This document shows, piece by piece, positions 1 to 64,000 of a stretch of 64,000 nucleotides of DNA (positions are counted from its first letter, which is position 1; each line of letters begins with the position of its first letter). The stretch is from Spirochaetota bacterium (GTDB lineage: Bacteria > Spirochaetota > UBA6919 > CBDBPB01): positions 415,703 to 479,702 of the forward strand of contig CBDBPB010000007.1 of assembly GCA_965208615.1 (NCBI GenBank), given 5' to 3'. Position numbers and translations under genes: made by a program. Under the pieces are notes generated by a model. It was not told where the DNA came from. It saw only the letters and a program-made list of their open reading frames with translations, and did not search any database.

Positions 1-3000
1 CTCAATACTTCTTTTTGCCTCAACAAACTTATTTTTAACTTTGTTATACTCTCTAAGAGCCTTGATAAACTTTTTTTGGTAGTGGTATATTTTAGCTAAC
101 ATTAGTATAGCGAAATATTTATTATCACTTTCTTTTTTTAGGTTTAGCTCACCGGGGAAAAGGTCATAGGAAACTGATTTGGCAAAGTTACGCGCTTTTA
201 GATAGTCCCCTTTTTTAAATAGGGCATGAGCGGCTATAAACTTGTATCCATCTAGGAATCTACTATTTTTATATCTCCTTGAATATAGTAAGGCCTTATT
301 AATTGTTTGTTTATAGTTTTTGTGATCAAGGTATAGGTTTAATAGTGTAAAGGCTACCTCATCGGCGTTATAGCTTTCTGGGTAATAAATGAGATAGGTT
401 TGGAATATATTTTTAGCCATAGTAAAAAGCATATTTGGCTTTAACTTCTTTACCTTTTTACTTTTAAGTTCGGTATACCTTAGGTATATGTTCTGAGCAA
501 AGGTGTAATATGTTTTTAGTACCAGTTTATAATCTGGATAATCCTTAATAAGCTGGTTTATAAGGTTATAGGCCTCTAGAACTTTATTTAAACTACTAAG
601 AGTACCTGGTATAGCGACTTCTTGTAAAAAATAGCTTTTGATTGTACCGTTAAGAACCTGTATAGCTCTTTCATCCTCTTTTATATTGTGATAACTATCT
701 GCAATTTTGAGTACCTTTTCAAAAGGTATAATTAGTTTAGGATAGCGTTCTTTCAAAAGCTCGAAAAACTTTACCACTTCATTATGATTATTATTGGCTA
801 AGCTAATGTATAAAAGCATAACACAGGATTCTTTGTAATACTTATCCCTTAAACGGTGTTTAGTAAAGACTTTATTTAATAGATCCTTACTTTTTTTATA
901 ATTGTTATGTTCGAAGTAATATTTACCTATGGTATAAAGTTCATCTGGCGATAGATTATAGCTTTTAAAGGTATTATAATCCGGATTTAATATGGATAGC
1001 TTTTTAACTTTGCCTAATATAATCTTATTGTAATTACTTATAGGGTATACCTGGGTTGGCAGAGTTTTATAATGACCCCTAAATCTGGATATAAGCTTAT
1101 AATTAATATAGATATACCTCTGTTTCGGCGATCTACGTTTAATATAAAATATAAGTTTATTTTTATCTTTTCTATAATAGGAATATTGACCGGATACCGT
1201 ATCTTGAACAAAGGTACAGCCAGCTGGAATGTTATCCTCCATTATGAAATAGGATTCCTTTATATTACTATTTAGGTATAGCCTTATAGAGACAGGGAAA
1301 ATTATATGTTGAGCAGTATTTTTTAGCTCTTGGACAGTATAAGAATAATACTCTCTTTCTATGGTGGAATATCCCCTGGAAAAAGGTTTACTATTTATAC
1401 TATATTTGGGATATTTAATAGTTTTAGTCAAGCTACCATATTTCGTTAATTTTTCACGTACTATAGGTTGAAAATGGCTTAATACTCCTGAATAGAATAT
1501 TTCTCCTTTACCTTTAATAGATATTTCGAGTTTATTTTTATTTTTTATATTTTTGTTTATGTTTATAGTTTTTGGTGGATTAATACCTGTTATTTTTTTA
1601 TTTATTATAGTTTTATTATTCCACTTTATTTTTAGGTTAAAATTAGTTTTATATGGTTTTTGGTGGATTAGATATGTCGAAATACATTCTGAAAAGAGTG
1701 CTAAGAACTCTTGGCTAACGTATTTTAATTTGTTAAGGTTGTGGAATAGCTTGACTAGGTATGGTTTTGATTTAAAAGTATATTTTTTAAGCTTTAAAAA
1801 AGATAGCATACTAAGGGCAATAACCTCACTTTTTGAGCCTAAAAAGTCGAGATATGTTTTTTTATTATTAAAGCCATTATTTTTGATTTTATTTTTTATG
1901 ATTACTAATAGCTCTAGAGCTTCTGCATTACGATTCATGTTATGGAGTGTTAAGCTAAGGAGGTTTAATCCTCTAAGGGATAGTTTATGTCTATTTCGAT
2001 ATAACCTATTAACGTATGGATAACTGGCTTTATTATTGGATGATAGGGCATATAATATAAGAACTTTATTTTCTAAGTCATTCCTTGTTAGTTTGTAGAA
2101 AGCATTATTAAGGTATTTACTAGCCCTATTTAATATAGATTGTTTTAATTTAAACCCTATATTTTTTGCTTTACTAAGGGCGTAATATACTAAAGATGAG
2201 ATAATTAGATCATCTTTACCTCTATTATATACCCAGCTCCATCCTCCATTTTGTTTTATAGTTGAGGATAAGAAGTTAATTTTTTCTATTATTTCACGTT
2301 CAACATTGTTTATCTGGGATAGTCTATTGGATTCATATAGATTAAGGTATTTTAATAAAGAAAGTTTAGCTATCAAATGGCTGGCAATATGATTTTGGAA
2401 TAAAAAGTTAGAGTTATCAAACATTCTATCCACTTGAAAAAGTGCTTTATTCAGTGCGGAATATATAATTAACTTAAAGTTGGAATGTTTAGTTGTTAAA
2501 TTCTTTATATTAATCCACTGGGTTTTTTTAGTTTTAACATATCCCCTTACTTCTTTATAAAAATACGATCCCCACTTTCTTACAGGGATTAAGCGTTCTT
2601 GACTATCGTATGGACTAATACCAATTATTCTAATCGGATTATCTTTATTATTAGCTATAAACTCTTTTGACTCAAATGGATAGCTTTCTTTAGGTTTTAT
2701 AGAAAACTTATATATATTAGTATTTTGGTTTATATTAATTTTTAGATCGCCTTTTAGTTGGCTATTTGAGGCATTTATTAGGTTGCCGTCTATGGATAAT
2801 TTATCCCCTTGGACTAACTCAGAAGGGGTTTCAATATGGGTGATAAAGTTTTTTCTTGCTATTATAGTTTTTTGTGCAATTCCGAATCTATGATCCTTAC
2901 TGGATGATATAACAATAATACGCCATTTTGTATTTGTTTTTGGAAGCTTAACTTTTATTTTTGCAATACCGTTTTTATTAGTTATAATTCTGCTTTTAAA

Positions 3001-5613
3001 GAAAGCAATATCTGGGAATAGTTTTCTTATAGTTGGTTCTATTTTGTCATAAGCGGCAGTGGGTCTACTTTTAGATGGCTTATATTTAAATGATTGTTTA
3101 GGGCCTCCATTTTTAGCCATTAATCGTCTAGTCTTTTTTTTAAAGGATATATCATCCATTTCTTTTTTTATTTCTTTGCTTATTTTTATAGTTTTGCTAA
3201 GATATTTATAGGGAGTGGAATGTCCGTAGCTATGTTTTGGATATTTATGTTTACGGTAAAAATAACTTTTAATATTTTTTATTTTGGTTTTAGCGATTAG
3301 GAGTACTCCCTCATCAATTAGGGCTACTGATGATTCAGAGATAATCCCCTTATTATTTAGCTTATAGGTTTTTAGGCTAAGGTTAAGGATATCATTTGGT
3401 TTATATACTTTTTTATTGGTTTTTATATTTATATTTATTTTGTGATCTGTGTTAAATTGTTTATCCGTATAATATGTATTTTCTGGTTTTAGTAGTGTGG
3501 CACATAACTTAAAGTTTGGGACAAGGTTTTTATTAAGTTTTAGGTTAATATTATTATTCCCGGCTTTTATTTTTATAACCTTGTACTTAATAATAGTTTT
3601 ACCTTTTAGGATTAACAGTACTAGTCCAGATTTTCCTTTTGAATAGAGGTTTATATTTACTTTTTTGGATGTGTTAAATACCTTATTTTCCGATAGGATA
3701 AATAGTTTATCCTTTTCTTTTTTGTTAAGTATACGGAGCTTAATTTGCCTGCGAACTGGTATATTATTATATCCTATACCCTCTATTAACAGATTATATA
3801 TACCTCCTTTATTTATGTTTAGTTCTATTTTAGCTTTACCAAGTTGTGTTTCTAGTGGTTTTTCTAGTATAAGTTTTTCTTTTTGATTTTCTATAATAAA
3901 TAGTTTGGCATTTAGTTTTTTGGATAGACCTTTATTAAATAGGTTTAGAGTTTTAATGTATACCACAGCTTTTTCAGAGGGCAGATAAATATCTTTTTTA
4001 CTTTTTAGTGATATAGAAAAATCCCTTATAATGATTGGTATACTTTTACTAAAGACCTTTTTACCTCCTTCAATATAAGCCTGTACTCTTATTTTAGTTT
4101 TACTACCATATCGCACTGTGGGAATGGATATATTTAATATACCGTTATTATTTAGTTTTTTGGATATATAATTTTCATTTTCTATTTTGTAGAAGACGTT
4201 TTTATTATTAGCGGTCAACCCGAATAGATGTTTACCTATTATTTTAAGTTTTACTATATCCCTTGGATAGTATACTATTTTATTGGTTTCGAATATGATT
4301 TCTTTTTCTGGTTTGGTGTACTTTGCAATTTCTATTCTTTTTTTGAATACTATAGACCTATTTTTTAGGTTTTGGATTATTAATTTAATATATCCTATAT
4401 TTATGGTTTTAGCTAGTATAAGTTGCCCTGATATTGTACCATAGGTGTTTTGGCTTAGTATTTTTTTATATATTTCTTGGCCGGAGGGGGATATTATTTT
4501 TATTAAAAAGCTATTATACTTAATTTTTTTAAGTATTCCATTTTGTTTTAATCTAACTATGGCTTTATACGCCAGTCTATCTCCTGGTTTATAAATTGGT
4601 TTATCGCTATATATATATCCTAAGAATTCCGTTTTATATGATTTTATTAGGTTACTGGTAGATAGTTCTGTTCCTGCATAGTGTCCATTTTTGTTTACTA
4701 GTATTTTTAGGTTATTTAGGTTAAGTTTTTTTTCTTTTTTGGAGAATTGGTAGTGTAATACTCCGTTATTATTGGTTTTATTTTTTAGTATAATTTTTTT
4801 ACCATTGCTGATAAAGACCTTTGAGCTTGAGGCACTTACTTCTTTTAATAAGTTTTTTGAGTAAACGAATATCTCATTTTGATTAGCCTGACTAGTTATG
4901 GCAATATCGCTTATTAATAGCAGGCTGGATGCCTTAAAAAGGCCGCTGGTAACTGATATAATGTATGCACCTTGTTTTTTGAGGTTTAGTTTTAGGTTTA
5001 GTTTAAAGAGTTTGTATTTTTGATAATCTTTTATTTTGTGGATAAGTGATTTATCTGGTTTGATTAGGAGTATATCTAGATTATGGATTTTTTTTAATGA
5101 GTGATGTCTTTTAAAATACTCTTCTAGGTTTATTCGGTAGATATTTACGTTAAAGTTTTTTATATTTCTCAGTTTTACGTTAATATAGGGTTTTTCTTTG
5201 CTGGTGAAAAGTTTTTTAGTTTCTAGATGTAACGACTTTTTCTTTAGTATTGAGAGTTTATTTCTGGCTTTTTTTCTCCATGGATATAGTCTAATTTTTT
5301 TAAGTATTTTTATAGCTTTATCGAATTGATTTTTATAATTTATATATACTTCAGCTGTATGATAGAGTCCTTTATGTGCGTTGCTATTATTTGGATATTT
5401 TTTAAATAGTTTATTCCAGATGTTAATGGCATCATCCATATTTTTTTTAAGTAGTTTTATTTGTCCTAGTTTAAATATTATTTGCGGATTTCTATATTCT
5501 ATTGGATACTCTCTTAGGAAGGATATATATAGTTTTTCTGCTTTATCATATTTTTTTAGATTTAGGTAATAATTAGCTTTATTAATTTTTATATTTATGA
5601 TTTGTTTTTGTAT
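1..5613 (-). CDS. Alpha-2-macroglobulin family protein, main body with TPR repeats (3' end runs off the window; continuation of 5582..6727 after a +1 frameshift)
   Basis: The frame is the same at both ends (codons start at positions divisible by 3) and the ORF track shows no internal stop-bounded ORF, consistent with one open frame of about 1870 codons. MG2-type motif GYIYSDKPIYKPGDRLAYKAIVR, FEIAKYTKPE, IRKLFPDIAFF...KFPKTNTKWRII and GGWSW are typical of bacterial A2M; TPR-like repeats occur at both ends. Confidence 0.8.
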   Translation of the reverse strand, partial: MQKQIINIKINKANYYLNLKKYDKAEKLYISFLREYPIEYRNPQIIFKLGQIKLLKKNMDDAINIWNKLFKKYPNNSNAHKGLYHTAEVYINYKNQFDKAIKILKKIRLYPWRKKARNKLSILKKKSLHLETKKLFTSKEKPYINVKLRNIKNFNVNIYRINLEEYFKRHHSLKKIHNLDILLIKPDKSLIHKIKDYQKYKLFKLNLKLNLKKQGAYIISVTSGLFKASSLLLISDIAITSQANQNEIFVYSKNLLKEVSASSSKVFISNGKKIILKNKTNNNGVLHYQFSKKEKKLNLNNLKILVNKNGHYAGTELSTSNLIKSYKTEFLGYIYSDKPIYKPGDRLAYKAIVRLKQNGILKKIKYNSFLIKIISPSGQEIYKKILSQNTYGTISGQLILAKTINIGYIKLIIQNLKNRSIVFKKRIEIAKYTKPEKEIIFETNKIVYYPRDIVKLKIIGKHLFGLTANNKNVFYKIENENYISKKLNNNGILNISIPTVRYGSKTKIRVQAYIEGGKKVFSKSIPIIIRDFSISLKSKKDIYLPSEKAVVYIKTLNLFNKGLSKKLNAKLFIIENQKEKLILEKPLETQLGKAKIELNINKGGIYNLLIEGIGYNNIPVRRQIKLRILNKKEKDKLFILSENKVFNTSKKVNINLYSKGKSGLVLLILKGKTIIKYKVIKIKAGNNNINLKLNKNLVPNFKLCATLLKPENTYYTDKQFNTDHKININIKTNKKVYKPNDILNLSLKTYKLNNKGIISESSVALIDEGVLLIAKTKIKNIKSYFYRKHKYPKHSYGHSTPYKYLSKTIKISKEIKKEMDDISFKKKTRRLMAKNGGPKQSFKYKPSKSRPTAAYDKIEPTIRKLFPDIAFFKSRIITNKNGIAKIKVKLPKTNTKWRIIVISSSKDHRFGIAQKTIIARKNFITHIETPSELVQGDKLSIDGNLINASNSQLKGDLKININQNTNIYKFSIKPKESYPFESKEFIANNKDNPIRIIGISPYDSQERLIPVRKWGSYFYKEVRGYVKTKKTQWINIKNLTTKHSNFKLIIYSALNKALFQVDRMFDNSNFLFQNHIASHLIAKLSLLKYLNLYESNRLSQINNVEREIIEKINFLSSTIKQNGGWSWVYNRGKDDLIISSLVYYALSKAKNIGFKLKQSILNRASKYLNNAFYKLTRNDLENKVLILYALSSNNKASYPYVNRLYRNRHKLSLRGLNLLSLTLHNMNRNAEALELLVIIKNKIKNNGFNNKKTYLDFLGSKSEVIALSMLSFLKLKKYTFKSKPYLVKLFHNLNKLKYVSQEFLALFSECISTYLIHQKPYKTNFNLKIKWNNKTIINKKITGINPPKTININKNIKNKNKLEISIKGKGEIFYSGVLSHFQPIVREKLTKYGSLTKTIKYPKYSINSKPFSRGYSTIEREYYSYTVQELKNTAQHIIFPVSIRLYLNSNIKESYFIMEDNIPAGCTFVQDTVSGQYSYYRKDKNKLIFYIKRRSPKQRYIYINYKLISRFRGHYKTLPTQVYPISNYNKIILGKVKKLSILNPDYNTFKSYNLSPDELYTIGKYYFEHNNYKKSKDLLNKVFTKHRLRDKYYKESCVMLLYISLANNNHNEVVKFFELLKERYPKLIIPFEKVLKIADSYHNIKEDERAIQVLNGTIKSYFLQEVAIPGTLSSLNKVLEAYNLINQLIKDYPDYKLVLKTYYTFAQNIYLRYTELKSKKVKKLKPNMLFTMAKNIFQTYLIYYPESYNADEVAFTLLNLYLDHKNYKQTINKALLYSRRYKNSRFLDGYKFIAAHALFKKGDYLKARNFAKSVSYDLFPGELNLKKESDNKYFAILMLAKIYHYQKKFIKALREYNKVKNKFVEAKRSIE

Positions 5614-6727
5614 TTTTTTGCCATAGTGGATGGTTTGGATAATCACTTAAGAATTTATTAAGGTATGTAAGGCTTTTATCGAACTGATTTTCTTTTAGAT
5701 ATATTTGTCCTATTATCTTAAAGGCTATGGGAGCTTTATTATGTTTGGGATAGGTATTTATAAAATAGTTTAGTTCTTTTAGACATTGTTTGGTTAATTT
5801 TTTAAATTGTTTATAGCTTAAGCCGATTTCATAAGCACTTATTGGAGCCAATTTATGTTTGGGATATTTATTAATTAGCATTCGTAGATATTTAACTCCT
5901 AGTTCGAGGTTATTTTCATTTTTGGGATTGGGTATGTTATAGGACTTAGCTATACTATAAAGGATTTTAGGGGATAAGGTATTATTGTTTGAGTTATTTT
6001 CTTTTTTTAATACTTTAAGGTAATGTGTTCTACTTTTGTATGGGTATCCCATTATTCCTTCTATTTTTCCTAGATAGAAGTTAGCATTTTTTATTAGTTT
6101 AGACTTAGGGAATTCTTTAATAAATTCTGTTAATAGTGATTTTGCTTTGTAATAATTTTTTAGGTGATAATAGCATAAGGCTATTTTATACTGGATTTCT
6201 TTTATATTATTTTTATTAGCACCTATTTTCATTCCTCGTTTATAGAATTGGATGGCTTTTTTGTAGTTATTTTTTCTTTTATTTTTTTGGAAGGATATAT
6301 TTTTTGCAAGGTCCAAGTATATTTGACTTAATTTATATCTTCTTTTGGGGTTTAGGATATATTTTAGACCATTTTGCAATATGGGATATGCTTTATCATA
6401 TTTTTTTTGTTTTATAAGGATATTAGCTTTTCTAAACTTAGCTTTTTGTATCCACTTTGAATCTTTAAAGTTATTAACAAGGTATTCATAAGTAGTTATA
6501 GCTTTATTGTATTGTTTATTATTTTCAAAGCTTTTAGCTAACAGATATGTGATTTCATCTTTTTGTTTAAAGGATTTGAAGTTTTTTTGTATTAGGTTTA
6601 TGGCTTTTTTATATTTTTTATTTTCTATATTATTAAGGGTTTTAGAAAGATAAGTATTACTTTTAGCAAAGACTATTGAGCTTATTACAAGGACTAGTAT
6701 TAGTAATAGTAATTTTTTTATTTTCAT
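5582..6727 (-). CDS. Signal peptide plus tetratricopeptide-repeat N-terminal part of the A2M protein
   Basis: Signal peptide MKIKKLLLLILVLVISSIVFA and many TPR/BamD-like repeats (YP.S....A.F..G). Removing one A from the A7 run at 5613-5619 fuses it in frame (WQKIQKQIINIK) to the A2M frame. Confidence 0.8.
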   Translation of the reverse strand: MKIKKLLLLILVLVISSIVFAKSNTYLSKTLNNIENKKYKKAINLIQKNFKSFKQKDEITYLLAKSFENNKQYNKAITTYEYLVNNFKDSKWIQKAKFRKANILIKQKKYDKAYPILQNGLKYILNPKRRYKLSQIYLDLAKNISFQKNKRKNNYKKAIQFYKRGMKIGANKNNIKEIQYKIALCYYHLKNYYKAKSLLTEFIKEFPKSKLIKNANFYLGKIEGIMGYPYKSRTHYLKVLKKENNSNNNTLSPKILYSIAKSYNIPNPKNENNLELGVKYLRMLINKYPKHKLAPISAYEIGLSYKQFKKLTKQCLKELNYFINTYPKHNKAPIAFKIIGQIYLKENQFDKSLTYLNKFLSDYPNHPLWQKNTKTNHKYKN

Positions 6728-6883
6728 TTATCCCCCGTTAATAAAAGGCATAATAATAATATCTTTGTGTAGTTAAACAGATTAAGTTTGGTTATTGTTT
6801 AAAAAATTATTATTGTATACTAATAGTCTTATAAAGCAGAGTTATTATTTAGCAAGTTGAGTTTTATTTTATGAAGTTATGTC

Positions 6884-8386
6884 TTATATTGTTTTTGCGT
6901 ATTCTATAGCTTTAATAAGAGCCTTAGCTTTATTTTCTGCTTCTAAAAACTCAAGCTCTGGTTTTGAGTCATAAACAATTCCTCCGGCAGTTTGTACATA
7001 GGCTATATTATTTTTAATTACCGCAGTTCTAATTATAATACAGCTATCCATATCGCCGTTAAATGAGAAGTAGGCAACTCCACCACCATATAATCCACGT
7101 TTAGTTGGCTCTAATTCTTCTATGATCTCCATGGCCCTAATTTTTGGTGCACCTGTTAGTGTACCTGCTGGAAAACATGCTTTAAAGGCGTCAAAGGCAT
7201 CTTTATCGTCGAACATAATACCCTCAACCTCGGATACTAGGTGCATAACGTGGGAGTATTTTTCGCAATACATCAATTTTTGTTTATTATTTTCTTTGGT
7301 AAGCCTTACTGAACCATATTTACATACTCTAGCAATATCATTACGCCCTAGGTCTACCAGCATAATATGTTCAGCTTTTTCTTTTTCATCATTTTTTAAT
7401 TCATTTTCCATATTTCGCTCATCTTCCATAGTTCTACCTCTACGCCTTGTACCTGCAATAGGTCTAACCACGACTCTATTTTTATTTTTACGTACAAGTA
7501 GCTCTGGTGATGACCCTATAACTTCAATGTTATCAAACTTTAGGTAAAACATATAAGGGGAGGGGTTTATAGCTCTTAAAGCTCTATAAATATTAAAGTG
7601 GTTAATGTTATTTAGGTTTATAGAAAGGCGTCTGGATATTTGAACTTGGAAAATATCCCCTTTGACTATATATTCCTTAGCTTTTATAACCGCTTCTTTA
7701 AACTTATCCTCACTTATATTAGCATTTACAGGCTGAGGTGATGGATTAGTAATACTTTCTTTTATTTTTATAGGAGTTTTTAAAAGTTTAAGTTTAGACT
7801 TTATATGTTCGACACCTTTTTGATAGGCGGATTCAACGGACTTTATTTTATTTTGTTTAATATTCAGGTTGTATACAATTTTAATTTTATGTTCAACGTG
7901 GTCGAATATTATAATTGAGTCAGTAAACATAAAGGATAGATGGGGTAGATCAAGGTCATCGTCATTATTATTCGGAATTCGTTCTATATACCTAACGGAG
8001 TCATAGCTAAAATACCCAACAGCTCCACCATAAAAATAGGGTAGGGAAGGGGGCTGATAAGGTTTATATTTACTTAAGTAGTTTTTTAGTGTTTTGATGG
8101 GGTCATCAGATTCAAAGTATTCAGTTTGATCAATATTTTTAATAATTTTACACTGGTTGTTTTTAGCTTGGAATATAAGATATGGGTTAGAGCCAAGAAA
8201 TGAATATCTTGCAATTTGTTCTCCTCCTTCGACCGAGTCTAACAAAAAGGCATATTTATCCTTATTAATTTTCATAAATGCTGAGATAGGAGTTTCAAGG
8301 TCAGCGAGTATTTCGTGATATATTGGTATGAGGTTATAGTTTTTGGATAGTTTTAGGACTTCGTTTAAAGATGGGAGTACAGTCAT
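6884..8386 (-). CDS. trpE: Anthranilate synthase component I
   Basis: ADLETP, LLDSVEGGEQIARYSF, GDIFQV, PIAGTRRRG, AEHIMLVDLGRND, GTLTGAPKIRAM motifs. Confidence 0.93.
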   Translation of the reverse strand: MTVLPSLNEVLKLSKNYNLIPIYHEILADLETPISAFMKINKDKYAFLLDSVEGGEQIARYSFLGSNPYLIFQAKNNQCKIIKNIDQTEYFESDDPIKTLKNYLSKYKPYQPPSLPYFYGGAVGYFSYDSVRYIERIPNNNDDDLDLPHLSFMFTDSIIIFDHVEHKIKIVYNLNIKQNKIKSVESAYQKGVEHIKSKLKLLKTPIKIKESITNPSPQPVNANISEDKFKEAVIKAKEYIVKGDIFQVQISRRLSINLNNINHFNIYRALRAINPSPYMFYLKFDNIEVIGSSPELLVRKNKNRVVVRPIAGTRRRGRTMEDERNMENELKNDEKEKAEHIMLVDLGRNDIARVCKYGSVRLTKENNKQKLMYCEKYSHVMHLVSEVEGIMFDDKDAFDAFKACFPAGTLTGAPKIRAMEIIEELEPTKRGLYGGGVAYFSFNGDMDSCIIIRTAVIKNNIAYVQTAGGIVYDSKPELEFLEAENKAKALIKAIEYAKTI

Positions 8387-8674
8387 TTTTTCAGCCTTTT
8401 TTTTAATTCGTCGAATATTTGATCTGGAGTGATATTATTATAGCCTAATATAACAAGGCAGTGGAACCATAAGTCAGCCATTTCATGTATAATTTCTTTA
8501 TTATCATTATTTTTACAGGCAATAATTACTTCGCTTGTTTCTTCGGCAACTTTTTTAAGAATTTGATCTAGTCCATTTCTTATTAGTGTTGTGACGTATG
8601 AGTTATTAGGCATTATTTTTTTTTCGATTTATGATAATATCATATATATCATTTAATATATTAGAGTTAGTCAT
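8383..8674 (-). CDS. hisE: Phosphoribosyl-ATP pyrophosphatase (N-terminus frameshifted in a T9 run at 8616-8624)
   Basis: SYVTTL...ILKKVAEETSEVIIA...EMADLWFHCLV motif. ATG at 8674 gives MTNSNILNDIYDIIINRKK, which joins the track ORF if one A is removed. Confidence 0.88.
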
Positions 8675-8804
8675 ATTATCGGCAAAAACTGTGATAGTGA
8701 GTTTATTGTATTAGTCTAATAATTAACAGAGTTATTTATTAGACTAGTTTAAAATAAGATAATATATTTAAATATAATATTCAAAATGATTTTATTATTT
8801 ATTG

Positions 8805-8860
8805 TGTTAACGAACGTTTTAGCAAATATAACAAAAAACGTTTTAGCAGACATTTTGTTA
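8805..8860 (+). repeat. Orphan transposable-phage end sequence outside the prophage
   Basis: TGTTAACGAACGTTTTAGCAAATATAACAAAAAACGTTTTA matches the reverse complement of the prophage right end at 35 of the first 41 positions. Confidence 0.75.
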
Positions 8861-9120
8861 GTGAAGGTTTTAGTATGTTATTGTAAGGGGGAGCTATTAG
8901 TTTACTTTTTATACAGGCATATTTTTTTTGAAGTTTTACATATAAAGTCAATATATAATATTTAAATAATCTGCTCTAAGGCTTTATGGAACGGCAAATC
9001 CGTTATCATTTAATAAAGGTCTATAATCCTTAGTCTCAGCAAGGGATTCTTAATAGCTCTCGTAGTGATGACTACTTGCATAAAAAGTGATATTTTGTGT
9101 TCATTGCTAAGGCATTTAAA

Positions 9121-9126
9121 CAGCAC
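9121..9126 (+). repeat. Left target-site duplication CAGCAC
   Basis: Immediately precedes the TG terminus; identical copy at 44476-44481. Confidence 0.88.
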
Positions 9127-9181
9127 TGTTATTAAACGTTCTAATAAATATAACAATAAACGTTCTAAGGGAATTTTGTAA
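9127..9181 (+). repeat. Left terminal inverted repeat with two AAACGTTCTAA transposase-binding-like units 24 bp apart
   Basis: 52/55 identical to the reverse complement of 44421-44475. Confidence 0.92.
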
Positions 9182-9363
9182 GGAAAAACTCCTTAAAATG
9201 TACCTAAAATTTACATAAAATTAAGGGAAAAAAAGTGAATTTTAGGTAAAAAAGTGATAAAATCAAAGAAATTATAAAAATATTATAAAAGATTTTAAGG
9301 GAAAAAGAAGAAAAATAAGGATATTTTAAGAATTTTTAGAGAGGAAAAAGACTATTTATAGCC

Positions 9364-10137
9364 TTAAATAGCCTTAATATGACTTAGCTTACTTCTAAGC
9401 CTAATAATTGCTTTTGCATGTATCTGAGAAACTCTTGATTGAGATATGTTTAATATCTCTTTGATTTTTTTTAATTTTAAATCTTCATAATAATATAGAA
9501 TAAGCACTTTTTTTTCTTTTTCAGGCAATTCTTCAATTATTTTTGCAATAACTTTTTTAACCTCTTCTTTGCCTACCATTATATCTGGGTTAAAAGAGTT
9601 AGGGCTTTCTATTGTTTCAATAATAGAGACTTTACCACTATCATAACCTAAATACCATGCATCATTAACAGATATTAATGATGTTCTGCATATTTTTAAT
9701 AGTGTTTGCTGAAAGTCGTCTACGGGGATTCCTAATTCACCAGCAATTTCTTCATCTGTGGGAGCTCTGCACAATCTGTTTTCTAAAGTATTAACAGCAG
9801 ATTCAATTTCTTTAGCTTTCTGTCTTATTGATCTCGGTACCCAGTCAATAGAACGTAGCTCATCATATATTGCTCCCCTTATTCGTATAAACGCATAACA
9901 TTTAAATTTAATATCTCGAGATGGATCAAATTTTTCAATAGCATCAAGTAAACCAAAAACACCATACCCAACTAAATCGTCAAAATCAATATCTTGAGGC
10001 AGCAAGATTCTATTTGCAACTTTATTTGCAACATATTTTACTAAAGGAAGATATTGTATAATAAAGTTTTCTCTTATTGTTGGGTCTTGTGTTTTTTTAT
10101 ACGTTTTGAACATATTTTTTTCTTTTTGATTAAGCAT
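9364..10137 (-). CDS. fliA: Phage-encoded RNA polymerase sigma factor, FliA/WhiG (sigma-28) family
   Basis: YLPLVKYVA, DDLVGYGVFGLLDAIEKFDPSR, RIRGAIYDELRSIDWVPRSIRQK, LYYYEDL...SRVSQIH. Likely start is the ATG at 10137, overlapping the gemA stop (track start 10149). Confidence 0.93.
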   Translation of the reverse strand: MLNQKEKNMFKTYKKTQDPTIRENFIIQYLPLVKYVANKVANRILLPQDIDFDDLVGYGVFGLLDAIEKFDPSRDIKFKCYAFIRIRGAIYDELRSIDWVPRSIRQKAKEIESAVNTLENRLCRAPTDEEIAGELGIPVDDFQQTLLKICRTSLISVNDAWYLGYDSGKVSIIETIESPNSFNPDIMVGKEEVKKVIAKIIEELPEKEKKVLILYYYEDLKLKKIKEILNISQSRVSQIHAKAIIRLRSKLSHIKAI

Positions 10138-10549
10138 TTTTGTACACACCTTTTAGAGCCTCAATCAATATGGATGCTTGTTCCTTAGATAATCTATCAT
10201 AGGGCTTTTTAACAATTTTATTAGAGAAGTTACTAAGTTCTTCTTCATCCCATTTTAGTTGATAGCATAGTTTTAATATTTTTCTTTTTTGGCCTGGACT
10301 CATAAGGGAAATTATATTCCCTTTTGAGTTTGGGGATGGCTTAGTATTTCTATATCTACCCTTTGAGGCGTTATATTTTGATATTAATGTCTCTATAATC
10401 TTGTAAGCCTCCTGCCTTGTCAATTGTCTTATTGACTGCTTTCCACAAAGACCATAGATTATCTCGTATAAAGCCTCTTTGGGTAGCCTAACTTCATTTG
10501 TGCAAGCCCATATTTTAGCTATTTGTCTATTGCTAATACTATTTGTCAT
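10130..10549 (-). CDS. gemA: GemA / DUF1018 (Mu gp16-like) regulatory protein
   Basis: QIAKIW...LY..I....GKQSIRQLT..EA..II..L and S..Q..KI..L...L.W....L..F...LS.EQAS.LIEALK pattern; position in the early operon. Confidence 0.75.
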   Translation of the reverse strand: MTNSISNRQIAKIWACTNEVRLPKEALYEIIYGLCGKQSIRQLTRQEAYKIIETLISKYNASKGRYRNTKPSPNSKGNIISLMSPGQKRKILKLCYQLKWDEEELSNFSNKIVKKPYDRLSKEQASILIEALKGVYKNA

Positions 10550-10922
10550 TTGCTTTTACATATAGCCTTTCGCTTGTGGATGTGTTAGTTATGTCAACCA
10601 GAGCCCTTACATTACCTTTTAGAGCTTCCTTACCTTTTTTGGTTAGGGTATATCTCTCACTTATCCAGCTGGAGGCGTTCTCTTTTGTTATAGTCCCCTT
10701 TTCAATAGCGTCTTTTAACGTTATTGGATCAATGAGTGTGTATTTAGTCTCAGCAAGGCTTACCCTGCCTTTGTTGGTATTTATGCTCTCTCCTCTAACC
10801 ATAAAGCTAATAACCTTTTTGCTTAGGCTGTTATAGCTATTTTCCATGGCCTTAAGAGCTTTGTAGCACTTGATAAGCTTTTTAACTTCTTTAATTTTGT
10901 CTTTTTCCATGTTAAAAATCAT
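10539..10922 (-). CDS. Hypothetical phage early protein
   Basis: AAGGAG RBS; overlaps the gemA start; co-oriented in the operon. Confidence 0.6.
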   Translation of the reverse strand: MIFNMEKDKIKEVKKLIKCYKALKAMENSYNSLSKKVISFMVRGESINTNKGRVSLAETKYTLIDPITLKDAIEKGTITKENASSWISERYTLTKKGKEALKGNVRALVDITNTSTSERLYVKANDK

Positions 10923-10938
10923 TTTACTCTCCTTGTTT

Positions 10939-11787
10939 TTAGATGTGTTTAAAATGTTTATTAGTCAAAATATTAGACCCAGCATTTTTGGCTATAATTA
11001 AACCTTCTTTTAAAAGTTTGTTTATCTCCAAAAAGGATGATTGGCGTTTGGCTATCTCTTCAAAGGCGGAATTGTCAATACAACTGATATTAAGTTTATT
11101 AGTCTTTGCAATATGTTTTATATACTCTCTGCACTCATCAGGGGTTGCAATGCTGGCTATTGATAGACATTCTATTCTATTGTTGATTTCTTTGTTATTA
11201 GGCTCATTCAACAATGTGGATAGCTTGTTCTGTCCTATCAGCACTATACTAATAAGCCTGCTAAAGCCATAAGTACTCTCCCAAATGCTTTTTAAGGAAA
11301 ACAGATTATCCTTGTTCATTCTGTGAGCCTCATCCACAATAAGGACGGCCTTCTTATTCTCTTTAACCAAAGAAGTTAGTATATGCTTTACCTGTCTTAT
11401 AAAGGCCTCATTTGATCTTGTTGTCTTTGTGCCAGGCTGAATGTCAAATAAAAGAGCTTCGTATATTTGTCTTAGTCCTACTTTGATAAACTCATGATTT
11501 TCTATATTGCATATTATTGTTGAACTGTCATTTTTATAAAAGTCAGCCAAATATCTAACGAGGTATGTCTTGCCAGAGCCTGTCTCACCGGTTATAGCAA
11601 TGAACTTCTTATTCTTAATTGCGTTGAATATAAAGGCGAATGCAAGTCTAAAGCCTTCAGATAAAAATATATCCTTTTCATTTTCTATTTTGTTGATAAT
11701 ACTAATGTTATCAATAAGTTTGTTAATGCTATCTTCAGTTCCTTTTTTTAGTTTTGGAACAGCTCTTTCTTTCATTTTGGTAATCAT
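10939..11787 (-). CDS. Transposition AAA+ ATPase (MuB-like, ExeA-type)
   Basis: Walker A GETGSGKT, Walker B LIVDEAH, IVLIGQ; directly downstream of the transposase. Confidence 0.88.
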   Translation of the reverse strand: MITKMKERAVPKLKKGTEDSINKLIDNISIINKIENEKDIFLSEGFRLAFAFIFNAIKNKKFIAITGETGSGKTYLVRYLADFYKNDSSTIICNIENHEFIKVGLRQIYEALLFDIQPGTKTTRSNEAFIRQVKHILTSLVKENKKAVLIVDEAHRMNKDNLFSLKSIWESTYGFSRLISIVLIGQNKLSTLLNEPNNKEINNRIECLSIASIATPDECREYIKHIAKTNKLNISCIDNSAFEEIAKRQSSFLEINKLLKEGLIIAKNAGSNILTNKHFKHI

Positions 11788-11805
11788 AGTAGCGCTCCTT
11801 ATTTG

Positions 11806-13404
11806 TTAGGCTGAGTCAGCCTCTTTAACTTTTCTAATTAGAGAGTTAAGTTCACTTTCATATATTTTATTTCTATCACCAAAGAGGTTCTCAAGAGTCA
11901 GCTCAACAGCAGTGGTTACTTTTATATCATTGCTTGCTAAGTATATACACGCTGACTCAAAGTCATGGGCAGTCTGATTGATATTTCTTTTAATGTTAAA
12001 GTTTACTACATTTGGTTTTTCGTATTGCTTTTTGCTTACTTTTTCCAGCCCTGATACCATCTCGATTCTGGTTGTATAACTACCTGTGGTAACGTTTTTA
12101 TAGCTTTCAAGTTCTTTCTTAAGCTTATCCTTTTTGCTTTCCGGCATTTGTTTAAAAGCTCCAAAAGGTATTATATCCTCTCCATAAATATCAATATTAA
12201 AAGCCTTAATTTCTTTTCCTTCCGCAATAATGTTAATCTTGTCTCTATCCCTAATATCCTCTTCCACTTTTACTTTTTTGCCTATGCTGTTTGACAAAAT
12301 ATTCCTATAAGTTTTGGCTTGATATGTTTTACCATTCCACTTAATGGTAAAGTTGGGCATCAAAAGCCTTGAGTCCCATTTAGGACAAAGGCTCATAAAG
12401 CTTTTGTAATCAGGAGGCATCACAACTGTTAGATGCTGTAGATGGCTGTAAAACAATGTATTTGGGGCAATATCTGTTACTGAGTGAGTCCTGCTGTTAT
12501 ATTCATTAGCTATTGCATTTACCATTTGGTTATACTGTTTTAGGGTAGTGATTTTCTCAATGCGGGTTATGCTCGATCTTTTCTCCAAAAACTGTATAGA
12601 CCTTTCAATCATGCCCTTTGCTTGGGGGTTGCCAGGTATATGGGTTAGAAGCTCAACATTCAACTCTTTTAAGGTTTTATTGACAACTCCGCTTCTGTGG
12701 AACATAGAGGCATTATCAGTATAAATATACTTTGGCAGTCCTGTTTTGCTAGTTACCTCATAAAACTGCTGTAACCAAGTTTGGGTGGACTCATGAGTAT
12801 CCACTTTAAACCAGACCTTCCTACTGAACATATCCTGGAATGCCATGAACACAAGTTTAGTCTTTTTATTAGACCTATTCTTATTCTCAGACATTGGACT
12901 AATATATTTAACAACAGAATCGTTATTTTTTTCATGGCTGACATACCACTGAGTAGCCCTTGTGGAATCCCACTGTAGAACTTCTAAAGGGTAACTTGTA
13001 GTTAGTCTGAGGCTTGCTTTTTTAAGTTTAGACTTTCTGCCAAGCTCGTCATCCCTTAGCCATCTTCTTAGTGTGGATGGATGAATTGGGGACTTTATTA
13101 GCTGTCCATTTTCAATTTCTCCTTTTATGGTGCCGTCTATTATAAGGTCTTTGATTGCCTCTTCTGCTGGACGCTTATAGGTATTGACTAAAAGGACAAG
13201 CTTGTGGTATACGCTTTCTGGCAGTATTTTTTCTCCCTTATCTGATCGCTTATTCCTACGTCTGTATCCATATTTTCTAAGTTGTCTGTTTACGGATTGA
13301 GGGGTAACGCCATATTTTTTAGCAAGTTCTGGTATAAGGCTTAGGCCTTGCGTGGTTAGTATGTCTATTATGTCTTCCCATTCAGAATTAGTCAACCGTG
13401 GCAT
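11806..13404 (-). CDS. DDE transposase (MuA/B3-like)
   Basis: N-terminal HTH, RSDKG motif, catalytic QWDST...YTDNAS...GNPQAKGMIERS, YNSRTHS. Confidence 0.9.
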   Translation of the reverse strand: MPRLTNSEWEDIIDILTTQGLSLIPELAKKYGVTPQSVNRQLRKYGYRRRNKRSDKGEKILPESVYHKLVLLVNTYKRPAEEAIKDLIIDGTIKGEIENGQLIKSPIHPSTLRRWLRDDELGRKSKLKKASLRLTTSYPLEVLQWDSTRATQWYVSHEKNNDSVVKYISPMSENKNRSNKKTKLVFMAFQDMFSRKVWFKVDTHESTQTWLQQFYEVTSKTGLPKYIYTDNASMFHRSGVVNKTLKELNVELLTHIPGNPQAKGMIERSIQFLEKRSSITRIEKITTLKQYNQMVNAIANEYNSRTHSVTDIAPNTLFYSHLQHLTVVMPPDYKSFMSLCPKWDSRLLMPNFTIKWNGKTYQAKTYRNILSNSIGKKVKVEEDIRDRDKINIIAEGKEIKAFNIDIYGEDIIPFGAFKQMPESKKDKLKKELESYKNVTTGSYTTRIEMVSGLEKVSKKQYEKPNVVNFNIKRNINQTAHDFESACIYLASNDIKVTTAVELTLENLFGDRNKIYESELNSLIRKVKEADSA

Positions 13405-13405
13405 G

Positions 13406-14167
13406 TTATCTCCTAATAAGCCTGTCGTCCCATCTGACTCCCCATGCAGTCTGGACGCTTTTTATAGTTGTTACAAGACTTGACAGCAAATCAGTAGCCT
13501 GTCTTTGTTCTATATTTATTATGCTTGCTTTTTGTATGCTGAAAACAGCTTCGTTTATGAGGTCTTGGGCTTTTTTAAGATTCTCTATACAAAGCTTGTT
13601 AGGGTTTTTCAGGTCTTCTATTTGACCTTCAAGCTTTTCGATTTCTTTATCTTTTTCACTAAGCTGGACTTTGCCGAGTTCAATTTGTTTTTCTTTTTCT
13701 ATTCTTTTTCGTTTTTCAATCTCTTCGCCCGCCTTAGCTTTTTCAGCCATATTCAGCACATCTCTTTTTGAGAGTTCGTTTACATCTTTTCCTTCCAGTT
13801 TTCCAGTTTTCATTGCTTCATCAAAAAGATCATCAGGAAGTTTGGCAACGGCTTTGAAAGCAAAAGCCTTCATATCAATTATCTTGTTTTTATAAGGGTA
13901 GTATCTTTTTGCTATTTGCATATAACTCTGAGCCGTACGTTGAGAAAAGCCGCAAGACTCTTTTACCCATAAACCAAATTCTCCATGATCAAGTCGTTCT
14001 TTAGCTAGAATTAAATGCCTTCCTAATTCGATTATGTTTAGGAGAGTTTGTGTGTGGAGCTCTTTTATGATACCAGCTGTTCTGTCAGGATCAAAAATAA
14101 GTCCGTCAGTTAACTCATCAGTTGTTAATTCATTAGTTATAATATCAGTTGTAGCTAATTCGTTCAT
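13406..14167 (-). CDS. DUF3102-domain protein
   Basis: IELGRHLILAKERLDHGEFGLWVKESCGFSQRTAQSYMQIA; usual neighbour of the transposase in B3-like phages. Confidence 0.8.
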   Translation of the reverse strand: MNELATTDIITNELTTDELTDGLIFDPDRTAGIIKELHTQTLLNIIELGRHLILAKERLDHGEFGLWVKESCGFSQRTAQSYMQIAKRYYPYKNKIIDMKAFAFKAVAKLPDDLFDEAMKTGKLEGKDVNELSKRDVLNMAEKAKAGEEIEKRKRIEKEKQIELGKVQLSEKDKEIEKLEGQIEDLKNPNKLCIENLKKAQDLINEAVFSIQKASIINIEQRQATDLLSSLVTTIKSVQTAWGVRWDDRLIRR

Positions 14168-15152
14168 AACTTCCTCCTTGATGGTTGATTAGACTTGTCA
14201 GTTTGCTTTGTACCCAAAGTGGGACGTCATTTGACCTCTCTATTTTTTTTAGATACCCAGTAGTAATTTTTAACTTATCAGACAGCTCTTTTCTATTTAT
14301 GTTTAGCTTGCTTAGGCAGTCTGATATATAGTCAACTGTTTGATTACTGCTTTGTTCTAGCGGTTTGGATGTTTGTTTAGGCTCGCTAGAAAAAACTGCT
14401 TGTCCCCCTTTCCTGTTTACATTATGGAGGTTATTGGCTTTATTTTTATCGAAGGGGGTTATTTTTGTTACAGGAAGAGAGACAAGCAAATAACAAAACG
14501 ATAATGGAATTATACTTAGTAAAATGGATATAAAAGCTTTATTAAACATGCTTACAACAGTTGCTGGAATACCAGTTCGCTGGTCTAAGGAGGCCAATAT
14601 GGTTTCTTTTTTGGTTTTTAGTGCTATAGGTTTTAGATTGGATAGTTTAGCCTGTTCCTTTGTCCAAGTTTGATTTAAGTTCTTAATATCGTTATTCAGT
14701 CTATGGATCATCCATCTTGAATCAGTACTTTGTATTTTATTTATAGTTTGATATTTAGCTTTTATTTGTTGTTCTATACTGCCCATTCTTTTTGATATTA
14801 ACTCTTTATTTTTGTATGAGTTTTGATATTTAGCGTTATTGTTTATGGTGATGGTTTGGATTTCTTTGTTTTTGTTAAGGGATAGGCTTGTCATAACAGC
14901 GAAGTTAGCAAAGCTGGCAAAGGCAATTAGCACGGCTGATATTGTACCAAACACGGTTTTTGCTAATCTTTTGTTTGACTTGAACAAAAACACATGGCTT
15001 ATTATTTCTAATATTAGGACGGCCGCTAAAGTGGATATGCCTAAGGATACGGAGTTCATTTCTTGGATAAATAGTTCTTTTTGGATGAGAAATATTAAAA
15101 TTATTACAGCTATTAAAATTGTTATTAGTAAATATCTCCATAATGTTTTCAT
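14145..15152 (-). CDS. Membrane protein (about 4 TM segments, coiled coil) with C-terminal XRE-type HTH
   Basis: Three N-terminal hydrophobic segments, coiled coil, a fourth TM, then LSKLNINRKELSDKLKITTGYLKKIERS. Likely start MKTLW at 15152 after GGGAG (track start 15179). Confidence 0.65.
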   Translation of the reverse strand: MKTLWRYLLITILIAVIILIFLIQKELFIQEMNSVSLGISTLAAVLILEIISHVFLFKSNKRLAKTVFGTISAVLIAFASFANFAVMTSLSLNKNKEIQTITINNNAKYQNSYKNKELISKRMGSIEQQIKAKYQTINKIQSTDSRWMIHRLNNDIKNLNQTWTKEQAKLSNLKPIALKTKKETILASLDQRTGIPATVVSMFNKAFISILLSIIPLSFCYLLVSLPVTKITPFDKNKANNLHNVNRKGGQAVFSSEPKQTSKPLEQSSNQTVDYISDCLSKLNINRKELSDKLKITTGYLKKIERSNDVPLWVQSKLTSLINHQGGSYERISYN

Positions 15153-15337
15153 TTTTTCTCCCTGTTTTGTTTTAGCCATTTATCCTTTAGGACAACAGCT
15201 TTTAAAGTTTTATAAAGCTTGTTTTTTTCATCATCATCCATGCGATGGTATTTATTTATCACTCCAATTATATAATCTCGTTCATGTTTTGTTAGCTTAG
15301 GCAGTTCTGATAACGGTATAGACTCAAAATGCTTCAT
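15149..15337 (-). CDS. Hypothetical phage early protein
   Basis: Translationally coupled to both neighbours (overlapping stop/start). Confidence 0.6.
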   Translation of the reverse strand: MKHFESIPLSELPKLTKHERDYIIGVINKYHRMDDDEKNKLYKTLKAVVLKDKWLKQNREKK

Positions 15338-15825
15338 TACGCTAACCTCTTGAACTTATTTGGTCTTATATGCAGTTCTTCAGCCCATTTATGCAATTCT
15401 TTGTTCGAAAAGACTGCTTCTACTTGAGCTTCATTGACTATACCAAATATGTTTTCCCAGTTAAGGCCTGCTTTTCTTAATCTTAGCTTTATCAAGGCTA
15501 TATATTCTTTTTTTGATAAGTATGAATAGTTATTCTGAACAACTTTGTGAAGGCAGGTTTTCAGAAATTCAGACTCGCTAAGTCGTTTGAGATCGTATTT
15601 TTTATGACAAAACGCAGATCGGATTTCATTTTCGAGTAGATTTAGCTTTTTCAAAAAAGCAACTACGTCATTGTGTCTTTTGTTTTTGGTATTAAGATAC
15701 TTATAGGCTGTGGCAGAACTGACGCCAAAGTGCAACATGATGTTTTTGATTATGTCCTTTTTTTTAAGAATTTTTCTTCTTTCGTTATATGAGTGTATCT
15801 CTATGCTGTTCATTTCACACCTCAA
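15337..15825 (-). CDS. Hypothetical DNA-binding protein (N-terminal HTH)
   Basis: IKNIMLHFGVSSATAYKYLN HTH-like segment. Confidence 0.55.
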   Translation of the reverse strand: MRCEMNSIEIHSYNERRKILKKKDIIKNIMLHFGVSSATAYKYLNTKNKRHNDVVAFLKKLNLLENEIRSAFCHKKYDLKRLSESEFLKTCLHKVVQNNYSYLSKKEYIALIKLRLRKAGLNWENIFGIVNEAQVEAVFSNKELHKWAEELHIRPNKFKRLA

Positions 15826-15826
15826 A

Positions 15827-15844
15827 CGCCAGCACTTGCTGGCG
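15827..15844 (-). terminator. GC-rich hairpin within the early operon (possible weak terminator)
   Basis: CGCCAGCA-CT-TGCTGGCG perfect stem, followed by TTT on the minus strand. Confidence 0.4.
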
Positions 15845-15851
15845 GGAATAA

Positions 15852-16032
15852 CTACATTTTTCTTATCAGATTGATTGTATCTAGAACGTCTTTTTCAGAG
15901 TAATGACCCATTATTTCTCTCTCAGCTTTCTTTAAAAGAGACTCAAATCTGCTCTGTAAGAACAGGCATCGTTTTTTTTAAACAAAGAGCACTTTGAAGC
16001 ATGTTTTGGACTTCGCTTGACAATACTTCCAT
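15852..16032 (-). CDS. Small hypothetical protein (59 aa) with a +1 frameshift in an A8 run
   Basis: AAGGGGG RBS and ATG at 16032. Removing one A gives MEVLSSEVQNMLQSALCLKKRCLFLQSRFESLLKKAEREIMGHYSEKDVLDTINLIRKM. Confidence 0.45.
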
Positions 16033-16221
16033 GAACTTCCCCCTTCTTTTTTTTATAACTCAGGCATGCCTATCGCTAAGCGGGATCTGCAAACAGGGCT
16101 GGGTGCTGGCTTATAAGTTCTACAGCCCTATCTAAAACTGACAAAGCTAAGCACAACTTTAAAAGCTAATTGCTCTATTTCTTGTTTTCCAGCTAAGTAT
16201 TTGTTATTCACTGCCTGCTCC

Positions 16222-16449
16222 CTATGGCTCTACTAATACTTTAGATTTTCTTCTTTTCAATCTTGGGTGATAGTATTTTTTCTGGAACTCAATTAGGCTG
16301 TCTTTTTCTATTAACCAAACAGTCCCGCCTGCTAAACGGGAACCAATTCGCTCTTCTCTGCAAAACTTTGTAATAGATGACTTTGGGATGCCTGTCCATG
16401 CGGTAGCTTCTGACACGACAAAAACATCATTTAAATTAATTTTTTCCAT
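16222..16449 (-). CDS. Excisionase-family (HTH_17) DNA-binding protein
   Basis: FVVSEATAWTGIPKSSITKFCREERIGSRLAGGTVWLIEKDSL. Confidence 0.75.
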   Translation of the reverse strand: MEKINLNDVFVVSEATAWTGIPKSSITKFCREERIGSRLAGGTVWLIEKDSLIEFQKKYYHPRLKRRKSKVLVEP

Positions 16450-16542
16450 AAACTTCCCCCTTTTTTTGTACTCCCCTCCAGCCTATCGCTTGTCATTGTG
16501 TTGTGTTATAGTTACCTTTGTGTAAAATATCTGGAGGTAACT

Positions 16543-16692
16543 ATGACAGAAGACAACGACCTAAAAAGCATTCTCATCGAGATATCTCAACAGCTAAATG
16601 ACATTAAAACTCTTCTATCAGAGCATCTCCCAGCCCTCTCAGAAAACTCTAAGAAGCTTGTCAAGAGATCAGCTATGAAGCCAAGAATTTAG
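16543..16692 (+). CDS. Small protein (49 aa) antisense to the early operon
   Basis: GGAGG RBS at 16533-16537, ATG at 16543; coiled-coil-like MTEDNDLKSILIEISQQLNDIKTLL. Confidence 0.55.
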   Translation: MTEDNDLKSILIEISQQLNDIKTLLSEHLPALSENSKKLVKRSAMKPRI

Positions 16693-16838
16693 TTATCAAA
16701 TAGTATTGAATTAGCTTCTATCAACTCTTTGACTCGCCCTAAAGTAGACAGGGCGAGCTTTTTTGGCATATCAGACATTTGGAGCATTATGGTATAAGCC
16801 CCTTCTTCACGACGTTTTGTATCTTCTTTGTTTTCCAT
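16689..16838 (-). pseudogene. Frameshifted small ORF, paralog of 16861..17010
   Basis: GGGAG RBS and MENKEDTKRREE; the shifted frame continues RAYTIMLQMSDMPKKLALSTLGRVKELIEANSILFDN*. Confidence 0.4.
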
Positions 16839-16860
16839 GTTTGTCTCCCTTTTTATTTTT

Positions 16861-17010
16861 TTATTCCGAAAAACAAAAGAGCATAGGATTTTCTCTTATC
16901 ATTTCCATTGCTTTCTTTAGTATAGCAACAGAATCGCAAACTGATTCTGTTGAAAAGCCAATAGCGATTATAAATGCTTTGTTCTCAATCTCTTTTTTAG
17001 ACAGCTTCAT
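16861..17010 (-). CDS. Small hypothetical protein (49 aa)
   Basis: MKLSKKEIENKAFIIAIGFSTESVCDSVAILKKAMEMIRENPMLFCFSE; ATGA overlap with the upstream stop. Confidence 0.5.
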   Translation of the reverse strand: MKLSKKEIENKAFIIAIGFSTESVCDSVAILKKAMEMIRENPMLFCFSE

Positions 17011-17243
17011 ACTACCTTCCTCGCTGGCCTGAAGGGATACTCGTTGCCTCCACTCCGAAACGTCACAAACAATCTGTTAAGATTGTGATAATGCCAGTAC
17101 TCATAAGGCATTATCCCCACATTGTTTCTTAGATGCCCGTTATCCAAAACGGATTTATAGGTTATTCCATGATAAACTATTTCTAACTCATCAGACAAAG
17201 TACTGCAATGATAATCTTTTGCAGACGGTTTAATAGCATACAT
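17007..17243 (-). CDS. Hypothetical phage protein
   Basis: AAGGAG RBS; co-oriented in the operon. Confidence 0.55.
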   Translation of the reverse strand: MYAIKPSAKDYHCSTLSDELEIVYHGITYKSVLDNGHLRNNVGIMPYEYWHYHNLNRLFVTFRSGGNEYPFRPARKVV

Positions 17244-17254
17244 TTTATTCTCCT

Positions 17255-18202
17255 TTAGTTTGTAGTTGCAAATCTAACTGGAAAATTATCTTTTATTTTG
17301 TGTTTAATGTTGTGTTTAACGCTATTAGCTTTAAAGTCGCTATTATCATCAGCCCTCTCTATTTGGCAAAAAGACATATTGTCTAATTCACGCATAAGTT
17401 CTAAGTTCTCTCTTTTTTTAAGCTCTTGTATGCACTTATAGATTATCAATTTTCTTTGATAAAACTTCTTATCTGCTTTGTCCGTGCTAAAAAGAGCAGT
17501 GAAGTGATGATAACAGTCAACTGCAAGCTCTTTAGAGTTTTCTATTTTGTAATTTTGAAACCAAGCAAGGATATGGATAGCTGGAAAACATAGGCTCTTT
17601 TTTAGCTTGTTGCTAAAGTTAGGCACTAAAACATTAGTCACAGGAATATTAGCTTTTTTGATAGCCCTGTATGCCCTTTGTGAGTCAAGATTAAGGACCT
17701 GACAAACATTATTAACAACTAATAAAATCTCTTTTGAGATCTTATTGCGAAGTGCTATAAAGACTTTGTCTGACTCATAAGGAATGGCTTTAAGGTCGTA
17801 AGACATACTATAATGAAATGTTCTTGGCTTTTTTGGCTTAACTTTGCCCAAAAAGTGCTCGGCTAATACTTTGGCTGCTTCGTCTTGATACAATTCAAGC
17901 TTTTTTTGGAGTTCTGGCTTAACTTTATTTATGTTGATTGTTGTTAGCCACAGTGGAATTAAATCGTGGCGAATGCAAAACATGTCTTGTGCTGTGACTG
18001 CTCCTCTTGTCGGTATTGGGATAATCACAACACCTTTAGATAAAGTTCTGTTGTTTTTGATTTTTGTATATTGTGCAGGATAGTCAATCCCTAAAGCCTC
18101 ACAAATGAGCTTGAGAGGAGTGCAAATGTCATTAGTTTGCCTGTCCAGCACTGCTGTTATTTTATCACCGTAAAAATCGATTGTAGATATTTCATTTCTC
18201 AT
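17255..18202 (-). CDS. Antirepressor-like protein C with two tandem P22 AR N-terminal domains
   Basis: TIDFYGDKI...PLKLICEALGID...Q..KIK...MFCI....IPLWLTTININKVKPE...L..YQ.E, then a second degenerate copy. Start ATG at 18202 after GGGAG (track start 18232). Confidence 0.8.
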   Translation of the reverse strand: MRNEISTIDFYGDKITAVLDRQTNDICTPLKLICEALGIDYPAQYTKIKNNRTLSKGVVIIPIPTRGAVTAQDMFCIRHDLIPLWLTTININKVKPELQKKLELYQDEAAKVLAEHFLGKVKPKKPRTFHYSMSYDLKAIPYESDKVFIALRNKISKEILLVVNNVCQVLNLDSQRAYRAIKKANIPVTNVLVPNFSNKLKKSLCFPAIHILAWFQNYKIENSKELAVDCYHHFTALFSTDKADKKFYQRKLIIYKCIQELKKRENLELMRELDNMSFCQIERADDNSDFKANSVKHNIKHKIKDNFPVRFATTN

Positions 18203-18206
18203 TTTC

Positions 18207-19197
18207 ATTCTCCCATCCGAAAAACTTGTCAAGGCGTTTATAGTTTTAGCTCTTGCACAAAGCCTTTCTTGCGTGCTGTTGCCAGATTTGGGCTGTTCTT
18301 TGCCCTATCCCAAGCTTTTTGTAAAACTCTAATTTTTCTCCATGTTCAAAGTTTTTATTGCTTAGATACATGCCTATCGCTAAGCGTATTGCATTTTGTG
18401 TTGCTCTGCTCATGTTGCTTAAAACTGTCTCTATGTCTTTATCATTTGCATTGCTATTAGCAAGACGAATGAAAGCCTCAATAGTATTGTCTTTGGCTCG
18501 ACCCAAAAAGTGCTCGGCTAATACTTTGGCTGCTTCGTCTTGATACAGTTCTAACCTAACTTGAAGGCCAGACTTCACCCTGTCTATATTAATTGTTGCA
18601 AGCCATAATGGCAAAGAGTCTTGGCGGATATAAAACATGTCCTGCTCTTTGACTGCTCCTTTTGTCGGTGTTCGTATAACACGAACACCTTTTGATAATA
18701 TTCTATGTCTCTGGATTTTCTCATATTGTCCACTAAAACTAAGACCTAAACGATCACAGATAGGCTTAACAGGAGTATAAATATCATTAGTTCTCTTATC
18801 TAAAATCCCTGTTACCCTATCTCCATAAAAGTTAATAGTTGATATTTCATAATTATTATTCATTGTTATTCTCCCATCCGAAAAACTTGTCAAGGCGTTT
18901 ATAGTTTTAGCTCTTGCACAAAGTCTTTCTTGCGTGCTGTTGCCAGATTTGGGCTGTTCTTTGCCCTATCCCAAGCTTTTTGTAAAACTCTAATTTTTCT
19001 CCATGTTCAAAGTTTTTATTGCTTAGATACATGCCTATCGCTAAGCGTATTGCATTTTGTGTTGCTCTGCTCATGTTGCTTAAAACTGTCTCTATGTCTT
19101 TATCATTTGCATTGCTATTAGCAAGACGAATGAAAGCCTCAATAGTATTGTCTTTGGCTCGACCCAAAAAGTACTCGGCTAATACTTTGGCTGCTTC
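18207..19197. repeat. 330-bp direct repeat (18207-18536 and 18868-19197)
   Basis: Copies offset by 661 bp with 2 mismatches seen. Confidence 0.93.
18246..18863 (-). CDS. Antirepressor-like protein B (P22 AR N-terminal domain plus DUF3102-like C-terminus)
   Basis: P22_AR_N pattern; C-terminus HGEKLEFYKKLGIGQRTAQIW. Start ATG at 18863 (track start 18893). Confidence 0.8.
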   Translation of the reverse strand: MNNNYEISTINFYGDRVTGILDKRTNDIYTPVKPICDRLGLSFSGQYEKIQRHRILSKGVRVIRTPTKGAVKEQDMFYIRQDSLPLWLATINIDRVKSGLQVRLELYQDEAAKVLAEHFLGRAKDNTIEAFIRLANSNANDKDIETVLSNMSRATQNAIRLAIGMYLSNKNFEHGEKLEFYKKLGIGQRTAQIWQQHARKALCKS

Positions 19198-19518
19198 TTT
19201 TTGGTAAAGGTAGAGCCTGTCTCTTAGTTCTGGCTTGACTTTGTTGATGTTGATTGTTGTTAGCCATAGTGGAACTAAATCGTGGCGAATACAAAACATG
19301 TTTTGTTTTTTGACAGCACCTCTTGTCGGTGAGACCATAATGGTCACACCGTCGCTTAAAACAGGATGGTTTTGTATTTTTCTAATTTGCTTGTTTGAAG
19401 CAATTCCAAAAATCTCACAAATAGGTCTGACAGGAGTGTAAATGTCATTAGTTTGCCTGTCCAGCACTGCTGTTATTTTATCACCGTAAAAATCGATTGT
19501 AGATATTTCATTTCTCAT
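18907..19518 (-). CDS. Antirepressor-like protein A (P22 AR N-terminal domain plus DUF3102-like C-terminus)
   Basis: Same architecture as B with a near-identical C-terminus. Start ATG at 19518 (track start 19548). Confidence 0.8.
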   Translation of the reverse strand: MRNEISTIDFYGDKITAVLDRQTNDIYTPVRPICEIFGIASNKQIRKIQNHPVLSDGVTIMVSPTRGAVKKQNMFCIRHDLVPLWLTTININKVKPELRDRLYLYQKEAAKVLAEYFLGRAKDNTIEAFIRLANSNANDKDIETVLSNMSRATQNAIRLAIGMYLSNKNFEHGEKLEFYKKLGIGQRTAQIWQQHARKTLCKS

Positions 19519-19696
19519 TTTCATTCTCCCATCCGAAAAACTTGTCAAGGCGTTTAGAAGTCATTTTGTCATGTATATAAAAATGCACTGCGTGATAAGT
19601 TATCCCTAATGTTTTAGCTGCTTCTTTCTGAGTCATCCCTTTATCAATTAACTTTTTTTTACAATGTTTGATTTTCTGAAGGTTTTCAGCAGACAT
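19508..19696 (-). CDS. Cro/Ner-like HTH regulator
   Basis: KKLIDKGMTQKEAAKTLGITYHAV; first gene of the early operon, divergent from the repressor; AAGGAG RBS. Confidence 0.8.
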   Translation of the reverse strand: MSAENLQKIKHCKKKLIDKGMTQKEAAKTLGITYHAVHFYIHDKMTSKRLDKFFGWENENEK

Positions 19697-19752
19697 TAAC
19701 AGCTCCTTTAATCAATTTTTTATTAATGTAATTTGAATTTCATTCGATTTTA

Positions 19753-19780
19753 AATTAACTTAATATTAATTAAGTTAATT
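19753..19780. promoter_or_regulatory. Palindromic operator (12-bp arms) at the early transcription start
   Basis: AATTAACTTAAT-ATTA-ATTAAGTTAATT. Confidence 0.55.
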
Positions 19781-19782
19781 AT

Positions 19783-19811
19783 ATTATACGGATAAATTAT
19801 CCGTAAGTCAA
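19783..19811 (-). promoter_or_regulatory. Early promoter (sigma70) with a palindromic operator filling the spacer
   Basis: TTGACT(19811-19806)-17 bp-TATAAT(19788-19783); palindrome TACGGATAA-A-TTATCCGTA at 19787-19805. Confidence 0.8.
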
Positions 19812-19852
19812 GTGTAATTTTGTTTTTTTATCCTTTTTTTTTGAGTATTTAT

Positions 19853-20299
19853 ATGTTTGGCGATAGAGTAAGGAAAGTACGAAACATATTGAAGCTGAAT
19901 CAGTCTCAGCTATCTAAAGCAATAGGGATAGATAGCAGTCGTTTAAGCCGCGTAGAAAATGATAAAGAAAAGTTGACAATAGAGCAATTGGATAAATTAT
20001 CAAGACTAAAGAATATTAATCTGCACTGGCTATTAACAGGAGAGGGTGAGATGTTTTTAGGCTCTAAGGATAAAAATAAAATGGAAGAGAGAGTCACATA
20101 TCACGAAATGAGCGATGCCGAGATCAGGCTGTTAAAAGAGATCATAATGCTCTCAGAAGAAGCTTGCATAGATTTAGAGATTAGGGTTGACCCAAAAACA
20201 AAAGCAGAAAAGATAGTAAAGCTTTTTCTACACTATCATAAAGAAGAGATAGCAGTAGACAAACAAACTATTGGCACTATATTAAAACTTGTGTCGTAG
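19853..20299 (+). CDS. Prophage repressor (XRE/CI-like HTH, no S24 peptidase domain)
   Basis: FGDRVRKVRNILKLNQSQLSKAIGIDSSRLSRVEN...INLHWLLTGEGEMF; ATG at 19853 (track start 19820). Confidence 0.88.
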   Translation: MFGDRVRKVRNILKLNQSQLSKAIGIDSSRLSRVENDKEKLTIEQLDKLSRLKNINLHWLLTGEGEMFLGSKDKNKMEERVTYHEMSDAEIRLLKEIIMLSEEACIDLEIRVDPKTKAEKIVKLFLHYHKEEIAVDKQTIGTILKLVS

Positions 20300-20472
20300 T
20301 AACCAAGAAATGCAAGCTTATGAGATAATATTACTTTATATTGATAATAAACATTAACAACGCTATCCTTAACCATTATGACTCTGTCTACTCCTTTTAG
20401 CTTCTCTTTTTTTCCGATTTTCTCTTCAAATTCTTTTCGCACTTTTTTTCTCTTACTGTTATTTTCGCCCAT
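20236..20472 (-). CDS. Small basic hypothetical protein, convergent with the repressor
   Basis: AAGGAG RBS before ATG at 20472; overlaps the 3' end of the repressor gene. Confidence 0.45.
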   Translation of the reverse strand: MGENNSKRKKVRKEFEEKIGKKEKLKGVDRVIMVKDSVVNVYYQYKVILSHKLAFLGYYDTSFNIVPIVCLSTAISSL

Positions 20473-20793
20473 CGGTTTTCTCCTTGTATAAATCAGTCTT
20501 TATAAACTATATTAAACAAAGGGTAATGTTAATATCTTAGACTTAAAGTGAGAAAAAATAAACTTATTTTGAATTTTGACAGGAAGTTAGTCGTATAGAA
20601 CAGTAATAAAATTGCTTTTATGACAGCTATATTAATTCAAATGCGTACACCCCGCACGCATTTGACCCTGTGTTTATGATTTTTACTTTTAGGTAAAGTA
20701 GGGTTAAAAAATACATATAATAGGAAGAAAGTCAGTTTTAAATGCGAAATCGTTTCGCATTTGTCATTACGGTGATTTGAATATCGCTTTCTA

Positions 20794-20973
20794 TTATAGA
20801 TTTGATTTTTTTAACAAATATTTTTCTATACTGTCTTTATAGAGAAATATTTTTTTCTTACCAGGTTTATATCCTTTAATTTTACCGTCTTCAAGCAGTT
20901 CATAAAGCATGTGTCTGCCTATCTTGTATATCTCAGAAGCTTCTTTAACAGTCATAACATTTTTACTTGTCAT
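20794..20973 (-). CDS. Excisionase/BldC-family (HTH_17) DNA-binding protein
   Basis: VMTVKEASEIYKIGRHMLYELLEDGKIKGYKPGKKKIFLYKDSIEKYL; divergent from the late operon (track start 21012). Confidence 0.8.
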   Translation of the reverse strand: MTSKNVMTVKEASEIYKIGRHMLYELLEDGKIKGYKPGKKKIFLYKDSIEKYLLKKSNL

Positions 20974-21015
20974 ATATTCTACAATTACGTCAATTTCTAT
21001 TAAAAAAAACAACTA

Positions 21016-21089
21016 TTTTAGCTGTTTTAGAGGTTTTAGCTGTTTTAGGCAGTTTTAGGTTTGCCTAAAGTCTTTTCTATTCATAACTT
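21016..21089 (+). promoter_or_regulatory. Five TTTTAG direct repeats followed by a putative late promoter
   Basis: TTTTAG at 21016, 21025, 21034, 21043 and 21053; TTGCCT(21061)-17-TAACTT(21084-21089). Confidence 0.55.
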
Positions 21090-21095
21090 TTTTGT

Positions 21096-21614
21096 ATGGC
21101 GTACTCTGATTTAATTAAAGAGCAAGCGTTTAGTCTCTTTTGCATAGGCTATTCGTTTGCTAAAATAGCAAAGAAGCTTAAAATTGAAAATAAAAAAGAA
21201 TGCAAAAACATAAACAGCAAGACAGTCAAGACGTGGGCAAAGAGGTTTGATTGGGAGAATGAAAGAGAAAAAGGTAAAAAAAGTGCTATAGAAAACAGAA
21301 AACAAAGCATAGTTAATTTAATAACACAAGTTGCAAAGCAAACGGAAAAGCAAATCATAAAATGTCTTGAAGAGATAGACAAAAAAGAGTTCAGCAGTAA
21401 GGAGGGCGGGATATATGCTACAATAGCCCTTCTGAATAAGCACTTAGAGCTTGCTGGCAAAAATGTAATAATAAACATAAACAACAAAGAGGATGTGGCC
21501 CTTTTGCTGACAGCTATGCAGAGCATACCCGAGCTAAACAATGCTATAGAAAAACATAAAAGCGTGATAGGAAAAAAATTAAAAGAGCTACAAGCTGAAA
21601 ATGAAGAGGCATAA
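21096..21614 (+). CDS. Putative terminase small subunit (HTH, DUF1804/ATPase-subunit-like)
   Basis: YS..IKEQAFSLF..G.S...IA..L......TVK.W.K.FDW..ER; first late gene. Confidence 0.6.
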   Translation: MAYSDLIKEQAFSLFCIGYSFAKIAKKLKIENKKECKNINSKTVKTWAKRFDWENEREKGKKSAIENRKQSIVNLITQVAKQTEKQIIKCLEEIDKKEFSSKEGGIYATIALLNKHLELAGKNVIININNKEDVALLLTAMQSIPELNNAIEKHKSVIGKKLKELQAENEEA

Positions 21615-21617
21615 ATA

Positions 21618-21905
21618 ATGACAGTCGCTGAAGAAAGGCTAAGAGAAGCTGAAACAGACATTAAGCTATTACAAATTGGTCAAACTGAAATCAAAAAAGA
21701 TTTGCAATATGTTAAGCTGGCTGTAAACGAGCAAAAAGATACTGACAAGGAGATCCTTGACAAGCTCGATGAACATAGCATATCGCTTAACACCCTTACC
21801 AATTCAAGAACATTAGGGAAACGCATTATGGAAATTGTATTAGGGGGTTTATTGACAGGTTGTTTAGCACTTATTGCATGGTTTGCAAGAGAGGCGCTTA
21901 AATGA
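21618..21905 (+). CDS. Coiled-coil protein with C-terminal TM (XhlA/holin-like)
   Basis: ERLREAETDI..L coiled coil, then IVLGGLLTGCLALIAWFA; adjacent to the endolysin. Confidence 0.55.
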   Translation: MTVAEERLREAETDIKLLQIGQTEIKKDLQYVKLAVNEQKDTDKEILDKLDEHSISLNTLTNSRTLGKRIMEIVLGGLLTGCLALIAWFAREALK

Positions 21906-22378
21906 ATTGGACCAACTTTTCCATAAACGAAATTGTTAATCCTTTATTCGATGACTGCCCTTATAGCTGGATTGAACTATCCGGCGAAGTTAAAAGGAAC
22001 CTGATTCATACAATGGACTTGGTTCAAGAGTTGAGAAGTCATATGGGCTTAGGAATAAGGCTTAATAGCACATACAGACCTAAAAGCAAAGGGGCTCACG
22101 GCTCTGGCAAAGCTGTTGACTGTCAATTTTATCTTGATGATACGTCGGCCTATCTTCGGGCTATGAACTGGCTTAAGCAGGGATGTTCTCAAACGGGTTT
22201 TAGAGTCATAATGGAGTGGAGCGGTAGGCCAGATGGTATTCCCTGGTTCCACGTAGACAGAAATTATAAAGATTATGGAGCTAAAGTTTTAGTAGTGGGC
22301 TATCCTACTGATGGAGTGCCCGGCAATAAAATGGAATATGCCTATTGGACAGGAGGTTTGCCGGGAGATTATGTATAA
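21902..22378 (+). CDS. Endolysin, peptidase M15 family
   Basis: IRLNSTYRP...AHGSGKAVDC...WFHVD Zn-binding pattern. Confidence 0.8.
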   Translation: MNWTNFSINEIVNPLFDDCPYSWIELSGEVKRNLIHTMDLVQELRSHMGLGIRLNSTYRPKSKGAHGSGKAVDCQFYLDDTSAYLRAMNWLKQGCSQTGFRVIMEWSGRPDGIPWFHVDRNYKDYGAKVLVVGYPTDGVPGNKMEYAYWTGGLPGDYV

Positions 22379-22592
22379 AATAAGTAGGAAGTTTTGGCTT
22401 GCAGTAGCTTTAATAATTTCAGCTACCATACTGCTCATATATAATATAATAAACAGCGATAACTGGGTGCACGTTGTGGAGGTCATTGGGGCTAGTTATA
22501 TTGCGGGCAATGTGGCTCACAGTGCTGTTAGCAGTATGAGGTTTATGAGAGTTGAAAAAAGAAGAGTAGATATAGATGATGTTGAAAAGTAA
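22371..22592 (+). CDS. Putative holin (2 TM)
   Basis: MYKISRKFWLAVALII...W..VV..I.ASYIAGNVA; GGGAG RBS before ATG at 22371 (track start 22311). Confidence 0.65.
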   Translation: MYKISRKFWLAVALIISATILLIYNIINSDNWVHVVEVIGASYIAGNVAHSAVSSMRFMRVEKRRVDIDDVEK

Positions 22593-22639
22593 GGATAATT
22601 TAATAAAAAATATAACTTTTAATTTAAGGAGTAAAAACT

Positions 22640-22747
22640 ATGACAAGCGTCAAGAGAATACTTGGTCAACTAGCTAAGCACTGGAAAATAATTGCCCTTA
22701 CCGTAGGAGCTATTTGTTTAGCTGTACTATTGCTATACGCAGGATAA
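22640..22747 (+). CDS. 35-aa single-TM peptide
   Basis: AAGGAG RBS; MTSVKRILGQLAKHWKIIALTVGAICLAVLLLYAG. Confidence 0.55.
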   Translation: MTSVKRILGQLAKHWKIIALTVGAICLAVLLLYAG

Positions 22748-22762
22748 CAATAGGATAGTACG

Positions 22763-23050
22763 ATGAAAAAGCTTATAATTATCGCAATAGCTATTATTAT
22801 AGCTATTGCTATTTTCTTTATAGTAAATAAGGATAACCATTTAAACGACTACTGGCACAATCTTATAGAGAGAAAAAAAGAAATTAAAAAAAAGAAAGAA
22901 GATAATAACTCAAAGATTGGAACAATTAAAATAAAACTAAATGAGCTTAAAAAAGAGGAAATAGAATTTGAGAAAAGTAAAAAAGTTCGCTCTAAAGTGG
23001 ATATTAATAGTCTCCTTAGGCGTTATAAGCACTATAGCACAGGCAAGTGA
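22763..23050 (+). CDS. Rz-like inner-membrane spanin candidate
   Basis: N-terminal TM followed by a coiled coil; in the lysis cluster; overlapped by the next gene. Confidence 0.5.
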   Translation: MKKLIIIAIAIIIAIAIFFIVNKDNHLNDYWHNLIERKKEIKKKKEDNNSKIGTIKIKLNELKKEEIEFEKSKKVRSKVDINSLLRRYKHYSTGK

Positions 23051-23480
23051 TGAAAATAGTCACAAAAAAGCCGCTATAGACTTGTATAAAGGTCTTGAGG
23101 ATGCCAATAGAGTCATAATAGAACTAAGACAAGTTAATTATAGCCTTAGAAAAAGGTATAAGGCTTTGCTAAAGCAGAGTATAGAAATTACTAATGAGCT
23201 TATTGCCGTAAGAACTAAGCTAAACAGCAGTCTGGATAAGCAAACCTTTTGGATAAAGGAATACGAAAAGTTAAGAAATAAAAAGCTTGCTCACAAATGG
23301 ATAAGCATGTCCATTAATTTTGGAGTAAGCCATGACAGGCTGAAAACTGAGGCCTCTGTACGCCTTAGTCCTTTTAAGGCTTTGAAAAGCTTTAACTTCT
23401 TCCTGACAGGGGGATATGAGTATATATATAAACATAAAGGGGATTTTTATTGGTTAGTCGGCATTGGATATAGTTTATGA
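22968..23480 (+). CDS. Secreted coiled-coil protein with C-terminal outer-membrane beta-strands (Rz1 position)
   Basis: Signal peptide ending AQA, coiled coil, four amphipathic strands ending YWLVGIGYSL; GAGG RBS before the TTG start. Confidence 0.6.
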   Translation: MRKVKKFALKWILIVSLGVISTIAQASDENSHKKAAIDLYKGLEDANRVIIELRQVNYSLRKRYKALLKQSIEITNELIAVRTKLNSSLDKQTFWIKEYEKLRNKKLAHKWISMSINFGVSHDRLKTEASVRLSPFKALKSFNFFLTGGYEYIYKHKGDFYWLVGIGYSL

Positions 23481-23492
23481 TATGGGCTTGCA

Positions 23493-24899
23493 ATGGATAT
23501 AGTAAAAGAGTTTTTAAAACAAACAGATATACCAAAAGCCGCAAAAGAAAGGCAAAATTGGATAATAGAGAACTTGAAAGACTGTCTTGATAAGCCTTAT
23601 AAGTTATACCCTTATCAAAAGGCCTGGTTAAACGATGATAGCAGGTTTAAGATAATCTTGAAAGCCAGGCAGATCGGCTTTAGCTGGACAATAGCTTTAG
23701 AAGCATTATTTGAGTGCTTTTTGTTAGGACATAATTGCTTGATAGCCTCAGCCAGTCAACAGCAAGCTGACGAGGTTATGGAGAAGCTAAAAGATCATTA
23801 CTGGTCCTTAAAAGAGCTTTTTTCTGGTTTAAAAGAAAAGGGTGATAGCAAGTCTGAGCTTAAGATAAACTTCATGACAAAAGATAATAGCTTGTCTAAA
23901 ACATACAAGAAGATAATCAGCTTGCCTGAGAATCCACGCACTGTTCAAGGGTTTACTGGCACGGTGTTTTTGGACGAGTTTGCTCATCATCAACGAGCTG
24001 ATAAGATGTACAAGGCGTTGGTTCCATCTATCACTCGCTCAAAAGATTTTAAGTTGAGAGTTATTAGCACTCCAGCAGGCAAATCTGGCAAGTTTTATGA
24101 CCTCTGGACAGGTAATAATGACTTTAGGAAATGCAAAGTTAATATACACGATGCTATAAGACAAGGCTATAAGGTTGACATTAATGAGCTTAAGCGTAAT
24201 TTAAGTTCTGATGACTTTGCTGAGAGCTACTTATGTGAGTTTTTAGACAGCAATTATAGTTATTTTAGTTTAGATTTAATAGAAGGTTGTGTATCTGAAA
24301 GATTGAATAGGTGGGACAACAGGCAAAGAGGAGATTTCTATTTAGGCGTAGATATAGGCAGGAAGAAAGACTTAACTGCTCTTGTTTTGTTAGAGAGGCT
24401 GGAAGAGACTTTATACATGAGAGATTTGATAACTCTTAAAAACAAGAAGTTTGAAAAACAAAAGAAAATAATAGAAAAGGTAATAAACAACTACAAAGTA
24501 AGAGTGTGTGCGGTGGATAGCACTGGTTTGGGCATGCAACTTAGCGAAGAGCTTAAGAAGGCTTATGGACAGAGGATAGAGGAAATTAGTTTCACGGCAA
24601 ATATAAAAGAAAAACTGGTTACAGATTTAAAAATAGCTTTTGAGGATAAGGCTATAAAAATAATGCCTAACAAGGAGCTTATAGAGGATATACATAGCAT
24701 AAAACGTAGTGTCACAAGTGCTGGCAATGTGAGATACGAGGGTTCAAACAAAGACAGTCACGCAGACAGGTTTTGGGCATTGGCTTTGGCGAATTACGCT
24801 ACAGACCTAAGCTCTAAAGGCAAAATAGAATGGCAAGGGATAGGGCAGAGAGTTTTTAATAGTGCCAAAAGGTTTGTAAGAGGTGGCTATGGCTCTTAA
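23493..24899 (+). CDS. Terminase large subunit (Mu gp28-like)
   Basis: LYPYQ..W, KARQIGFSW, VFLDEFAH, ISTPAG, LGVDIGRKKDLT, VDSTGLG, HADRFWALALA. Confidence 0.93.
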   Translation: MDIVKEFLKQTDIPKAAKERQNWIIENLKDCLDKPYKLYPYQKAWLNDDSRFKIILKARQIGFSWTIALEALFECFLLGHNCLIASASQQQADEVMEKLKDHYWSLKELFSGLKEKGDSKSELKINFMTKDNSLSKTYKKIISLPENPRTVQGFTGTVFLDEFAHHQRADKMYKALVPSITRSKDFKLRVISTPAGKSGKFYDLWTGNNDFRKCKVNIHDAIRQGYKVDINELKRNLSSDDFAESYLCEFLDSNYSYFSLDLIEGCVSERLNRWDNRQRGDFYLGVDIGRKKDLTALVLLERLEETLYMRDLITLKNKKFEKQKKIIEKVINNYKVRVCAVDSTGLGMQLSEELKKAYGQRIEEISFTANIKEKLVTDLKIAFEDKAIKIMPNKELIEDIHSIKRSVTSAGNVRYEGSNKDSHADRFWALALANYATDLSSKGKIEWQGIGQRVFNSAKRFVRGGYGS

Positions 24900-27858
24900 A
24901 ATTGGGCAAGAAATAGTTAGCATAGCAAGGCAGGGCTGGGACAACACAGTTAGTAATCCTGACAGGATTTTAGAAGAAAATAATGGTAGAGTAGATGGCG
25001 AGCTTTTAGGTGTATATGACAAGATATTAAGGGCAGATGCACATTTATATAGCCTGTTCCAAACTAGAAAGCACATGATACTGGGTAAATCTTTTGAAAT
25101 ACACAGTGCAAGCGAGGACAAGAAAGACATAGAGATAGCAGACTTTGTGAAATATCAGCTCAATGATGTATTAGATGATTTCACACAGGATATGCATGAG
25201 CTTTTAAGTTGCCTGCAATACGGATACTCTGTATCAGAGTTCATTCTATCCGCCAACAACAATAGGATTATGATAGACAAAATAAAGTTCAAACATCCTA
25301 ATCATTTTGCCTTCTCAGAGCAGGGAGAGCTTTTGTGGAACAAAGAAAATAGTGCTGAAAAGATAATATTGCCAAGTTACAAGTTTATAGTTCATTCTCA
25401 CAATGCCAATGATGAGAACCTTTATGGCGAATCACTTATAAGCGAAAGGCTTTACTGGCTTTACTGGTACAAGCATAACATCTGGCAATTCTTAGTTAGC
25501 TTTATAGAGCGTTTTGGCAGTCCTATTCCTGTCTTTAAATATCCAACAAGCACGACTGAAGAAGAACACAGGATAATTGACGAAATGATGCATAATTTTC
25601 ACGACCAGCTTGCTATGAAAGTGCCAACCGAAGTGATGCCTGAACTTTTGGAATGGAAAAGCTCAGGCAATAGGGCTGTACACGAAGATGCTGTAAAACT
25701 TATCAACTCAGAGATGAGCAAAGCGGTTTTAGGCCAGACTCTCACAAGCGAGACTCAAGATACAGGCAGTTTAGCACAGTCAAAAGTCCATGAAAATATA
25801 TTAGACAATATAATAAAGTTTGATTGTATGAGTCTTGCAAATACTATCAACAATCAGCTAATAAAGCGACTGGTCGCTTGGAACTTTAAGACAGATAAAT
25901 ACCCTTTTTTAAAGTTCAAAACAGAGCCTGATACAGACCTAAAAGCCCTTGCTGAGCGTGATGAGATACTAATTAGAATGGGAGTTAAAATCCCACAAGC
26001 TTATTTTCATGAAACCTACAACGTGCCTGTTGAAGAGGAAAACAAGGACAAAAAGGAAAAGAAAGATAAAGAAAGCAAATTAGACAAAGAAGAAGACATA
26101 GACGAACACGAAGGGCTAAAGTCTTTTTCTGAAAAAGAACTAAACGAAGACGAGCTTGTTTTAAGCCAGCAAAATGAGCTTGACAGATACATAGATATAG
26201 CTGTAGGAAAGGCTGTCAACGCTCAAGAGCAGTTTAATATTAAGCTCAAAAAGCTTATTAAGAAAAGAGAGTCTTTTAAGAGTTTAAAGTCTTTTGTTAA
26301 AAAGCTTTTTAGCAAAACTGACAGCAGTCTTGAGGATAGCATTTACAGAGAAGATATAGAGCCTTTGGCAGAGGTTTTAGGCGACATTATGTTTTGGGTA
26401 TACAACCTAGGACATGCACATGCTTTGGACTACGAATCTATTATAGACTTTGCAGAAGAGGATATTTCCTTTCCTGAGGCCATAAATCATTTTAAAAACA
26501 AGGTTCCAAAGACTCATGACGAGTTTTTGACTGAGAGGGATAAGCTGGGTGACAAAGCATTTTACATAAGTCGTGTAAATAATAAGAAAGTGGTAGAGGG
26601 GGTGCATGAGCGAATAGCAAAAGGTATTAAAGAGGGCAAGTCCTTTTACAATATGAAGAAAGATATAAATACCTATTTTGACAAACTAGGCGTCACAAGA
26701 CTAAACAGCTATCATCTTGATACGGTTATTAGGACAAACGTTTTAAGTGCCTATAGCGCTGGACGGCTTAAGCAGATTAGCACACCTGAAGCAAGAAAAG
26801 CCTTCCCTTACTGGCGATACAGTGCGATTATGGACAGGAAGGTTCGTCCAGCACATAGAAAACTTCACGGGCTTGTTCTTAGAAACGATGACCCCAGATG
26901 GGCTAACATCTATCCACCTTCTGGGTTTAACTGCAGGTGTACTGTCACAACTGTTAGACAAGGTTATTTTAAGCAAAAAGGTTTACCAGAACCAAAGAAA
27001 GGTGAGCTAAGCTTTAGTTATCACAATAAGGATGCCTTGGCAAAGGTGCCTATAGAAAACCCTAAAGGGCTAATTAGAAAGGGCAAAGGCGGGTGGAATA
27101 GTCAAATAATAAAAGAAAAGGACTTTGACTTTCCACAAAGGGATAAGGGTTTCAAAAGCTCAAAAAATGTATTTGGCATTGATAAAAACATTCACGGTGA
27201 TCCTAAAGGGTTTGGCTTAGCTCAATCTAAAAAGACTAAATACACTAGGCTAAAACATGTTAAAATAGATAGCTCTAATGGCGTGGAAAAGGCTTTAATA
27301 GACTTAGACAGTCATGTTAAAAATAATTATCCAGCAAGCATTTTTAAAACTTATAAAAAGCTTAAGCTTGAGGTGCCAAAAGGCATAAATACAAACTCAA
27401 AAGAGCTTAAGTTACTATTCAATGCAGTAGAAAAGGTTTTAGCAATAGTCAAACACATCAATAAAAATATTCTTGAAAGCTTAAGTAGCATAAGATTTAT
27501 ACCAGAACGGATAGGCAATTATAAACATAATATTTTAAAAAGCTCTATAAATGGTCTTTATGAAAATAATAGCATCCTACTTTTCAGAAGACTAATGGAA
27601 ACTAAAGATGTTAAAGAGGCTCATTTTATGGGCACATTAAGACATGAACTTGGACACCACGCACATTTTTTATCTCTTGGTTTATTGCCTAAAATGACTT
27701 ATGAGCAAGGAGAGCTATTTGCCCAAGCTATGGACGATTACTTTTTAGGAAAACTAAATATATCTAAAGGCTATTTCAATAAGCTAAAAAGAGAACTAAA
27801 TATGACAGACAAAGAAATGAATGAAGTATTTAAAAGATTAAAATTAAAGTTTAATTAG
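24883..27858 (+). CDS. Portal (DUF935/Mu gp29) fused to MuF (gp30) and a C-terminal HExxH metallopeptidase-like domain
   Basis: Portal motifs ERFGSP and MSKAVLGQTLT..GSLAQSKVH; MuF motifs RTNV.SAY.AGR, YSAIMDRKVRPAH and YPPSGFNCRCTV; C-terminal LRHELGHH...GELFAQ. Confidence 0.88.
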   Translation: MAMALKIGQEIVSIARQGWDNTVSNPDRILEENNGRVDGELLGVYDKILRADAHLYSLFQTRKHMILGKSFEIHSASEDKKDIEIADFVKYQLNDVLDDFTQDMHELLSCLQYGYSVSEFILSANNNRIMIDKIKFKHPNHFAFSEQGELLWNKENSAEKIILPSYKFIVHSHNANDENLYGESLISERLYWLYWYKHNIWQFLVSFIERFGSPIPVFKYPTSTTEEEHRIIDEMMHNFHDQLAMKVPTEVMPELLEWKSSGNRAVHEDAVKLINSEMSKAVLGQTLTSETQDTGSLAQSKVHENILDNIIKFDCMSLANTINNQLIKRLVAWNFKTDKYPFLKFKTEPDTDLKALAERDEILIRMGVKIPQAYFHETYNVPVEEENKDKKEKKDKESKLDKEEDIDEHEGLKSFSEKELNEDELVLSQQNELDRYIDIAVGKAVNAQEQFNIKLKKLIKKRESFKSLKSFVKKLFSKTDSSLEDSIYREDIEPLAEVLGDIMFWVYNLGHAHALDYESIIDFAEEDISFPEAINHFKNKVPKTHDEFLTERDKLGDKAFYISRVNNKKVVEGVHERIAKGIKEGKSFYNMKKDINTYFDKLGVTRLNSYHLDTVIRTNVLSAYSAGRLKQISTPEARKAFPYWRYSAIMDRKVRPAHRKLHGLVLRNDDPRWANIYPPSGFNCRCTVTTVRQGYFKQKGLPEPKKGELSFSYHNKDALAKVPIENPKGLIRKGKGGWNSQIIKEKDFDFPQRDKGFKSSKNVFGIDKNIHGDPKGFGLAQSKKTKYTRLKHVKIDSSNGVEKALIDLDSHVKNNYPASIFKTYKKLKLEVPKGINTNSKELKLLFNAVEKVLAIVKHINKNILESLSSIRFIPERIGNYKHNILKSSINGLYENNSILLFRRLMETKDVKEAHFMGTLRHELGHHAHFLSLGLLPKMTYEQGELFAQAMDDYFLGKLNISKGYFNKLKRELNMTDKEMNEVFKRLKLKFN

Positions 27859-28031
27859 AGGATATAATGATCAGTTTCTTTTATTTCAACATCTGGATAA
27901 TGGTTAACTATTATATCATGTTGCTCTTCTTTGCCATAAGAGGCAAAAGCTTGTTTAATTTCAAGGCTATCTTTAAGGTAATCTTGAACAGCATCATTAA
28001 ATGTTTCAATATCAAAGTTTGTAATGTGCAT
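27855..28031 (-). CDS. Small acidic protein (58 aa) antisense to the late operon; candidate immunity/moron gene
   Basis: AGGAG RBS at 28043-28039 and ATG at 28031; MHITNFDIETFNDAVQDYLKDSLEIKQAFASYGKEEQHDIIVNHYPDVEIKETDHYIL; putative promoter TTGCCT-17-TATCTT at 28078-28050. Confidence 0.6.
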   Translation of the reverse strand: MHITNFDIETFNDAVQDYLKDSLEIKQAFASYGKEEQHDIIVNHYPDVEIKETDHYIL

Positions 28032-28085
28032 AATGCATCTCCTAATACTAAGATAACACAGTTTTTTAAAGGAGGCAAGTAAAAA

Positions 28086-29030
28086 ATGAGTAAATGGAGA
28101 CATATTTTTAAAGCTGGAGACTATCCTCAAGGAAAGTTTACGGGTGGAAATATAGACGCAATAGTAAGCAAGTTTAATAAGGAGTCCGCAGGTGTGCCTA
28201 TCACAATCGACCACAAAAAAACAGGGGTTGCCTATGGCTGGGTGGATAAGCTAAAAAGGCAAGACGATTACTTGTGTGCAGAGTTTAAAGATATACCCAG
28301 CGAGTTTGCAAAAGTTTTAGAAAAAAGACTTTTTAATAACGTTAGTGTTGAGATAGCACCAGGCGACAGACTCAGAGCGGTTAGTTTTTTAGGAGCTAAA
28401 GTCCCACAAATAAAAGAGCTTGACGCTCTTAATTTTAATGAAGATGAAAATATAATATCTATCGATTTTGAAGAACATTTTAAGGAGGAAAATATGAACG
28501 ATGAAGGATTAGAAAAGCGTATAACGCAGTTAGAGGGGGAGTTAAAACGTGAGCAAGAGAAGGCTAAAGAGTTTTCAGAGCAAAAAGAAAAAACAGAAAA
28601 AGAGCTAAAATCCCTAAAGGAGGAAAACGCTCTTAGAGAAAAGAAAGTAAAAAAAGAAAAGATCAAAGCTTTTTGTGAAAAGCAGATTAAAGAAGGCAAA
28701 CTATTGCCAGCTGAGTTAAAAAGCACAGAAGAGTTTATGGATAGCCTTGATGACACAAAAATTATGGAGTTTAGTGAAGATGACAAGGTTAGCAAAAAGA
28801 CTCAGCTTGACAAGTACATAGGCTCTAACAACAAAGAAAAAGTCTTGGAGTTTAAAGAGGTTGTTAATGACAAAGCAAAAATACAATACAATTTCACTAA
28901 TGATGGTGATAGCAAACAGTTTTCTGAAGTCAAAAAACGATGCAAAGAGAGAAATATAGCTCTTGGTGACAAAGAAAAAGTTGCAGGCGTAGCTGTAGAA
29001 GTATTAGAGGAGGAAAATAATGACATATAG
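28086..29030 (+). CDS. Mu gpI-like prohead protease with C-terminal scaffold
   Basis: IFKAGDY, PITIDH...AYGWV..L, VSVEI, LRAVSFLGA..P.IK.L; coiled-coil C-terminus; internal RBS plus ATG at 28494. Confidence 0.82.
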   Translation: MSKWRHIFKAGDYPQGKFTGGNIDAIVSKFNKESAGVPITIDHKKTGVAYGWVDKLKRQDDYLCAEFKDIPSEFAKVLEKRLFNNVSVEIAPGDRLRAVSFLGAKVPQIKELDALNFNEDENIISIDFEEHFKEENMNDEGLEKRITQLEGELKREQEKAKEFSEQKEKTEKELKSLKEENALREKKVKKEKIKAFCEKQIKEGKLLPAELKSTEEFMDSLDDTKIMEFSEDDKVSKKTQLDKYIGSNNKEKVLEFKEVVNDKAKIQYNFTNDGDSKQFSEVKKRCKERNIALGDKEKVAGVAVEVLEEENNDI

Positions 29031-29364
29031 AATTGAAAGAGCCACGAAAGTAAAAGCGAGTGTTGATCTTGTTAAGCACAGGTTTGTAGGTTATGATGGA
29101 GCTTATGCCAAAAAAGATAAGCCCTGTCTGGGCATCAGTGAGAGTAATGGCAAATCAGGTGACTGGATTACAATAGTAAATGGCGGGAGCTATCTATTAG
29201 AAGTGGAATCCAACGTGACTGTAGGACAGGAGCTAACTGCGGGGACTGACGGCAAAGCAAAAATAGCAACAGGCAAAGACTATGTTCACGCCGTCAGCAG
29301 AGACAATGCTCAGACAGGAAATACAATAGAAGCAGAACCAGTTAAATATAAATTAGGAGGATAA
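29020..29364 (+). CDS. Capsid cement/decoration protein (DUF2190-like)
   Basis: RFVGYDG...LGIS...G..ITI...VGQELTAGTDGKA; between the protease and capsid genes. Confidence 0.72.
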   Translation: MTYRIERATKVKASVDLVKHRFVGYDGAYAKKDKPCLGISESNGKSGDWITIVNGGSYLLEVESNVTVGQELTAGTDGKAKIATGKDYVHAVSRDNAQTGNTIEAEPVKYKLGG

Positions 29365-29365
29365 T

Positions 29366-30289
29366 ATGCCAGTTAATTTAGATCACAAACATTTAGTACA
29401 CAAAATGTATACAACAATAGCACAAGGTTATAGCAACAAAGCCTTTGTTGGCAGGGAAATGTGTACTTTAACTCCTGTTCAGTCCTTAGTAGGAAAATAT
29501 TACGAGTTTGGCAAGGCTCGCTTTCGTGACGTAGGAGAGAAGATAAATAGACCTCTAAATAGTCCTCCTCAACAACACGAGTGGACTCCACCAACAGAAA
29601 GGTCTTTTGGGCTTACAATACAGTCCCTCGAAGTGGCTGCTGAACAAAAAGCAATAGATGAATATAAGAGCGTTGACAACATAATACAAAGCCAGCTCGA
29701 TGAAAAGCTCGAGCTAATAAGACTTAGAGAAGAGATAGACATAAAAGATACTCTTCTTAACGCTGACAGTTATGAAAGACAGCATTCTAAAACTCTTACA
29801 ACAAAATGGACTGACAAAACAGATATAGCAAAAGAGATTGACTCTATGTCGAACATGATATTAGGGAAAGTCGGGGTTGTACCGAATCGACTTTTATTAT
29901 CTAATGATGTTTATACAAAAGCTTTTAAACCTAACAAAACTATACTAGAATCTATAAAGTATAGCCAAAAAGGTATACTTACAACTGATTTAATAGCAAG
30001 CTTTTTAGGCTTGGACAGAATTGTAGTTGGACAAGGCCTATACGAAACCTCTGGCGGCAAATTAGAGTTTTTGTGGAAAAACTGTCTTGTTTTGGCATAC
30101 GTAGAGCCACAAAGCAAAAATCGAAACAAGCCGACCCATACAAGACTGTTTCAGTTAGATAAACACCCCACGGTGATTAAAGGCAACCCCTCTTATCGGG
30201 ATATACAGCTCTACAGACTTGAGGACGCTAAACAGATTGCTATAGTTGATAAAAAATGCGGGTTTCTTTTGAAAGATGTGGTAGCGTAA
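29366..30289 (+). CDS. Major capsid protein
   Basis: TTIAQGYSNKAFVG, G.Y.EFGK..F, G..PN.L; size and position. Confidence 0.78.
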   Translation: MPVNLDHKHLVHKMYTTIAQGYSNKAFVGREMCTLTPVQSLVGKYYEFGKARFRDVGEKINRPLNSPPQQHEWTPPTERSFGLTIQSLEVAAEQKAIDEYKSVDNIIQSQLDEKLELIRLREEIDIKDTLLNADSYERQHSKTLTTKWTDKTDIAKEIDSMSNMILGKVGVVPNRLLLSNDVYTKAFKPNKTILESIKYSQKGILTTDLIASFLGLDRIVVGQGLYETSGGKLEFLWKNCLVLAYVEPQSKNRNKPTHTRLFQLDKHPTVIKGNPSYRDIQLYRLEDAKQIAIVDKKCGFLLKDVVA

Positions 30290-30730
30290 ATGTACTTAAC
30301 CTTTGACGAATACATAGCTCGCTCTTATGAGAGTGAGACCGAAAGGATGGCAAGCGAGCATGAAAAGCTTGATGGGCTTGGTGATAAAGAAAAGGGCATA
30401 GTCTTGCTTTGCATAAAAGATGCGTCAAGTGCGATAGATAACTATTTAAGAGATAGATATAGAACGCCCCTTTCGCCAGTTGCTGACTCAATAAAGCGTA
30501 TATGTTTTCAGCTGAGTCGTTTTCACTTGTTTGAGAAAAAGAACATCTTAAACGAAGAGGCTTTTCTTGTTTATGATAGAGCTATTGCAGAGTTAAAAAA
30601 AATAGCAAAAGGTGATATAAAATTAGATGCAATTGAAGCAAAAAGACAAGGGTCAAGCAAGGCAGGGCGAATAAGCTATGTGAAAGGTAAAAGCATGCTT
30701 GCGAGGGCAGAAAAATGGGAATATCGATAA
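30290..30730 (+). CDS. Head-tail adaptor (Mu gp36 / DUF1320)
   Basis: MYLT, DASSAIDNYLRDRYRTPL, YDRAIAELKKIAKGDIKL. Confidence 0.85.
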   Translation: MYLTFDEYIARSYESETERMASEHEKLDGLGDKEKGIVLLCIKDASSAIDNYLRDRYRTPLSPVADSIKRICFQLSRFHLFEKKNILNEEAFLVYDRAIAELKKIAKGDIKLDAIEAKRQGSSKAGRISYVKGKSMLARAEKWEYR

Positions 30731-31140
30731 GCGTAAATGGCATGACAGAGCTGGAAATAGCTTTAGGAAAAGCCATTAACTCTATAAAAACAAATAAAAT
30801 GCTAAACGAAATAGGCACAGATCTTGTAGACAGCACAGTAGAGCGATTTGAAACTGAAAGTGATGCAGAAGGCAGAGTGTGGGTAAATAGCCCTGCAGTC
30901 ATGGCTATAAAGCGAAAGAGGGGGGATACAAAAGTCTTAGCTGTAACAGGAAGGCTTAAAAATAGTATCACAAAGCAAGTTAAAATGAAAAGCCTTAAAG
31001 TTGGGACTAATGTAGAGTATGGAAAATACTTACAGGAAGGAACAAAAAAAATGAAGGCTAAGCCTTTTTTGGGTATATCAGATGAGGATAAGGAAAATAT
31101 AAAAGACATTGTAAAAAAGCATTTTGGGGGAATCTTTTGA
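30715..31140 (+). CDS. Virion morphogenesis / tail completion protein (Mu gpG, P2 gpS-like)
   Basis: IG..L..ST.ERF, L..TGRL.NSI, VGTNVEYG..LQ.G, KPFLGIS. Confidence 0.85.
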   Translation: MGISISVNGMTELEIALGKAINSIKTNKMLNEIGTDLVDSTVERFETESDAEGRVWVNSPAVMAIKRKRGDTKVLAVTGRLKNSITKQVKMKSLKVGTNVEYGKYLQEGTKKMKAKPFLGISDEDKENIKDIVKKHFGGIF

Positions 31141-31688
31141 AAGCAGTTAAAGACTTTGTTAAAAGCAAGTTGGTTGAAGTTGGCTTTAACAAAAAGAATA
31201 TCTTTTGTTTTGAACCTTTGGACGAAAGCCAAGCCCTTAAAAACTTAGACTCAGCCTACTTTTACAACGAGAGTTCTGATATTGAGAGTGGTAAAAAAGG
31301 GCTCGGGGCTTGGGCTGAAAAAGAAACTTTAAAAAACATAAAACAAAATATAACTCAAAAAACAGTTTTAAACTTAAAACTCTTTATGACAATAGAAACT
31401 CTGCATAGCAGATTAGATAGCTTTGTAGAGAAGCTCTATAGCCCAACTGCCCAAAAATCCTATATATTAAGAATAATAGACGCTAAAAACAAAAATACAA
31501 CTATCTATGACGTAAAAAGTGCTAAAAAGAAAATCGGCAAACAAATTAGTGTAACTGCTGCAGAAGTAGACTTAACGCTTAATATAGAGCATAGCATTGT
31601 TTATGAAGAAGAAGAAAAAGCAATAGATAACATTAAAATCACCCCAATAATTAAGGAGAATGAAAATGAACAAGAAAAAAGAAAATAA
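31137..31688 (+). CDS. Hypothetical virion protein (tail terminator position)
   Basis: Synteny between gpG and the sheath gene only. Confidence 0.5.
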   Translation: MKAVKDFVKSKLVEVGFNKKNIFCFEPLDESQALKNLDSAYFYNESSDIESGKKGLGAWAEKETLKNIKQNITQKTVLNLKLFMTIETLHSRLDSFVEKLYSPTAQKSYILRIIDAKNKNTTIYDVKSAKKKIGKQISVTAAEVDLTLNIEHSIVYEEEEKAIDNIKITPIIKENENEQEKRK

Positions 31689-31875
31689 AGAAGCGTCGCA
31701 AGCAAAAGATGACAAAGTTAAAGTCGTTGACTTTCTTAATAAAAAAAGTGTTCGTCATAATAGGCATAAAGGGTTTGCTGTTTATTTAAAAGTTGGCCTT
31801 CATGACAAGATTGACACTGCTTATTTGGAAAAGCAATTTACGGAATACAGTTCTATACGAGGAGGTGGGCTGTGA
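31660..31875 (+). CDS. Small hypothetical phage protein
   Basis: AAGGAG RBS; coupled to the sheath start (GTGA). Confidence 0.55.
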   Translation: MKMNKKKENKEASQAKDDKVKVVDFLNKKSVRHNRHKGFAVYLKVGLHDKIDTAYLEKQFTEYSSIRGGGL

Positions 31876-33380
31876 GCGATAGTAAAATACAATTCAGAAT
31901 CAAAGAGAGTGACCGAAGTTCATTAGTTAGTGGTAATGACGGTATTTTTGCTAAGCTTGGGCGAGGGTATGACATAAAGGACAAAGAGAATAGCACTTTG
32001 TATAAAGACAAAGGAATAGCAACAAAGGCTAAACCTAATATAGCTTATGAGGTTGCATCTGCATCAGCTGCAAAAGAGTTATTTGGCGAAGGTTCTGAGC
32101 TTTATAAATCATGTTTATTGCATTTTGTATTAGGGGGAGCCCCTTTACACTGTGTTATGCCTGAAAATAATATACCGTCTAAAGTTGTCTCTGAAGCCTC
32201 CACCAGAAAGGGCACTGCAGTTCTTGAAATTAAAGAAAAAACAAATATCCAGAAAGATGGGCAATATACTATCAAAATTATCACAGCTGGGGGATTTAAA
32301 AAAGCTAAATATGTTTATAGCAATAGCGATTATGCTATTGAAGATGAAAAAAAGATTTGGTCGGCTATAAAGATGATTAGCAGCAACTCTATTAAAATTA
32401 ATGATATTGAGCTTAGTGTAAATGGGGCTGATGGCGACAATCTTTTTGTCGAGGGTGATATTTTTAAGTTTACTGTTACCGGTAGAACGTACGACATGAC
32501 CAAGGCGTTAGATGCCCTAGAGGATCTCAAAGAGAATAACAATATTAGGGTTATTCATGTCGTTGGCCCTACTGAAGCAGGGTTTTGGAGTGACTTTAAC
32601 AATGTTCTAATCACTATGGCTCAAAATAAGCGCTGGGTTAGAGGTATTGTTAACATGTCTAACAAAAGCGATACAGAAAAAGACTATACTGATAGGCTTA
32701 AGACAGCTGCACAAACCTTTTATAGCAAGAACATAGCTGTGTTTTATAATTATGTTAAGTCTCAGACTCTTAAGGAAAGTGTTAGTGCTGCTAATCATGC
32801 ACTTGCAACGCTAAGCAAAGCTAAAGTGCAAGAGTCTATAGGCTGGACTGGCGCATTCCCTCAGGAGGATGTTGTTGAAATTGAGAATTGGGATGACTTA
32901 AAGCTTTATCATAATACTTTAACTAAAATGGGCTTTAACAGTCTTTATCATGAAGATGGAGAGGCGGCTGGCAAGTTTCCATTTTTTGGTATCGGCTTAT
33001 TGAAAGCTCCGCCAAAAAGTGATTTTAGAAAGATTAGCTCAGGGCGGGTTATGGATAAAGCATTAAGGGTTATACACAGTGCTATATTCCCATTTTTGAG
33101 GGCTAATCAGGGAAGTTCTAAGTTAATAGCCGGTTCTAAAGCTGGTATACTAAATCTAAAGCTTAAAATGGAAGCCGCATTAGATGGTATGATGGGCAGG
33201 GATGAGATTAACGGATATGAGATTAATATACCTGCTATTGACGATCCTAATATGACTGTAGCCGATTTGGCTAATTTAATTATAAAGGGTGAGTTAGAGG
33301 GTACTTTTAAGCTTTATGAGAACAGTCACATTGAGTCTATGCTGTTTGATGCAATGTACGCAATGCCAAAGCTTAATTAA
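31872..33380 (+). CDS. Tail sheath protein (DUF2586-like)
   Basis: About 500 aa; ELFGEG.EL, VQESIG, SDFRKI...RVMDKA.R; precedes the tube gene. Confidence 0.78.
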   Translation: MSDSKIQFRIKESDRSSLVSGNDGIFAKLGRGYDIKDKENSTLYKDKGIATKAKPNIAYEVASASAAKELFGEGSELYKSCLLHFVLGGAPLHCVMPENNIPSKVVSEASTRKGTAVLEIKEKTNIQKDGQYTIKIITAGGFKKAKYVYSNSDYAIEDEKKIWSAIKMISSNSIKINDIELSVNGADGDNLFVEGDIFKFTVTGRTYDMTKALDALEDLKENNNIRVIHVVGPTEAGFWSDFNNVLITMAQNKRWVRGIVNMSNKSDTEKDYTDRLKTAAQTFYSKNIAVFYNYVKSQTLKESVSAANHALATLSKAKVQESIGWTGAFPQEDVVEIENWDDLKLYHNTLTKMGFNSLYHEDGEAAGKFPFFGIGLLKAPPKSDFRKISSGRVMDKALRVIHSAIFPFLRANQGSSKLIAGSKAGILNLKLKMEAALDGMMGRDEINGYEINIPAIDDPNMTVADLANLIIKGELEGTFKLYENSHIESMLFDAMYAMPKLN

Positions 33381-33460
33381 AAAGCGTGGAAAGCACTTTG
33401 ATTAACAATTTAAATAGATGGCTGGTCACTTAAAAGCGACTGGTCGCAAGGAGGTAAATC

Positions 33461-33871
33461 ATGGCTGAACAAATATATAAAAAGTTTGATTTAGATAAAA
33501 CCGACGTACTCATAAACGGTAGACAAACCGTTACCATTGAATCGTTAGAATGGGAGAAAAACTGGAAAGATGCAGATAGTTTCAGGGATGGTAAAGTGGT
33601 AAGCACCGCTAGCGCTGTAGAATCTAAAAAAGGAAAAATATCTTTAGAGCAATGCGAAAAGCTAGTTATTGCTGAAGAGCTTGATTCAGAAGACGGCACC
33701 CTAACCGGACTTGTCTGCGATATCACTGCAACAGATGATGAAGGCAGAAAAATCGAGATCAAACAGGCAAGGTTTGGTAAAGATGGCTATAAGATTGACA
33801 CAAAAGCGGCGGATGACAAAACCACTATAGATTTTACTGTATTGGGTGATGTTAAAATATCGAGCAAATAA
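33461..33871 (+). CDS. Tail tube protein
   Basis: 136-aa beta-rich protein after the sheath; AAGGAGG RBS. Confidence 0.68.
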   Translation: MAEQIYKKFDLDKTDVLINGRQTVTIESLEWEKNWKDADSFRDGKVVSTASAVESKKGKISLEQCEKLVIAEELDSEDGTLTGLVCDITATDDEGRKIEIKQARFGKDGYKIDTKAADDKTTIDFTVLGDVKISSK

Positions 33872-33895
33872 ATCGAGCAAATAAAAGGAGTTAAC

Positions 33896-34327
33896 ATGAT
33901 ATACTGTATTAACTTACACAAACATAAAGACAAAATCGTAAAAAAGTCTGATCCCAAAGACTTCTTAGAGACGCCAGAGGATGTGAAGGTATTTAACAAT
34001 CATAAGTCAGAGATTAACACGGCAATTGAAAAGAACAAGCGAGTATACTTAGTACACGAGCCTGACTTTGAGTTTAGTGGACTATTCCACTCAGCTAATG
34101 TTAAGAGGCTTATGAGGGTGATTAACAAGCAATCTCAAGACGGTTTAGATCAAAGCGTTCAGGTTTGCAGATTAATGGCAGGGGGCAATGGTGATGCCGG
34201 GACTTTAAAGTTAGTTAACGATATAAGTTTTGACAACCATGATATACCTGCGACCTTTTTGCTTAGTCTGAGCAATGTGCTATTAAATAAAGAGGGGGTT
34301 GGCATAGTCGAAGCGGGAAAGAATTAA
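33896..34327 (+). CDS. Tail assembly chaperone (G)
   Basis: Between the tube and tape measure genes; ends in the slippery heptamer GGGAAAG. Confidence 0.7.
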   Translation: MIYCINLHKHKDKIVKKSDPKDFLETPEDVKVFNNHKSEINTAIEKNKRVYLVHEPDFEFSGLFHSANVKRLMRVINKQSQDGLDQSVQVCRLMAGGNGDAGTLKLVNDISFDNHDIPATFLLSLSNVLLNKEGVGIVEAGKN

Positions 34328-34551
34328 CAACCAAACGAGAGCAGGAACTTAAAAAAGGCAAGTATATAGAATTTGGCACTCTGTTGGTTGGCTATGACCC
34401 TTCTGTATATTTACTTGCCGGTAGGTGGTTCCCTAATAGAGATATTAGTGAATCAGCTATTCTACCCTTATCTGATGGGTATTACAAACTTATAGCTGAG
34501 GTTAAGTTTTTGGAAGAACATAATGCCAAAATACATGGTTTAGAGGTTTGA
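34315..34551 (+). CDS. -1 programmed frameshift extension (GT chaperone)
   Basis: G GGA AAG at 34315-34321; the -1 frame is open for 76 codons to TGA at 34549-34551, abutting the tape measure ATG. Confidence 0.8.
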   Translation, partial: GKELTTKREQELKKGKYIEFGTLLVGYDPSVYLLAGRWFPNRDISESAILPLSDGYYKLIAEVKFLEEHNAKIHGLEV

Positions 34552-37311
34552 ATGTCTAATTTAGCTGTAGCACTGAATATAAACGTCGCAGGAAATGCTT
34601 TATCAGCTTTAAAGTCTACTCAAAAGCAAACTAAAGCGTTTAATAACAGCTTGTCGAACACTAAAACTGTTGCTGATAAAGCTTCTTCAAGCATAAACAA
34701 GAACGCTAAAGCACTCAAACGCTCTGCGGATGAAGCAGTTAAAGCTAATAGTAAGTTTAAACAGTTTAGAGGTATGCTAAAGAGTTTTGCTGGGCTAGCA
34801 GTTGTGGGGGCTGGAATATCTATGCTTAAAAATACAGTTAACAGCTTAAAGGAAGTTGAAGTCGCCCAAGCAAGCTTAAGAGCTACTGCTAAGATTGATA
34901 AAACTTCTGAAAGCTATAAGCGATTAGATAACGAAGCTGAAAAGTTAGCTGGAACTACTAATTTTAGCAAAGTGCAAGTGCTTAGCGCTATGGATGCTAT
35001 GGCATCGGAAGGGCAAACAACAGCTCAAATATTAAGCGGTATTGAGGCAGTAACAACAGCTTCAGCAGCGAGCATGGGCAGGGTTGACTTAGTAAGCTCT
35101 GCTCAAAACTTAAGCGGAGCATTAGGGGCATATCAAAAGGATGCAAGCGAGTCTATGAAAATCACGGACATGTTTGCAAGAGCAACACAAGTGACTTCTC
35201 TGAAAATGCACGATCTAAAAAATGTAGCCAGAGATACAAGCCTCGCAGCAGGTATGGGTCAAGATTTCGGAACAATGGCCAGTATGGTAGGTATGATCAA
35301 GAAGATTACGGGTTCAACCGAGATAGCCGGGACTCAAGTCAAGGGTTTTTCTAGGTCAATAGCAAATATAAAAGCCGACCAAAACACTATAAAAGGGTTA
35401 AAAAAATACGGCATTAGCCTTTTTGACTCAAAAGGCAAAGCTAAAGATTTCAAAACTATCGTAAGCGATATTGAGAGCAACCTAAATAAACTAAATAACC
35501 CTTTTAAGAAAGCAGCAATTTTAAAGAAGATTTTTACTGATTCTGAAGCGATGCAAGGCTATAACAATATAGTTAAACTCGGAGCAGGCAACTGGAAGAA
35601 GAATGCAGAGGCTATTAATATCGCAAATGGGGTGGGCAAAAAGTTTGAGGAGGAGTTTTTAAATACTTATGCTGGCAAGATAGAGCTATTGAAAAGCGCC
35701 TGGGACTCCTTTAGCAGGAAGCTTTTAGCCTTTGTATTCCCTATTATCATAGGGATTGCAAAAGCTTTTACTTTGCTCCTCTCTGACACAACAGCTAAGA
35801 CGCCACAATGGATAATAGGGCTAAAAGCCGTTTTCAGCTCTATTTGGGGCGTGATAAAGATAGTAGCAAATAGCATTAAAGATATGTGGAGCAAAGTGTC
35901 AGCCGGAGACAGCGCTGGCAATGTATTCTCATCTATTGCAGAAAAAGTTAAGTTTTTAATAACAATATTAGAGCCTGTCATGCACGTAGCTACTAATGTT
36001 TTAGCAGCAGTTTTGATCGTCCTGAATAAGATAGGAGAAAGTTCTTATGTGCTGGAGATTGTAGCCGGTGGAGTGGTAGTTGTGTGGCTTGCATTCAAAG
36101 GCTACAAAGTTATAAATTCTGCTATTGCAAAAGTAAAAGATTTTATAGTAGTTGTTAAATCAGCAACTTTAAAGACGTGGGCATTCTCAAAAGCGATTGG
36201 CACGAAAATGATGAGCGGGTTAAAAGCTTTTGGAATGGCAATCAAATCAGCAACTTTAAAGGCTTTAGCTTTTTCAAAAAGCGTAGCCATAAGTGCAGCA
36301 AAAGGGCTTAAAGCTTTTGGAAAGTCTATTCTGTCTGCTATACCAAAAGTTTTAGCCTTTTCAGCTACCTTGCTTGCCAGCCCTATAACTTGGATTGTAC
36401 TTGGTGTTATAGCCTTAGGAGCTGCTGTTTATTTTCTCATAAAGCACTGGGATAAGGTAACAGCTTTTTTCAAAAAGCTATGGAGTGGTATTAAAAAGAT
36501 TTTTAAGGTGGCTTGGGATTGGATAAAAGGGCTATTTTTAAAATATACCCCAGCAGGACTAATAATCAAGCATTGGGATAAAATAAGTGCTTTTTTTAGC
36601 AAGTTATGGAATGGCATTAAAAAGGCTTTTAAGGTGGCTTGGGATTGGATTAAAGGCCTATTATTGAAATACACCCCAGCAGGACTAGTAATAAAACATT
36701 GGAGTAAGATAGCGGCCTTCTTTAGACGACTGTGGCAGGGCATAAAAACAATAACAATCATAATTTGGAATGCAATAGTAAGCTTTATAAAAGTTATTCC
36801 AGAAAGGATATTGGGCTTCTTCGCAGGGGTTGGGACTAAAATCGTCAATACCATCTCTAATGGCATAAAAAACGCAGGCAAGGGGATATATAGTGCTGTT
36901 AAAAGCGTGTTCGGCTGGGCAGGCAGGCTGATACCTGGATCAGACGCAAAGGAAGGACCATTCTCAACATTAACTAAATCAGGGCAAGGGTTTATAACTG
37001 CATTTGGCAAAGGTATAGACAGCAAAGCCAATCATCTTAAGTCTGTTACAGCTAAGACTTTTGGAAATGCCATGCCAAACGTTATAACAGCAAAACAAAA
37101 ACTTAAAGTTGGTTTTAACAGTACAAACATGCAAGGTGGCACCCTTCCTCCTCAGTACCAAAAAGAGAAAAATGAAGACAGAAGTATAAATATACATATA
37201 AACTCTATCCAAATTGGAGAAAGGCATTTACAAAAGGGTTCAGAAGAGAGTCAAGCGTTTGAAGAGCAGTTAAAAGACGTGTTTGAGAGAGTCTTGGAAA
37301 GGAGTCTATAA
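34552..37311 (+). CDS. Tail tape measure protein (TP901-type core)
   Basis: Ala-rich helical protein, T.FS..QV..AM core, 42-aa Trp/Phe repeats (HWDK..AFF..LW.GIK), PGSDAKEGPFS.LT.SG motif. Confidence 0.9.
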   Translation: MSNLAVALNINVAGNALSALKSTQKQTKAFNNSLSNTKTVADKASSSINKNAKALKRSADEAVKANSKFKQFRGMLKSFAGLAVVGAGISMLKNTVNSLKEVEVAQASLRATAKIDKTSESYKRLDNEAEKLAGTTNFSKVQVLSAMDAMASEGQTTAQILSGIEAVTTASAASMGRVDLVSSAQNLSGALGAYQKDASESMKITDMFARATQVTSLKMHDLKNVARDTSLAAGMGQDFGTMASMVGMIKKITGSTEIAGTQVKGFSRSIANIKADQNTIKGLKKYGISLFDSKGKAKDFKTIVSDIESNLNKLNNPFKKAAILKKIFTDSEAMQGYNNIVKLGAGNWKKNAEAINIANGVGKKFEEEFLNTYAGKIELLKSAWDSFSRKLLAFVFPIIIGIAKAFTLLLSDTTAKTPQWIIGLKAVFSSIWGVIKIVANSIKDMWSKVSAGDSAGNVFSSIAEKVKFLITILEPVMHVATNVLAAVLIVLNKIGESSYVLEIVAGGVVVVWLAFKGYKVINSAIAKVKDFIVVVKSATLKTWAFSKAIGTKMMSGLKAFGMAIKSATLKALAFSKSVAISAAKGLKAFGKSILSAIPKVLAFSATLLASPITWIVLGVIALGAAVYFLIKHWDKVTAFFKKLWSGIKKIFKVAWDWIKGLFLKYTPAGLIIKHWDKISAFFSKLWNGIKKAFKVAWDWIKGLLLKYTPAGLVIKHWSKIAAFFRRLWQGIKTITIIIWNAIVSFIKVIPERILGFFAGVGTKIVNTISNGIKNAGKGIYSAVKSVFGWAGRLIPGSDAKEGPFSTLTKSGQGFITAFGKGIDSKANHLKSVTAKTFGNAMPNVITAKQKLKVGFNSTNMQGGTLPPQYQKEKNEDRSINIHINSIQIGERHLQKGSEESQAFEEQLKDVFERVLERSL

Positions 37312-38129
37312 TGGGGCAATACTATAAAGAGAATTATACAGAAAGGGTTAAGGTTGACGATGTTGAACTGCCTCCACAATGCCACATTAATATAAGTGGC
37401 GGGGGTAAAGTACTCGTTATACATAACCGCATAAAAGAACAAACAGGCTGGAAGGACAGAACTGTCACTATCACAGGTAGGCTGGAAGGTGAGGATGAGG
37501 ATGATATAAACAGCCAGATTAAAGACATTTTAGAGTTAGGACAAAAACAAGAGGCATTGACCATTATCTCAAGAGAGACGGATTATTACAATCTTAAGAA
37601 GATTGTTTTAGAGGATGACCCTCAAATAACAACTATAGAGGGTTTTGACCTGTCAAGAGAGTTTTTCCTTACAGGTATAGAAGATCAAGAAAAAGAGGAT
37701 AACCTTGCTAAGAAAAAAGAAGAGGACAAAAAAGCCATAACTGATCCAAAAAAGAAAAAGAAAGAAAAGTTATACATAGTCAAACAAGGGGATAGCCTAT
37801 CAAAAATAGCTGCCAAACATTATGGCAGTCATACAAGATGGAGAATTATTTATAATGCCAATCGTGATAAGATAAAAAACCCCAATCTTATTTATCCAGG
37901 ACAGGAGCTAAATACCATGACAGAAAACATGACTGAAGAAAAAGAATATACAGTTAAAAAAGGGGATACTTATACAAAGATAGCAAAAGATCATTATGGT
38001 GAAGTCAGCTATAGAAGACTAATTATGAAGGCTACCAATTATGAACACCTTTCTGAGAGAGACATTATAATAATACCATCCCTTATGGATTATGATGAGC
38101 AAGTTTTTGCTAAAAAGTACGGAGCTTAA
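37311..38129 (+). CDS. Tail tube initiator-like protein with two LysM domains
   Basis: YIVKQGDSLSKIAAKHYG...W..IY.AN...IKNPNLIYPGQEL and YTVKKGDTYTKIA. Confidence 0.82.
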   Translation: MGQYYKENYTERVKVDDVELPPQCHINISGGGKVLVIHNRIKEQTGWKDRTVTITGRLEGEDEDDINSQIKDILELGQKQEALTIISRETDYYNLKKIVLEDDPQITTIEGFDLSREFFLTGIEDQEKEDNLAKKKEEDKKAITDPKKKKKEKLYIVKQGDSLSKIAAKHYGSHTRWRIIYNANRDKIKNPNLIYPGQELNTMTENMTEEKEYTVKKGDTYTKIAKDHYGEVSYRRLIMKATNYEHLSERDIIIIPSLMDYDEQVFAKKYGA

Positions 38130-38131
38130 AG

Positions 38132-39112
38132 ATGCTTGTTGTTAAGATTAACCTTAAGATAAAAGACAAAGAGATCAATCAAGCTATTATAAAAAGCTTT
38201 ACAGTGAGTGACAGCAGAATTGAAAGGCCTTCTAACTTGAACATATCCTTAGCAAAGAAAAGTGATAAGAAAAAAGATGACTTATATAAAGTAAAAGACA
38301 AAATAGAGCTTTCTGTTTGCTATGATAAAAGGTATCCCCTTAAAAAGATTTTTGAGGGACTCGTTAAAAAGGTTAACAAAGAACAACGTGGAGAGATCAT
38401 CCTTGAATGCGAAGACTATAGTTACTTACTAAGCCAAAAGATGATTACTACAACATTTACAGACATGAGCGATGAGGATATAATAAAACGATTAGCCTCT
38501 ACGGTTAACACATCCAACGTTAAGAAGCAACAGAAGTATAAAAAAATATCTTTTACGAATAAGTCTGTTAGGTTTATTATAAAAACCTTAGCTGAAAATG
38601 CTTTAGTAGACTACTTTTTTAAAGGTGACAAGCTTTTTTATGGTAAAAAGTATAGTTTTAATAATCAAAAGGATATATATGAAATTGACTTAAAAGGCAA
38701 GTATATCGTTAATAACAATCTAAAATGGCACGAAGGCGTGCCTGGCTTAAAAGTAATAGTAGTGGGTACTGATGAAAAAGGTAAAAGCCATACAGGCAAG
38801 GCTGGTAAAGGTTCTAACGTGAGGCAGTTTGGGGATTACACAGCCTCAAAAGACCAAGTTCAAGAAGAGGCCGAAAAACGATATAAAGAATTGAGCTTTA
38901 AAGGCTACAGAGGAACTATAAAGCTTTTGGCTGAACCCCTTACAGGACACTCTGAACAAGTTATTTTAACGTTAGATAAAGCTCGTCAGGCATGGATCGA
39001 TAAAGTTACTTATAGCTTTTCTTTGTCAGGCGGCCTTAGACAGGAGTGGTCAATAGGAGAAACAGAAGAAGAAACAGATAAAAGTAAAACTAAAAGAAAG
39101 GTTAAACTATGA
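38132..39112 (+). CDS. Baseplate hub protein (gpD / Mu gp44-like)
   Basis: IFEGLV..V, LECEDYSY.L, GYRGTI; synteny. Confidence 0.72.
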   Translation: MLVVKINLKIKDKEINQAIIKSFTVSDSRIERPSNLNISLAKKSDKKKDDLYKVKDKIELSVCYDKRYPLKKIFEGLVKKVNKEQRGEIILECEDYSYLLSQKMITTTFTDMSDEDIIKRLASTVNTSNVKKQQKYKKISFTNKSVRFIIKTLAENALVDYFFKGDKLFYGKKYSFNNQKDIYEIDLKGKYIVNNNLKWHEGVPGLKVIVVGTDEKGKSHTGKAGKGSNVRQFGDYTASKDQVQEEAEKRYKELSFKGYRGTIKLLAEPLTGHSEQVILTLDKARQAWIDKVTYSFSLSGGLRQEWSIGETEEETDKSKTKRKVKL

Positions 39113-39738
39113 CAGAGACAGGGAATAAAAGCTTTGAACAAATATTTACTGAGTTGGTTAACACCGTTGTCAAACAAAAAGGCGGCAAAAGGGCTTTAGT
39201 TAAAGAAGTTGATGAAGATAAACTTACGTGTACGGTTCATCCTACGGATAAGTCCGCCCCTATTGTGGCAGCAAAGATAACAGCTTTAAATAAAGGAGTT
39301 TATGCTATTCCAAAGGTTGACGCCTTGGTATCCGTTATCCCATTGCACTTAGCCTCTGAACAAGAGAATGATTGGGGTATTATACAGTTCTCTGAGATTG
39401 ATAAATACGTTATTAGCGCTGAAAAGACTATAAGTATAATGGCTAATAAAGAGGGTATATCTATTAAAGCAGAAGAGAAGGATATTAACATTGAGGCTAA
39501 GGATAACATTATTATGACCAGCGAAAAGATTAAAATAGGCTCTGCTGATGCTGGAGAGGACTTACTTTATGCCGATCCTGTGATTCAGTTACTTAAAGAT
39601 ATTATTAGTCATATTGATAGTCATGTTCATGTTTATCCAATTCCACAAACACCTGGAACATCAACGAATAAGCCTAAGTCTAGCTCTATAAGTATAACCG
39701 ATAGTAATCTTAAACCCGAGTATATAAAAATTAAATAA
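39109..39738 (+). CDS. Baseplate spike protein (gpV / Mu gp45-like)
   Basis: N-terminal OB-fold (V.EVDE....C.V, IPKV...V.V) and C-terminal HIDSHVH metal-binding tip. Confidence 0.72.
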   Translation: MTETGNKSFEQIFTELVNTVVKQKGGKRALVKEVDEDKLTCTVHPTDKSAPIVAAKITALNKGVYAIPKVDALVSVIPLHLASEQENDWGIIQFSEIDKYVISAEKTISIMANKEGISIKAEEKDINIEAKDNIIMTSEKIKIGSADAGEDLLYADPVIQLLKDIISHIDSHVHVYPIPQTPGTSTNKPKSSSISITDSNLKPEYIKIK

Positions 39739-39750
39739 GATGAGGTTAAC

Positions 39751-40122
39751 ATGCAATTTAAAATAGGGAATTATAAAGTTGATATATCATTTAACACTAT
39801 AGCTGACAATTTAGATGATGACATTCTATGCTATACTGAGGCTGACAAATATAATGGCAAGATACCAGGAGACTGGAACTTAGCAAACGATTGGCAGACT
39901 GCTGATGGCAAAAAGGCTCTAGAACAAGACCTAATAGAGGGTTTTAAACTTAAGCGTTTCGATGACATTATTGACATCCAAGAGGGTAATGATATTTGGA
40001 AGTTTAAGAATAGGGCTTATACTAATGAGGCTAAAATCGAACTCAAACAGGCTGTAGAAAGGTGGCTTAGTATGGATGATAGAATTGATATAAATACTTT
40101 GGAGGTTAAAATACATGAGTGA
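39751..40122 (+). CDS. Baseplate wedge protein (gp46/gpW-like)
   Basis: DG..AL.QDL, L..DDRI motif; precedes baseplate J. Confidence 0.62.
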   Translation: MQFKIGNYKVDISFNTIADNLDDDILCYTEADKYNGKIPGDWNLANDWQTADGKKALEQDLIEGFKLKRFDDIIDIQEGNDIWKFKNRAYTNEAKIELKQAVERWLSMDDRIDINTLEVKIHE

Positions 40123-41344
40123 TGCTGTAAAAAATATAGTTGATTACATTAATGAAAAAGGTTTGTCAAAAAGCGATTATAACGAATTAATAGATAACCT
40201 TATTGAGAAGGACCCCGAGTTTACCGACTTACTTGATCTGCTTATTGATAAAGCCTCAACAAGAGTGCCTGAACTTGCCAACTTAAGACCTCAAGCTAAG
40301 ATTATGAGAGTCTTAAAGATAATCGCTCTTATGCAGTATGAGGTTGTGGATAAGGGTATTGAAGAGCTTAAAAAACAGATGTTCGTCCAGACCGCTGAGG
40401 CCGAGTGGCTTGACTTGCACGGCGAAGGGAATAATATTGAAAGAAAAATAATGATTAAAGCTACAGGCACAGTGTTTGTTGGTAGCAAAACAAAGCCAGA
40501 CACTGTATACACCTTGCCTGAGTCTTTTATTGTGGGGACTAAAGGCTCTGCTGATCAAGAGAGTCTAAAGTTCAAGGTTTTAAAGAGCGTTACCATAGAC
40601 TCCTCCTATAAGGCCAATGACAAAAAAGAATATCTAGAAAAAGTAGAGATAGAGGCGGAGAAAGGTGGTGAACGATATAACGTACTCGAAAACAGCATAA
40701 CTGAAATATTTACTAAACATAATTATTTCGATCTTGTTAAACAATTAACACCAACCAGCGGAGGTGTAGACAGAGAAAGAGATGACGACTTTAGACAAAG
40801 AATTATAACTAAAGCCTCGGGCAAACTTGAAGGCAGTATTGGATGGTTTAAAAGCCAAGCTGAAAAATTCGGAGGTGTTAAAAATGCACATATAGTGCCT
40901 AAAATATATGGCGTAGGCACTGTAGGCATTGCTATTAAAGGCGTAAAAGATTTTGTCAGTCCAGTTCTTATTAACGAAATTCAAGCTTATTTTGATAGCG
41001 ACGAGGCCAGACCGATCGCCAACTGGAAAGCTTTTGTATTTCCAGTCAATAAAAGTTACATCACCATAGATATTACTGTTTATCATAGAGCTGAAAACAC
41101 TATCGATAAAAAGATTATACATGACGCTATACAAAGTTATTTTAAGGACCTTGATGTTGGAGAAAGCTTTATAAAAGAGAAACTAGAAGGATACATCATA
41201 AGAATAAAAAACGTTGTTAACCTTAAAACCAACTCTATAAAACATGATAACAAGGAGATAAAAGTAGTAAAAGTCAAGCCAGGGATAGTTTTTGCATATG
41301 ACGAAAGCGACTCAAGAATTACATTTAAGGAAACAGATTTATGA
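40115..41344 (+). CDS. Baseplate J / Mu gp47 family protein
   Basis: FVQTAE.EWLDLHG....ER, A.G.V, GG.D.E.DD.FRQRI, G.GTV.I. Confidence 0.9.
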   Translation: MSDAVKNIVDYINEKGLSKSDYNELIDNLIEKDPEFTDLLDLLIDKASTRVPELANLRPQAKIMRVLKIIALMQYEVVDKGIEELKKQMFVQTAEAEWLDLHGEGNNIERKIMIKATGTVFVGSKTKPDTVYTLPESFIVGTKGSADQESLKFKVLKSVTIDSSYKANDKKEYLEKVEIEAEKGGERYNVLENSITEIFTKHNYFDLVKQLTPTSGGVDRERDDDFRQRIITKASGKLEGSIGWFKSQAEKFGGVKNAHIVPKIYGVGTVGIAIKGVKDFVSPVLINEIQAYFDSDEARPIANWKAFVFPVNKSYITIDITVYHRAENTIDKKIIHDAIQSYFKDLDVGESFIKEKLEGYIIRIKNVVNLKTNSIKHDNKEIKVVKVKPGIVFAYDESDSRITFKETDL

Positions 41345-42159
41345 GCATAGATATTAATTTTGACAAAGACATTTGGAGTAATTGCCCCTCTACTATAACC
41401 AGCCTTACTAACAAATCAAATATTTATAATTTCCATAAGGCTGTGTTTGACAGTCTAATTAAAGATCGCTCGCTAAAAGATATAAAGGAACTTGCTAAAC
41501 AGCCATTTTTGGTTAGTACTGAAGGTAAGTTTTTAGACCTTATAGGAGAGCTACACGGACTAAAACGTCGAATCGGAGAGTCTGACGAAAGCTTTAAAAC
41601 GAGAATAAAAATACTAAAAACGATAAAAGCTACAGACCCACCCCTCCAAGGGATACAAAGAAAAACTATTAAAAAACTTTTAAAGTTTTATGATATAAAC
41701 TTAAATATAGATTCAATTGATGATGAACACGATCTTGCTATTAGAATTCTTAAAAGCGAGGGCGAAAATAGTAATGAAGACAAAAGCGAAAAACTTAGTT
41801 TTATCACAAGTCCTAAAGGGACCTGGTCCAGAGCTTATATACGCTTCTTCAATAAGCCTGGTATAAATATAGACCTTATTAAAAGAGTCCTTGATGATAT
41901 TGTTGAGCCTTATCAAGGTGTTTATCTCATGCCTTATACAGGTAAAGAGGCTATCAAAAAGATATTGGACCACTATAAACTTGACTACGACCAATTAGAA
42001 CGTGAACGGAATAAAGAAACTAAAAAGGTTCACATGAATATAAAACTTAAATCTAAACCCAATGAGACTACTAATAAGGGACTTAAGTCTATAGAACACC
42101 TTAAATCTTTATTAGAAGAGAGAGCATTTGGGTATGAATATAAAATAACTATTAACTAA
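41341..42159 (+). CDS. Baseplate wedge protein (gpI / Mu gp48-like)
   Basis: STEGKFLDLIGELHGLKRRIGESDESFKTRI. Confidence 0.7.
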   Translation: MSIDINFDKDIWSNCPSTITSLTNKSNIYNFHKAVFDSLIKDRSLKDIKELAKQPFLVSTEGKFLDLIGELHGLKRRIGESDESFKTRIKILKTIKATDPPLQGIQRKTIKKLLKFYDINLNIDSIDDEHDLAIRILKSEGENSNEDKSEKLSFITSPKGTWSRAYIRFFNKPGINIDLIKRVLDDIVEPYQGVYLMPYTGKEAIKKILDHYKLDYDQLERERNKETKKVHMNIKLKSKPNETTNKGLKSIEHLKSLLEERAFGYEYKITIN

Positions 42160-42172
42160 CAAGGAGACAAAA

Positions 42173-43807
42173 ATGGGAGAAACAAAAATGGGATATCTAA
42201 AACTTGATGAGCTGGACAAGCCTATAAAGTTTTTCGACACCGACTGGACTAACACTATGGATGAGCTTAGCGGTCGTATCAAAAGAAATATAGAAAAATA
42301 TATGACCGATGGCTTTTGCACTCCCCTTGGGGATAACGAGGGCAAAATAATAAGTAGTGATCAGCCGAATATGATCAAAATAAGCAAATGTCCAAATGGA
42401 TTCTATCACAATGGTAACTACGCTGACTTAAAAGAAGATAAAGAGTTCAGCATAGACGGCAAAAGTGATGGGGATTATTACGTATACCTAAAAGCTGTTG
42501 AAGACATAGAGACTCTTATAATACCAGAAGACCCTCTTACTAAGGATCATGAGTATAGCAGTTTTAAGCCTGAGATACATTTTGTTAAGGCTCTTAATAA
42601 TCACGAGCATAAAAGTGAATATGGCGTTTTATGCGGGAAGATAATCATAAAAGCCATATCAGACGGGACTTATATAAGAATAGAAATCAACAGACAAAAG
42701 TCAACCCTAAAGGACAAAACCGTTAACACCCCTCAGATAGCCAATAATGCCATCACAACGGATAAAGTAAAACGGGGTACTGATAATTCATCTTTAACGG
42801 GTGAAGATATTTATTTTAGTAGAACTAAACATGAATACCCTGATGGAAGCACGGATCATAGAACTATATCAAAACAAATGGATTATTTATTAGCGAGAAT
42901 TGATTATATAACTGGTATAAAGTTTGTAGCTGTGGGGAGTAGTGGTTATATTTATACCTCTGAAAATGGTACAGATTGGTCAGGAGGAAATAAAGCAGAT
43001 GGTAAGGAATTAAGGGGAGTTGCCTACGGTAAAATTAACAATAAAGTAATGTTTGTAGCTGTGGGGCGGGATGGTTCTATTTTTACCTCTGAAAATGGTA
43101 CAGATTGGACAGAACGGAAAAAGGGTGGTAAGCACTTAGAAGGAGTTGCTTACGGTAAAATTAACAATAAAGTAATGTTTGTAGCTGTGGGGGATGATGG
43201 TTATATTTTTACCTCTGAAAATGGTACAGATTGGACAGAACGGAAAAAGGGTGGTAAGCACTTAAGGGGAGTTGCCTACGGTAAAATTAACAATAAGAAT
43301 ATGTTTGTAGCTGTGGGGTTTAATGGTTATATTTTTACCTCTGAAAATGGTACAGATTGGACAGGAGGAAATAAAGCGGATAGTAAGAGCTTAGAAGGAG
43401 TTGCTTACGGTAAAATTAACAATAAAGTAATGTTTGTAGCTGTGGGGTGGGATGGTTCTATTTTTACCTCTGAAAATGGTACAGATTGGACAGAACGGAA
43501 AAAGGGTGGTAAGCACTTATGGGGAGTTGCTTACGGTAAAATTAACAATAAAGTAATGTTTGTAGCTGTGGGGGATGATGGTTATATTTTTACCTCTGAA
43601 AATGGTACAGATTGGATAGGAGGAAATAAAGCGGGTGGTGAGTACTTAAGGGGAGTTGCTTACGGTAAAATTAACAATAAAGAAATGTTTGTAGCTGTGG
43701 GAAATGAGGGTTATATTTTTACCTCTGAAAATGGTACAGATTGGACAGAACGGAAAAAGGGTGGTAAGCACTTAAGGGGAGTTGCCTATAAACCTTTTCT
43801 CTTTTAA
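42173..43807 (+). CDS. Tail fibre / receptor-binding protein with a 7-bladed Asp-box-like beta-propeller
   Basis: Last structural gene; fibre motif TVNTPQIANNAITTDKV; seven FVAVGxxGxIxTSENGTDW repeats. Confidence 0.78.
   Translation: MGETKMGYLKLDELDKPIKFFDTDWTNTMDELSGRIKRNIEKYMTDGFCTPLGDNEGKIISSDQPNMIKISKCPNGFYHNGNYADLKEDKEFSIDGKSDGDYYVYLKAVEDIETLIIPEDPLTKDHEYSSFKPEIHFVKALNNHEHKSEYGVLCGKIIIKAISDGTYIRIEINRQKSTLKDKTVNTPQIANNAITTDKVKRGTDNSSLTGEDIYFSRTKHEYPDGSTDHRTISKQMDYLLARIDYITGIKFVAVGSSGYIYTSENGTDWSGGNKADGKELRGVAYGKINNKVMFVAVGRDGSIFTSENGTDWTERKKGGKHLEGVAYGKINNKVMFVAVGDDGYIFTSENGTDWTERKKGGKHLRGVAYGKINNKNMFVAVGFNGYIFTSENGTDWTGGNKADSKSLEGVAYGKINNKVMFVAVGWDGSIFTSENGTDWTERKKGGKHLWGVAYGKINNKVMFVAVGDDGYIFTSENGTDWIGGNKAGGEYLRGVAYGKINNKEMFVAVGNEGYIFTSENGTDWTERKKGGKHLRGVAYKPFLF
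42923..43788 (+). repeat. Seven tandem coding repeats of 126/129 bp
   Basis: Unit starts at 42923, 43052, 43178, 43304, 43433, 43559 and 43688; near-identical DNA. Confidence 0.95.
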
Positions 43808-43879
43808 TGGTATTAAATTTAAATCAAGTTATTTATAGACTCTCTCCAATTCTTTATATATAAAATGCAGGGTTAAAAC

Positions 43880-44128
43880 ATGAACATAGATAGAAGTTTA
43901 CAACAAAAAGATTATTACACACGACAAATTAAAAAAGATTTAATTGTAATACACCATACCGTTAATAATTCAGCTATAGGAACTGTTAATTATTGGAATA
44001 GTGATAATAGAACAATAGGTACTGCTTATGTTATAGATCAACGAGGTATTATTTATGAAACTTTTAATCCTAAATATTGGGCTTATCATACAGGAATAGA
44101 AGCTTTAACAGGGGTCATATGTAGGTGA
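43880..44128 (+). pseudogene. Truncated N-acetylmuramoyl-L-alanine amidase (Amidase_2, N-terminal half)
   Basis: LIVIHHT...AYVIDQRGIIYE...WAYHTG, then stops; lacks the IGIE motif and the C-terminal His/Cys ligands. Confidence 0.7.
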
Positions 44129-44282
44129 AGTTGTCGATGTAAATAATAAGTTCATAGCTGTGGGTTATGATGGCACTATCCTTAGCTCCTCTGACGGCGA
44201 AAAGTGGGAAATACAAAGAGGGGGCAAATATGTACCTGACCTTAAAGCATTAGTTGCTAAGTCCCACATTATAGACTATTAA
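44109..44282 (+). pseudogene. Relic C-terminal propeller blade of another tail fibre
   Basis: Frame without a start codon encodes NNKFIAVGYDGTILSSSDGEKWEIQRGGKYVPDLKALVAKSHIIDY*. Confidence 0.7.
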
Positions 44283-44420
44283 ATATAAAAAGAGGGAATT
44301 ATGTTTGTAAGAATAGGTAATAATAATAACGTTGTTGATTACTAATTAACTGCTAACTGTCAGGTCAAAAACTGTGCCAAGTGACAATTTGTGACAATTG
44401 GTACACTCTTTGACCTAATT

Positions 44421-44475
44421 TTACAAAATTCCCTTAGAACGTTTATTGTTATATTTATTAGAACGTTCGCTAACA
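44421..44475 (-). repeat. Right terminal inverted repeat
   Basis: Reverse complement of 9127-9181 (52/55); ends in CA. Confidence 0.92.
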
Positions 44476-44481
44476 CAGCAC
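44476..44481 (+). repeat. Right target-site duplication CAGCAC
   Basis: Identical to 9121-9126. Confidence 0.88.
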
Positions 44482-44903
44482 TTAAAGAGCATAAAGGGAT
44501 AACCTGCTTGACACAAGAAAATAACTTTTTTATGAATATTTTAACTTTCCTGTTCCACAAAGAAATCTGGAATTCACTTCCCTTTACGTTATATGTCTTG
44601 CCTTTTTACCTTGTATGACTAGTCATAATTCTATCATAAAATGATAACTGAATTATTAAATAATATCACTCTAAATAACCTAATATCAAAAAAAAAACGG
44701 CATCCTCCCCAGTTACTAATTACTCTATCTTTTAGATAAAAAGTTATTATAACACAATTGCTAAATAGATTTTATCTGTATTTTTTTTAAGCTTTAAAAA
44801 GATAAATTATCTTAGAATATCTTTTATCTCCACCACTAGAACAATTAGTAATATTATAAGTTGCCATAGAATAGCTTATTAATATGATTTCAATAAAATT
44901 TAC

Positions 44904-44931
44904 TTGACTAAGATTAAAGTTTTATTATACT
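44904..44931 (+). promoter_or_regulatory. Sigma70 promoter of the tRNA pair
   Basis: TTGACT-16 bp-TATACT, ending 18 bp upstream of tRNA-Ile. Confidence 0.6.
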
Positions 44932-44949
44932 TATGATAATCGATTAAAA

Positions 44950-45023
<74 letters not shown>

Positions 45024-45085
45024 GAGGGTATAATTAATAAGTTATAAATAAAAATAGTTTTATTAATTACTGATTAATTATTATT

Positions 45086-45160
45086 GGGGGTGTAGTTCAG
45101 CTGGTATAGAACGCTGCCCTGTCAAGGCAGAGGCCGCGGGTTCAAGTCCCGTCACTCCCG
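45086..45160 (+). tRNA. tRNA-Asp (GTC)
   Basis: Acceptor stem GGGGGTG/CACTCCC, anticodon arm CTGCC-CTGTCAA-GGCAG, GGTTCAAGTCC T-loop. Confidence 0.96.
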
Positions 45161-45175
45161 AATTATGGTCTGGTT

Positions 45176-45553
45176 ATGTTAAAAATATTGATAGTAGACG
45201 ATAACGAAATTAACTTAAAGCTTCTAGAAAGAATTATTCTAGGTAATACCTCATCTGTTGAGGTGATTAAGGCTGTTAACGGTCAGGAAGCTTTTGAACT
45301 GGCTCTAAAAGAAAAACCCGTTCTGGTATTTATGGATATGATGATGCCCGTATTAGACGGCTATAGCGCTACTAAAAAAATAAAAGATACTACTGAATTA
45401 TCCAAAATACCTGTTGTGGCTATCACTGCTGTTAATACAAAAGGGGATATAAAAAAGGTTTTTGACTGCGGATGCGAAGATATTTTGCAAAAACCCATAA
45501 GCTTAAAGACCGTTGTTGATCTTATTGAAAAATATATAAAAACCTCCCAATAA
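45176..45553 (+). CDS. Single-domain response regulator (CheY/DivK-like)
   Basis: ILIVDDN, VFMDMMMPVLDG, ITA, LQKPI. Confidence 0.92.
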   Translation: MLKILIVDDNEINLKLLERIILGNTSSVEVIKAVNGQEAFELALKEKPVLVFMDMMMPVLDGYSATKKIKDTTELSKIPVVAITAVNTKGDIKKVFDCGCEDILQKPISLKTVVDLIEKYIKTSQ

Positions 45554-45649
45554 ATATAACCATAATAATTTGAAATTTTTGTAACACTATATAATAAAAA
45601 TTATAATATAAAACTATTAACCTTCGACTTTAAATATACCGGTATATTA

Positions 45650-46864
45650 ATGAAAATCGTTATTTTTGAAGATAGTAGTTATAAGCAGTTTTATCCCCTT
45701 AGCTTGACTCGTCCTGTATTCTCCCTTAAATGCGGAGTTTTTAGCTTTATTGATAAAATCAAATCTAAATTTATAAATTCCCAATGCCTAATATTAATAA
45801 GAAAAGAGTTAAAACCTTTATACGACAAAGGTAATGTTATCCGTTTAGAAGAGGCCGATGTTAATGAGGAATACCTTTTTATTTCATCTAGTATATTATT
45901 GGGCGATAATTTTAATATAGAGTTAAATCAGGGGATTAAAAATAAAGGTGAACTAATTGCTTTTAGGGTAATGGGACTACAAATAAGAAAATTAAAAGAA
46001 GAGTTTTTTTTTGATAAAGATAAATTAAATGCTATTACTGAAAAATGGAACCTAAAGCTTATATCATCGGAATATAAAAAATTAAATTATCTTTTTGAAT
46101 TAGTTTATGAAAACTCAAAAGAAATAAAAAAAGATATTGCCTTCATATTAAAGACTAACTCTTCTAAAGAGTTTAAAGACTTGCCTAATAAAGAATTATA
46201 TATTCATGACAGTGTTAGAGTTCATCCTGGAGTATATTTTCTTACTGATAACGGCCCAATATATATTGATAAAAATGCAGAAATCAAGCCTCTTAGCGTG
46301 ATAGAAGGACCATGTTATATCGCTAAGAATGTTCTTATAGATGGTGCTAAAATAAGAGCTAACTCGTCCATTTTTGATGGTTGTAAAATTGCTGGAGAGG
46401 TGTCTGATTCAATTATTCTTGACCTAACTAATAAACATCACGATGGCTTTTTAGGTCATTCTTATATTGGCTCTTACGTTAATTTTGGTGCTATGTCTAC
46501 AAATAGTGATCTTAAAAATAATTATGGAGAGATAACCTTAACTTTTATGGGTGAGTGTGTAAAAACCGGCTTAATTAAGGTTGGAGCTTTTATTGGAGAT
46601 CATAGTAAATTGGGTATTGGTTCATTAATTAATACCGGTACTGTTATTGGTGTGGGATGTAATTTGTATTTTGAAGGCGGAATGTATCCAAAAGAAGTCC
46701 CATCTTTTTCATGGGGGGGGAGTAAACCATTTAGAAAATATATTTTTTTAGACTTTATAAAAAATTGTAAAAAGGTTTTAAAACGTAGAGGTTACTCACT
46801 GACTAAAGAAAATATAGATTTATATGCCCTTATATTTGAACAAGAAAAAAAAAAAATTAAATAG
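45650..46864 (+). CDS. Putative sugar nucleotidyltransferase with hexapeptide-repeat domain (GlmU-like)
   Basis: FYPLSLTRPVFSLKCG, GPIYI, NKHHDGFLGHSYIG, TNSDLKNNYG, GDHSK. Confidence 0.85.
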   Translation: MKIVIFEDSSYKQFYPLSLTRPVFSLKCGVFSFIDKIKSKFINSQCLILIRKELKPLYDKGNVIRLEEADVNEEYLFISSSILLGDNFNIELNQGIKNKGELIAFRVMGLQIRKLKEEFFFDKDKLNAITEKWNLKLISSEYKKLNYLFELVYENSKEIKKDIAFILKTNSSKEFKDLPNKELYIHDSVRVHPGVYFLTDNGPIYIDKNAEIKPLSVIEGPCYIAKNVLIDGAKIRANSSIFDGCKIAGEVSDSIILDLTNKHHDGFLGHSYIGSYVNFGAMSTNSDLKNNYGEITLTFMGECVKTGLIKVGAFIGDHSKLGIGSLINTGTVIGVGCNLYFEGGMYPKEVPSFSWGGSKPFRKYIFLDFIKNCKKVLKRRGYSLTKENIDLYALIFEQEKKKIK

Positions 46865-46878
46865 ATTATTAATTTCAC

Positions 46879-46907
46879 TTGACAAAACGAAGAAAATAAG
46901 TCATAAT
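46879..46907 (+). promoter_or_regulatory. Sigma70 promoter upstream of the sigma factor gene
   Basis: TTGACA-17 bp-CATAAT. Confidence 0.55.
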
Positions 46908-47157
46908 ACTTTTGTTAAAATTTAACACTAAATAAACTATAGCTTTTAATTGAATATTTTTTTTTATTAACAAATAGTTAAAACTATACAAAGCCCTTAG
47001 CTTATATATATCTTTTATTAAAGATATAATTTAACCAGATAATTTTAAGAACCGGTTATGGCCTTAACTACACTGGTATATAAAACTAAGCTTTAAATTA
47101 CTTTATTATAACTTAAGCAATATACGTTACTTCTGTAATAGACGGGAGATAATATTT

Positions 47158-48036
47158 ATGCCTAATAATAAATTAAAGGTGAGAAGTAATATTAAGGATA
47201 TTACCTATGAAGGACCATTAGCACAATATCTTATGGAAATCGACTCTGTTAATCTTCTGACTCGCTTAGAAGAAGAAACTTTAGCTAAAAGAGCTTTTGA
47301 GAGCGATGATGAAGCAAGAGAAAAGTTGATTAAAGCTAACTTAAGGTTTGTTGTTAATATTGCTAAAAAATATCAAAAAAGAGGATTGCCTCTTATCGAC
47401 TTAATTAATGAAGGAAATATGGGACTGATTACTGCCGCTGATAAGTTTGACTATCGTAAGGGCTATCATTTTATATCTTATGCTGTATGGTGGATTAAGC
47501 AATCCATTTTAAAAGCTCTTTCTGAAAAAACTAAGCTCATACGTCTACCGTTAAATAGGGCAAATCAGTTGGTGCAAATCGAAAAACTTAAAAAAGAGAA
47601 TGATCAACTGAAAACCAATGATCTATCTAATAATGATATTGCCTCTGCCTTGGATATCGAAGAACATAGTGTCTCAGATATAATTAATGCCTCTAGAGAT
47701 TATATATCTTTAGATGCTCCCATTATGTTTGATAAAAAAGAACGTTATCTTTCTGAAATACTAAGGGATACTAACTTTAAGGAACCTGAAGAAAAGCTTA
47801 TTAATGAGTCTTTAAAAGAGACTATCTCTAAATCTCTTGAAACACTTTCTGATAAAGAACAAAAAGTTATTAGACTTAGATATGGCTTAGATGGTATTGA
47901 CCCCCTTTCTCTAAAAGAGATAGGAAAACGCTTTAGCCTAACAAAAGAACGAATTAGACAAATAGAAAAAAAAGCTATACGTCGTTTAAGGCATCCATCT
48001 AGAAGTCAGGAGCTAAAAGTTTTTTTAAAAGTATAA
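47158..48036 (+). CDS. RNA polymerase sigma factor, RpoD/RpoS family (lacks region 1.1)
   Basis: YL.EI....LL, ANLRFVVNIAKKY, DLINEGNMGL, YAVWWIKQSI, LTKERIRQIEKKA. Confidence 0.92.
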   Translation: MPNNKLKVRSNIKDITYEGPLAQYLMEIDSVNLLTRLEEETLAKRAFESDDEAREKLIKANLRFVVNIAKKYQKRGLPLIDLINEGNMGLITAADKFDYRKGYHFISYAVWWIKQSILKALSEKTKLIRLPLNRANQLVQIEKLKKENDQLKTNDLSNNDIASALDIEEHSVSDIINASRDYISLDAPIMFDKKERYLSEILRDTNFKEPEEKLINESLKETISKSLETLSDKEQKVIRLRYGLDGIDPLSLKEIGKRFSLTKERIRQIEKKAIRRLRHPSRSQELKVFLKV

Positions 48037-48037
48037 C

Positions 48038-48757
48038 TTAGTTATTGATATGTTGTTCTGCATAGAAATTGGCAATATTTAGATCATCTTGAGTTGTAAT
48101 CTTAATATTGTTTTTATTACCATCAATCACTTTTGATGGTAATCCAATTGCATTTACTAATTGAGTATCATCAGTTACTAAATAAGGGGAGAGCATATAT
48201 TTTTTATATGCCTTCCATATAACAGAAAAATGAAAACCCTGAGGAGTTAATATCCCTCTAAGGCTATCTCTATTAATATGATCTTTTACATAGCACTCTG
48301 ATTGGTTAACCAAGGTTATGGTATCAGTAATTGGGTAACCTAAAGTTACAGAAGGAAAAAACTCAAGATTATGTATTACATTTAGTATATCATTATGTTT
48401 TATAAAGGGTCTTGCGCAGTCGTGTATTAAAACAAAGTCATCGTTATCTGCCAAATTATATAATAGTTTTAACCCATTAAATATTGATTCATTCCTTGTA
48501 TTACCACCTTCAACTAGGTTAAGCTTGTTTAGTTCGCTACTGCTAAGATATTTTTTTAGTATATCATAAAAATGTTGTTTATCGTTAGAGCTATATACCA
48601 AGTAAAAAAAAAGGCTATGTTTGTTTTCTAAGGATAGAAATGTTTTTAATGACCATAAAAATAAAGGAAAGCCTTTTATAGTAAGAAATTGTTTTTTAGT
48701 GTGAGTTTTCATTCTTTTGCCTTTACCACCGGCAAGAAGAATTATAAAAACCTTCAC
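48038..48757 (-). CDS. ispD: 2-C-methyl-D-erythritol 4-phosphate cytidylyltransferase
   Basis: LAGGKGKRM, KQF, GGNTRNESI, HDCARPF, TPQGF, TDD, NIKITT. Confidence 0.92.
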   Translation of the reverse strand: MKVFIILLAGGKGKRMKTHTKKQFLTIKGFPLFLWSLKTFLSLENKHSLFFYLVYSSNDKQHFYDILKKYLSSSELNKLNLVEGGNTRNESIFNGLKLLYNLADNDDFVLIHDCARPFIKHNDILNVIHNLEFFPSVTLGYPITDTITLVNQSECYVKDHINRDSLRGILTPQGFHFSVIWKAYKKYMLSPYLVTDDTQLVNAIGLPSKVIDGNKNNIKITTQDDLNIANFYAEQHINN

Positions 48758-49782
48758 CTACGATGAAGAGAACTATGACTAGGCGATGACTTTTTTTGTT
48801 GATTAGTTAACTGAGTGAAAATCATTCTTCCAGCAGGAGTTTGGAGTATACTAGTAACAACTACAGTAACTTCCTGACCAATATAATTTCTACCGTTATC
48901 AATTACCATCATTGTACCATCTTCTAGGTAGGCAATACCTTGATTTTGGTCTTTTCCTTCTTTAATAACAATAGTTTTTATTTCTTCATTTGGTAGGACT
49001 ACAGGTTTTACGGCATTAGAAAGGTCATTAACGTTAAGTATTTCTACGCCTTCAAATTCAGCAACTTTGTTTAAATTAAAGTCGTTAGTAACAACAACAG
49101 AATTCATATATTTAGCAAGTTTAAGAAGTTTACGGTCTACCTCTTGGACATCTGGATAATCTACTTCTGTTATATTTATTATAGCTTTTTTACTTGCCTT
49201 CATATTATTTAATATGTCTAGTCCTCTACGTCCTCTACTACGTTTTAGGGGATCGGATGAGTCTGCAACCTGATGGAGTTCATTTAATACAAATTTAGGA
49301 ACTACTAAAATACCTTCTAAAAAGCCGGTTTCGGAGATATCAGCGATACGACCATCAATAATTACACTAGTGTCTAATATTTTAAAATTACTTTTATCTT
49401 CTATCTTATTAGAGTTGCTATTAGAAAAATTAAATTTAACTTCGTCTTCTTTAAGCCATCCAAGGGTTAAGCCTGTATAAGCAAATAAAAACTGGATTAG
49501 ATACTTAAAATTATTAGATATGGGAGCTATAGTAACAAAAATATTACCTATAAAAAAGCCTATTATTAATCCTAAAATAGTACCTATAGTAGCAAAAAAT
49601 AGTTTTCTTCCTTTTGCTTGATGAAGAGCCACTTCAACACCAATAAATACACTAGCAACTATAATCGCAAGTAAGCCGTAAAAATAAGGAGGGGATATGC
49701 CAAAGATGGGTTGACTAAGAGATAAGCCAATAAAATAGCCAAGTATAAGACTTAATATTAAGACAGTAATTCTGAAAACCAT
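48754..49782 (-). CDS. PIN/TRAM domain membrane protein (YacL family)
   Basis: LDTSVIIDGRI, RGRRGLDIL, TNDFNLNKVA, YLEDGTM, LQTPAGRMIF. Confidence 0.92.
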   Translation of the reverse strand: MVFRITVLILSLILGYFIGLSLSQPIFGISPPYFYGLLAIIVASVFIGVEVALHQAKGRKLFFATIGTILGLIIGFFIGNIFVTIAPISNNFKYLIQFLFAYTGLTLGWLKEDEVKFNFSNSNSNKIEDKSNFKILDTSVIIDGRIADISETGFLEGILVVPKFVLNELHQVADSSDPLKRSRGRRGLDILNNMKASKKAIINITEVDYPDVQEVDRKLLKLAKYMNSVVVTNDFNLNKVAEFEGVEILNVNDLSNAVKPVVLPNEEIKTIVIKEGKDQNQGIAYLEDGTMMVIDNGRNYIGQEVTVVVTSILQTPAGRMIFTQLTNQQKKSSPSHSSLHRR

Positions 49783-49792
49783 TTATATACTC

Positions 49793-50347
49793 CTAGCTAT
49801 TTTTTAACTTTTCTAAGTTATTACTTTTCGATTGAGCTTTTTCTAATATTTCGGTAATTAGATGTTCTGCTTCATCCTTTTCTATGTTTTTGGATAATGC
49901 TATTTCATCTACCATTAGTTTAAGAGCATTTTCAAATAGTTTTTTTTCAGAATTAGAGAGTTCTTTTATTTGATTTCTTATAAATAAGTTTCTAACTACT
50001 TCTGCCAGTTCAAACAGAGAGCCTCTTTTTACTTTTTCATGATTATTACTATAGCGAATCTTCCAATCATCTTCTTGTTTAGTGGCCTTATCTTGTAATA
50101 TATCAAAAGCTTTTCCAATTTTATTAGGTCCAATAGGACTTCTTAGTCCCATTTTATTACTCATATCTACTGGGATCATGATAACCATTTTTGAAAATGA
50201 CATTTCTATTATATAATAGAGTTTAGTTTGTTCAAGGATATTTTTTTCTTTAATTTCCTTAATAACTCCTACGCCATGCATAGGATAAACAATTTTATCA
50301 CCTATTTCATATAATTCTTTATCAACACATTTATTACTTATATCCAT
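49793..50347 (-). CDS. carD: CarD family transcriptional regulator
   Basis: GDKIVYPMHGVG.I, W..RY..N.EK...G, AEVVRNL. Confidence 0.9.
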   Translation of the reverse strand: MDISNKCVDKELYEIGDKIVYPMHGVGVIKEIKEKNILEQTKLYYIIEMSFSKMVIMIPVDMSNKMGLRSPIGPNKIGKAFDILQDKATKQEDDWKIRYSNNHEKVKRGSLFELAEVVRNLFIRNQIKELSNSEKKLFENALKLMVDEIALSKNIEKDEAEHLITEILEKAQSKSNNLEKLKNS

Positions 50348-50586
50348 AATAATACCGCCTAAAATGATAATTAAATAATAAGATAAGCTTTAGTAAAAGT
50401 CAAATAGTTTTTTATAAGGTTATAAGCTATAGCAATTGTAAGATTATATTTTATAGTAAATAGATTGCAGTGGGCATGCGTTAGAGCTGTTATAATATAT
50501 TTTTTAATAGTTATTTTTTAGTATAAAATATTTCATAAGCTAATAATATTATTAATTTATTTTTTTTATATAAAATTATTTTATTT

Positions 50587-50616
50587 TTAATAGCCTAGGC
50601 AAGCCTAGACTATTAA
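50587..50616 (-). terminator. Hairpin downstream of the RNA-binding protein gene
   Basis: TTAATAGCCTAGG-CAAG-CCTAGACTATTAA inverted repeat. Confidence 0.5.
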
Positions 50617-50624
50617 CTTATACA

Positions 50625-50930
50625 CTAGTTAGAACGTCTACCACCACCACCACCGCCATATCTTCCACCACCACCACTTCTATTATCCCTGCGTGGTCTT
50701 GCTTCATTAACTTTGATAGCTCTGCCATTGAGTTCTTTGCCGTCTAGACCAGAAATAGCACTTTCACCATCTTCTTTAGATGCCATTTCTACAAAGCCAA
50801 AACCCCTAGATAGTCCACTAAACATATCTTTAATTATTTTGGTTGATTCTACGCGACCAAAGGCCTCAAATGATTGACGAAGCTCTTCTTCGGTAACGTC
50901 ATGGTCTAAATTTCCTACATAAATATTCAT
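50625..50930 (-). CDS. RRM RNA-binding protein with Gly-rich tail
   Basis: NIYVGNL (RNP2), RGFGFVEM (RNP1), VNEARPR. Confidence 0.95.
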   Translation of the reverse strand: MNIYVGNLDHDVTEEELRQSFEAFGRVESTKIIKDMFSGLSRGFGFVEMASKEDGESAISGLDGKELNGRAIKVNEARPRRDNRSGGGGRYGGGGGGRRSN

Positions 50931-51351
50931 ACAAAACTCCTAGTTTATTTTGACTATTCATACGAATGACTGCATTCGGATTAATCCTTTTTATAATCTT
51001 CTATTAGTCTTAAGAGAGAGCTTATCTTTTCAATCAATAGTGATATAAAGCAGAGAACGAATGATTCATAATGGAAGAATAATCTATTATAGATAAAGAT
51101 ATAATAAAACGAACAAAAGTCAAGGGGTATAATTTAATTTAGCTATTTATGTATAATTTATTTTTCATTATAAATAGAGTAAAAGCCTTATAACAGCAGG
51201 TTTTGAATGTAAAATACATTATTTTAGTTTTATATGTTAATTTTTAAGGTATAAAACTTAACTATTAAAATAATAGTTTTTTTTTAATAGTTAAGTTATG
51301 GTAGAAAGCCTTTTATTATGTTAATAGAACAATAAATAGAAATTATCTTTT

Positions 51352-51378
51352 TAATGTTAGAGTAACTTTTAACGATAA
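51352..51378 (+). promoter_or_regulatory. Putative sigma-28 promoter
   Basis: TAAT-15 bp-AACGATAA versus consensus TAAA-N15-GCCGATAA. Confidence 0.4.
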
Positions 51379-51398
51379 TAAATATATATAATATTTTT

Positions 51399-51731
51399 AT
51401 GGATTTAGTGATGGCTATTCACCCTCTTGACTTACAAGTTGTTTTGGGACAAATGGATAATGTAGGTAAAGACTATTTAAGACTTTATACTGCCCCGAGA
51501 AAGGATCAACTTGTTTATGCTACTGAGTTTGAAAAGAGAAGTCAAGATATAGATTCTAAGGTGTTGGATTTGCCAGAGGAAGTGGATAACTACGAGGGAA
51601 CTGAACTTGATCCTCATGATAATAGAAATAGTCAAAAGAAGATTTATTTGTCAGATAGAAGGCCTATGTGGGTTAGGCATAGTAATTATAAGGACAATGA
51701 AAAAGGTTTATTAATAGATATACACGGATAA
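51399..51731 (+). CDS. Hypothetical protein resembling flagellar-regulon small proteins
   Basis: MAIHPLDLQVV...KGLLIDI termini resemble proteins I recall near fliA/fapA in spirochaetes and Firmicutes. Confidence 0.55.
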   Translation: MDLVMAIHPLDLQVVLGQMDNVGKDYLRLYTAPRKDQLVYATEFEKRSQDIDSKVLDLPEEVDNYEGTELDPHDNRNSQKKIYLSDRRPMWVRHSNYKDNEKGLLIDIHG

Positions 51732-52313
51732 CTATTTTGAGTATATATAATTAAACCCGATTATATATATTTCAGTACTCTCAGAGCGTGAGCTTTTTGG
51801 CTTAAAGAGTTTATATTTAGAGAAAGCCGGTTTAATTTTGCTTTTAACAAAGGAATTAAGGTCTTCTCCTTGAAAGATCTTGCATATTAAATTGCCATTT
51901 CTTTTTAAGGATTTATAAGTAATTTTAATTACCTCATCAGCTAAGCTTATGGACTTCTGATGATCTATGCCTTTATTACCAGTGGTATTAGGGGCCATAT
52001 CACTTAATATTAGGTCAAAGTTTGTTTCGGAAAAGAGATTTTCTTCTATTTCGGATATGCTATTTTGTATAAAGCGTACGTTTTTATGAAAGGTTTTTTT
52101 AAGGGGTTTAATATCAACAGCAACTATTTTTGTATTGGGCTTAGTAAGGCAATACTGTATCCATGAGCCTGGGGATGCACCTAAGTCAAGGATCTTAATA
52201 TTATTTTTTATTAATTTATATTTATCATCTATTTCTTTTAATTTAAACACACTTCTGGCAAGGTAGTCATTATTTTTAGCAAGGTTAAAATAATAATCTT
52301 TAATTTTTTTCAT
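51732..52313 (-). CDS. rlmE: 23S rRNA Um2552 methyltransferase
   Basis: YLARSVFKLKEID, LDLGASPGSW, SDMAPNTTG, KPKSSRSES.E.Y. Confidence 0.93.
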   Translation of the reverse strand: MKKIKDYYFNLAKNNDYLARSVFKLKEIDDKYKLIKNNIKILDLGASPGSWIQYCLTKPNTKIVAVDIKPLKKTFHKNVRFIQNSISEIEENLFSETNFDLILSDMAPNTTGNKGIDHQKSISLADEVIKITYKSLKRNGNLICKIFQGEDLNSFVKSKIKPAFSKYKLFKPKSSRSESTEIYIIGFNYIYSK

Positions 52314-53455
52314 ATAACCGCCAAGTTATCCTTGTGAACGACTACCTCATAAGTAGAATAGCCTAATATATTTTCTATTTCGGAACTATGAAAGCCTTTA
52401 ATTTTTAATATCTCTTCACAGCTATAATATGATATGCCTTTAGCAATAACATTATCCGACCTATTAAGTATTTCAACTATATCGAACTCATTAAAATTGC
52501 TAATAACATTAATAATACCTTTAGGTAAAAGGCTTTTATTATTTTGGGTTATGGCTTTTACAGCATTATCGTCTATATATATTTTTCCTTTTGCCTTAGA
52601 ATTAAGGTGAAGCCAGCGTATCTTACTCGACTTAGCTTTGTTTATGGGTAAGAATATAGTTCCTACGTTATTGCCGTTGAAGATATTGTTAATAATATTT
52701 TCTTGGGTACCATTTGCAATTAGTGTAGTAATACCGTAATTAGTAGTTATTTTGGCGGCTTGTAGTTTTGCAGTCATTCCTCCAGTACTAAAGCTACTAC
52801 CTTTTTGTTTAGCTTCTTGTTCAATTATTTTTGTAATTTTGGGTACTTCGGATATAAGAGTTCTATCTTTAACACTATTATAGTTGTAATAAAGGCCGTT
52901 AACATCAGATAATAGTATTAGAAGGTTAGCGTCTATAAGGCTTGCTACTAATGCCGCAAGTTTATCGTTATCACCGAATTTAATTTCATCTACTGCTACG
53001 GTATCATTTTCATTTACAACGGGTATTACGTTTTTATACTGTAATAGGGTATTTAGGGTGTTTTTAGCGTTAACATACCTAGTTCTATCACTTAGGCCTG
53101 GATCAGTTAGCAATATTTGACTAGCAATATAGCCCTTTTTTTTAAAGAAGTTCATATATTCATTCATTAGTATTACTTGTCCTATGCTGGCAGAGGCTTG
53201 TTTAATTGGAATGGTTAAACCTTTATCTTTAATAATTATTTGCTTATACCCTGCTCCTATTGCACCACTACTAACTACTACAACATCTTTTACATAGCTT
53301 TTTAAAGTAATAATATGTTCTACAACCTTATTAAACTTGGGTGTAGATATATACCCATTATCGGTAAGCAGGTTAGTACCTATTTTTATTACTACTCGCT
53401 GTAGGCCTGAAAAAAAAGATTTTCTATCTATTGTTTTTTTAAGAGGCTTAAGCAT
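52310..53455 (-). CDS. proB: Glutamate 5-kinase
   Basis: VIKIGT, VSSGAI, NENDTV, FGDNDKL, TGGM..K, C-terminal PUA domain. Confidence 0.95.
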   Translation of the reverse strand: MLKPLKKTIDRKSFFSGLQRVVIKIGTNLLTDNGYISTPKFNKVVEHIITLKSYVKDVVVVSSGAIGAGYKQIIIKDKGLTIPIKQASASIGQVILMNEYMNFFKKKGYIASQILLTDPGLSDRTRYVNAKNTLNTLLQYKNVIPVVNENDTVAVDEIKFGDNDKLAALVASLIDANLLILLSDVNGLYYNYNSVKDRTLISEVPKITKIIEQEAKQKGSSFSTGGMTAKLQAAKITTNYGITTLIANGTQENIINNIFNGNNVGTIFLPINKAKSSKIRWLHLNSKAKGKIYIDDNAVKAITQNNKSLLPKGIINVISNFNEFDIVEILNRSDNVIAKGISYYSCEEILKIKGFHSSEIENILGYSTYEVVVHKDNLAVI

Positions 53456-53458
53456 ACT

Positions 53459-54568
53459 TTATTTTGAAGAACTAGACGGATTAACTTTTCTTTCAATTAG
53501 GGGAACGCTAACCTGTATTTTTTGTTTATTCCTAATTATATCAAGTATAACTTTTGTTCTTGGTGGATAAGAAGATATAATACTAATCAATTGGTTTGCA
53601 TTGTTAATTTTTTGTTTATTAACTGCTATGATGATGTCCCCAGCTTTTATACCGGCCTTTAAACCTGGTCCATTAGGCTCAACGCTATTTACAAAAGCTC
53701 CCTTTTTTATTTTGTGATATTTTATAAGGTCTTTATTCATATTTTCGATTCTAATACCAATATATCCCCGTGCTACTCTGCCTTTAGTAATCAGCTTTTT
53801 GATAATATCTTTGGATATATTACTAGGTATGGCAAAGCCTATTCCCATGGATCCTTTTTTAAAGCCTGTTGAGTAAATAGCAGTATTTATTCCAATTACC
53901 TCACCTTTAATATTTAAAAGAGGTCCGCCACTATTACCTTTATTAATAGGGGCATCAGTTTGTATAAAGTTTTTAAATACAGCGTTTATATCAATTAAAT
54001 TGCTTTTTCTACCTATGGCACTAACAACGCCAAAGGTAAAGCTACTACCAAGGTTAAAAGGGTTACCAATTGCAATTACTATATCCCCAACTTCAATGGA
54101 GTTAGAGTCGCCAAGGGGCAGGACTTTTATATTATGATTTTTTTTAATCTTTAAAATGGCAATATCTGTAATAGGGTCGAATCCAACAACTTTAGTCCTA
54201 TACTCTTTTTTATTGTTATCATATACTAATATGTTTTTATAATTTTTTATTACATGATGATTAGTTATAATGTATTCCTTGTTATCTTCTCTTATCATGA
54301 AGCCTGAGCCTATAACAGGGTTGCTATTGACATCTACATTCTTTTTTTTGACTTTAATACTAACAACTGATGAAGTTCTTTTGGCAATACCTCTAAAGAC
54401 GTTTTGCAAGCCTATAGCTGTATTTAATGATTCTGGATCTTGGTTAGGTATAAAGTTATTAGTTTTATTTTCTTTGGAGCTTTTTTCAGATATCTTTTCT
54501 GTTTGTTTAGTACAGCTATAAGATAGAATAATCATTAGTAATATAATAGAGTTTGATATTATTTTCAT
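53459..54568 (-). CDS. DegP/HtrA family serine protease with PDZ domain (lipoprotein-like signal)
   Basis: GSGF, TNHHV, DIAILK, IQTDAPINKGNSGGPL, PDZ domain. Confidence 0.93.
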   Translation of the reverse strand: MKIISNSIILLMIILSYSCTKQTEKISEKSSKENKTNNFIPNQDPESLNTAIGLQNVFRGIAKRTSSVVSIKVKKKNVDVNSNPVIGSGFMIREDNKEYIITNHHVIKNYKNILVYDNNKKEYRTKVVGFDPITDIAILKIKKNHNIKVLPLGDSNSIEVGDIVIAIGNPFNLGSSFTFGVVSAIGRKSNLIDINAVFKNFIQTDAPINKGNSGGPLLNIKGEVIGINTAIYSTGFKKGSMGIGFAIPSNISKDIIKKLITKGRVARGYIGIRIENMNKDLIKYHKIKKGAFVNSVEPNGPGLKAGIKAGDIIIAVNKQKINNANQLISIISSYPPRTKVILDIIRNKQKIQVSVPLIERKVNPSSSSK

Positions 54569-54717
54569 AAAACTTCCTTAATTAATAAAAGTATATTACA
54601 ATGACAAAGTTTTTCATAAAGATAAGATTATTACTTAATTAAAATATATTAAATATTTTTATTTCTATAATTAATATATAAATAATTTTGTTTATTTAAA
54701 ACAATATTTTTTTATAT

Positions 54718-55704
54718 TTAAACAGGAGAATTAAAACAATAGTTATTTAGTTCAACCATTTTTTTAAATTCTATGAAGATATCTCTATCCCACCATCCTT
54801 TATTAACTTCTTTTGCCATAATATTTAAAGCCATATCACTGTTTATAGCTTTTTTATATGGTCTATTAGTTGTAAGAGAGTCATAAATGTCAACTATTTG
54901 GAGAACACGAGCAGTTATAGGTATTTTTTCACCTTTTAAGCCGCTTGGATAACCAGTACCATTATATTTTTCGTGGTGATGGTGTATAATAGGTATAACA
55001 AGCTTTAAAGAATGTAGAGATTTACATATTCTAATTCCAATAATTGGGTGTTGCCTCATCATTTCCATTTCTTTATTGGTAAGTTTACTTTTTTTTAATA
55101 AAATACTATCAGGAATACCAATCTTTCCAATATCATGGAGTATACCACCACTTTTTAATGCATTAAGATATTTACTATCTAAATTAAGTTTTTTACCAAG
55201 CTTAAAAGAGTTTATAGATAATCTTTCACAATGTCCTTCAGTATATGGGTCTTTAGCCTCTATACTAAAAGCAAGACTTTTAATTATTGACTCAGCCTTT
55301 TCCAGCTCATCATTAAAATGCTTAGTTTTTAATAGAGAGCTAATTCTAGCTTTTAGTATTGTTTTATTAAAAGGTTTAAATAGATAATCATCAGCTCCCA
55401 CCTCAACACCTTTAAGCTCATTTTCGGCTTCTACCAGAGCAGTGATCATAATAATCATAATATTCCTTGTTTTTGCGTTGGACTTTAATTTATAACATAC
55501 ATCATAGCCATTTATTTTTGGTAGCATTACATCAAGCAATATTAAGTCTGGATTAAACTCATCAACCCTCATAAGAGCCTCTTCTCCGTTATAGGCACAG
55601 CTAAGGGAGTAATTAGTTTGAAGTAAGACTTTTAGGAGTTCTACATTTTCTACTATATCGTCTACTATAAGAATTTTAGCTTTAGTGCATTCGCTATTGT
55701 TCAC
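54718..55704 (-). CDS. Response regulator with HD-GYP phosphodiesterase domain (RpfG-like)
   Basis: REC domain plus YTEGHCER, HDIGKIG, HHEKYNGTGYP. Confidence 0.93.
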   Translation of the reverse strand: MNNSECTKAKILIVDDIVENVELLKVLLQTNYSLSCAYNGEEALMRVDEFNPDLILLDVMLPKINGYDVCYKLKSNAKTRNIMIIMITALVEAENELKGVEVGADDYLFKPFNKTILKARISSLLKTKHFNDELEKAESIIKSLAFSIEAKDPYTEGHCERLSINSFKLGKKLNLDSKYLNALKSGGILHDIGKIGIPDSILLKKSKLTNKEMEMMRQHPIIGIRICKSLHSLKLVIPIIHHHHEKYNGTGYPSGLKGEKIPITARVLQIVDIYDSLTTNRPYKKAINSDMALNIMAKEVNKGWWDRDIFIEFKKMVELNNYCFNSPV

Positions 55705-55879
55705 GGTATTAGTTTTTATATATATATTCCTAATATTAAAACAGCTTTATTATAAATGGTATAGTAAACTCGCCACTTTAAAGCAACTAATATAAAAATA
55801 TATAGTTATTTAAAAGTTAATTTTAAATGTTGATAACATAAAAGCTACTTTAATATAAACACCCTACTTAATAAGTATA

Positions 55880-56659
55880 TTAACTTTTAAACTCTTTTTT
55901 TATAAAAGCATAGGCATTATGATTATGTATACTTTCAAAGTTTTCACTTTCAGCGGTACACCATTTAATACGACTATCCATATTTAAGGTTTCTATTATT
56001 TGTCTAACAACGTCTTCCACAAAAACAGGGTTGTTATATCCTTGTTCTGTAACGAACTTTTCATCTTCTCTTTTTAAAAGAGAGAATATCTCACATGAAC
56101 CTGCTTTTTCGACTAGCTCTATAAGTTCTTCTATCCAAATAAACTTGGTACTTTTAATTTTAACAGTTACCTCACTTCGCTGGTTATGTGCACCAAAACT
56201 GCTAATCTCTTTTGAACAGGGGCATACAGTAGTTAAAGGGACTTTTACACCAAGGATCATATTTAGCTTATTATGTTTATTTAGTTTTCCTTTAATTAGG
56301 CAGGTATATTCCATAAGCCCTTTTTCTTTGGATATAGGAGCCGTTTTTTCTATAAAATATGGAAATACAATTTCTAGATGAGCTTCTTCTGCATCAAGTT
56401 TTTTCTTTGTATACAAAAGTATTTCTTTTATATTCTTAACATGGATTTCTCGTTTATACCTGTTTATAACCTCAATAAACCTACTCATGTGAGTTCCTTT
56501 AAACTCTTTGGGCAAGGATACATACATATTTATTTTGGCTACGGTATGCTGAATTTTATTTCGCTTATCCAAAACCGATATAGGATATTTTATATTTTTA
56601 ATACCTACCTTATTGATGGGTATATTTCTATAATCATTAAGGCGTTGGACATCAACCAT
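55880..56659 (-). CDS. folE2: GTP cyclohydrolase FolE2
   Basis: DVQ, KGTHMSRF, CPCSKEIS..GAHNQRS, LLKREDEK, FVEDVVR, ESIHNHNA. Confidence 0.95.
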   Translation of the reverse strand: MVDVQRLNDYRNIPINKVGIKNIKYPISVLDKRNKIQHTVAKINMYVSLPKEFKGTHMSRFIEVINRYKREIHVKNIKEILLYTKKKLDAEEAHLEIVFPYFIEKTAPISKEKGLMEYTCLIKGKLNKHNKLNMILGVKVPLTTVCPCSKEISSFGAHNQRSEVTVKIKSTKFIWIEELIELVEKAGSCEIFSLLKREDEKFVTEQGYNNPVFVEDVVRQIIETLNMDSRIKWCTAESENFESIHNHNAYAFIKKEFKS

Positions 56660-57064
56660 TTAAGCCTCCTTAGTTTTAAATAATGTATTTTATACAACTA
56701 AATAGTTTAATAGTCTATTGTAAAGTTCAAATTGGGTTTCAATATAGACAACTTAAATATAATAAAAGGCATTTGTTAATAATAAACTTTATAGTAAAAC
56801 ATATAACGTAAATATAAGTATATTTTTGTACTTCTTTGTGTAACAGTAAATAAACCATTGACGAAAACTTAAGTCATTGTACTAGGCATACTATTTTATA
56901 AGGATAAGCTAAATCTTAAAATTATTATATATTGACGTTATCTATTAAACCATATAAAAAAATGGCTATTGGAGTACTTTTTATTATATTTATTAGAGTT
57001 CTTGCTAACATAATAAGGCTATATAGACTATCTAGTTAATAATTAAAGACATATAGGAGTTTTT

Positions 57065-57865
57065 ATGGGCATATTTGATAAGATAAAGCTTAGTTTAGGA
57101 AGAACTAAAATAAAAATTGTATTAAAAGAGGATAATACTAACTTTAATCAAGGGGATTTAATTATTGGTAAGGTTATAATTACCGGAGGAAATGAGGGTC
57201 AAACTATTACTAACCTTAGTCTTAGGTTAATGGTTAAGTTTAGTGAAACTCTAGAAACCATACACGAGTATGCCGATGGTTCAACTTATGTGGAGGATGA
57301 GGATACTAAAGCTATTACAGAAGTCCTTGATGAGATTGTAGAGGATAACCCTATTAAGGTTGGAAAGTCTGATGTGGAGCTTGATTTTGAGTTTAAGATA
57401 CCTTATAATGTAGATATATCTATGGAAAACGAAGCTGAGTATTATATTTACGCTATAGCAGATCTAAATAGTATTATAAAGCCTAAGGATCGTGTTGATA
57501 TAAAAATAAATCCATCATATGAGATTCAAGCCATAGAATATGTATTAGAAGAAAAGTTTGGCTTTGAGTTTCTGGGTGAGTTTTCTCAGAATGGTCGTAT
57601 TATGGTTGAGTTTGCTGGGGGTAGTTATCATCCTAATAATTTTGGACTTACTATGATTAATATGGAGACTGGAATAGAGATTGAGCTATATCCAGAGCTA
57701 TCCAACATGAGTTTTGCAGATTTCATTCGCTCTGACTTAACCCATGAGAGCGTTAAATATCAGATTGACCTTGGATATGATCAGATTATGACTAAATCAG
57801 ATGAGGTGGATGTTGATATAGTTGCAGATATATTTAAACGGGTGTTTAAAGACTTAAAGTGGTAG
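57065..57865 (+). CDS. Spo0M-like (arrestin-fold) protein
   Basis: MGIFDKIK.SLG....KI.L......QG..I.GKV.I.GG...Q.I..L N-terminus, F.F.IP, DL.....P.D. Confidence 0.65.
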   Translation: MGIFDKIKLSLGRTKIKIVLKEDNTNFNQGDLIIGKVIITGGNEGQTITNLSLRLMVKFSETLETIHEYADGSTYVEDEDTKAITEVLDEIVEDNPIKVGKSDVELDFEFKIPYNVDISMENEAEYYIYAIADLNSIIKPKDRVDIKINPSYEIQAIEYVLEEKFGFEFLGEFSQNGRIMVEFAGGSYHPNNFGLTMINMETGIEIELYPELSNMSFADFIRSDLTHESVKYQIDLGYDQIMTKSDEVDVDIVADIFKRVFKDLKW

Positions 57866-57988
57866 TATATAGTTAAATATTACAAATGATTAGAATAATA
57901 ATTTTTTAAGTTGATTTTTTTCAATAATAGAATATGTTATTGTTATAATATCTTTAAATTTATAATTTAACTATCCAATGTAATATAT

Positions 57989-58384
57989 TTGATTGTAGTA
58001 AGAGTGTTGGGAATGGATCCAAATAAAAATAATAATAAAAATAATTGGACAAAAGAAGAAGAAGCCTCTTTAAAAGAATTATACTCTAACCATAGTAACT
58101 TATACCTTTCTAAACTATTAAAAAAGACAAAAGCAAGTATAGATAATAAAGGTGCCCTTTTGGGATTGAAAAAAACAACCGGTTATAGAAAGAAAGTTAA
58201 TATTGAGAATAATAAACAAAAAAGGCATGCGTGGACAGATGAGGATATATCTTTTTTAAAGGAAAATTACAAGAAAAAGCCTTACTATGAAATAGCAGAA
58301 AAGCTTTATAGAACCCCTACTGCAGTAGCTCAAAAGCTAAGACAAATGAACTTAAGAAAATATCCTAAAAGAACCGCCCATTAA
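57989..58384 (+). CDS. Small protein with two Myb/SANT-like HTH repeats
   Basis: WTKEEEASLKELY and WTDEDISFLKENY...IAEKL.RT..AV..K; likely start ATG at 58013. Confidence 0.65.
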   Translation: MIVVRVLGMDPNKNNNKNNWTKEEEASLKELYSNHSNLYLSKLLKKTKASIDNKGALLGLKKTTGYRKKVNIENNKQKRHAWTDEDISFLKENYKKKPYYEIAEKLYRTPTAVAQKLRQMNLRKYPKRTAH

Positions 58385-58429
58385 TTTAATTAATATAATT
58401 TAACTTATTAATAATAAGGAAGTTTTATT

Positions 58430-59587
58430 ATGAAAAGAAAGTTTATAAAAGCTTTAGTGATAGTTAGTTTTATAATAATAATATTTTTTATTCTTGATGA
58501 TTTTTTAGATAATAGTTTAACAGACTTTTTAAATAAAGGCTATAAAAAAACAGAAGAGGCTTTAGAAAAGCAAAAGGCTAAGTTAAAAAAAGCAAGACAC
58601 TTAAACGAAGAAATATATGATATTAATGATAAGCTTTATAGTATATTTTTCACTCGCCTATATAATGGCAATCACAAAATAGCTTCTGGTTATAAAAATA
58701 GTATTGATCGGCATCTTATAAGGGCTTTAAAAAAGGCTAAGAGTCAAGTTTATGCCGCTGTCCATGAGCTAGACTCTAAAATCATTACTGATGCAATACT
58801 AAGTCTTTATGAAAGAGGTGTTGAGGTAAAAATATTAACTGAGAGTAAATATATTAATGAGGAATCTATTATTAGGCTAAGGAAAGCTGGTATACCAATT
58901 ATGGATGACAGTTCAGCTGGCAAGAGTCGTTTAATGCATAATAAGTTTTTTGTAATTGATGGTAAATGGGTTTGGACTGGGAGTTTTAATCCTACATATA
59001 ACGGAAGTTATAAGAATAATAATAATGCTATTCTAATATACTCTAGGGAGTTGGCTTATAATTTTTTAAGCGAATTTAAAGAAATGTTTTTTAATAAGAA
59101 GTTTGGTAGGCGTTCTCCTAAAGAAATTAAATATAAATCTGTTAATCTTGGTGATAACACCACTATTAAAGCTTTTTTTGCTCCTGAGAATGACGTGGCA
59201 AAAGTAATTTCTAATGAGATTAAAAATGCAAAAAATAGTATATACTTTATGGCATTTAGTTTTACCCATAATAATATTGCTAAAGCTATGATTAATAAGC
59301 ATAAAGACGGTCTAAAGGTTATGGGGATATTTGAGAAAAGACAAAATAATCCCAAATATTCTATGTTTTATCCGATGAATAAAGCGGGTATTATGGTGAG
59401 AAATGACAAAAATAAGTATAACATGCATCACAAGGTTATTATTATAGATGAAAGGTTGACTATTTTAGGTTCTTTTAACTTTTCAAAGAATGCGGATAAA
59501 AGAAATGATGAAAATATACTTATAATTTCTAATGCAAATATTGCTAAAAAGTATATTGGAGAGTTTAAAAGGCTTTATTACAAATAA
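58430..59587 (+). CDS. Phospholipase D family protein (membrane-anchored, two HKD motifs)
   Basis: MHNKFFVID..TGSFN and MHHKVIIID..GSFNFS. Confidence 0.9.
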   Translation: MKRKFIKALVIVSFIIIIFFILDDFLDNSLTDFLNKGYKKTEEALEKQKAKLKKARHLNEEIYDINDKLYSIFFTRLYNGNHKIASGYKNSIDRHLIRALKKAKSQVYAAVHELDSKIITDAILSLYERGVEVKILTESKYINEESIIRLRKAGIPIMDDSSAGKSRLMHNKFFVIDGKWVWTGSFNPTYNGSYKNNNNAILIYSRELAYNFLSEFKEMFFNKKFGRRSPKEIKYKSVNLGDNTTIKAFFAPENDVAKVISNEIKNAKNSIYFMAFSFTHNNIAKAMINKHKDGLKVMGIFEKRQNNPKYSMFYPMNKAGIMVRNDKNKYNMHHKVIIIDERLTILGSFNFSKNADKRNDENILIISNANIAKKYIGEFKRLYYK

Positions 59588-59616
59588 GTTAGACTATACA
59601 ACTATATAAGCCTAAA

Positions 59617-61011
59617 TTAGTTAAGGTGTTTTTTGTAAAAGTCGGTTGGTAATACGGGATATTTTCCATTAAAGCATGCCAAGCAATAGTTATCCGAATC
59701 TTGACCAAGAGCTTTAAGCATACCCTTAATACTAAGATAGTAAACACTATTTGCACCTATAAACTTACTAATTTTGTTAATATCGTCATCGCAAATGTGG
59801 GATAAAAGTACCTCTCTATTTGGAGTATCAATACCATAAAAGCATGAGTGAGTTATTGCTGGAGAACTAACTAAAATATGAACTTCTTTAGCTCCGGCAT
59901 TATATAGCATTTTTACAATTTCTTTACAAGTTGTACCTCTTACAATAGAGTCATCGATTACAATAACTCTTTTATTATTAATTATTTGCGAGACTGGACT
60001 TAATTTAATTCGTACCTTAGAAGTTCTAAAAACTTGATTTGGCTGAATAAAAGTACGACCTACATAATGATTTCTAAGGAATCCCATTTCATAAGGTATT
60101 CCTGATTCTTCTGAGTAGCCTATAGCGGCAGTAATTCCAGAGTCTGGAACTGGTATTACTATATCTGCTTTTAAAGGACATTCTCTTGCTAGTATTCTGC
60201 CAAATTCTTTTCTAGTTTGATATACGCTTTTTCCAAAAACTATACTATCTGGTCTTGATAGATAAATCAACTCAAAAATACACTGACTAATGGTTTTTTT
60301 TTGTTCCATGGTATAAGAAGAGAGTCCATCTTTATTAATAATGACCATTTCATTGGGATTAACAGAGCGTATATATTTAGCTCCAATTTGATCAAGGGCA
60401 CAACTTTCAGAGGCTATACAATATGAGTCATCAATTAGCCCTATACAAAGGGGTCTAAATCCTGAAGGATCTTTTACGGCGATAATTTCATTTTCGGTCA
60501 TAAGCAACAACGAATATGCCCCTTTTAACTTATTTAGGGCTTCTATAAGGGCTTCTTTTATGTTTGGCTTTTTAGACCTAGCAATTAAGTGTACAATTAC
60601 TTCTGAGTCTATTGTTGTTTGAAAGATAGAGCCTTTTTCTTCAAGGGTTTTTTTTATTTGCATGGCATTTACGATATTACCATTGTGAGCTACTGCAATC
60701 TTTCCTCTTTTATACCGAACAATGACAGGCTGTGAATTCTGAACCTTAGACCTACCAAAGGTTGAATATCGAACATGGCCTATAGCCATATTACCTTTTA
60801 GTTTTTTAAGATCATTGTCATTAAAAACTTTTTGTACTAAGCCCATACCTTTTTGATAAATAAACTTTCCGTTATTGCTAGTACAAATACCAGCACTCTC
60901 CTGGCCTCTATGTTGTAGTGCATATAGCCCGAGGAAAGTGGCATGAGCAACGTCTAATTTAGGGGATAGAATCCCAAAAATACCACATTCGTCATAAAAC
61001 TTATCTTTCAT
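59617..61011 (-). CDS. purF: Amidophosphoribosyltransferase
   Basis: ECGIFG, LQHRGQE, HVRYST, HNGNI, DDSIVRGTT. Confidence 0.96.
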   Translation of the reverse strand: MKDKFYDECGIFGILSPKLDVAHATFLGLYALQHRGQESAGICTSNNGKFIYQKGMGLVQKVFNDNDLKKLKGNMAIGHVRYSTFGRSKVQNSQPVIVRYKRGKIAVAHNGNIVNAMQIKKTLEEKGSIFQTTIDSEVIVHLIARSKKPNIKEALIEALNKLKGAYSLLLMTENEIIAVKDPSGFRPLCIGLIDDSYCIASESCALDQIGAKYIRSVNPNEMVIINKDGLSSYTMEQKKTISQCIFELIYLSRPDSIVFGKSVYQTRKEFGRILARECPLKADIVIPVPDSGITAAIGYSEESGIPYEMGFLRNHYVGRTFIQPNQVFRTSKVRIKLSPVSQIINNKRVIVIDDSIVRGTTCKEIVKMLYNAGAKEVHILVSSPAITHSCFYGIDTPNREVLLSHICDDDINKISKFIGANSVYYLSIKGMLKALGQDSDNYCLACFNGKYPVLPTDFYKKHLN

Positions 61012-61075
61012 AATACTTTATTTGTCTTTCGAGATAAACTTTTTATAGTTATTACTAAAATAGCAAAAATATAAG

Positions 61076-63265
61076 TTATACTTTTAAAGATTCCCAGTTA
61101 TTTTTTAGTTCTTCAATAGATAAGTCAATTAGCTTGTTTATTTTTAACCGATTATCATTATTTACAATGCCTATTTGTAGATATGGAATTTCTTTATCTT
61201 CTAAATACATAATAAGTTCGTAAATATTGCTTGGTGAAACAGATATAATAATCCTTGATTGGGATTCACTAAATAATAATGCATTATTGGATAAGCCAGT
61301 ATCACCAATATACAAAGAAGCACCAATATTACCTTTAATACAGCACTCAGCCATAGCAACAGCTAAACCGCCATCGGATATGTCATGAGCAGAGCTAATA
61401 AGACCCATGGATATTAATAGCTGACAAGTATCTTGAATAAGTTTTTCAAACTCTAAATTCAGAGTGGGACACCTACCCTTAACCTTATTAGCAATAACCT
61501 TAAGATATTCAGTTCCACCGAGTTCTTCTAAGGTATCCCCTAATAGAAAAATAGCATCATCGGCTTTTTTAAAACCGGTAGTAATTATATTATTAATATC
61601 ATCTATAACCCCTAACATTCCAATTATAGGGCTTGGATAAATAGGTGATCCATTAGTATCATTATAAAAACTAACGTTTCCACTTACAACAGGGGTATTT
61701 AGTTTTTCACATGCATTTTTAATACCCATAATTCCTTGTTGAAACTGCCACATAACTCCCTTATTTTCCGGGCTACCAAAATTGAGTCCATCAGTAATGG
61801 CTAATGGTCTTGCCCCCGTACACACAATATTTCTTGCCGCCTCTACTACAGCGATCTGAGAACCCACAAATGGATCTAAATAACAATATCTACTATTTCC
61901 ATCAATAGATATAGCAATGGCTTTATTAGTACCCTTAATCCGTATTACAGAGGCATCAGCCTCACCAGGCCCAATAACAGTATTAGTACCAACCATATAA
62001 TCATATTGTTGAAATATATTATTTTTACTGGCAATGCTGGGGCTTGAAAGTAGCTTTAGGAGAGTATTATTAAAGTCATCCACCATAGGTATATCTTTTA
62101 ACATAAGCCGATTAAGGTCATCTTGATATTCGGGTTTTTCATAAGGACGCCTATAAATAGGTGCATCATCAGCTAAAGACCTTGAAGGTACCTTGGCTTG
62201 AACTTCTTTATTATGAATAACAGTAAGTATAGGACTACTTTTTACTAATCCTATAACACTAGCCTCTAATCCCCATTTATGGAATATTTTAATAGCTTTA
62301 TTCTCATATCCAGATTTAACAATAATAAGCATTCTCTCTTGAGATTCAGATAGCATCATCTCATAAGGAGTTAATGCTTTATCTCTTTGAGGAACAAGGT
62401 TTAAGTTTAATAACATTCCCAGGTTAGCCTTTCCGCTCATCTCGGATGATGAACTGGTTAGCCCTGCAGCACCCATATCTTGCATAGCCACTAAATAGTC
62501 TTTTTGGGATAACTCTAAACAAGCCTCAATAAGTAGTTTTTCTAAGAATGGATCACCTACTTGTACTGCTGGACGGTCTTGTTCACTTTTATCGCTAAGT
62601 TCTTTGGATGCAAATGCCGCACCTCCAAGCCCATCCCGTCCAGTAGTTGATCCTGCGTATATAACAGGATTTCCAGCACCACTAGCTACAGCTTTTACAA
62701 GTTTATCTTTTTTAATAATGCCAATACACATAACATTAACTAAAGGATTTCCATCATAACACTCCTCAAAGTATACCTCTCCGCCAACAGTAGGTACGCC
62801 TACACAATTGCCGTATCCTGCTATTCCCTCTACTACTCCTGCTAACAGATATTTAGTCTTAGATTTATCATAATTACCAAAACGTAAAGAGTTCATAATA
62901 GCAATAGGACGGGCTCCCATAGTAAATATATCTCTTAATATTCCCCCAACTCCGGTTGCGGCACCTTGATAAGGCTCTATAGCACTAGGATGATTATGAG
63001 ATTCTACTTTCATTACAATAGCTAGTCCATTTCCAATATCGACTACCCCTGCATTTTCACCAGGCCCTTGTATAACGTGTTCAGCAGTAGAAGGCAGTTC
63101 TTTTAAAAAAACCTTAGAACTCTTATATGAACAATGTTCTGACCACAAAACAGAATACATACCTAATTCGGTGATACTAGGTTCTCTGCCTAAAATTACT
63201 TTGATTTTGTCATATTCTTCTAGTGTTAGATTATGCCTCAGTATAATCTCTTTTGTTATTTTCAA
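61076..63265 (-). CDS. purL: Phosphoribosylformylglycinamidine synthase subunit PurL
   Basis: [40 protein letters not shown]. Confidence 0.96.
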
Positions 63266-63286
63266 GAGAGTCCCCTATTATGATAT

Positions 63287-63970
63287 TTAGTTTGACTCGA
63301 TAGAGCTAAATATTTTTATTCCATCAATGGAGCCTAATAGCTTATCTACAGCTCTTTCTGGATGAGGCATTAGTCCAAAAACATTCTTATTTTCATTACA
63401 TATACCGGCAATATTGCCCAAAGAGCCATTGGGATTAGAATCTAATGTTATATTACCGTTTTTATCGCAATACTTAAATATAATTTGTTCATTTTCCTCT
63501 AACCTTTTATAGGTATTATTATCACAAAAGTAGTTTCCATCCATGTGAGCTATTGGTATTTTAAGAACTTTGTTTATATTAATGTTGTTGGTAAAAGGGG
63601 TATTATTATTTAAAGTTTTAATATATACGTTTTTACATATAAAATGAATATTCTTATTTTGGATCATAGCTCCAGGTAGAAGGTTTACTTCTAGTAATAT
63701 TTGAAATCCGTTACAGATTCCTATTACGAGTCCACCACTATTAGCGAAGTCTATAATTTTTTTCATTATTCGTGAGAACCTTGCAATAGCACCAGCTCTT
63801 AAGTAATCCCCGTAAGAAAAGCCTCCTGGAAGAACTATGCAGTCAATATCTTCTATATTAGTATTATTATGCCAAATCATACTAACTTTTGAATTAGTAC
63901 ACTGTTTTATTGCATAATAACTATCTCTATCACAGTTAGAGCCAGGAAAAACAACTACGCCATATTTCAT
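63287..63970 (-). CDS. purQ: Phosphoribosylformylglycinamidine synthase subunit PurQ
   Basis: [34 protein letters not shown] (track start 63988). Confidence 0.96.
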
Positions 63971-64000
63971 ATTTATGCCTTTATACAAAGTTTTTAATAA

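Follow-up and report, generated by a model that had tools for sequence, protein, structure and literature searches.

The 64,000-nucleotide stretch of DNA analyzed here, hereafter the window, contains a whole Mu-like transposable prophage that has a GC content of 33-40% versus 27-31% in its flanks. The early operon of this prophage ends in a gene for a flagellar-type sigma-28 factor of the FliA/WhiG family. The principal features are as follows.

9121..9126 and 44476-44481: left and right copies of the target-site duplication CAGCAC, from the junctions compared with uninterrupted host-repeat copies
9127..44475: whole Mu-like transposable prophage, 35,349 bp, bounded by the inverted ends and the target duplication
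9127..9181: left terminal inverted repeat, which starts TGTTA and contains two AACGTTCTAA sites
44421..44475: right terminal inverted repeat, which ends ..TAACA
9262..10130 (-): approximate inserted segment, i.e. the sigma open frame plus ~100 nt of 3' flank, relative to a sigma-less phage in genome G003
9364..10137 (-): captured sigma-28 (FliA/WhiG) gene, encoding 257 aa when read from the ATG at 10137
10130..10549 (-): gemA (PF06252, 39.6 bits against a cut-off of 27; phrog_286, E 1.8e-20)
10539..13404 (-): early-operon core of orf127, MuB-like ATPase and DDE transposase, from Pfam and PHROG matches
10939-11787 (-): MuB-like ATPase (AAA_22; phrog_296 'DNA transposition protein', E 1.8e-26)
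11806-13404 (-): DDE transposase (phrog_310, E 3.4e-35; the weak Pfam rve hit, at 23.4 bits, falls short of the cut-off of 32.6)
19508..20299: immunity switch (HTH_3, HTH_19, Phage_CI_repr; PHROG repressor families)
19508-19696 (-): cro-like gene of the immunity switch
19820-20299 (+): cI-like repressor gene of the immunity switch
20794-21012 (-): HTH_17/excisionase-type gene (PF12728, E 1.4e-10; TIGR01764)
21015-21058: late control region with five GTTTTAG repeats ahead of the late operon (20794..21095 together with the HTH_17 gene)
21096..43807 (+): late operon, from Pfam matches

The terminal inverted repeats match over 55 nt at 94.5% identity in a blastn self-match and over 66 nt at 88% in a second repeat search, and the sequences flanking the prophage join as a single unbroken sequence in paralogous empty sites, i.e. 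four copies of a host repeat. The length of 6 bp for the target duplication is inferred on the assumption of TG..CA ends, 5 to 8 bp being possible. The target duplication of phage Mu is 5 bp; a 5-bp duplication here (GCACT) was dropped in favor of 6 bp, the end alignments stopping at 9127 and 44475.

Assignment of the element to the Mu-like phages follows from its transposase and MuB-like ATPase, its TG..CA ends with a short duplication, and its head and tail genes. The late operon encodes terminase, a Mu-type portal fused to Mu F, capsid, Mu gp36, a virion morphogenesis protein, sheath, tape measure, baseplate J and a tail fibre, and the Mu-type head and tail families found comprise Portal_Mu, Phage_Mu_F, Mu Gp36, the virion morphogenesis family, DUF2586 and Baseplate_J. 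The gene order is not that of Mu: whereas the early and late genes of Mu are co-directional, here they diverge from a central switch, the early genes leftwards (19696 to 9364) and the late genes rightwards (21096 to 43807). The transposase has two weak matches of 22-25% identity among 50,697 phage records, no relative in IMG/VR, and a 53%-identical fragment on a metagenome contig of 1.9 kb that offers no context.

The sigma open frame extends upstream to a GTG at 10149 (9364..10149, minus strand, 261 aa), and in this longer form matches to Sigma70_r2 (residues 31-103, E 7.6e-16), Sigma70_r3 (112-151, E 1.7e-7) and Sigma70_r4 (205-252, E 4e-16) account for regions 2, 3 and 4, without region 1.1. 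The protein exceeds the cut-off of the NCBIfam WhiG equivalog model NF004935 (365.7 bits; cut-off 343) and of TIGR02479 (264.5 bits; cut-off 189.6), the host FliA scoring 428.6 and 285.2 bits, respectively; its NF004935 score is thus 63 bits below that of the host copy. The preliminary description of an intact FliA/WhiG gene inside the prophage is borne out by these domains and by the position of the gene, 237 bp inside the left end, between the inverted ends at 9127 and 44475 and the flanking CAGCAC copies. So is its placement as the last gene of the early operon: the ATG start overlaps the gemA stop region by 8 nt (20 nt counted from the GTG), and no open reading frame of at least 50 aa lies between the sigma stop and the left end of the prophage. 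Consensus scans detected neither an own promoter (10 promoter-like sites versus 9.7 +/- 2.8 in shuffled sequence) nor, downstream of the gene, any terminator-like site on its coding strand, as would mark a moron, a self-contained accessory prophage gene that is expressed in the lysogen. Since these signals were not detected and the ATG overlaps the gemA stop, the sigma factor is probably the final product of the early operon.

Host origin of the gene and the slot after gemA

The sigma gene derives from the fliA of the host lineage itself, a copy of which was inserted between gemA and the terminal spacer. A separate host fliA is present on contig C4 in a flagellar operon of the order fliN-fliO-fliP-fliQ-fliR-flhB-flhA-flhF-flhG-x-fliA-fapA, so that the prophage gene is not the host's only fliA, and the two share 80.4% amino acid and 86.8% nucleotide identity. 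In a maximum likelihood tree of 43 FliA rows, the comparison proposed earlier for telling recent capture from long phage residence, the phage copy and the host FliA are sisters with support of 100/97; because its branch is long (0.34, versus 0.0 for the host FliA) its exact place is less sure than this support suggests. Synonymous divergence between the two is 0.39 (dS), while that between the host gene and the nearest other genome is saturated. Third-position GC is 17.4% in the phage sigma gene and 19.0% in host fliA, compared to 28-41% in 18 other phage genes.

The point of insertion can be located by comparison with a related phage in G003, a genome of the same order, in which the phage end begins ~123 nt after the gemA stop. 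Alignment of the stretch from the sigma stop to the phage end with the stretch from the G003 gemA stop to its phage end finds homology restarting at ATCACTTTTTT, an inferred boundary good to ~10 nt that gives an inserted segment of ~0.87 kb. In a third related element, which resides in the same genome as the prophage, the early genes also finish with gemA and no sigma gene is found. The sigma-less type of junction, as on contig C3, is the only type among the contigs of run X2; run X3 contributes none, and no RNA run is listed for 9100-10700, an outcome that speaks neither for nor against expression of sigma. The proposed search for gemA-fliA synteny in related prophages was carried out and turned up no further case, with no sigma gene within 1.5 kb of gemA at any of 30 GemA loci in 401 Spirochaetota genomes.

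In phage Mu, Mor/C (PF08765) occupies the position that immediately follows gemA, where the early transcript ends, and among 26 other spirochete Mu-like loci 8 have Mor directly behind gemA. The earlier observation that the prophage lacks a recognizable Mor/C activator agrees with the profile searches: a Pfam scan of the phage open reading frames found no Mor, and PF08765 searched against all six frames of the whole genome gave two matches, both below the cut-off and neither in the window. The sigma factor is unrelated to Mor/C, being a full sigma factor where Mor/C is a small activator of sigma-70 polymerase, and its slot is empty in the nearest relatives. The suggestion that sigma replaces Mor/C in the phage cascade thus finds no support, gemA being terminal in both the G003 phage and the third element with no Mor there. 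Since gemA is last in these relatives with nothing after it, the sigma gene is an added cargo of ~0.87 kb rather than a substitute for a lost Mor. The late control region beside the HTH_17 gene is partly conserved in the sigma-less third element, and this shared region and gene offer another candidate for the late activator.

Divergence from the host factor and retained contacts

Phage sigma and host FliA differ at 50 amino acids, with 40 of the changes on the phage branch; 19 of them fall at columns that are invariant in 13 host-type FliAs. Changes are less frequent at invariant columns (19/134) than at variable ones (30/120; p 0.038), and they are spread almost evenly across regions 2, 3 and 4. 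Pairwise dN/dS, the calculation called for at the outset, is 0.30, which speaks for constraint. The value for the phage branch alone is about 0.5, as estimated on the assumption that dS is split evenly rather than from a fitted model. The near-even spread of changes also fits relaxed selection. The chance of finding no stop codon under random substitution is 0.05 at k = 60 substitutions, 0.016 at k = 80 and 0.005 at 114. Both indels are in frame. In the phage protein the region 2.1/2.2 loop carries an insertion of 2 aa, the C-terminus is shortened by 3 aa, and the 12 N-terminal residues are almost wholly altered.

The surface of the protein has changed markedly in charge, from -10 net in host FliA to +5 in phage sigma (a shift of +15), with three new lysines in region 4.2 next to a lysine that contacts the DNA backbone, while hydrophobic core positions are retained. 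The commonest substitution is G to A (28/114), so that mutation bias could account for part of the lysine shift. The phage sigma appears still constrained, and it has changed no less than ten times as fast as the gene it came from. Among ~15 billion proteins its exact sequence is a singleton; this is the only genome seen to carry the gene, and there is therefore no sign of selection retaining sigma across relatives of the phage.

Residues that read promoters or hold FlgM were located at mappable positions by sequence alignment only, from the solved sigma-28 structures of E. coli and P. aeruginosa. The equivalents of 12 P. aeruginosa residues (S224, Q228, R97, R80, Y76, L187, I191, L204, Y206, L210, R82 and R90) are identical in the host and phage copies, as are those of E. 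coli K208, R220, R74, R84 and R94, and the equivalent of P. aeruginosa D87 is also kept in phage sigma. By this mapping most of the P. aeruginosa/E. coli set of residues reading GCCGATAA and TAAA is kept, and changes occur at three E. coli -10-contact positions, namely T69 (T to C), Q73 (T to I) and the R34 loop (the 2-aa insertion); the isoleucine gained at the Q73 position also occurs there in P. aeruginosa. An altered promoter specificity, as raised earlier, is thus unsupported, the mappable -35 and extended -10 readers being as in host FliA with three -10 positions differing. The hydrophobic FlgM-contact equivalents are likewise unchanged. The host encodes a FlgM with a net charge of +10, and escape from this anti-sigma factor by charge reversal (host FliA -10, phage +5) was not adopted as the principal explanation, the mapped hydrophobic contacts being intact.

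Promoters that such a factor could use are found in the host, where flgM, one flagellin gene and an operon ending in flgL are each preceded by a canonical sigma-28 site, the flgM and flagellin promoters being at C7:349813 and C7:408932. The window has no match to TAAA-N14-16-CCGATA. Sigma-28-like sites matching at least 10 of 12 positions number 28 in the phage versus 24.4 +/- 5.4 in shuffles, i.e. not above chance, and none was found before the late operon. The preliminary description had found no good sigma-28 site before the late genes and had taken this to favor a host-directed role, an observation that these counts uphold. One perfect sigma-28 consensus in the third element (C7:168673) lies inside the cI-like coding sequence, is unconserved in the window phage and was treated as chance.

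Possible role and alternatives

The likeliest role, to which we would give about an even chance, is that of an additional sigma-28, supplied along with the early operon, whose action falls on the host flagellar regulon and its FlgM checkpoint. To judge from the anatomy of the prophage, the factor would come last from the early (transposition) operon, once the phage is induced or has infected a cell, and would not be made in the quiescent lysogen. Its three domains, most of the -35, extended -10 and -10 readers, and the hydrophobic residues that hold FlgM give it the look of a working sigma-28. Since no sigma-28-type promoters are found in the phage, the most likely targets would be the sigma-28 promoters of the host (flagellin, flgM, flgK/L and similar). 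Surplus sigma-28 may outrun FlgM or soak it up, with the result that the late flagellar and chemotaxis regulon would be switched on or distorted and core RNA polymerase taken during the lytic cycle. The surface of the protein has been strongly remodelled since its capture, with the hydrophobic core kept. That the factor is an adaptive tool of host manipulation, in which the FlgM checkpoint is overridden by excess or by a sponge effect, the late regulon is forced or distorted, the swimming of the doomed cell is altered to the benefit of the phage, and the charge remodelling is the trace of adaptation, is a good deal more speculative, and we consider it rather unlikely. We know of no advantage of turning on periplasmic-flagellum genes in a cell near lysis.

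The main alternative is that the sigma gene is a passenger in decay, i.e. a host fliA gained by illegitimate recombination at the early-operon end, of no gain to the phage, drifting, and open only through its youth. This is doubtful but deserves to be taken seriously, for the branch lengths (0.34 for the phage copy versus 0.0 for the host), the 19 changes at columns invariant in 13 host-type FliAs, the near-even distribution of changes over regions 2, 3 and 4, the loss of 63 bits in family score, and the singleton status of the protein are all expected of a drifting gene whose relatives manage without it, and the G to A bias could explain part of the gain in lysine. However, drift alone does not readily account for a pairwise dN/dS of 0.30, for a frame kept open against a chance of 0.05 to 0.005 for 60 to 114 random substitutions, for two indels that are both in frame, or for invariant columns changed half as often as variable ones (p 0.038); nor does it explain the retention of hydrophobic positions beneath flipped surface charges and of the mapped FlgM-contact and DNA-reading residues, three -10-contact positions excepted.

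An outcome we regard as quite improbable is that sigma has taken or is taking the job of Mor/C and directs polymerase to diverged middle or late promoters of the phage. Its occupation of the post-gemA slot, where Mor lies in 8 of 26 other spirochete Mu-like loci, its rank as the final early gene in a genome without Mor/C, the three differing -10-contact positions and the three lysines gained in region 4.2 accord with such a function, but the closest relatives have neither Mor nor sigma after gemA, and they share (in the case of the sigma-less third element) the GTTTTAG-repeat control region and HTH_17 gene that provide an alternative candidate activator. Moreover sigma-28-like promoters are not above chance in the phage and absent ahead of the late operon, the -35 and extended -10 readers are unchanged, and the isoleucine at the Q73 position is that of P. 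aeruginosa. Very improbable indeed is an assembly artefact in which host fliA was misjoined to the phage, e.g. at a 5.2-kb stretch shared with a prophage remnant on contig C3. This stretch is 98.5% identical to the remnant and starts exactly at the gemA end, and no public contig spans the gemA-sigma junction (10010-10197 is uncovered). Yet the sigma DNA is only 86.8% identical to host fliA, which was assembled separately in its own operon; public contigs (run X1) match the phage copy exactly over 9387-9930, and unique sequence links sigma to the left inverted end, which is paired with the right end via one duplicated target in one host-repeat copy.

Relation to known systems and significance

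Phages carrying their own sigma factors are known. SPO1 gp28 and T4 gp55 are dedicated phage sigma factors, highly diverged, that recognize phage promoters; the factor described here shares with them the nature of a phage-encoded specificity subunit for host core polymerase, but it closely copies the host factor, and the phage was not found to have promoters to match. It likewise resembles the chromosomal FliA/WhiG of spirochetes (the FlgV-sigma-28-FapA cassette) in family, in its three domains, in 80% identity to the host copy, in the equivalog model and in the mapped FlgM-contact and promoter-reading residues, identical except at three -10-contact positions; it differs in being carried by a transposable phage, coupled to gemA rather than to flhG/flgV, and in its charge of +5 rather than -10. 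A parallel is offered by Bacillus phages, some of them temperate, that carry SigF/SigG-like homologues of host sporulation sigma factors able to act on the host developmental regulon, as described in the main text of Schwartz et al. 2022 (PMC9429907). There too a host-type alternative sigma is found on a phage with possible action on a host regulon, whereas the present case concerns another sigma group with the flagellar instead of the sporulation regulon, Spirochaetota rather than Firmicutes, a Mu-like phage, and a donor traceable to the host lineage; the terms FliA, flagell-, SigD and motility do not occur in the main text of PMC9429907. Prophage-encoded RNA-guided repressors (TldR) are described in PMC13418256 as remodelling host flagellin expression, and are thus also a case of temperate phage meddling in host flagellar gene expression, which for sigma is a proposal; protein and mechanism are different, and TldR acts in the lysogen whereas sigma is tied to the lytic early operon.

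Wider searches yielded further candidates, of which those examined did not hold. Among phage records 48 match sigma, 5 of them over at least 80% of its length; the two of these five that were examined, H5 and H7 (the others being H3, H4 and H6), are bacterial flagellar operons in unverified virome scaffolds. IMG/VR contributes two loci with a FliA alignment (L054 and L055), and in L054 the sigma gene belongs to host DNA adjoining a Mu-like prophage and is surrounded by flagellin glycosylation genes. Two fliA matches occur in 4 of 401 Spirochaetota genomes, two with tandem pairs and one with a copy among housekeeping genes, and none of those extra copies examined is in a phage. Thus no verified phage-borne sigma-28 was found among the records examined in the phage collection, and no description of a flagellar sigma-28 on a phage was found in the open-access literature.

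It thus appears that a phage gaining the motility master switch of its host is a rare case. The case is easy to read, the donor gene being still in the same genome and the insertion point being placed to ~10 nt against a sigma-less relative, and it constitutes a natural experiment on the fate of a master regulator once it is owned by a virus. It also provides a testable lead, in one genome so far and with a role predicted from sequence, as to whether temperate phages of spirochetes may tamper with the motility of their hosts.

Gene order and limits of the prophage

The phage sigma gene and gemA overlap on the reverse strand, in an early operon that includes a small family of paralogues:

9364..10149 (-): sigma ORF, 261-aa frame in the ORF list
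10130..10549 (-): gemA ORF, 139-aa frame with a GemA match in Pfam
17255-19548 (-): three tandem paralogues of 325, 215 and 213 aa with the P22 antirepressor N-terminal domain

The preliminary description took the gene to be an intact FliA/WhiG factor overlapping the gemA stop, and both points are borne out: the 261-aa frame matches Pfam Sigma70 regions 2, 3 and 4 and is WhiG/FliA by NCBIfam NF004935 (365.7 bits; cut-off 343), and with its likely start at the ATG at 10137 the overlap with the gemA stop is 8 nt. This start gives the 257-aa form found in the protein collection (P0001), where the exact protein is a singleton. The sigma gene is coupled to gemA, and in a scan it is not bracketed by promoter-like or terminator-like signals above chance; it would be expressed together with the early operon. 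Upstream of gemA in the same direction are a 127-aa ORF, a MuB-like ATPase, a DDE transposase and a DUF3102 protein, and the early strand also carries the antirepressor-like paralogues (mutual DNA identity 79-82%) and a cro-like gene. The cI-like repressor and the entire head/tail operon (Mu portal fused to Mu F, Mu gp36, virion morphogenesis protein, sheath, tape measure, baseplate J) run in the opposite direction.

9127-9181 and 44421-44475: inverted ends, 55 nt, 94.5% identity (genome-wide blastn)
8803-9126 and 44476-44697: host repeat interrupted by the prophage; another copy is e.g. G000:C4:92255-92790 (contig C4 of this genome)
42173-43807: tail-fibre gene with internal direct repeats and a SUKH-3-like match
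43880-44128: ORF nearest the right end, just an 82-aa fragment of an Amidase_2 domain

Matches by blastn to a second, related element likewise have 9127 and 44475 as their exact limits. On either side (8805-9127 and 44475-44697) lies one half of a ~540 bp host repeat present in dozens of copies, four of which, uninterrupted, read straight through the junction as paralogous empty sites, with CAGCAC duplicated. The end matches and empty sites thus set the prophage at 9127-44475, i.e. 35,349 bp. Taking TG..CA as the ends gives a target duplication of 6 bp, within a range of 5 to 8 bp. Going inwards from the left end, the sigma stop is reached after 237 bp. The first ~45 nt of the host repeat (TGTTAAC.AACGTTTTAG..) resemble the phage inverted end, with no such likeness at the opposite repeat end, and the repeat may be a miniature element mobilised by this family of phage transposases. 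The tail-fibre repeats give self-matches at a ~126-nt offset with 86-89% identity.

Insertion of the sigma gene after gemA

Two relatives of the phage reside in the same genome:

G000:C3:9839-15821 (L052): truncated remnant on contig C3, with repressor, cro-like gene and early operon up to gemA
G000:C7:139129-171020 (partly L053): third element, with late genes, HTH_17 gene, cI-like gene and gemA-like gene

The remnant has 5,200 nt in common with window 10140-15339 at 98.5%, and its proteins are 92-100% identical from orf62 through gemA. The likeness stops at the gemA stop, where a host gene follows with no sigma, inverted end or late genes; being truncated, the remnant says little about polarity. 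The third element has late genes (47-88% protein identity over matched stretches), the HTH_17 gene and a cI-like gene in common with the window phage, and its early side ends with the gemA-like gene and an adjoining tRNA cluster; transposase, MuB and sigma are all absent from it. The most telling relative for insertion is a related phage in G003, a genome of the same order, in which an end carrying the same paired CCCTTAGAACGTT sites as the window phage comes ~123 nt past the gemA stop. Its spacer aligns with the last ~135 nt ahead of the phage left end in the window, and the ~0.87 kb that the window phage has in excess consists of the sigma ORF plus ~100 nt. These alignments indicate that the sigma gene is an insertion, not a replacement, and mark the insertion point.

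GemA is present in 46 of 401 sampled Spirochaetota genomes, and a search for gemA-fliA synteny found no sigma within 1.5 kb of GemA at any of the 30 other loci fetched (best tblastn E 0.48). The ORFs after gemA were scanned at 26 loci (36 ORFs; L029, L043, L045 and L049 were set aside for a contig end or lack of a useful-length ORF, with L043 and L045 read by eye). Mor stands directly after gemA in 8 and an HTH_17 protein in one. Since Mor is found in 8 of the 26 and in none of the nearest kin, the "Mor slot" is real for many such phages and empty in the kin of this one. The window phage has no Mor, and the proposal that the sigma replaces Mor is not supported, the slot after gemA being already empty in the nearest relatives.

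Host origin and divergence of the phage copy

C4:36388-37146: host fliA, second copy, 81% identical to the phage sigma

The sigma gene was captured from the host lineage. The genome (2.46 Mb, 9 contigs, 99.4% complete) is the sole member of its GTDB family, in a class of five genomes, and its own fliA stands in a flagellar operon (fliN-fliO-fliP-fliQ-fliR-flhB-flhA-flhF-flhG-(191 aa)-fliA-fapA). The phage-borne gene is thus not the host's only fliA misjoined to the phage, and an assembly artefact at the phage-sigma join is highly improbable. The tree with host fliA that had been proposed, an ML tree of 43 FliA rows, places the phage sigma as sister to host FliA (support 100/97), then P0002 (a metagenome FliA) and then G004 of the same order, a placement less certain than the support values imply, as the phage row is flagged for its long branch and unusual composition. 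Terminal branches are 0.34 substitutions per site for the phage, 0.0 for the host and 0.029 in the median. Codon comparison of phage and host fliA gives dS 0.39, dN 0.116 and dN/dS 0.30; host FliA and that of G004 are 89.5% identical in protein with silent sites saturated. At 17.4%, GC3 of the phage sigma is host-like (host fliA 19.0%; 18 other phage genes 28-41%). DNA homology with host fliA runs from ~10102 to 9369 (86.8% over 734 nt) and seemingly extends weakly ~20 nt beyond the stop. The phage gene has gained 6 nt in frame and lost 9 nt, the loss creating a new stop, and its first 12 codons equal the host's in number with almost no identity.

That the gene is a passenger in decay is rather unlikely, and the evidence is divided. 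For selection count the pairwise dN/dS, which agrees with constraint, the in-frame state of both indels and the open frame: when the observed spectrum of changes is applied to the host gene in simulations, the share of runs without a stop is 5% after 60 substitutions, 1.6% after 80 and 0.5% after 114, as many as are observed. Changes also fall less often at columns invariant in 13 host-type FliAs (19/134) than at variable ones (30/120; odds ratio 0.50, p 0.038). Against selection, 40 of the 50 phage/host differences are assigned to the phage branch (with 7 for the host branch and 3 ambiguous), 19 of the 40 are at invariant columns, and the changes are near-evenly distributed across regions, region 4 having the most at invariant columns (8/38). 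On the phage branch itself dN/dS would be ~0.5, an estimate that splits silent change evenly between branches rather than a fitted model.

Promoter-reading and FlgM-contact residues appear to be retained in the phage sigma, as judged from residues in two structural papers, aligned by HMMER to the solved chains in a sequence-only mapping that leaves the variable 3/4 linker unmapped. For the E. coli sigma-28 initiation complex (preprint 10.1101/2020.01.02.893370), host and phage share the equivalents of K208 and R220 (-35 backbone), R74, R84, R94, R58 and Q63; those of T69 (T to C) and Q73 (T to I) differ, and the phage has a 2-aa insertion relative to the host in the R34 loop. For P. aeruginosa (PMC12784957), equivalents of the base readers S224 and Q228, of the extended -10 reader R97, and of R80, Y76 and D87 are identical in both, as are the FlgM contacts L187, I191, L200, A203, L204, Y206, E209, L210, R82, R90 and P96. 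The Ile gained by the phage sigma is the P. aeruginosa residue at that position, I79, where mutants are reported to lose just 10-20% of motility (PMC12784957).

The change is directional, fast and charge-biased. The phage sigma carries a net charge of +5 (pI 8.9), where host FliA has -10 (pI 5.1) and 13 relatives of similar length span -11 to 0. Lysines have taken the place of acidic or neutral surface residues in two helices, the N-terminal one and the first of region 4.2, both of which retain their hydrophobic positions. Since G to A is the commonest substitution (28/114), mutation bias may contribute.

Candidate targets and precedents

No TAAA-N14-16-CCGATA site occurs in the window (0.56 expected), in keeping with the earlier remark that no good TAAA-N15 site precedes the late genes. 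The prophage has 28 sites matching at least 10 of 12 consensus positions (24.4 +/- 5.4 in shuffles), none of them preceding an operon. The phage thus lacks sigma-28-type promoters. Upstream of the late operon are five GTTTTAG repeats and a weak sigma-70-like hexamer pair, adjoining the divergent HTH_17 gene, an arrangement partly retained in the sigma-less third element. That element has a perfect 12/12 consensus at C7:168673(-), within the cI-like coding sequence and facing the late genes; the window phage does not conserve this site, which is probably due to chance.

20600-20790: a pair of strong hairpins, AAATGCGTACACCCCGCACGCATTT and AAATGCGAAATCGTTTCGCATTT, in the stretch separating the cI-like gene from the HTH_17 gene; possibly a small RNA or bidirectional terminators

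The host has canonical sigma-28 sites ahead of flgM (by 148 nt), ahead of one flagellin gene (by 343 nt) and ahead of an operon ending in a flgL-like gene.

Two FliA matches occur in 4 of 401 Spirochaetota genomes, of which only the present one has a phage-borne copy; the others belong to one spirochete genus:

G218:C26:12721-14277 and G268:C42:4044-5617: tandem fliA pairs in two genomes
G042:C1:1388965-1389720: second fliA among housekeeping genes

In the phage collection, the two full-length FliA matches inspected proved to be bacterial flagellar operons in unverified virome scaffolds. In L054, a 22.9 kb IMG/VR UViG, a FliA-like gene amid flagellin glycosylation genes (NeuB, MptE-like) directly adjoins the baseplate end of a Mu-like prophage, a neighbourhood that could be a starting point for fliA capture. 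The open-access literature yielded no paper describing FliA in a phage, nor any on a transposable phage with a sigma factor. There are two nearest parallels. Bacillus phages carry sporulation-type sigma factors (PMC9429907; by term search, FliA, flagella, SigD and motility do not occur in the main text), and the TldR system of prophages remodels flagellin expression.

A Mor-like role in the phage cascade would suit a gene lying directly after gemA, where many phages have Mor; with the slot empty in the nearest kin and sigma-28-type promoters lacking in the phage, we regard it as improbable. A host-directed sigma-28, the other role originally suggested, has in our judgment about an even chance. 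The phage protein would be active as a sigma-28, with host promoters and the FlgM checkpoint as its targets. The sigma in the window belongs to a kind already known, alternative sigma factors that temperate phages carry and that derive from a host.
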